A stretch of DNA of 20,000 nt from an uncultured virus (IMG/VR IMGVR_UViG_3300024509_000012). Taxonomy: Duplodnaviria > Heunggongvirae > Uroviricota > Caudoviricetes. Numbering within the stretch: the stretch's first letter is position 1; the number at the start of each line of letters is the position of its first letter. A program made the position numbers and the translations under genes. The notes beneath the pieces were generated by a model that made no database searches, was not told the DNA's origin, and saw only the letters and a program-made list of their open reading frames with translations. Below are positions 1-20,000 of this stretch, piece after piece. Location: IMG/VR virus record IMGVR_UViG_3300024509_000012, one strand, 5' to 3'.

Positions 1-2094
1 ATTTCTTACATCAATGATATATTTCTGTAATGTTTCTTCATTACTTGTCATAATTAGTTTTACGCAGTTTTTCATTTCTTCTCTGCAAAACTTTGGAGTT
101 GAAGATTTAACAATCTCCATTCCCATGACTTTTAGTTTAGGTGTTTCATATCTTAACCCTTCAACATCATAGGTGTTTAAAATATATCTCTTTTTTGCTT
201 GCCAAATACCTTTATCAGCAATAACTTCTCGTTTCATTTTTAAGATTTCTGGATTCATTCCGTTTAAGAAATTATCAGAAATATCTTTAAAAATATTTTC
301 AATTTCTGTTTCAATTACATTAACACAAAAATCATCAATATAATCTACAATCTTTTTATTATCTGTTTCTTTAGGAAACATTTTGGATACAAGAGGATCT
401 AATGTAATGTAGTTTGAATCAGTATCAATATAAATCACATATTCATAATTTTCTGTTCCAATTTTTTTGTTTAAGAAATCATTTAGCTTATTACCGACAT
501 AACGAATAATAAACTGACCAGTCATTGTAACAGCTTGAGCATTTTCTAAATCAAAAAATCTAAAATATTCATTACCCATAGCTCCGTATAATGAATTTAA
601 TTGAATCTTCATTGTTTTCTGTTTTAAGTCATACTTACTTTGAAGATTATTAATATTTTCAATATCTGGATCGTTGGGATTTTCTTTTGCTTTCTTCTCC
701 ATTTCCTTAGCTAATTTTCTAAACTTAATTCTATCATTAAATAGTTTTTCAACAAGTTCAGAATAAAAACTAATAAAATCTTTTCTATACATTACACCAT
801 TTGCACCAATAGTATAATCTTTATCAAAAGAAAAGTCATTACTTTCTAATACCTGTTCAATATTAAAAAATTTCTTATTTGGGGATTTTGTCTCAACACC
901 GATATTTAAGAAACGAATAATAGAAGGGTAGAGTGAGTTAACGTCAAAACTAACAACCCATTTATGGAAACCAACTTTTGGATTTTTAACATATGCTCCA
1001 ACAAATTGATCACTCTTTGATGAATTTTTCTTCTGTGAAACAATAATGTTTTTGTTTTTTAGATAATTATAAATTGTGGTATCCCAAGTTCTGACCTGAG
1101 ATAAGACATCAACGTAATTAACATGACCAAAGTAAGCAACACTTAAAGTTAATTCGATTAGTTTTAGTTTTGCTTCTAATCTATCAACAAGAGCAACGTC
1201 TTGAATATTATATTCAACGAATGTTTGGTAATGGTTTGAATAGAATTCTTTGAACGAACCATCGAAGGGAAGTTTATTATCACCAAGTTCTACTTGAGCA
1301 ATAAAATCTAGTTTATATGATTCTCTTGGCTCAAGTACATTTTTCTTGTAGATTTCATAATAATCAATAATTGACGTACCATAAAGATCATAAGTTACAT
1401 TTTCTTTTCCATTCATGATAACAGTTTTTTCACGAATGTACTTCCAAAATGAAAGTCTTTTACTGGCTCCATCACCAAGAATCATATTTATACGTCTTAC
1501 AAGATAAGGAATATCGAAAAATCTGACATTCCAACCAGTAATAATATCTGGTTGCATCTTTTCCATGAAAAGTAAAAACTTATCTAAAAGTTCACTTTCA
1601 TCTTCACATTGAATGTAATTTTGATATTTATTTTTTGGAGTAAATTCACCAAGTCCAAAAGTAAAATAATGTTTTGAATTAAATACTTTTACGGTAATTA
1701 AATTTACACGTTCTTGAGTGTATTCTACTTTTGGGAAACCATGTTCAGATTCTGTCTCAATATCCAAAGTCATAATCTTGATATGTTTCATATCAAATTC
1801 AATATCATTTGGATAGTTTTCTGAGATGTATGAAAAAATAGGATTAATATCACCATAAATTGAGAAATTGGAAACATCCTTGTATTTCTCAATAAATTCA
1901 TTATAATCTTTGATATTTATAAAATCTACTTTTTCTAGATACTTATTGTCTAGAGATTTGAAGTTAGATTTATTTTTTGAAGGAATATAAAGTGATGGAG
2001 CATATTCAAACTTATAATTTGAGGGTACTCCGTTATTAACTTCACGAACATAAACAGTATTACCAATACTGGCAACATTTGTATAAAATTTCAT
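1..2094 (-). CDS. gp43: Family B DNA polymerase, T4 gp43-like (3' end beyond the window)
   Basis: Missing from the ORF track, translated by hand. ATG at 2094 gives MKFYTNVASIGNTVYVRE. It contains ExoI TLDIETES, motif A WVVSFDVNSLYPS, motif B KIQLNSLYG and motif C YIDTDS (codons at 418-426 are in frame with the start). Confidence 0.96.
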   Translation of the reverse strand, partial: MKFYTNVASIGNTVYVREVNNGVPSNYKFEYAPSLYIPSKNKSNFKSLDNKYLEKVDFINIKDYNEFIEKYKDVSNFSIYGDINPIFSYISENYPNDIEFDMKHIKIMTLDIETESEHGFPKVEYTQERVNLITVKVFNSKHYFTFGLGEFTPKNKYQNYIQCEDESELLDKFLLFMEKMQPDIITGWNVRFFDIPYLVRRINMILGDGASKRLSFWKYIREKTVIMNGKENVTYDLYGTSIIDYYEIYKKNVLEPRESYKLDFIAQVELGDNKLPFDGSFKEFYSNHYQTFVEYNIQDVALVDRLEAKLKLIELTLSVAYFGHVNYVDVLSQVRTWDTTIYNYLKNKNIIVSQKKNSSKSDQFVGAYVKNPKVGFHKWVVSFDVNSLYPSIIRFLNIGVETKSPNKKFFNIEQVLESNDFSFDKDYTIGANGVMYRKDFISFYSELVEKLFNDRIKFRKLAKEMEKKAKENPNDPDIENINNLQSKYDLKQKTMKIQLNSLYGAMGNEYFRFFDLENAQAVTMTGQFIIRYVGNKLNDFLNKKIGTENYEYVIYIDTDSNYITLDPLVSKMFPKETDNKKIVDYIDDFCVNVIETEIENIFKDISDNFLNGMNPEILKMKREVIADKGIWQAKKRYILNTYDVEGLRYETPKLKVMGMEIVKSSTPKFCREEMKNCVKLIMTSNEETLQKYIIDVRN

Positions 2095-2100
2095 AATTAT

Positions 2101-2129
2101 AGTATATCACAGTTTTTTGTTGTTGTCAA
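2101..2129 (-). promoter_or_regulatory. sigma70-type promoter for the polymerase, probably leaderless
   Basis: TTGACA-17 nt-TATACT, with the ATG 6 nt downstream and no SD. Confidence 0.8.
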
Positions 2130-2750
2130 CTAAGAAAGAAATATTTTTGATGAAAAATCATTAACCTTTGCTAAAAGTTCAGCACCATATCCACTATTTA
2201 AATTTAATCCCCTACCACCAATTACTTGTGTAACCGCTCTATCCGCATCTGCTTGATTAGTAAATTTTGTATTCCCATGTAAACCTACTAAAATAAATTT
2301 AACAGAAATAATAGCAGAAATAGTTTTATCACTTACCAATAAGTCCGGATTTTGAATAATATTGAATCCACACATATCACCATATGTCTTATAGTTAGCT
2401 CTACCTGTTAATTGGATATAACCTCTTCCACGATAAATCCAACCATCACCGGGATTTATATTGCCCATCAAACGACCGATAGAATTATTAGAACCATAAA
2501 TTAATTCTGCAAATTCTCTTGGATTACATTTAATTGTAGATAATTCAGAATCAGTTAATTTAGAAACTCTAGAACCAAATATAGATTTGATTCTAGAGTT
2601 GTCAGTTTTACAATAATTTAGATTTTCTTCTCTTGGGATTAAACCACATTCTTTTTGCATGTTAGCAATTATCGCTTTCTGCAAATAAGGGTTAGTAATT
2701 CCATGTGCTACAAACGCATCTAAAATTGGTTGTAAAAGTTGTTTATCCAT
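2130..2750 (-). CDS. Glycoside hydrolase family 19 (chitinase-like) endolysin/lysozyme
   Basis: GH19 signature GDGWIYRGRGYIQLTGRANY and EENLNY. Start is MDKQ (2750) or the upstream ATG at 2762. Confidence 0.88.
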   Translation of the reverse strand: MDKQLLQPILDAFVAHGITNPYLQKAIIANMQKECGLIPREENLNYCKTDNSRIKSIFGSRVSKLTDSELSTIKCNPREFAELIYGSNNSIGRLMGNINPGDGWIYRGRGYIQLTGRANYKTYGDMCGFNIIQNPDLLVSDKTISAIISVKFILVGLHGNTKFTNQADADRAVTQVIGGRGLNLNSGYGAELLAKVNDFSSKIFLS

Positions 2751-2752
2751 TT

Positions 2753-3394
2753 CTATGTCCAAAGAGATTTGCGAATTTTCATCAGACGAATTAACATTTT
2801 TTCATCTTCTTTTTCATATTTATTTTCGATTTTTGTTACTTTTTCAAATACTGCACTTTCTTTCTTAGTGAATGGTTTCATAGTATAAGTATTACTTCCT
2901 TCTTCTCTTATAAAATGTTCAGATAAGTTTTTATCTTTAAAAACTTCATCATAACCAGCTTCAATATATGGATCTGGTCTATTTGGTCTAGTTACTTTCC
3001 ACCAAGTATAAAGTTCTAAAATTTCTTTTGCTGATTTTGTTTGATGTTCTAATTGAGATTCATTAATTTCCCAATTTAGATATGCAATTCCATCTTGGGG
3101 TGAACGGAATCTGCAAAATTTCTTTTGAAACCAAGACAACTTAGAATATGCACTATCATCAGTCCATGTATTCATCCATGCTTTTTCAATTTCAACAAAA
3201 TCAACAAGAAGCTTGAAATTAACATGTAAAATGAGTTCACCTGTGTCATAATATCCAGGTTTTAAACCACTATTTACAATATAATATCTTCTAGTTGTTC
3301 TATATCTAATAGAATTCAAGATATTATGATATCTATATTTTACACTATACATAATATCTTCAAATTTATCTTTCCAATAATTTTTTGGTTGCAT
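2753..3394 (-). CDS. Hypothetical phage protein
   Basis: Long ORF in the operon orientation. The start is uncertain (3394 or 3409). Confidence 0.75.
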   Translation of the reverse strand: MQPKNYWKDKFEDIMYSVKYRYHNILNSIRYRTTRRYYIVNSGLKPGYYDTGELILHVNFKLLVDFVEIEKAWMNTWTDDSAYSKLSWFQKKFCRFRSPQDGIAYLNWEINESQLEHQTKSAKEILELYTWWKVTRPNRPDPYIEAGYDEVFKDKNLSEHFIREEGSNTYTMKPFTKKESAVFEKVTKIENKYEKEDEKMLIRLMKIRKSLWT

Positions 3395-3581
3395 TTTCAA
3401 TCCTTTCATCTAACTCTTCAATTGGTGAATAACCATTTCCAACTCTATGTGCATAGGACCATTTACAAATATTTCTTATTAAATTATTTAGTTTTTCTGA
3501 ATCTAGTGTAACTTCTGCATAGAGTTGGATTCTATGCAGAAGTTCTTCGTAGATTTCTATCTTTTGTTCATTTGTCATCAT
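3366..3581 (-). CDS. Hypothetical protein
   Basis: 71-aa ORF starting right after the receptor stop codon. Confidence 0.65.
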   Translation of the reverse strand: MMTNEQKIEIYEELLHRIQLYAEVTLDSEKLNNLIRNICKWSYAHRVGNGYSPIEELDERIENATKKLLER

Positions 3582-3582
3582 A

Positions 3583-6500
3583 TTAAAAATTGACTCTTAG
3601 ACTTAACTGTAACTGTCTAGAAGTTCCCAGACCAACAGTTTTATCTAGTGTTGATTGTACTGTTCCGAATGCTGCTCCTTTTGTTGCATTTGAATAAACC
3701 TGTCCAGGTTGTAGTGTATTAGACTGACCAATTCTGGATGGAATTGCATTTGGTAATTGTGCTGGAGGATTTGCAAAATTTACATTATTAAAGATGTTAT
3801 ATAATTCTGTTCTGAAAATTAAATTATATTTGTCTTTAGTGTAAATCTTTTTCTGAAGAGTTAGATCTGCTTGGAAAAGCATTGGACCTCTTAATGAGTA
3901 TCTAGAAGCATTTCCAAAAGTTCCAGGCATTGGTACTGAGAAAGCAGCAGGATTCAAGAAAATTGTTTTATCAGAATTCTTGATATATGGCGAAACTCCT
4001 AATACATAATCAGGTCTGCGGATTTGTCTTGTTTGACCACCACCAGGAACATTAATAACAGCTACAGAATTAGACCCTACAGAACTATTATAGTACATTC
4101 CAGATGATTTGTCAAAGAAGATAATATCGTTTCTGACGATTAATGGATCAAGAGGAAGACCTGATCTGGTATTGATAACAGAACCGATCTGCCATGTTTT
4201 CCATTCATACAATCCAACAACATTTAAATTATGACGAATATCCGCCGCATTATTACCATAATCAGTTCTCCAATTATAAGGATTTGCAACAGTTACAGTT
4301 TCATTTGAGCCACCAGATGAACCGATTGATCTTCCCCATGTGTATGATGCACCATAAGTTAGACCACTCTTTGTTTTTCTGTTTAGAGTTGCCTGTAAAG
4401 CATTATAATGATCATTACCACCTGATGTCTTTACGTCAACTTCAGCAAATCTATCACCCCATTGTCTCTTTACAGTTCCAGTAGGAGTTACATCTGTGAT
4501 TAGATTTCCAAGAGTTCTAATAAACAGATTTCTACCAAGAGAACCAACATATGCAACAGTTAAAACATTATCTTTAATTTGTTGTTGAACTGATGCTGTA
4601 TATGAGTAAACAGTTTCCGGAATATTATAACCAGAAGAATAAGCTCTTGGTTGAAATCGAAGATTTGGATCATTGATATTGTAAGAAGCAATAATTGAAG
4701 TAGGATTAATTGGATAAGTTGTATTAGTTATAGTCTTACTAACACGATCAGATTCAAATGGTTGAATTAGATCTTCTGGTTGTCCAGGTCCAAAATAAAC
4801 ACCAGTTCCTACACGAAATACAGTCTTACCATTTAGAGATTTTGGACTCCAAGTTCCAGATAATCTTGGTGAAAAATTATCTTTATTTGAACGATAGACA
4901 GGAAGATTATTTGGTAAAATGTTTCCTGTTTCTGGTGACCAATTAACTAATAGATTTCTCTTTTCTTTGAAAACTGAATAGAATTCATATCTAATTCCAT
5001 AATTAACAGTAAAGTTAGAAAATACTTTCCATTCATCTTGTGCATAACCAATTAGATAATTCTGAGTAATTTGTCTTTCTCCAGTTGCTCCATTATTAAA
5101 CGGAGAAGGTGCAGAAAGATCTCCCAAAAATTGAATTTGTAATGGACGATTATTAATTAGATCTTCTACGTTTGAGAAGCTATAAGTTGTACCACCAAGA
5201 CGATCTGTAAATAAACGGATAAATCTTAATTCTCCACCAAACTTAAAATTATGAGAAGAATTAATCCATGAAAAATTATCAATCAAAGTAATTGAAGTAT
5301 TAGTATAAGGTTGTCCACGTCCATTTGTAGCAGAATTTGATCTTACTAGACCACCAGCAGTAGCAAATCCTGTGCTTGAACCTTGTGTTGTAATACCAGA
5401 TAAAGCAACGCCACCAGTTAGATTAATTGAAATATCTGCTGGATTAAAGTTATTTACAATTGGTGCAGTTCCCCATGCTCTTGTTTTATAAGCATTTAAT
5501 CCAATCTTGGTTTCATTAATTTTCTGTGGCGAGATAATCCATTGAACATTTGCTACAGCATTTTGTGGGACCGCAGTAACATCAATAGAATTTCCAGTAA
5601 CACCTAGTGGTTGAATTGACTTACCATTATCTCTGAAGTAACGGAAATATCCAGAAAGATTATCTGAAATTTTTGAATCTAATCTTAGACCAAACGAATT
5701 TTCATCTACAGTCTGTTTTCTATCAATAGCAACAATAGAAGCATTTGGATCTGTTGTTGGAATATTTCCAACTGGATAAAGTGCTAGAAGATTTCTAACT
5801 TGTGGAACTGCTCTTGCTTTTGCTGATTCTGATGGAACAGCTTCTCTAAATGGAACTGATTGTCTCTGCCTTAGACCTTCATATGAAGCAAACCAAAAAG
5901 TCTTATCTTGCTTTACTGGACCGCCAATAGAGCCACCAAATTGATTTAGACGTAAAGGATTCTTAGTAGCATCAAAGAAATTTCTAGAATCTAATACATT
6001 ATTTCTAAGATATTCAAAAACACCACCATGAATCTTATTACCACCAGACTTAGTTACAATTGTGATTTGACCACCAGTTCCTGTACCATATTCTGCTGGA
6101 TAATTATTAGATTCAACACGAAATTCTTGAACATTTTCCATTGAAGATTGTAATCTAAAAAATGAAGAAATCTGTCCATTTAGATTACCTGGAGAAGCAT
6201 CAATAATAGAAGATCCTTCAATACCATCATATCTAATAGCATTTTGCTGATTAGATCTACCGCTAAACTTAATATTATCAAATGTACCACCACCAGCAGT
6301 TGAAGCGCCTGGAGCTAATAGATATAACTGCGAAATTTGTCTACCATTTAGTGGCAGATTTGAAACTTCTCTTTCAGAAACATTAACACCAATCTTCGCT
6401 GAGGATGTATCAATAGATGTAACTTCGCCACCTTCAACAATAATTTCAGTCTTAATAATTTGAGGTACTAAGATGAAATTAATACCAATAGATTCATTAA

Positions 6501-6768
6501 CTAATAGTTTAATTCCTGTTTTCTGTGTATTTGCAAAACCAGGAGCAGAAGCTTTTACATTATAAGATGAAGCAGGTAGATTTGTGATAATGTATTCACC
6601 AACTTCATTTGTTACAACTTCTCTTACAGATCCAGTTTTTTCGTTCTGAATCTTAACAGTTGCACCAATAATTACTTCTTCATTCTTATCAAAAATCTTT
6701 CCTCTAATAGAAGCTTCTTGACTGAATAGGCTAGTCGTTAATAAAAATAAACTTAATAAATATTTCAT
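3583..6768 (-). CDS. TonB-dependent receptor, Oar/Acidobacteria type, with N-terminal carboxypeptidase-regulatory-like domain
   Basis: Signal peptide, N-terminal GATVKI...GEYIITNLP...YNVKASAPGF domain, plug LPLNGR...VQEFRVESNNYPAEYG...TKSGGN, barrel YAQDEWK...NYGIRYE, and C-terminal RQLQLSLRVNF ending in Phe. Confidence 0.93.
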   Translation of the reverse strand: MKYLLSLFLLTTSLFSQEASIRGKIFDKNEEVIIGATVKIQNEKTGSVREVVTNEVGEYIITNLPASSYNVKASAPGFANTQKTGIKLLVNESIGINFILVPQIIKTEIIVEGGEVTSIDTSSAKIGVNVSEREVSNLPLNGRQISQLYLLAPGASTAGGGTFDNIKFSGRSNQQNAIRYDGIEGSSIIDASPGNLNGQISSFFRLQSSMENVQEFRVESNNYPAEYGTGTGGQITIVTKSGGNKIHGGVFEYLRNNVLDSRNFFDATKNPLRLNQFGGSIGGPVKQDKTFWFASYEGLRQRQSVPFREAVPSESAKARAVPQVRNLLALYPVGNIPTTDPNASIVAIDRKQTVDENSFGLRLDSKISDNLSGYFRYFRDNGKSIQPLGVTGNSIDVTAVPQNAVANVQWIISPQKINETKIGLNAYKTRAWGTAPIVNNFNPADISINLTGGVALSGITTQGSSTGFATAGGLVRSNSATNGRGQPYTNTSITLIDNFSWINSSHNFKFGGELRFIRLFTDRLGGTTYSFSNVEDLINNRPLQIQFLGDLSAPSPFNNGATGERQITQNYLIGYAQDEWKVFSNFTVNYGIRYEFYSVFKEKRNLLVNWSPETGNILPNNLPVYRSNKDNFSPRLSGTWSPKSLNGKTVFRVGTGVYFGPGQPEDLIQPFESDRVSKTITNTTYPINPTSIIASYNINDPNLRFQPRAYSSGYNIPETVYSYTASVQQQIKDNVLTVAYVGSLGRNLFIRTLGNLITDVTPTGTVKRQWGDRFAEVDVKTSGGNDHYNALQATLNRKTKSGLTYGASYTWGRSIGSSGGSNETVTVANPYNWRTDYGNNAADIRHNLNVVGLYEWKTWQIGSVINTRSGLPLDPLIVRNDIIFFDKSSGMYYNSSVGSNSVAVINVPGGGQTRQIRRPDYVLGVSPYIKNSDKTIFLNPAAFSVPMPGTFGNASRYSLRGPMLFQADLTLQKKIYTKDKYNLIFRTELYNIFNNVNFANPPAQLPNAIPSRIGQSNTLQPGQVYSNATKGAAFGTVQSTLDKTVGLGTSRQLQLSLRVNF

Positions 6769-6816
6769 AGATTCCTTTGTTACAATTTAATTAATTTTTT
6801 TACCCCTAAAACACTT

Positions 6817-6839
6817 ATCGGGAACCATTGGTTCCCGAT
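6817..6839. terminator. 10-bp stem hairpin between genes
   Basis: ATCGGGAACC-att-GGTTCCCGAT. The U-tract is on the + side and only weak on the - side. Confidence 0.5.
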
Positions 6840-6842
6840 TTT

Positions 6843-7124
6843 TTATTTAATTTTCTTATAAAGTTCTTCATATTTTTCACACAAGTTTTTTATTTGTGTG
6901 ACAGATTCAGGACTGACAATAGTTTCATCAAAATCACCAAATATAGAACGATAACCAAATATGTATTTTATTCCATTAACTAACCTCTTATAAAAAGGAA
7001 GTGGAGATAAATGCATTGTTAAAAACAGTTCTGGTGTTTCGGTTGTATCATATGGATCTAAGTAAAGATCCATTCTAACAACATGTTGTAATGATGTGCA
7101 TTCACATTCAATATATGTTTTCAC
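6843..7124 (-). CDS. Hypothetical phage protein (ECEC...H motif)
   Basis: Likely GTG start at 7124 (VKTYIECEC). The ORF-track extension overlaps hsp20 and a hairpin at 7133-7151. Confidence 0.7.
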   Translation of the reverse strand: MKTYIECECTSLQHVVRMDLYLDPYDTTETPELFLTMHLSPLPFYKRLVNGIKYIFGYRSIFGDFDETIVSPESVTQIKNLCEKYEELYKKIK

Positions 7125-7155
7125 TTTATTTTGGGGGGAGATTCTCCCCCCCTCC

Positions 7156-7581
7156 TTATTTAGTTGAAATTGTGAACTTCTTTGGTTTCTTATGTTCAGG
7201 AACAACTAGTTCTAGACTAACATCTAGTAGTCCATCTTGATAAGTTACATCTTTTACTTCAACATGTTCACCTAAAGTGAATGTCTTAGTAAAGACTCGT
7301 TCAGCAATTCCCTTATGTACATAAGAAATACCTTCTGGTAAATTCTTAGGCTTCACCTTACCCTGAATGATTAATTGATTTTCTTCAATTGAAACATCCA
7401 AATCTTCAGGACCAAATCCAGCAACTGCTAGAGTAATATTGAATTTGGTTGAATCTTCATTTTTTGTGAGATTGTAAGGAGGATAAGTTCCAGTTTGTTT
7501 GGCCTGTTCTGCCCAAAAACTGGTTAAATTATCATAAGAAGGGAAAGGAAATGTATCTAAATTAATACGTCTTAGTGTCAT
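7156..7581 (-). CDS. hsp20: Small heat shock protein (Hsp20/alpha-crystallin, IbpA-like)
   Basis: YPPYNL, LAVAGF, YVHKGIAERVF, DGLL and PEHKKPKKFTI motifs. SD GGAG precedes the ATG at 7581. Confidence 0.95.
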   Translation of the reverse strand: MTLRRINLDTFPFPSYDNLTSFWAEQAKQTGTYPPYNLTKNEDSTKFNITLAVAGFGPEDLDVSIEENQLIIQGKVKPKNLPEGISYVHKGIAERVFTKTFTLGEHVEVKDVTYQDGLLDVSLELVVPEHKKPKKFTISTK

Positions 7582-7634
7582 GTTTTTCTCCATTTAAGCG
7601 AGTGATTTAATGAGATCCTTTTAGGCATCTCATT
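7579..7634 (-). promoter_or_regulatory. ROSE/ibpA-like RNA thermometer leader
   Basis: Hairpin AUGAGAU(G)CCU-AAA-AGGAUCUCAU followed by CUCGCU-UAAAU-GGAG, i.e. the U(U/C)GCU motif facing the SD. Confidence 0.65.
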
Positions 7635-7636
7635 AT

Positions 7637-7644
7637 TATTTATA
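7637..7644 (-). promoter_or_regulatory. T4-type late promoter
   Basis: Exact TATAAATA immediately 5' of the hsp20 leader. Confidence 0.65.
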
Positions 7645-7650
7645 ATACCA

Positions 7651-7860
7651 TTATGGGGTATTAAAATCTGTATTTGAACTTGTCCATGTTATTGTTGGAT
7701 ATTGAGGATATTGAGGATATTGAGGATATTGAGGATATTGAGGATAAGGATAAAAATAAAATTGATTTTTAGAACGAACAACAATTTTATCTCCTTCAAT
7801 AACAATTTCTACATTATCATCAAATTCTAAATCTATATCTTTATATTTAATATGATTCAT
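7651..7860 (-). CDS. Small protein with (YPQ)5 repeat
   Basis: ATG at 7860 just downstream of a consensus promoter, MNHIKYKD...YPYPQYPQYPQYPQYPQYPT. Confidence 0.7.
   Translation of the reverse strand: MNHIKYKDIDLEFDDNVEIVIEGDKIVVRSKNQFYFYPYPQYPQYPQYPQYPQYPTITWTSSNTDFNTP
7697..7746. repeat. 9-bp tandem repeat GGATATTGA, 5 perfect copies plus a partial
   Basis: Read directly from the sequence. It is in frame and encodes YPQ. Confidence 0.95.
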
Positions 7861-7873
7861 ATTATATACTTTT

Positions 7874-7902
7874 ATTATAACAAAAAATGGGGCTTTTGTC
7901 AA
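7874..7902 (-). promoter_or_regulatory. sigma70 promoter nested in a terminator
   Basis: TTGACA-17-TATAAT, with the -35 hexamer in the loop of the terminator hairpin. Confidence 0.8.
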
Positions 7903-7910
7903 GCCCCATT
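7880..7910 (-). terminator. Intrinsic terminator after the virion gene
   Basis: AATGGGGCTT-GACAA-AAGCCCCATT-TTTTGT. Confidence 0.8.
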
Positions 7911-7930
7911 TAATTATTTTTTATTTTTTA

Positions 7931-8902
7931 TTATGCGTCTGGGAAGTTAATATCTTCTGCGTCACCAGTGATTGTTCCCATAGCAACTAGTGTTTCATAC
8001 TGAACACGTCCAGCACGTCCACCAGTTCCTACTGTTTTCTTAACCCAACCAGCATGGAAACCTTTATTACCAGAACCTAAAACTGATGCTGCTGTTGCTT
8101 CACCGGAAGTTAGTGTTAATGTTTGTGCGTTATTACCAGTTCCGGTTAAATCCATTAAACCAGTAGCACCACCAGTTTGTGCATTAGCTAATGTATCATA
8201 TAGTTTAAATGTATTGCCACCAGTTTTATTAATGTAATAAACAGTGGCATTTGTTAAACCACCCATTGTTGAACCACCACCATTTGAATATGTGACAGCA
8301 TCACCAGTTACAAATCTATGTGAATTATATGTAATAACTTCTGTTGATGTGTTAACTGCTGATGTTGCGATTGTTGCAAATGGCTTACCAACAGTAACTG
8401 TTGGTGCTGATGTATATGATGAACCAACATTTGATACAGCAATTGCAGTTACAACACCACCTGAAATTGTAGCAGTTGCAGCAGCAGAAGAACCACCACC
8501 ACCGCTAAATGAAACGGCTGGTGCTTCCATATATTGTGTTCCACCAGAAATAATTGCAACGTTTACAACATTGTCTGAACCAACAGAAATTTCTGTTGAG
8601 TCAACACCATAAACATTTGGAATATCTGCTGTTGGAATATATGATGGTTTTTCGTTAGCTGTTACGTTTCCAGAAATTGTAATTGTTGCTGTTGTTCCAG
8701 CATAAACTACAGCTAATGTTAATGCAGTATCGCTTGTGATTGATAAAACTTTATATTCAACACCAGAAATAACTAAATATTGTCCTGGTTCTAAATCTGT
8801 TGTGAATGCTGTTCCACTTCCTGTGACTGCTGCACTATTTTGTGTTACAGAAATTGATGTTCCTGTAATTGTTTTGGAATCTTTATTTCCCCAAAGTGAC
8901 AT
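7931..8902 (-). CDS. Putative virion structural/decoration protein
   Basis: T/G/S/A-rich beta-type sequence, with MSLWG N-terminus and HAGWV...GRAGRVQYETLVAM C-terminus as recalled from T4-like phage structural proteins. It has an upstream late promoter and SD AGGAG. Confidence 0.75.
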   Translation of the reverse strand: MSLWGNKDSKTITGTSISVTQNSAAVTGSGTAFTTDLEPGQYLVISGVEYKVLSITSDTALTLAVVYAGTTATITISGNVTANEKPSYIPTADIPNVYGVDSTEISVGSDNVVNVAIISGGTQYMEAPAVSFSGGGGSSAAATATISGGVVTAIAVSNVGSSYTSAPTVTVGKPFATIATSAVNTSTEVITYNSHRFVTGDAVTYSNGGGSTMGGLTNATVYYINKTGGNTFKLYDTLANAQTGGATGLMDLTGTGNNAQTLTLTSGEATAASVLGSGNKGFHAGWVKKTVGTGGRAGRVQYETLVAMGTITGDAEDINFPDA

Positions 8903-8942
8903 TTTTTCTCCTTATAAGGTAAAATTTTTCAATATGTAAAAA

Positions 8943-8950
8943 TATTTATA
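8943..8950 (-). promoter_or_regulatory. T4-type late promoter
   Basis: TATAAATA about 40 nt upstream of the virion gene and just after a terminator. Confidence 0.7.
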
Positions 8951-8955
8951 TAAAC

Positions 8956-8986
8956 AAAAAACTCAGGAGAAATCCTGAGTTTTTTT
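8956..8986 (-). terminator. Intrinsic terminator, bidirectional-looking
   Basis: AAAAACTCAGGA-tttc-TCCTGAGTTTTT. Confidence 0.8.
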
Positions 8987-9106
8987 ATTTTTTAACATTT
9001 GTAGATATTCATCTATGATTTTTTGGTCTTTATCGTTTAATTTCCAATTATTTAGCCAATTTCTAGCTATTACATCTTGTCTTTTTTCTTCTATTGTATT
9101 AGACAC
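8963..9106 (-). CDS. Small hypothetical protein (47 aa, not in the ORF track)
   Basis: GTG start overlapping the dUTPase end, MSNTIEEKRQDVIARNWLNNWKL. It fills the gap exactly. Confidence 0.5.
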   Translation of the reverse strand: MSNTIEEKRQDVIARNWLNNWKLNDKDQKIIDEYLQMLKNKKTQDFS

Positions 9107-9611
9107 CTGTACTTCCTATTCCCCCAACTCTATCTGTTTTTTGGGATGGTTTGTCGAAAATTTGTTGAAAACTAGTTCTAATAACCGGAACAATTTCACC
9201 CTGACATAAACGATCACCATTATTAATTTTAAATGGTTCATTACTGTTGTTAAAAATTGGAATAAATGTTGGTTCTACATAATCAGAATCAATAACACCT
9301 TCACAATTTACTAAGGTAATACCATTCTTAATTGATGTTCCAGATCTTGGATGTAGTCTAATAGAATATCCTTCTGGAATATCAAAAATTAAATTTGTTG
9401 GAACTAATGCACGTTCTCCTGGTTTAATGTAAATATAGTTATCAAACAATGTTTCAATTGGTAATTCTTTTTTAACTTCATTATCTTTTGTGAAAATCTT
9501 AATTTCTCTGTCTGGAAGAATTGAACAAAAAATATCAAAACAGGCTGAACTTTCTGTTCCATACTTTGGTTCAAATGCACCTTCATCCACTTTATAATAA
9601 TTTAAAATCAT
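9099..9611 (-). CDS. dut: Trimeric dUTPase
   Basis: SACFD, HPRSG, GVIDSDY, GDRLCQ and RVGGIGSTG motifs. Confidence 0.96.
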   Translation of the reverse strand: MILNYYKVDEGAFEPKYGTESSACFDIFCSILPDREIKIFTKDNEVKKELPIETLFDNYIYIKPGERALVPTNLIFDIPEGYSIRLHPRSGTSIKNGITLVNCEGVIDSDYVEPTFIPIFNNSNEPFKINNGDRLCQGEIVPVIRTSFQQIFDKPSQKTDRVGGIGSTGV

Positions 9612-10294
9612 CTAAATCTCCTCAAATTGAAATATATAATACTACTATTAACACCCCACCCTATCATTCTATCATACCATTTTGGTTTTGTCAACCTATC
9701 CATATTTTCAGTAAACTTTTGAGCATTATCAGTTATTTTTGTAGTGTTATCAACAATAACAGGAAATTTCTGATCGAAAGTATTTGTCATTGAACCAATA
9801 TTTTTTGTTATTTTAGGTATTTCTACCTGAAATGTTTTTGAAGTTTCTCTTACAGTATTTCTAGTATCAATTAATAAATCACTAGTCAAATTTTGCCAAC
9901 AATAATCATTTATATTACAATTAGTTTGTGTATCAAATCTTGCAAATATTTTTTCAGAGTTTTTTGGAATTGTTTTATATTCATTAGACAATAACATTAG
10001 TTCATTTTCAATATTTTTTACACTAACAAAAGTTTTTTGTTCAATAGAATCAATTCTCTTAAATGTATTATTTTCAATTGAAGAAATTCTTGTAAATAAT
10101 CTATTTTCTACTGAAGAAATTCTTCTATCAATTTTATCTGTGGTTTGATAAAGATATGAAAATGTTTCATTTTTAATTAAACTAATTTCATTAGAAACTT
10201 TATTTTTTATAAAGTAACTCATGTCAAATATTACCCAAGAAAGAGTTAAATAAAAAATTCCAGCACAAATATTCTTAAATAATTCTGATTTCAT
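9608..10294 (-). CDS. Membrane-anchored coiled-coil protein
   Basis: N-terminal hydrophobic helix, 11-residue helical repeats (RISSVENRLFT/RISSIENNTFK/RIDSIEQKTFV) and a disulfide-like CNINDYC. Confidence 0.75.
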   Translation of the reverse strand: MKSELFKNICAGIFYLTLSWVIFDMSYFIKNKVSNEISLIKNETFSYLYQTTDKIDRRISSVENRLFTRISSIENNTFKRIDSIEQKTFVSVKNIENELMLLSNEYKTIPKNSEKIFARFDTQTNCNINDYCWQNLTSDLLIDTRNTVRETSKTFQVEIPKITKNIGSMTNTFDQKFPVIVDNTTKITDNAQKFTENMDRLTKPKWYDRMIGWGVNSSIIYFNLRRFR

Positions 10295-10539
10295 ATAATA
10301 TCTTCAGCTTTTATTGGTAGAATCATTTTTTTCAAAAATTGACCATTTTCAAAAACTAATAATGATGGAACTACGTTTATATTATATTCATAAACATATT
10401 CTTTTTCTTCTTCAACATTTACAAATAATACTTCTACATAATTACCTTTTATTGGTAATTCCATACATAGCTTAAATAAGCTTCTCGAAAGCGTTGAACC
10501 CTTAATACCACAGACTATTAATTTATATATTTTTGGCAT
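10291..10539 (-). CDS. Thioredoxin-fold protein lacking CxxC
   Basis: VNVEE...YNINVVPSLLVFENG (cis-Pro loop). STLS sits at the expected CxxC position. Confidence 0.7.
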   Translation of the reverse strand: MPKIYKLIVCGIKGSTLSRSLFKLCMELPIKGNYVEVLFVNVEEEKEYVYEYNINVVPSLLVFENGQFLKKMILPIKAEDII

Positions 10540-10540
10540 A

Positions 10541-10573
10541 AAAATATATATGGGAGGATTTCTCCTCCCATAT
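10541..10573 (-). terminator. Intrinsic terminator
   Basis: ATATGGGAGGA-gaaa-TCCTCCCATAT followed by an A/U tract. Confidence 0.7.
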
Positions 10574-11592
10574 TAGAAGATAGGAATTGTTGTGAAATAA
10601 CCCTTATCACGATTAAACTTCAAACCAAATCCAGTTAGTGCAGAACGTGTAGTCTTAACACGAACAGAACCAACTTTTCCTTTTGTTTGTGGGAAAGCTA
10701 CGTCTAGTGTTAAGGCAGTTTGACCCCTTGCAGGAAGAGTAATTTTATCTGTATGGATTTGATTTCCTAGATTATCATAAAAAGTAAATGCTACTTCTTG
10801 TGTATAATTTAGATAATTAACTAGAGCTAATCCAGTTGAAAAAGAACCATAATTATCGTATGGTAATGAGAATCCATCTCGATTAGCAATAGAACTTGAA
10901 ATCGTTGCTTCAAAAGAAGCATTTGAATATGTTGCCTGAGCAACTACACCAGAACCATATACAGTCTTAATATCCAAAGAACCAGTCTTTAGTGAAAGTG
11001 GATCTGATAGAACTACATCAACGGAACCATTTCCAGGAACAACGACAGAATGTTCAGAAACATAATTTCCATTAATAAAGAATGGTGAATTTGTTCCCGA
11101 AGGTTCATAAAACTTCAGAGTAACTAGACTGATCCAATTGGATGTGTTTGTTAGTCTGACAGTTGTTGTCCAACCACCACCGGATGCAATATGGGGAATA
11201 ATTGGATCGGTTGAAGTAGTAAAGGTTCGTGAATCAATTACTGTAAGATTAATACCCACAGAAACAGATACAGATGGTGAATTCTGAACAAAGTTAACTG
11301 GAATATTATAAGATCCAACAGAAAGACCATTATTTACTACAGACATCTTTACAACTTGATTTGTTCCAGGTGCCAGAAAACCCTGAACAGGCCAAACAAG
11401 AACAGCTTGCTGATTGGATGGAACAACTGTAGTAAATGCAAAAGGTGCTGCATTTGAAGAAATTGTTACGTCAGGTACAGCAACAATTGTATCTGTTGCT
11501 AAATCAAAAGTCACATTCACACTAGAAGGCGACACAGTAGGTTGAGAGAACATCAACCCAATACTAAAAATACTTACTAAAATAAACTTCAT
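10573..11592 (-). CDS. Secreted beta-rich protein (BACON/Ig-like N-domain plus Acidobacteria-like module)
   Basis: Signal peptide, VSPSSVNVT and GLSVGSYNIPV Ig/BACON-like motifs, PHIASGGGWTTTVRLTN and STGLALVN motifs. Confidence 0.75.
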   Translation of the reverse strand: MKFILVSIFSIGLMFSQPTVSPSSVNVTFDLATDTIVAVPDVTISSNAAPFAFTTVVPSNQQAVLVWPVQGFLAPGTNQVVKMSVVNNGLSVGSYNIPVNFVQNSPSVSVSVGINLTVIDSRTFTTSTDPIIPHIASGGGWTTTVRLTNTSNWISLVTLKFYEPSGTNSPFFINGNYVSEHSVVVPGNGSVDVVLSDPLSLKTGSLDIKTVYGSGVVAQATYSNASFEATISSSIANRDGFSLPYDNYGSFSTGLALVNYLNYTQEVAFTFYDNLGNQIHTDKITLPARGQTALTLDVAFPQTKGKVGSVRVKTTRSALTGFGLKFNRDKGYFTTIPIF

Positions 11593-11780
11593 TTTTTCTC
11601 CTTATAATCATTTATATAAAATCCAGAACCATTAAATTTAATACCACAGGCACTAGGAATTTTTTTAATAAAACACTCAACATTTTCGCATCCTGGATAA
11701 CGAGTAATATCTTCATCCATTTTTAAAATCATCTCAAACTCTTTATTGCATACTTGGCATTTAAAGTCATAGATTGGCAT
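11589..11780 (-). CDS. FmdB family zinc-ribbon protein
   Basis: MPIYDFKCQVC...FNGSGFYINDY signature. Confidence 0.88.
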   Translation of the reverse strand: MPIYDFKCQVCNKEFEMILKMDEDITRYPGCENVECFIKKIPSACGIKFNGSGFYINDYKEKK

Positions 11781-12153
11781 ATTTAAAACCCTGAAAATAT
11801 TTGTCAATATTTAAATAAGAAATATAATGACGTTTTGGATTTTGAGTTCCATAATGTTCTGCGATAACTTCACACATTCGTTCAGAACCAACAGGATTTA
11901 AGGAATGAACTATACACAATTTTGTAGGCCAACGATTATTCTCTTTCATCCAAAGAACAAAATCATAACCAGTTTTTTCTACATAATCTTCTGGCTTTAC
12001 ATGTCCATAATGCTCATATGCAAGATCATGATCTAACCATGCTTCTTCAATTTCATTTTCTTGCATAATGTTTACTGCTTCATCAAAATTTTTAGCAGTT
12101 TTCCAGTTTCCAATAAAAGGACACTTTCTAACATCATCTAACCAAAGTTTCAT
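11767..12153 (-). CDS. Cyclic-phosphate-processing receiver-domain protein
   Basis: MKLWLDDVR, LDHDL, TGYD and HSLNPVG motifs. Confidence 0.8.
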   Translation of the reverse strand: MKLWLDDVRKCPFIGNWKTAKNFDEAVNIMQENEIEEAWLDHDLAYEHYGHVKPEDYVEKTGYDFVLWMKENNRWPTKLCIVHSLNPVGSERMCEVIAEHYGTQNPKRHYISYLNIDKYFQGFKYANL

Positions 12154-12404
12154 AAATACTCCGTCTTAATTACAGAATTACAATGTTCACAACGAACGTT
12201 CTTCTTGAATGTAATATATTGTTGCGCTTCAAATGGACCTAATGCGTAATTCTCTGGAGAAAGTCTCTTTTTGTTGCCTTTAGAATCAATTCTATATGGA
12301 ACATAATCCATAATCAACGAACCATAATCGTCATCGTAAGATTCGTTAATCACTACATAAGTGACTTCTTCGCCATCTTCAATTCTTTTCTTTTCATTTA
12401 TCAT
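12150..12404 (-). CDS. Hypothetical protein with C-terminal CxxC
   Basis: ATGA overlaps with both neighbours. Confidence 0.7.
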   Translation of the reverse strand: MINEKKRIEDGEEVTYVVINESYDDDYGSLIMDYVPYRIDSKGNKKRLSPENYALGPFEAQQYITFKKNVRCEHCNSVIKTEYL

Positions 12405-12820
12405 ATTAAATATAACTTATAATTAAGTATAGCTTGTTCTTCAGTCATAGTCAACTTCTTGAGAAACTTTTTTATAGTGTCTTCAGTTCCACCTTTTCTA
12501 TCTGGAGAAACAACTGCAATTAATATATCTGAATCTCTAGCAATTAGAGTATTTCTTGCATATGCAACTTTAGCATATGCGGTTTTATAAGATATACCAG
12601 AATCCATCAGTGTTTTTAAATTTTCTTGATTGGGATGGTGAATTGTGATAGGAACAAAATATACTTTAGCAAGAATTTCTGCAAAAAGATCTCCACCAGT
12701 TTTGCAACCACCAGAAATAATATTAACTTCAGAACAATCTATTTCTACTAATATATTCAAAAGCTTTTCAAAATCGGATGAAGAATTTCTTTTTCTTGAA
12801 CCAATAATTCCAATATTCAT
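12401..12820 (-). CDS. SLOG superfamily (DprA/Smf, DUF2493-like) protein
   Basis: IGIIGSR, IISGGCKTGGD, ARNTLIARDSD and GGTEDTI motifs. Confidence 0.8.
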   Translation of the reverse strand: MNIGIIGSRKRNSSSDFEKLLNILVEIDCSEVNIISGGCKTGGDLFAEILAKVYFVPITIHHPNQENLKTLMDSGISYKTAYAKVAYARNTLIARDSDILIAVVSPDRKGGTEDTIKKFLKKLTMTEEQAILNYKLYLI

Positions 12821-12831
12821 AACTGTTTAAT

Positions 12832-12990
12832 GTCCCGTGATTGAGATGGCTCACGGGACCAGAAGCCTCATCGTTACCATAAGGTAACGAGCAACCTTAA
12901 AATTTATATTTGAGATTGTTATAAACATCCTTAGAAGTTATCTAGAAATTTCTAATTCTGTCTATTCGTGGTAGCCAATCTCATGCATAC
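12832..12990 (-). ncRNA. Structured non-coding region with three stems and a possible loop-strand pseudoknot
   Basis: Stems at 12911-12918/12976-12983, 12871-12890 and 12832-12859. No ORF. Confidence 0.45.
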
Positions 12991-12994
12991 TTTT

Positions 12995-13103
12995 TAGACT
13001 CCTGTATAACAATGTCCTGGGGTCGAACCAGGGCCTCCGGATTTACAAAGGTTAGCTAACCGTTCCGGCGGTCTACCATTAACCTAACATCACTATACGT
13101 CCA
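12995..13103 (-). ncRNA. tRNA-like RNA with expanded anticodon loop and no CCA
   Basis: D arm GGTT-AATGGTA-GACC, stem CCGGA/TCCGG around 22 nt, T arm CCTGG-TTCGACC-CCAGG. The acceptor helix is extended by GTATA/TATAC. Confidence 0.65.
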
Positions 13104-13117
13104 TCAACCACAATCTT

Positions 13118-13193
13118 TGGAGCTACGAGTCAGACTTGAACTGACAACCTACGGTTTACAAAACCGTTGCTCTACCAATTGAGCTATCATAGC
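13118..13193 (-). tRNA. tRNA-Thr(TGT)
   Basis: Cloverleaf, ACGGT-TTTGTAA-ACCGT, CCA encoded. Confidence 0.95.
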
Positions 13194-13207
13194 TTTACCA
13201 TACAACC

Positions 13208-13237
13208 ATTATACCTCGAAAGGAATTGAGAAGTCAA
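13208..13237 (-). promoter_or_regulatory. sigma70 promoter for tRNA-Thr and the downstream RNA
   Basis: TTGACT-18-TATAAT. Confidence 0.7.
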
Positions 13238-13239
13238 TA

Positions 13240-13524
13240 CTACCAGTGAAAAACACCAAACTTTTTTTCACCGTTTGCATAAACCACTAAAACGTTTCCA
13301 TCTTCAGCAAATTCAAGAGGATCACCCCAAAGAGACGGGACTTCATCACCAACTTCATAAGACAACTGACGGGACCAGCGATTATTACCACCGAAATAAA
13401 CGCCATCTACTTCTAAAATACGCTTGTTCGCATCTTCGGCATTTTCCGCCTCAACAATAACAACTTTTGGTGGAGGCTTATCAATACCGAAAGAATTATT
13501 TTGTAGAAAGCTAAAGAATTTCAT
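13240..13524 (-). CDS. Hypothetical phage protein, probably leaderless
   Basis: 94-aa ORF (QNNSFG...VIVEAENAEDAN). TATAAT lies 6 nt before the ATG. Confidence 0.75.
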   Translation of the reverse strand: MKFFSFLQNNSFGIDKPPPKVVIVEAENAEDANKRILEVDGVYFGGNNRWSRQLSYEVGDEVPSLWGDPLEFAEDGNVLVVYANGEKKFGVFHW

Positions 13525-13548
13525 ATATTCATTATACCTTAATAGCGA

Positions 13549-13710
13549 TCATGATCGCTTCTTTCGTTTACATGCACAATCACATAAACATTTCTTCACA
13601 CACGGACATTTATCTACACAACATCCATGCGGAGTACAAAACTTTGGAACATTTGCATTAACAAAATATCCAGAAAATAAAAAACTACACGCAAATAAAA
13701 AATATTTCAT
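13549..13710 (-). CDS. Small secreted Cys-rich peptide (53 aa, not in the ORF track)
   Basis: SD GAGGA, MKYFLFACSFLFSGYFVNA-NVPKFCTPHGCCVDKCPCVKKCLCDCACKRKKRS. Confidence 0.7.
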   Translation of the reverse strand: MKYFLFACSFLFSGYFVNANVPKFCTPHGCCVDKCPCVKKCLCDCACKRKKRS

Positions 13711-13804
13711 AATTTATCCTCACTAATCTTGTTTGCGGATTTTTATAGTCTGCGAGTTTCTAATCTCTCCTTACCGTGGGTGACTATTGCCATGAGCCGC
13801 ATCT

Positions 13805-13879
13805 TGGCTCTGGAAGTAGGACTCGAACCTACAACATTCTGGTTAACAGCCAGACGCTCTACCATTGAGCTATTCCAGA
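13805..13879 (-). tRNA. tRNA-Asn(GTT)
   Basis: TCTGG-CTGTTAA-CCAGA, G73, CCA. Confidence 0.96.
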
Positions 13880-13885
13880 AAAATT

Positions 13886-13964
13886 TGGTAGGGAAAGTCG
13901 GATTCGAACCGACGTGCTTCTGTTCCCAAAACAGACGAGATAAACCAGGCTCCTCTATTTCCCT
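13886..13964 (-). tRNA. tRNA-Pro(TGG)
   Basis: TCTGT-TTTGGGA-ACAGA, CCA. Confidence 0.94.
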
Positions 13965-13973
13965 ATGTTTATA

Positions 13974-14007
13974 TATTTATAATATCAAAAATTTTATGGT
14001 TTGTCAA
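13974..14007 (-). promoter_or_regulatory. Overlapping sigma70 and late promoters for the Pro/Asn tRNAs
   Basis: TTGACA-17-TATTAT overlapping TATAAATA (13974-13981). Confidence 0.7.
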
Positions 14008-14010
14008 GTG

Positions 14011-14226
14011 CTAGAGGAAAATATTTTCATCAATTTCTTTTTCTTCTAGTGGACACCATTTTGGAAATTTTTCACCAATTCGCAAATCTACTTCTTTATT
14101 AACTTTTTTACAGAATCTAGAATCGCCTAAAGAATCTGTGAAATAAAAATCACATTGATAACATGAACCAATCATTCGTGAAGGAATAATTTGTTCAGGA
14201 ATAACCTTAACTTTCTTTTGGTTCAT
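14011..14226 (-). CDS. Small Cys-containing hypothetical protein
   Basis: SD GGAG before MNQKK, CYQC...FC...PKWCPL. Confidence 0.7.
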   Translation of the reverse strand: MNQKKVKVIPEQIIPSRMIGSCYQCDFYFTDSLGDSRFCKKVNKEVDLRIGEKFPKWCPLEEKEIDENIFL

Positions 14227-14740
14227 AATTGTCTCCATAATGTCTAGAAATAAAATCAACAAAAAAATCTAAATCAATTGGTGTATAATCACAATTTTCA
14301 ACACACATATTGAATTTTCTTGGGTGAAATTTTATTTTATCATGAATATGACCATACAGATAAAAATCATAGTATGGCTTATTAAATCTATTATCTTCTT
14401 CTGGATAGTGACAAAGATAAATTTGTTTATCCATGATATTTAATACTAGATCATTTTGTGATGTTTCAAACAAAGATTCGTCAATATATTTATCATGATT
14501 ACCACGAATCAAATGTATTTTTCCATTTAATTTCTCACGATAATTTTTTGAAACTTGATGTCCTGGACGACCAAAACAAAAATCACCAAGAAAATAAACA
14601 ATATCATTTTCTGATACACATTTGTTCCAATTATTTATTAGAACTTCATCCATTTGTTCTTTTGTTTGAAATGGTCTATTACAATATTTAATAATATTCT
14701 CATGACCAAAATGTGTATCAGAAATCACCCAACGTTTCAT
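14207..14740 (-). CDS. Calcineurin-like metallophosphoesterase
   Basis: SDTHFGH, LGDF, RGNHD, CHYP and YGHIH motifs. Confidence 0.93.
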   Translation of the reverse strand: MKRWVISDTHFGHENIIKYCNRPFQTKEQMDEVLINNWNKCVSENDIVYFLGDFCFGRPGHQVSKNYREKLNGKIHLIRGNHDKYIDESLFETSQNDLVLNIMDKQIYLCHYPEEDNRFNKPYYDFYLYGHIHDKIKFHPRKFNMCVENCDYTPIDLDFFVDFISRHYGDNYEPKES

Positions 14741-14741
14741 A

Positions 14742-14924
14742 TTAACCTATAATTACTTCAGTAACCAAACCATTTTCAACAGAAAGATTTAATCTGGCTG
14801 GATTATAATCATTTGTCAACATGAATGGGACACCATCAATATTTACAACTCTTGAAGGAATTTGATTTTCTTTTAAAAAATCTCTAACTTCATCAACATT
14901 TTTTCCAATTAAATTCTCGTACAT
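14742..14924 (-). CDS. Serine protease inhibitor-like protein (potato inhibitor I13/I78 fold)
   Basis: LIGK...RVV...MLTNDYNPARLNL.V..G.V......G pattern. Confidence 0.7.
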   Translation of the reverse strand: MYENLIGKNVDEVRDFLKENQIPSRVVNIDGVPFMLTNDYNPARLNLSVENGLVTEVIIG

Positions 14925-14932
14925 ATTTCCTC

Positions 14933-15094
14933 TTAAAGAAGATCTACTTTACCATTTCTGTAACATTTCGCAACACCACGTTCAAGAAAGTGTAGATGGT
15001 AAATCCATTTTTCTCTCTCTAAAGCTACTCCTAATTTATAACAAAGATAACAAAGAATAACAGCTAGTGCAGTAAAAAATACAGGTGGTGACAT
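14933..15094 (-). CDS. Small membrane protein
   Basis: TAATG coupling to the PNKP stop and one hydrophobic helix. Confidence 0.6.
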   Translation of the reverse strand: MSPPVFFTALAVILCYLCYKLGVALEREKWIYHLHFLERGVAKCYRNGKVDLL

Positions 15095-16017
15095 TAGAAC
15101 TCCAAATCTATTAATCCACAATTAAAAACTGGAACATTTAATACTTTCCAACATTCTCTGATGACTTGTGGGCGATCATCAAAAACAGCAAATACATTAT
15201 ATTTATACTTGATGAATTGATTGTACATATCCATTTTTACTTCTGAATCTCTACGACGATCATTTTCTTGTCTCATATGAAGTTCAACATTTAATCGAAA
15301 ATCATCATATTCATCATGATGATTCAGAACATAAAAGCCACATTTATCTTCTAGCCATTTAACAGTTTCAGTTGAACACTTTTCAGAACGTCCAGTAAAA
15401 ATAAATATTTTAAAATTCGGATTGATCATCTTCAATGCCTTAACAGTCATTAAGACATGATTTCGAACATCGTCTTGATATACTTTATGTTCATCATAAG
15501 GTCCACGATCTTTCATTTGAGCAAGAGTACCATCAATATCAACAATAATACAATTATATAGTCGATTAGGTTCCCATTTTGGGAGATCACGATCAATCGG
15601 AGTTTTCATAAATTTATCATACATATCACGAATTACCTTTTCTCCAACTTTCGCTTCACGCAAAGAATCACGGCGGATGCACTCTTCAAGAGGCACATGA
15701 CGGAAATCTACCAACTCAACTTCGAATCCAACATCAACACAAAAGTCTTTGATCTGCTGAAGCGTCTTTGGATTCAGGTGAGTGTTATCCACCACAACAC
15801 TCATATTGTGTCCTGCTGCTTCTACAATCTTTGCTTTGCGAATCCACCGGACCTGTTTCTCGACTTCGCCAGTCCAATTCCGATGGCCTTCCTTCTCATA
15901 AATAAGTTCACGAATGTCGTCGTTGTTCACACGAACAACGTTATTCGTTTTACAAAACTCTTTGGCCCAGGTCGTTTTCCCAGAAGCAGGAAGACCAATT
16001 GTAATATATGCTTTCAT
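15094..16017 (-). CDS. pseT: Polynucleotide 5'-kinase/3'-phosphatase (T4 PseT-like)
   Basis: GLPASGKT P-loop, NNDDIR, VDNTHL, HAD DIDGT, FTGR and FDDR. Confidence 0.94.
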   Translation of the reverse strand: MKAYITIGLPASGKTTWAKEFCKTNNVVRVNNDDIRELIYEKEGHRNWTGEVEKQVRWIRKAKIVEAAGHNMSVVVDNTHLNPKTLQQIKDFCVDVGFEVELVDFRHVPLEECIRRDSLREAKVGEKVIRDMYDKFMKTPIDRDLPKWEPNRLYNCIIVDIDGTLAQMKDRGPYDEHKVYQDDVRNHVLMTVKALKMINPNFKIFIFTGRSEKCSTETVKWLEDKCGFYVLNHHDEYDDFRLNVELHMRQENDRRRDSEVKMDMYNQFIKYKYNVFAVFDDRPQVIRECWKVLNVPVFNCGLIDLEF

Positions 16018-16023
16018 AATTTA

Positions 16024-16052
16024 ATTATACCAAAATTTTTAATTGTTGTCAA
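16024..16052 (-). promoter_or_regulatory. sigma70 promoter, leaderless pseT
   Basis: TTGACA-17-TATAAT-6 nt-ATG. Confidence 0.85.
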
Positions 16053-16055
16053 GTT

Positions 16056-16129
16056 TGGCACCCGCTCCAGGATTCGAACCTAGACTAAATGAGTCAAAGT
16101 CATTTGTGCTGCCGTTACACTAAGCGGGT
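16056..16129 (-). tRNA. tRNA-Gln(TTG)
   Basis: AATGA-CTTTGAC-TCATT, CCA. Confidence 0.94.
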
Positions 16130-17194
16130 GTTTAAACTATAGAAGGCAAAGAATTCCATAGGTTTCTTTTCAATCTTCTTTGTAAGAATTAACTTATTAT
16201 TATCACTATCCAAATAGGTTACTTTACCTGAAGGATCAATTGAAATAATGTCACTAGGGTAAAAATATTGTGTATCAACATATTCACCATCATCAGTCTC
16301 ATATCCAATATAAACATCTTTAACAATAGGATTACCTGTAAATGTTTTTGTATATCCATCTGAACCAAAATGAATTGGATTATTTGGAATAAATTCAATA
16401 TCATAAGTAACTGCTGAACTAAATTCAGGTTTTGTATTGATTACCTTAATTACTTCAGGTGCAGTTTCATTATAACGATTCATTTCTTCAATCATAGCTT
16501 TTAGCATATCAAAATTAAATTGATGAAAGATTGAAGAAATATTACAAACAGAATTAATATTGTCTTTATTGATTAAATTTTCTTCACAATATTCACGAAT
16601 AAAATTAATATCAAGACCAGTAAAATCAATCATGTAGTAGATTCTACCTGGACGATTTCTCATGTTTGTGTCAACTCTGAACTTATCATTACATGTACAA
16701 ATGAAAAGCTTTTTAGTAGGATAAACACCGTCAAAAAGTGTTAGAACTGCTTCTTGGTGTTCCTTTTCTGCATAAACTTTTTCAAATTCATCAAAAAAGA
16801 TAATAGCAGGTTGTTGAATGGTCTGAATAAAAGCATTGAAACCATCACCAAACCAAGGTTGATTGATGATGATTGTAGGAATACCAAGTTCAGCAGCTTT
16901 AACTGAAATTGACTTTGCTAGTAGTGTTTTACCTGAACCTTTTTCACCAGAAAGCATAACACCTGTAGAATTTGGTCTTTGATTAAAGGTGGTTAAAATT
17001 CTACTTGTGGTTTTTTCAACATCACCATATAACTTTTTGGGTAATGAAAAAGAATCAATCTGTTCTAGAGAATATTCTTTATTCATATTATCAAACTTAA
17101 CGGTATAATTTCCAGGTGGAAGATTATTACTAATATCTAAGTTATTATTAGGCGTGACCCTGAAATTGTTACCATTCTTAATGAAAAAACTCAT
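16115..17194 (-). CDS. AAA+ ATPase
   Basis: Walker A GEKGSGKT, Walker B IFFDEFEK, RNRPGRI arginine finger. Confidence 0.92.
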   Translation of the reverse strand: MSFFIKNGNNFRVTPNNNLDISNNLPPGNYTVKFDNMNKEYSLEQIDSFSLPKKLYGDVEKTTSRILTTFNQRPNSTGVMLSGEKGSGKTLLAKSISVKAAELGIPTIIINQPWFGDGFNAFIQTIQQPAIIFFDEFEKVYAEKEHQEAVLTLFDGVYPTKKLFICTCNDKFRVDTNMRNRPGRIYYMIDFTGLDINFIREYCEENLINKDNINSVCNISSIFHQFNFDMLKAMIEEMNRYNETAPEVIKVINTKPEFSSAVTYDIEFIPNNPIHFGSDGYTKTFTGNPIVKDVYIGYETDDGEYVDTQYFYPSDIISIDPSGKVTYLDSDNNKLILTKKIEKKPMEFFAFYSLNTRLV

Positions 17195-17214
17195 AATTTA
17201 TCCTTTTTATTTTT

Positions 17215-17292
17215 TGGTTGGCGTGACTGGAATCGAACCAGTGACCTCAGACTTATCAGGTCTGCGCTCTAAACCAACTGAGCTACACGCCA
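17215..17292 (-). tRNA. tRNA-Ile(GAT)
   Basis: CAGAC-CTGATAA-GTCTG, A73, CCA. Confidence 0.96.
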
Positions 17293-17302
17293 TCACATTT
17301 TT

Positions 17303-17331
17303 ATTGTACCACTATAAACAACTTTTGTCAA
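17303..17331 (-). promoter_or_regulatory. sigma70 promoter
   Basis: TTGACA-17-TACAAT with TG extension. Confidence 0.75.
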
Positions 17332-17338
17332 CTAAATT

Positions 17339-17428
17339 TGGCGGAAAATACAAGATTCGAACTTGTGCATCCCTTTCAGGATGACCACTGATTAGCAATC
17401 AGGTGCAATACCACTCTGCCAATTTTCC
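17339..17428 (-). tRNA. tRNA-Ser(GCT)
   Basis: Loop TTGCTAA, long variable arm, G73, CCA. Confidence 0.93.
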
Positions 17429-17430
17429 TT

Positions 17431-17625
<195 letters not shown>

Positions 17626-17628
17626 TTA

Positions 17629-17716
17629 TGGAGGAGAATGATAGCATCGAACTATTATCCCGTTAGAGATACTACGGTTTTCAAGACCGTGCGAGGAGCC
17701 AACCTCAGCATTCTCC
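17629..17716 (-). tRNA. tRNA-Ser(TGA)
   Basis: ACGGT-CTTGAAA-ACCGT, long variable arm, U73, CCA. Confidence 0.88.
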
Positions 17717-17724
17717 TAAAATTT

Positions 17725-17799
17725 TGGAGCGAATGATCGGATTCGAACCGATACCAATGGTTTGGAAGACCAGTGTGCTACCATTAACACCACACTCGC
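17725..17799 (-). tRNA. tRNA-Gly(TCC)
   Basis: Loop CTTCCAA, GCG acceptor start, U73, CCA. Confidence 0.94.
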
Positions 17800-17810
17800 A
17801 TATTATTTTT

Positions 17811-17887
17811 TGGGGTGTCGTGTTGGAATTGAACCAACCCTGAGAGTGTCACAAACTCCCGTGCGAAACCAATAACACTTACGACAC
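17811..17887 (-). tRNA. tRNA-His(GTG)
   Basis: GGAGT-TTGTGAC-ACTCT, C73, CCA. No encoded G-1. Confidence 0.9.
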
Positions 17888-17895
17888 AAAAACTT

Positions 17896-17988
17896 TGGTC
17901 CTCCCACCAGGATTCGAACCTGGACCGTACTCTAATCTGGAGTGAACAGCTTATAAGGCTGCCGTGCTTACCATTACACCATAGGAGC
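17896..17988 (-). tRNA. tRNA-Ile(TAT) with long variable arm
   Basis: GCAGC-CTTATAA-GCTGT, 22-nt variable region, G1:G72, A73, CCA. Confidence 0.88.
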
Positions 17989-17995
17989 AAATTTT

Positions 17996-18072
17996 TGGCA
18001 CTCCCGCTCGGATTCTAACCGAGATCTTGCAGTTTTGGAGACTGCTGTTTTAAACAATTAAACTACGGGAAT
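17996..18072 (-). tRNA. tRNA-Trp(CCA), atypical elbow
   Basis: GCAGT-CTCCAAA-ACTGC, T loop TTAGAAT, CCA. Confidence 0.85.
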
Positions 18073-18082
18073 ATTAATCTTT

Positions 18083-18156
18083 TGGCACCTCCCGTCAGAA
18101 TCGAACTGACGTCTGCGGTTTTGGAGACCGATATGTTACCACTACACCAGAGAGGC
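18083..18156 (-). tRNA. tRNA-Trp(CCA)
   Basis: Loop CTCCAAA, G73, CCA. Confidence 0.92.
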
Positions 18157-18161
18157 ATAAC

Positions 18162-18169
18162 TATTTATA
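18162..18169 (-). promoter_or_regulatory. T4-type late promoter at the head of the tRNA/ncRNA cluster
   Basis: TATAAATA 5 nt upstream of tRNA-Trp. Confidence 0.65.
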
Positions 18170-18382
18170 CTACCAGAAACCGTTGTTTCTTCCCCAATCT
18201 TCAAACTCACGTTTTTCTTCTTCAAGTTCACGTTTTCGTTCTTCACGACGCATCATTCGTTCGTAAACATCATTAGGACCGCCACCACGATAGCAACATT
18301 CTAAACCACAATCAGGACATTGCTCAAGCGCTGGGACATCGATGAAATTTGAAGAATTGCAATTAGGGCAAACACGTTTCAT
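18170..18382 (-). CDS. Small zinc-ribbon protein with charged helix
   Basis: CPNC...CPDC and an E/R-rich tail. Confidence 0.75.
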   Translation of the reverse strand: MKRVCPNCNSSNFIDVPALEQCPDCGLECCYRGGGPNDVYERMMRREERKRELEEEKREFEDWGRNNGFW

Positions 18383-18586
18383 TTAAACACCACCAAATTT
18401 TGTATTTGGACTTTTAGATTTGCATTTGCAAATCTTCATACCACAACCCAAACACAAACCATTTCTCAATCTTGTATATAATTTATGCCAAGCAATTGTA
18501 AATTCTTTTGCTGGCCAACCAAATATATGACTTCCGTCAAAGTCTAGATCGGAACCAGTTGTTCTTGGTTTTCTTCGTTTTGGCAT
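18383..18586 (-). CDS. Small basic Cys-containing protein
   Basis: Likely ATG at 18586 (MPKRRKPR...CLGCGMKICKC). The ORF-track extension runs through a tRNA-like element. Confidence 0.65.
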   Translation of the reverse strand: MPKRRKPRTTGSDLDFDGSHIFGWPAKEFTIAWHKLYTRLRNGLCLGCGMKICKCKSKSPNTKFGGV

Positions 18587-18598
18587 ATTCAATCTTTC

Positions 18599-18685
18599 TG
18601 GAAGACCGGACCTCGAACCCGGATCAGTTAGCTTTGAACTAGTACCCAATCAGTACTCTGGTTTTTCCTGTTAAACTATCTTCCT
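18599..18685 (-). ncRNA. tRNA-like RNA with branched anticodon arm and no CCA
   Basis: GGAAGA/TCTTCC acceptor, D arm GTTT-AACAGGAA-AAAC, T arm CCGGG-TTCGAGG-TCCGG. Confidence 0.65.
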
Positions 18686-18692
18686 AATCTGT

Positions 18693-18772
18693 ATTAAGCA
18701 GTGTGAATTTCAAGCTATTTGTTTCATCCGCACATTTGCATCTGCTTGTAGATGGCGGACCCACTGCTTAAT
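18693..18772 (-). ncRNA. Unknown structured RNA (~80 nt)
   Basis: 11-bp ATTAAGCAGTG/CACTGCTTAAT enclosing GTCCGC/GCGGAT and CATCT/AGATG. Confidence 0.55.
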
Positions 18773-18773
18773 T

Positions 18774-18855
18774 TGGTTGCGGAGGTAGGATTCGAACCGT
18801 TTGAGACGACCTCATGGTTATGAGCCATGCGAGCTGACCACTGCTCTACTCCGCA
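18774..18855 (-). tRNA. tRNA-Met(CAT), initiator-like, with T-stem insertion
   Basis: GAGC/GCTC D stem, CATGG-CTCATAA-CCATG, GT(CTCAAAC)GG-TTCGAAT-CCTAC, CCA. Confidence 0.85.
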
Positions 18856-18862
18856 TCAAAAA

Positions 18863-18965
18863 TTGTAAGGTATTGAGCCCCCAATTCACTATTCGCTAAC
18901 AGGACTTTCGTACAGCATCCTGATGGTACTCAATTTTATCTGTGATCGACCTACTCAATTTACAA
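18863..18965 (-). ncRNA. Unknown structured spacer (~100 nt)
   Basis: TTGTAA/TTACAA, ATTGAG/CTCAAT and CAGGA/TCCTG stems. No ORF. Confidence 0.4.
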
Positions 18966-18973
18966 GCAACAAT

Positions 18974-19324
18974 TTAGTACGAACTAAACGAAACACTCAG
19001 TTTTTCAAAATTTACTTCTTCTGGATTGATTTGTGAAAGATCAAAACTGTCAACTTCAAAGACCTTTTCAGTGGTTGTGTGGTCCATTCCACAAGATCCG
19101 CTACGAGAACAACCCGACGAATAGCACCACAAAATCTTTCCTTCAGAATTAACTCCAATTCCTTCATAGCAATGATGACCATAACCGAAATCATCATTTT
19201 CTAATTGCTTTACAATTACACACTCTTCATTATCGAATGAAGACTTTGGTAAGTCGTCATAATTTGCAATGACATATTCGACAATTGGAACTGTTTGGTA
19301 ATTAGTTTGTAAGTATTCGTCCAT
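18974..19324 (-). CDS. Hypothetical protein
   Basis: 116-aa acidic ORF with SD AGGA. Confidence 0.75.
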   Translation of the reverse strand: MDEYLQTNYQTVPIVEYVIANYDDLPKSSFDNEECVIVKQLENDDFGYGHHCYEGIGVNSEGKILWCYSSGCSRSGSCGMDHTTTEKVFEVDSFDLSQINPEEVNFEKLSVSFSSY

Positions 19325-19326
19325 AA

Positions 19327-19524
19327 TTATTCCTGTTTTGTTTCTGGAAAAAGGCGATTTAACATAGATTCATATTGAGGCCAAGTCGGACCGCAACTAC
19401 CATAAATTGGTCGAACTGCAAGAACCAAAGCATGAATTTGATCTCTAGTTGCTCCCGTTTTTACAAGATCTGTTAGAGCATCTTGCAAATTTGATGCATG
19501 TGATGGTGGTCTCAGTTTTCCCAT
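19327..19524 (-). CDS. Hypothetical protein
   Basis: 65-aa ORF, SD AGGA, abuts the next gene. Confidence 0.65.
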   Translation of the reverse strand: MGKLRPPSHASNLQDALTDLVKTGATRDQIHALVLAVRPIYGSCGPTWPQYESMLNRLFPETKQE

Positions 19525-19611
19525 AATATTTATCCTGTATACGATCTGATTTGTTGGTTTGTTCCTGAATTCGTCTTACCAAACGCATGAACATACATTA
19601 CCTTCTTAATA

Positions 19612-19700
19612 TGGTGGGTTGGGTAGGATTCGAACCTACAACTCCCCTAGGGGAACCAGGGTTACAGCCTGGCGCCGAAGCCAATCTCGACAACCAACCC
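19612..19700 (-). tRNA. tRNA-Tyr(GTA)
   Basis: CCAGG-CTGTAAC-CCTGG, long variable arm, A73, CCA. Confidence 0.93.
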
Positions 19701-19705
19701 AAAAC

Positions 19706-19792
19706 TTATTTTCGAAATTTGAACCAGAAAGGAAACAAAATAATTCCAATTATCGGAATTAATGCCCACATTCGATTCAAGAATTCTATCAT
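19706..19792 (-). CDS. 28-aa single-pass membrane peptide
   Basis: MIEFLNRMWALIPIIGIILFPFWFKFRK, ATGA-coupled to the upstream ORF. Confidence 0.5.
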   Translation of the reverse strand: MIEFLNRMWALIPIIGIILFPFWFKFRK

Positions 19793-19950
19793 AAAGTTTG
19801 TCTTAATTTTGTTAGCTCTAATTGCATCGCTTTCAGCAACCTCAAATCTTCTGAAATCTCTTCATAATGCTTAAACATCGCAGTAATGAAAGGACCAGGA
19901 TCTTCTTTCGAATTCCTATAGAGTTTATCCAATTTGTTCAAGTCAATCAT
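19789..19950 (-). CDS. Small hypothetical protein (53 aa)
   Basis: MIDLNKLDKLYRNSKEDPGPF..., directly after a consensus promoter. Confidence 0.65.
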   Translation of the reverse strand: MIDLNKLDKLYRNSKEDPGPFITAMFKHYEEISEDLRLLKAMQLELTKLRQTL

Positions 19951-19958
19951 ATAGAACC

Positions 19959-19987
19959 ATTATACCTTAAATCTTTTGCTTTGTCAA
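19959..19987 (-). promoter_or_regulatory. sigma70 promoter
   Basis: TTGACA-17-TATAAT, with the ATG 8 nt downstream. Confidence 0.8.
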
Positions 19988-20000
19988 ATCTTTTTGGTAG

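Follow-up and report, generated by a model that had tools for sequence, protein, structure and literature searches.

Why should a phage carry a full-length gene for a TonB-dependent transporter (TBDT) of the bacterial outer membrane, where did the gene come from, and what could it do during infection? These questions are raised by the window that we analysed, a stretch of 20,000 nucleotides from an uncultured virus of the Caudoviricetes (IMG/VR record IMGVR_UViG_3300024509_000012). Phosphorus is often limiting for freshwater microbes, and phage particles are phosphorus-rich. In brief, we are confident that the gene encodes a functional phage-borne transporter of acidobacterial origin. The best overall explanation, to which we give as much credence as doubt, would be a gene for uptake that draws on host energy, with phosphorus as its probable cargo.

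The gene is an open reading frame with an ATG start and no internal stop codons; its layout is given in Table 1. By its Pfam matches the product can be assigned to the Oar subclass of TBDTs, defined in PMC6434023 by a CarboxypepD_reg extension and an Oar-like barrel. It matches the Oar-like outer-membrane barrel PF25183 with an E-value of 3.8e-131 (439.6 bits, cut-off 30) and the CarboxypepD_reg model PF13620 over residues 20-100 with an E-value of 5e-18 (65.7 bits, cut-off 32.3). The match to the plug model PF07715 is weak and below the cut-off of 23.9 bits (E 0.0059, 17.5 bits, residues ~141-232), and Plug is annotated in 33-71% of the members of the transporter's sister clusters in the Atlas. 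The plug is the best-conserved region of the protein, with an identity of 0.86 between the phage and cell consensus, compared with 0.67 for the barrel. A conserved strand between extension and plug, TEIIVEGG (residues 107-114), occupies the position expected of a TonB box; its conservation is 0.91, and its consensus is xTE[IV]x[IV]xGG in the phage clade and QE[IV]x[IV]xGG in the cellular sisters. In the N-terminus, MKYLLSLFLLTTSLFSQ, a Lys precedes a hydrophobic core; on inspection, this stretch aligns with the signal regions of 13 homologues. The initial annotation described a C-terminal RQ.Q...R..F motif with a final Phe, and the protein does end in ...SRQLQLSLRVNF; this Phe (F1061), the C-terminal aromatic of the BAM signal, is invariant in the 86 aligned sequences. 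A PDB sequence search with the transporter gave no matches, and the profile built from the 86 rows gave chance-level matches only. The Atlas holds no structural model of it, no PHROG family is matched, and a search of a phage collection returned a single distant match (24.9%).

Table 1. Features of the transporter locus, in window positions
Feature	Position	Strand	Basis or remark
71-aa ORF	3366..3581	-	starts 1 nt past transporter stop; travels with cassette in some lineages
Oar-type TonB-dependent transporter, 1061 aa	3583..6768	-	ORF, PF25183, PF13620; stop codon 3583-3585
Beta-barrel, residues ~301-1061	3586..5868	-	PF25183 best stretch 319-1054; C-terminal ...LSLRVNF
Plug region, residues ~120-300	5869..6411	-	weak PF07715 match and highest conservation
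TonB-box-like strand IKTEIIVEG, residues 105-113, between extension and plug	6430..6456	-	predicted from position and conservation
CarboxypepD_reg N-terminal extension, residues 20-100	6469..6711	-	PF13620; Oar-subclass mark
Signal peptide, Sec-type (by inspection), residues 1-17	6718..6768	-	Lys2, hydrophobic run to SQ; homologues end AQ/SQ
Conserved leader	6769..6816	-	sequence reading; AAGGA ribosome-binding site 6773-6777, weak Pho-box-like tandem 6779-6795
Terminator-like hairpin ending upstream gene, cassette border	6817..6839	-	10 pairs, 6 G-C
339-aa secreted protein	10573..11592	-	signal peptide, BACON-like Ig domain, ~210-aa beta domain

The virus is a large freshwater phage, a T4-like myophage of ~180 kb and ~32% GC. 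The nearest virus record, G001 (124,014 bp, 69% complete), encodes a transporter that is 100% identical to that of the window, together with a full T4-like core that includes portal, sheath, tube, terminase, baseplate and UvsX/Y genes, as well as gp41/61-like, late sigma and gp46/47-like genes. This gene set comes from a scan of 105 of the 111 ORFs of at least 90 aa; the scan excluded six ORFs that cross joins between stretches of the record and six opposite-strand ORFs of 90-122 aa, the latter judged spurious. In the window, all ORFs of at least 80 aa accepted as genes within positions 1..12820 lie on the minus strand with the transporter, among them genes for a family-B DNA polymerase, a GH19 lysin, Hsp20, dUTPase and PNKP, so the shared orientation noted previously is real. 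The same is true of the phage-like codon usage, as the relative synonymous codon usage of the transporter correlates with that of the other G001 genes at r = 0.93 and its GC3 of 0.134 lies beside a G001 gene mean of 0.191 (n = 79). The context of the transporter is repeated in five viral-contig loci and in further metagenome loci.

Oar-subclass TBDTs are greatly expanded in the Acidobacteriota, and an acidobacterial affinity had been proposed for this gene. Our searches agree: the closest cellular relatives of the transporter are Bryobacterales proteins with 51-62% identity, and 76 of the best 80 genome loci are acidobacterial by their record titles. In the tree, all 14 phage-type rows group together in a single clade (SH-aLRT 100, stem 0.39), whose sisters, P0010 to P0014, include a protein from a Bryobacteraceae metagenome-assembled genome and lie within a Bryobacterales-type clade. 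Constraining the 42 cellular rows to a single clade is rejected (delta lnL 112, p-AU 0.0015). A capture of the transporter by phages from a Bryobacterales-like acidobacterium is thus well supported.

Since that capture the synonymous sites have been recoded to the codon usage of the phages, as expected for the ameliorated host-derived gene of the initial annotation. The transporter GC3 is 0.13-0.15 in the AT-rich phages and 0.47-0.58 in phages of 44-55% GC, following the GC of each phage, compared with 0.53-0.90 in the acidobacterial loci. A relaxation of selection had been named as a reason to doubt the gene, and the orthologues show the opposite: dN/dS is 0.07-0.18 in the seven informative pairs, leaving aside a near-identical pair at 0.69 on very few changes and one saturated pair. 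The transporter is therefore kept under purifying selection.

The gene was also called long-resident. This holds for the phage gene pool, but not for each genome, because the cassette moves between phages. For example, the block 9955-13187 shared by L002 and L004 has 95.2% nucleotide identity, while the flanks of these two have only 65-76%, and the exchanged block begins 46 nucleotides upstream of the transporter ATG. L199, L200 and L201 have an empty site, with Hsp20, an 88-aa ORF and a 218-aa gene in a row, where L197 has 3.4 kb. Jumbo phages of 44-55% GC, which are unrelated, also carry the transporter. Three AT-rich lineages share the conserved leader, and related phages have a hairpin of another sequence at the place that matches 6817..6839. 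Sequence comparison thus shows a self-contained cassette, the leader plus the ORF, being passed between phages. The 71-aa ORF downstream has homologues that adjoin the transporter in L102 (65%) and lie near it in the 44-55% GC phages; a homologue is absent from L004 and L006. The locus offers a clean natural experiment, with filled and empty sites in near-identical phages.

Does the origin of the gene reveal the present host? The initial annotation took it to point to an acidobacterium. An acidobacterial present host is not established, because the phages carry permuted tmRNAs, which are lacking in the Bryobacteraceae that were searched. G001 (32% GC) has such a tmRNA (RF04321, 120.8 bits, cut-off 47), as does G005, a jumbo phage of 48.5% GC that carries the transporter (RF04321, 104.7 bits, cut-off 47), and in both beta_tmRNA is the best clan member. 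None of 41 Bryobacteraceae-type family genomes has a permuted tmRNA at the cut-off, and the standard form was found in four of five Bryobacteraceae-type genomes. We consider it evenly balanced that the present host is some other bacterium with a two-piece tmRNA, for example an alpha- or betaproteobacterium or a picocyanobacterium, and that the transporter was taken from an acidobacterium earlier or reached these phages via another phage.

The tmRNAs of phages mostly track the host lineage, according to passages in PMC9004378, which agrees with another host; the same source documents host switches, however, and describes in Melnitz a phage tmRNA that can outlast one. Base composition also suggests another host, as the GC of the phage is 0.32 against 0.51-0.65 in the acidobacterial loci and 51-58% in the isolated acidobacterial viruses of PMC11924767, as given there. 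The phage portal is closest to those of cyanomyophages (54%), and the cassette demonstrably moves between phages. On the other side, two host-derived genes trace to the Acidobacteriota, namely the transporter and the C-terminal domain of the 339-aa protein, whose nearest look-alikes are likewise acidobacterial. Neither G001 nor G003, both of which are fragments, yielded a psbA gene. The phage encodes 22 tRNAs, of which ten carry T in the wobble position, and from cyanophage work such tRNAs suit a host of higher GC than the phage. As a separate observation, no kinship of the 44-55% GC phages to the Tunturi acidobacterial viruses was seen, their best matches being PA5oct-, Atu_ph07- and Phosso-type jumbo phages. 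To our knowledge the first virus isolates of the Acidobacteriota date from 2025. Sequence links from large lytic phages to this phylum are few, and the locus is one of them; if an acidobacterial host were true, no T4-like or jumbo phages would have been tied to planktonic Acidobacteriota before these.

What might the transporter carry? The neighbours of its cellular relatives provide a lead, and this Pho-regulon context of the bacterial relatives is what is new here. Pho-like neighbours were found by Pfam at 10 of 15 cellular loci, in a scan that excluded L010, L014 and L034. More broadly, of 107 cellular loci flanked by 3 kb or more, 38 have them and 69 do not, and the figure for Bryobacterales-type genome loci is 20 of 36; this evidence covers relatives other than P0010-P0014, the closest cellular sisters. 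Neighbouring PstS and PstC proteins score above the NCBIfam cut-offs, and alkaline phosphatase genes also lie beside the cellular relatives. PhoB is the best model for all five adjacent response regulators, yet these matches are below the curated cut-off, as are the matches of neighbours to PhoR. In G010, the genome-wide best match to the PhoB model is the regulator adjoining the transporter. A link between the cellular relatives and pho/pst genes is thus indicated by gene neighbourhood.

Upstream sequences give a further hint. Tandem 11-bp Pho-box-like repeats precede the transporter at nine loci, and in both L105 and L095 an exact-pattern search hits the locus only once, immediately before the transporter. 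With a matrix built from these cellular repeats of nine loci, the site upstream of the phage transporter ranks first in L106, third in L107, fourth in L102 and eighth in L004. The signal in the window itself is weak: its tandem ranks 49 of 39,958 with a two-unit matrix, which is not significant (window-level P 0.13), and 761 with a three-unit matrix, and the tandem upstream of the transporter in G001 ranks 307 of 247,986. A simple Pho pattern occurs in the window at chance level (14 found, 14.4 expected). In-silico Pho boxes in phages are called unreliable in a passage of PMC10976474, a source that also places phage pstS under the control of the host PhoBR. No pstS or phoA was found in G001, at 69% completeness.

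From these pieces we propose the following role. The transporter would be exported by the Sec system of the host and inserted by BAM, for which the signal peptide and C-terminal Phe are kept. Its energy would come from the TonB-ExbBD of the host, given that both the plug and the TonB-box-like strand have been retained and that a TonB, ExbB or ExbD gene was not found in G001 (69% complete). In the infected cell the transporter might bring in more of a nutrient that is scarce and that phage replication needs, the likeliest cargo being a phosphorus compound, so that it would act as an outer-membrane counterpart of cyanophage pstS. Phosphorus scavenging is suggested by the relatives beside phoBR-like and pstSC genes and by the Pho-box-like repeats. 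The parts of this proposal differ in strength. Among the three roles suggested initially, uptake, receptor replacement and superinfection exclusion, uptake seems favoured, because the plug is strongly conserved and the bacterial relatives occur in a Pho-regulon context; we put it slightly ahead of all other roles combined. The link to phosphorus is more tentative, and falls somewhat short of an even chance. The most complete version, a PhoB-controlled phosphorus-importer cassette of acidobacterial origin that circulates among unrelated freshwater phages, both the ~32% GC T4-like and the 44-55% GC jumbo phages, sometimes with a secreted BACON-like partner, is in our view rather unlikely to hold in full.

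The strongest rival to uptake is that the barrel remodels the cell surface: it would replace, crowd out or mask a host receptor, perhaps the host's own orthologue, so that later phages adsorb less or progeny are not lost on debris, with transport being secondary. All phage copies lack ~15 alignment columns after residue 855 that the cellular sisters have, and the AT-rich copies lack four residues more, which counts for this rival. In addition, the transporter is an accessory cassette with presence/absence polymorphism, as is common among exclusion genes, and a preprint on huge phages (bioRxiv 10.64898/2026.10.24.761521) proposes such a role for phage outer-membrane proteins, citing the blocking of LamB by Lom. 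However, the best-conserved parts of the protein are the plug and the TonB-box-like strand, and a mere blocker needs neither; the Pho-type context and the repeats upstream in related phages also favour regulated uptake. We therefore judge receptor remodelling or superinfection exclusion to be unlikely.

Export rather than import fares less well still. Here the transporter would move a periplasmic protein of the phage outward, perhaps the 339-aa protein, which has a signal peptide, is encoded 3.8 kb from the transporter in the window and has a homologue (40%) 2-3 kb from it in the 44-55% GC jumbo phages. The architecture itself, a CarboxypepD_reg extension, plug and PF25183 barrel, is that of Myxococcus Oar, required to secrete the protease PopC. 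This architecture is very common in Acidobacteriota, though, and the only member with documented export is Oar, in the account of PMC6434023. The 339-aa gene was not found in the transporter-bearing G002, G003 and G006, all of which are fragments, and its homologues do not adjoin the cellular homologues of the transporter. In two Bryobacteraceae-type genomes its C-terminal domain has matches at 8 and 16 places, and a further search with the family added only two remote proteins. The protein is a possible partner of the transporter, and its export by the transporter strikes us as very improbable.

Misassembly, raised earlier as a concern, is excluded by independent assemblies that bridge both junctions: X9, a contig of 18.6 kb that was assembled from a separate DNA run, covers 3000-7400 with 12 differences and one gap, and contigs from RNA libraries cross both junctions, at 3583 and 6768. 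Three metatranscriptome libraries contain contig pieces identical to the gene (12, 8 and 9, for which DNA carry-over is possible); the RNA-library depth along the gene is not usable to rank genes, and gaps in its cover are uninformative. One more reading is an artefact or dead passenger: a phage contig to which bacterial DNA was joined, host DNA flanking a prophage, or a gene in decay. In its favour, contamination is classically betrayed by very large genes of host type on a viral contig, and the protein matches no PHROG family. This reading is refuted, and left with a very small probability, by the same-strand phage genes on both sides, the phage codon usage, the bridged junctions, a frame intact in every full-length copy, the purifying selection and the lack of an integrase among the 105 G001 ORFs scanned. 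The intact, phage-borne gene of the initial annotation thus stands.

How does this transporter compare with known systems? It shares with Myxococcus xanthus Oar the order of PF13620, plug and PF25183 and a C-terminal motif, and differs from it in being phage-encoded, in its 13% GC3 and in the clade-specific deletion of ~15 columns. As a general kind, phage-borne TBDTs are already published. Examples, as their sources present them, are a SusC-like receptor of the marine megaphage Mar_Mega_1 (PMC9723777), a TBDR with 22 strands from Lak phages, alongside 1,603 barrel proteins across huge phages (bioRxiv 10.64898/2026.10.24.761521), and six TBDTs encoded by phages that infect ammonia oxidisers (bioRxiv 10.64898/2026.05.02.722434). 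As in these cases, a large phage carries a host-type TonB-dependent barrel for which an uptake or receptor role is proposed. Unlike them, our transporter is of the Oar type and of acidobacterial origin, is carried by a T4-like phage of ~180 kb, and comes with evidence of cassette exchange and of Pho-regulon ancestry. An outer-membrane phosphorus gate under host control would give a concrete, testable function to the many barrel proteins that are now listed in large phages.

A cellular parallel is found in Flavobacterium, where, in the description of PMC8115612, TBDTs induced by phosphate depletion and PusCD complexes lie beside phosphatase or pho genes. The cellular relatives of our transporter similarly adjoin phoBR-like, pstSC and alkaline phosphatase genes. 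They differ from PusCD in phylum and barrel subfamily, and a SusD-like lid gene is absent.

A phage parallel is with cyanophage pstS and phoA, phosphate-acquisition genes that the host PhoBR system turns on. In both cases a T4-like aquatic phage has a host-derived uptake gene, here with a Pho-box-like element upstream of it in relatives of our phage. The phage phosphate-acquisition genes that we know of so far (pstS, phoA, phoH) act in the periplasm or cytoplasm, and pstS encodes a periplasmic binding protein, whereas the transporter would be a gate in the outer membrane, with a PhoB control that is suggested by sequence and is weak in the window. If the proposal is true, phage phosphate acquisition extends beyond the periplasm, where pstS acts, to the surface of the cell; a gate in the outer membrane that answers to the same host switch would mean that phages also refit this surface for scavenging.

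The initial annotation described an intact, phage-borne TonB-dependent receptor, and this is confirmed by the open frame, the Pfam matches and the phage setting. The transporter matches the Oar-like outer-membrane barrel PF25183 (E 3.8e-131) and contains CarboxypepD_reg (PF13620) at residues 20-100; its matches to the classic barrel PF00593 (19.6 bits) and to Plug PF07715 (17.5 bits) are weak and under the cut-offs. Its N-terminus is a Sec-like signal and its last residues are ...RQLQLSLRVNF. No match was detectable when solved structures were searched by sequence, and in the language-model Atlas it is placed among Oar-type clusters whose commonest phylum is Acidobacteriota (score 0.99). On family membership the fold would be a plugged 22-strand barrel. 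Identity between the phage and cell consensus is 86% in the plug, 67% in the barrel and 47% in the N-terminal extension, and a deletion shared by the phage rows removes about 15 columns past residue 855.

An identical protein is encoded by the nearest virus record, G001 (124,014 bp, 69% complete, GC 0.324). The PHROGs scan of this record covered 105 ORFs out of 111 of at least 90 aa, with six judged spurious left out, and also omits six ORFs that straddle joins between sequence stretches. It returned a T4-type structural set (portal, sheath, tube, large and small terminase, prohead protease, scaffold, baseplate hub and wedges), T4-type replication and transcription genes (UvsX, UvsY, gp41-like, gp61-like, late sigma factor, gp46/47-like nuclease), and RNR, ThyX, PhoH and two RnlA-like ligases; no integrase was found among the 105. 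The portal is closest to those of cyanomyophages (54%). The RSCU of the transporter correlates with that of the other phage genes at r 0.93 versus -0.50 with a Bryobacteraceae homologue (GC3 0.134). At least 88% of sampled words are present in 14 DNA runs. The check for misassembly was negative: one 18.6-kb contig from an independent DNA run bridges positions 3000-7400 of the window, and the gene order around the transporter is repeated in five viral-contig loci and several metagenome loci. Fragments identical to the gene are present in three metatranscriptome libraries, which agrees with transcription without proving it.

Features of the window and of related phage loci
Feature	Location	Strand	Content
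Oar-type transporter	window 3583-6768	-	single open frame, 1061 codons, ATG to TAA
83-aa ORF	window 7651-7902	-	five tandem PQY repeats inside YPYPQYPQYPQYPQYPQYP stretch
Hairpin with promoter	window 7874-7911	-	hairpin 7911-7885, loop holds TTGACA
339-aa secreted protein	window 10573-11592	-	
RNA-repair set	window 11767-12153, 15094-16017; G001 58856-59899, 66485-67621	- (window)	cREC_REC protein, polynucleotide kinase-phosphatase, two RnlA-like ligases
tRNA array	window 13008-19700	-	14 tRNAs (ARAGORN), 13 (Rfam)
Two ORFs	window 13729-14049, 19587-19874	+	overlap tRNA genes
Other genes	window		family-B DNA polymerase, GH19 lysin, Hsp20, dUTPase, polynucleotide kinase-phosphatase, AAA ATPase (Pfam)
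Permuted (two-piece) tmRNA	G001, L090 9221-9606	+	
Permuted tmRNA	L189 10129-10495		second transporter-bearing phage group
Left of 218-aa gene	L197 1-7988		Hsp20 and transporter
Left of 218-aa gene	L195 1-2205		four small ORFs
Single large ORF	G004 (43.6% GC jumbo contig), L185 47-14662	+	4,872 aa, beside a 1,585-aa ORF

Within the tRNA array, Rfam adds a tRNA at 13008-13093 and gives no support for a His tRNA (17811-17887) or an odd Asn(ATT) one (18597-18686). The two plus-strand ORFs overlap tRNA genes and are probably spurious. A perfect sigma-70-type promoter (TTGACA, 17 nt, TATAAT, with TG) has its -35 box in the hairpin loop, an arrangement that we take to resemble the promoter-in-stem-loop cassettes of T4-type phages. 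No family matched the 83-aa ORF.

The transporter is under purifying, not relaxed, selection, with dN/dS of 0.07-0.18 in seven pairs (Nei-Gojobori); the exceptions are a near-identical pair at 0.69, reflecting a handful of changes, and a saturated pair. Its GC3 follows each carrier, from 0.13-0.15 in AT-rich phages to 0.47-0.58 in phage-like contigs of 44-55% GC and 0.53-0.90 in acidobacterial loci, and its amino-acid composition moves in the same direction. The window type (L002) and another transporter-bearing phage locus (L004) have 95.2% nucleotide identity from 46 nt upstream of the ATG through the stop codon, versus 65-76% in the flanks, and are distant elsewhere (PolB 45%, a UvsX-like protein 30%). 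In three loci (L199, L200 and L201) the order Hsp20, 88-aa ORF, 218-aa gene, GH19 and PolB is kept, and the transporter site spans 220 nt versus 3,384 nt in L197. From the 218-aa gene onward L195 and L197 are 99% identical, and upstream they are unrelated; this junction is a recombination hot spot.

The 44-55% GC contigs with the transporter (L094-L096 and L103-L107) encode ThyA, RnlA, a 2OG-Fe(II) oxygenase, homing endonucleases and collagen-like fibre genes, and among isolates they best match jumbo phages of PA5oct, Atu_ph07 and Phosso type. CheckV completeness is 14% for 50 kb and 9% for 31 kb, and 7-9 of about 51 ORFs are in common with G001. Among the few genes that the window's phage shares with these jumbo phages are the cREC_REC (cyclic-phosphate processing receiver) protein and the kinase-phosphatase, at 51-58% identity. 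PHROGs has no family for either large ORF of G004. We conclude that the phage copies of the transporter are old, constrained and mobile, and have spread by cassette exchange. The proposal that the gene is long-resident therefore holds for the phage gene pool but not for each genome, given the cassette exchange, the empty sites and the presence in 44-55% GC contigs.

The donor of the transporter is acidobacterial on the sequence comparisons. Of 8000 candidates scored, 4737 proteins match; the best eight have 69-82% identity and the next five about 61-62%, one of these belonging to a Bryobacteraceae MAG. Eight of the 120 matches listed carry an organism name, seven of them acidobacterial and one labelled Acidimicrobiia. 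Among the best 80 loci of the species-genome collection, 76 have acidobacterial titles, three have other labels and one has none. In a tree of 92 rows (IQ-TREE quick, LG+G4) all 14 phage-type rows form one clade (SH-aLRT 100, stem length 0.39), which is sister to five cellular proteins (P0010-P0014) within a Bryobacterales-type clade, with Pyrinomonadaceae and Blastocatellia outside. A constraint that unites the 42 cellular Bryobacterales-type rows and excludes the phage rows is rejected (delta lnL 112, p-AU 0.0015), for a group chosen after the tree had been inspected. The acidobacterial origin proposed at the outset is thus borne out by the best loci and the nested phage clade. Two MAGs, titled 'Bordetella sp.' (L031 in G009) and 'Acidimicrobiia' (L007 in G010), have transporters deep inside Bryobacterales-type clades, and G009 also has 16 copies of the acidobacterial-type beta domain of the 339-aa secreted protein; their labels or bins are probably wrong.

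The host of today is a separate question. The full-length family of the 339-aa secreted protein is phage-only (18 and then 28 matches, none with an organism name), and the protein has no Pfam family. Over residues 16-337 it aligns (27%, E 3e-19) with a BACON_2 plus beta-domain unit in a cellular protein of 1226 aa. The C-terminal domain of some 210 residues comes from a large family, with 3,375 representatives at E <= 0.001; big secreted proteins containing BACON, FG-GAP, fn3 or subtilase domains carry it, and two of five Bryobacteraceae-type genomes match it in 8 and 16 places. The Atlas clusters nearest this domain are mostly acidobacterial (scores 0.85, TM 0.53-0.61), and are leads only. 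The 44-55% GC jumbo phages encode a homologue of 40% identity, 2-3 kb away from their transporter. Like the transporter donor, the 339-aa protein points towards Acidobacteriota. Also relevant to the host are the tRNAs and a search for psbA. Of the 22 tRNAs in G001, ten have T in the wobble position (Ile-TAT, Arg-TCT and Leu-TAG among them), which suggests a host of higher GC than the phage, by an argument from cyanophages; psbA was looked for in two fragments, G001 and G003, and not found.

Other features point elsewhere. The permuted tmRNA of G001 scores 120.8 bits with RF04321 and 99.8 bits with beta_tmRNA (cut-off 84), and that of the jumbo phage G005 (48.5% GC) 104.7 bits with RF04321; ARAGORN reads the tags of the two phage groups as ANTNVLAMSAAA and ANSNEWYNLGEYSFETEAGLAVA. 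In the Bryobacteraceae-type family a permuted tmRNA above cut-off was found in none of 41 genomes, and four of five genomes have the standard form. The GC of the phage (0.32) is far under that of the acidobacterial loci (0.51-0.65). Alphaproteobacteria, some Betaproteobacteria and some Cyanobacteria are known to have permuted tmRNAs; the tmRNA of a phage is reported mostly to track the host lineage, although Melnitz, which switched host, is documented as departing from this rule (PMC9004378, PMC11915505). The first acidobacterial virus isolates are reported at 51-58% GC (PMC11924767). The initial annotation took both donor and present host to be acidobacterial; the former stands, and the latter we consider somewhat doubtful, given the permuted tmRNAs, the standard form in Bryobacteraceae-type genomes and the phage GC.

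The bacterial relatives of the transporter suggest a Pho-regulon ancestry for the family, which is new here. In a scan of two ORFs on each side of 15 cellular homologues (60 ORFs), Pho-type genes flank the transporter in ten loci: an OmpR-type regulator, paired with a HAMP kinase (L007, L013, L016, L023) or alone (L019), a PAS kinase together with a STAS protein (L029, L035, L042), PstS with or without PstC (L028, L038), and alkaline phosphatase with a metallophosphoesterase (L019). With NCBIfam, PstS scores 384 and 376 bits (cut-off 205) and PstC 299 bits (cut-off 196). PhoB is the top model for all five adjacent regulators at 233-238 bits, under its cut-off of 296, and the adjacent kinases have PnpS and then PhoR as top models, both under cut-offs. 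In G010 the best PhoB-model match of the whole genome is the regulator adjoining the transporter. A tblastn search of the 107 cellular loci whose flank reaches at least 3 kb places a Pho-type neighbour within 6 kb in 38 of them, and PstS, PstC or alkaline phosphatase in 14. Such neighbours occur at 20/36 Bryobacterales-type genome loci versus 2/32 outgroup loci, a comparison in which identity thresholds favour the former, and at none of ten phage loci.

Nine cellular loci also have tandem 11-bp units of the TGTCAT/TGTAAC kind between a divergent kinase gene and the transporter, which we take to resemble the direct repeats of the proteobacterial Pho box. A position matrix from 27 cellular units only was used to scan both strands of the phage loci for the best two-unit site at most 130 nt upstream of the transporter.

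Ranks of the upstream repeat site within each phage locus
Locus	Two-unit rank	Positions	Three-unit rank
L106	1	16,874	1
L107	3	20,454	1
L102	4	26,274	3
L004	8	46,324	26
L096	29	29,814	12
window	49	39,958	761
L105	56	40,434	18
L095	67	46,420	6

With at most one mismatch, the exact pattern has a single match in L105 and in L095, just upstream of the transporter (expected 0.30 and 0.73). In the window the site is not above chance (window-level P 0.13; rank 307 of 247,986 in G001), and the simple Pho pattern is at chance, with 14 found versus 14.4 expected. Because the phage loci share ancestry, the signal amounts to one conserved ancestral element, not to independent repeats. The cyanophage literature also warns that predicted Pho boxes are unreliable (PMC10976474).

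The Pho neighbours and the repeats, together with reports that TonB-dependent transporters are induced by Pi in Flavobacterium (PMC8115612) and that phage pstS is controlled by host PhoBR (PMC10976474), suggest by analogy that the transporter is probably an uptake gene linked to phosphorus. It would import a nutrient in the infected cell. Since no TonB, ExbB or ExbD was found in G001 (69% complete), a working transporter would have to use the Ton system of the host. An Oar-like export role is unlikely; it suits the architecture (PMC6434023) and the nearby 339-aa secreted protein, but that protein is absent from three transporter-bearing fragments. Receptor remodelling or superinfection exclusion by the phage barrel, already proposed for phage barrel proteins (10.64898/2026.10.24.761521), fits in part: it agrees with the shared deletion and with the transporter being an accessory gene, but leaves unexplained why the plug and a TonB-box-like strand are the best-kept parts. 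That the gene is an artefact or decaying is excluded by its phage neighbours, codon usage, independent assemblies and intact frame under purifying selection.

In the literature covered, supplementary tables aside, we found nothing tying a phage transporter of the TonB-dependent family to the Pho regulon or to Acidobacteriota, and nothing with both 'TonB-dependent' and 'pstS' among the matches listed. The published phage TonB-dependent receptors are likewise host-type transporters carried on phages: a SusC-like gene of a marine megaphage (PMC9723777), six transporters reported in phages of ammonia oxidisers (10.64898/2026.05.02.722434) and one TBDR reported among 1,603 barrel proteins of huge phages (10.64898/2026.10.24.761521). 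To these the phage transporter adds a solid, well-documented case with a testable mechanism, and what is new in it is the acidobacterial Oar-type donor, the spread over two unrelated phage groups by cassette exchange and the probable Pho-regulon ancestry.
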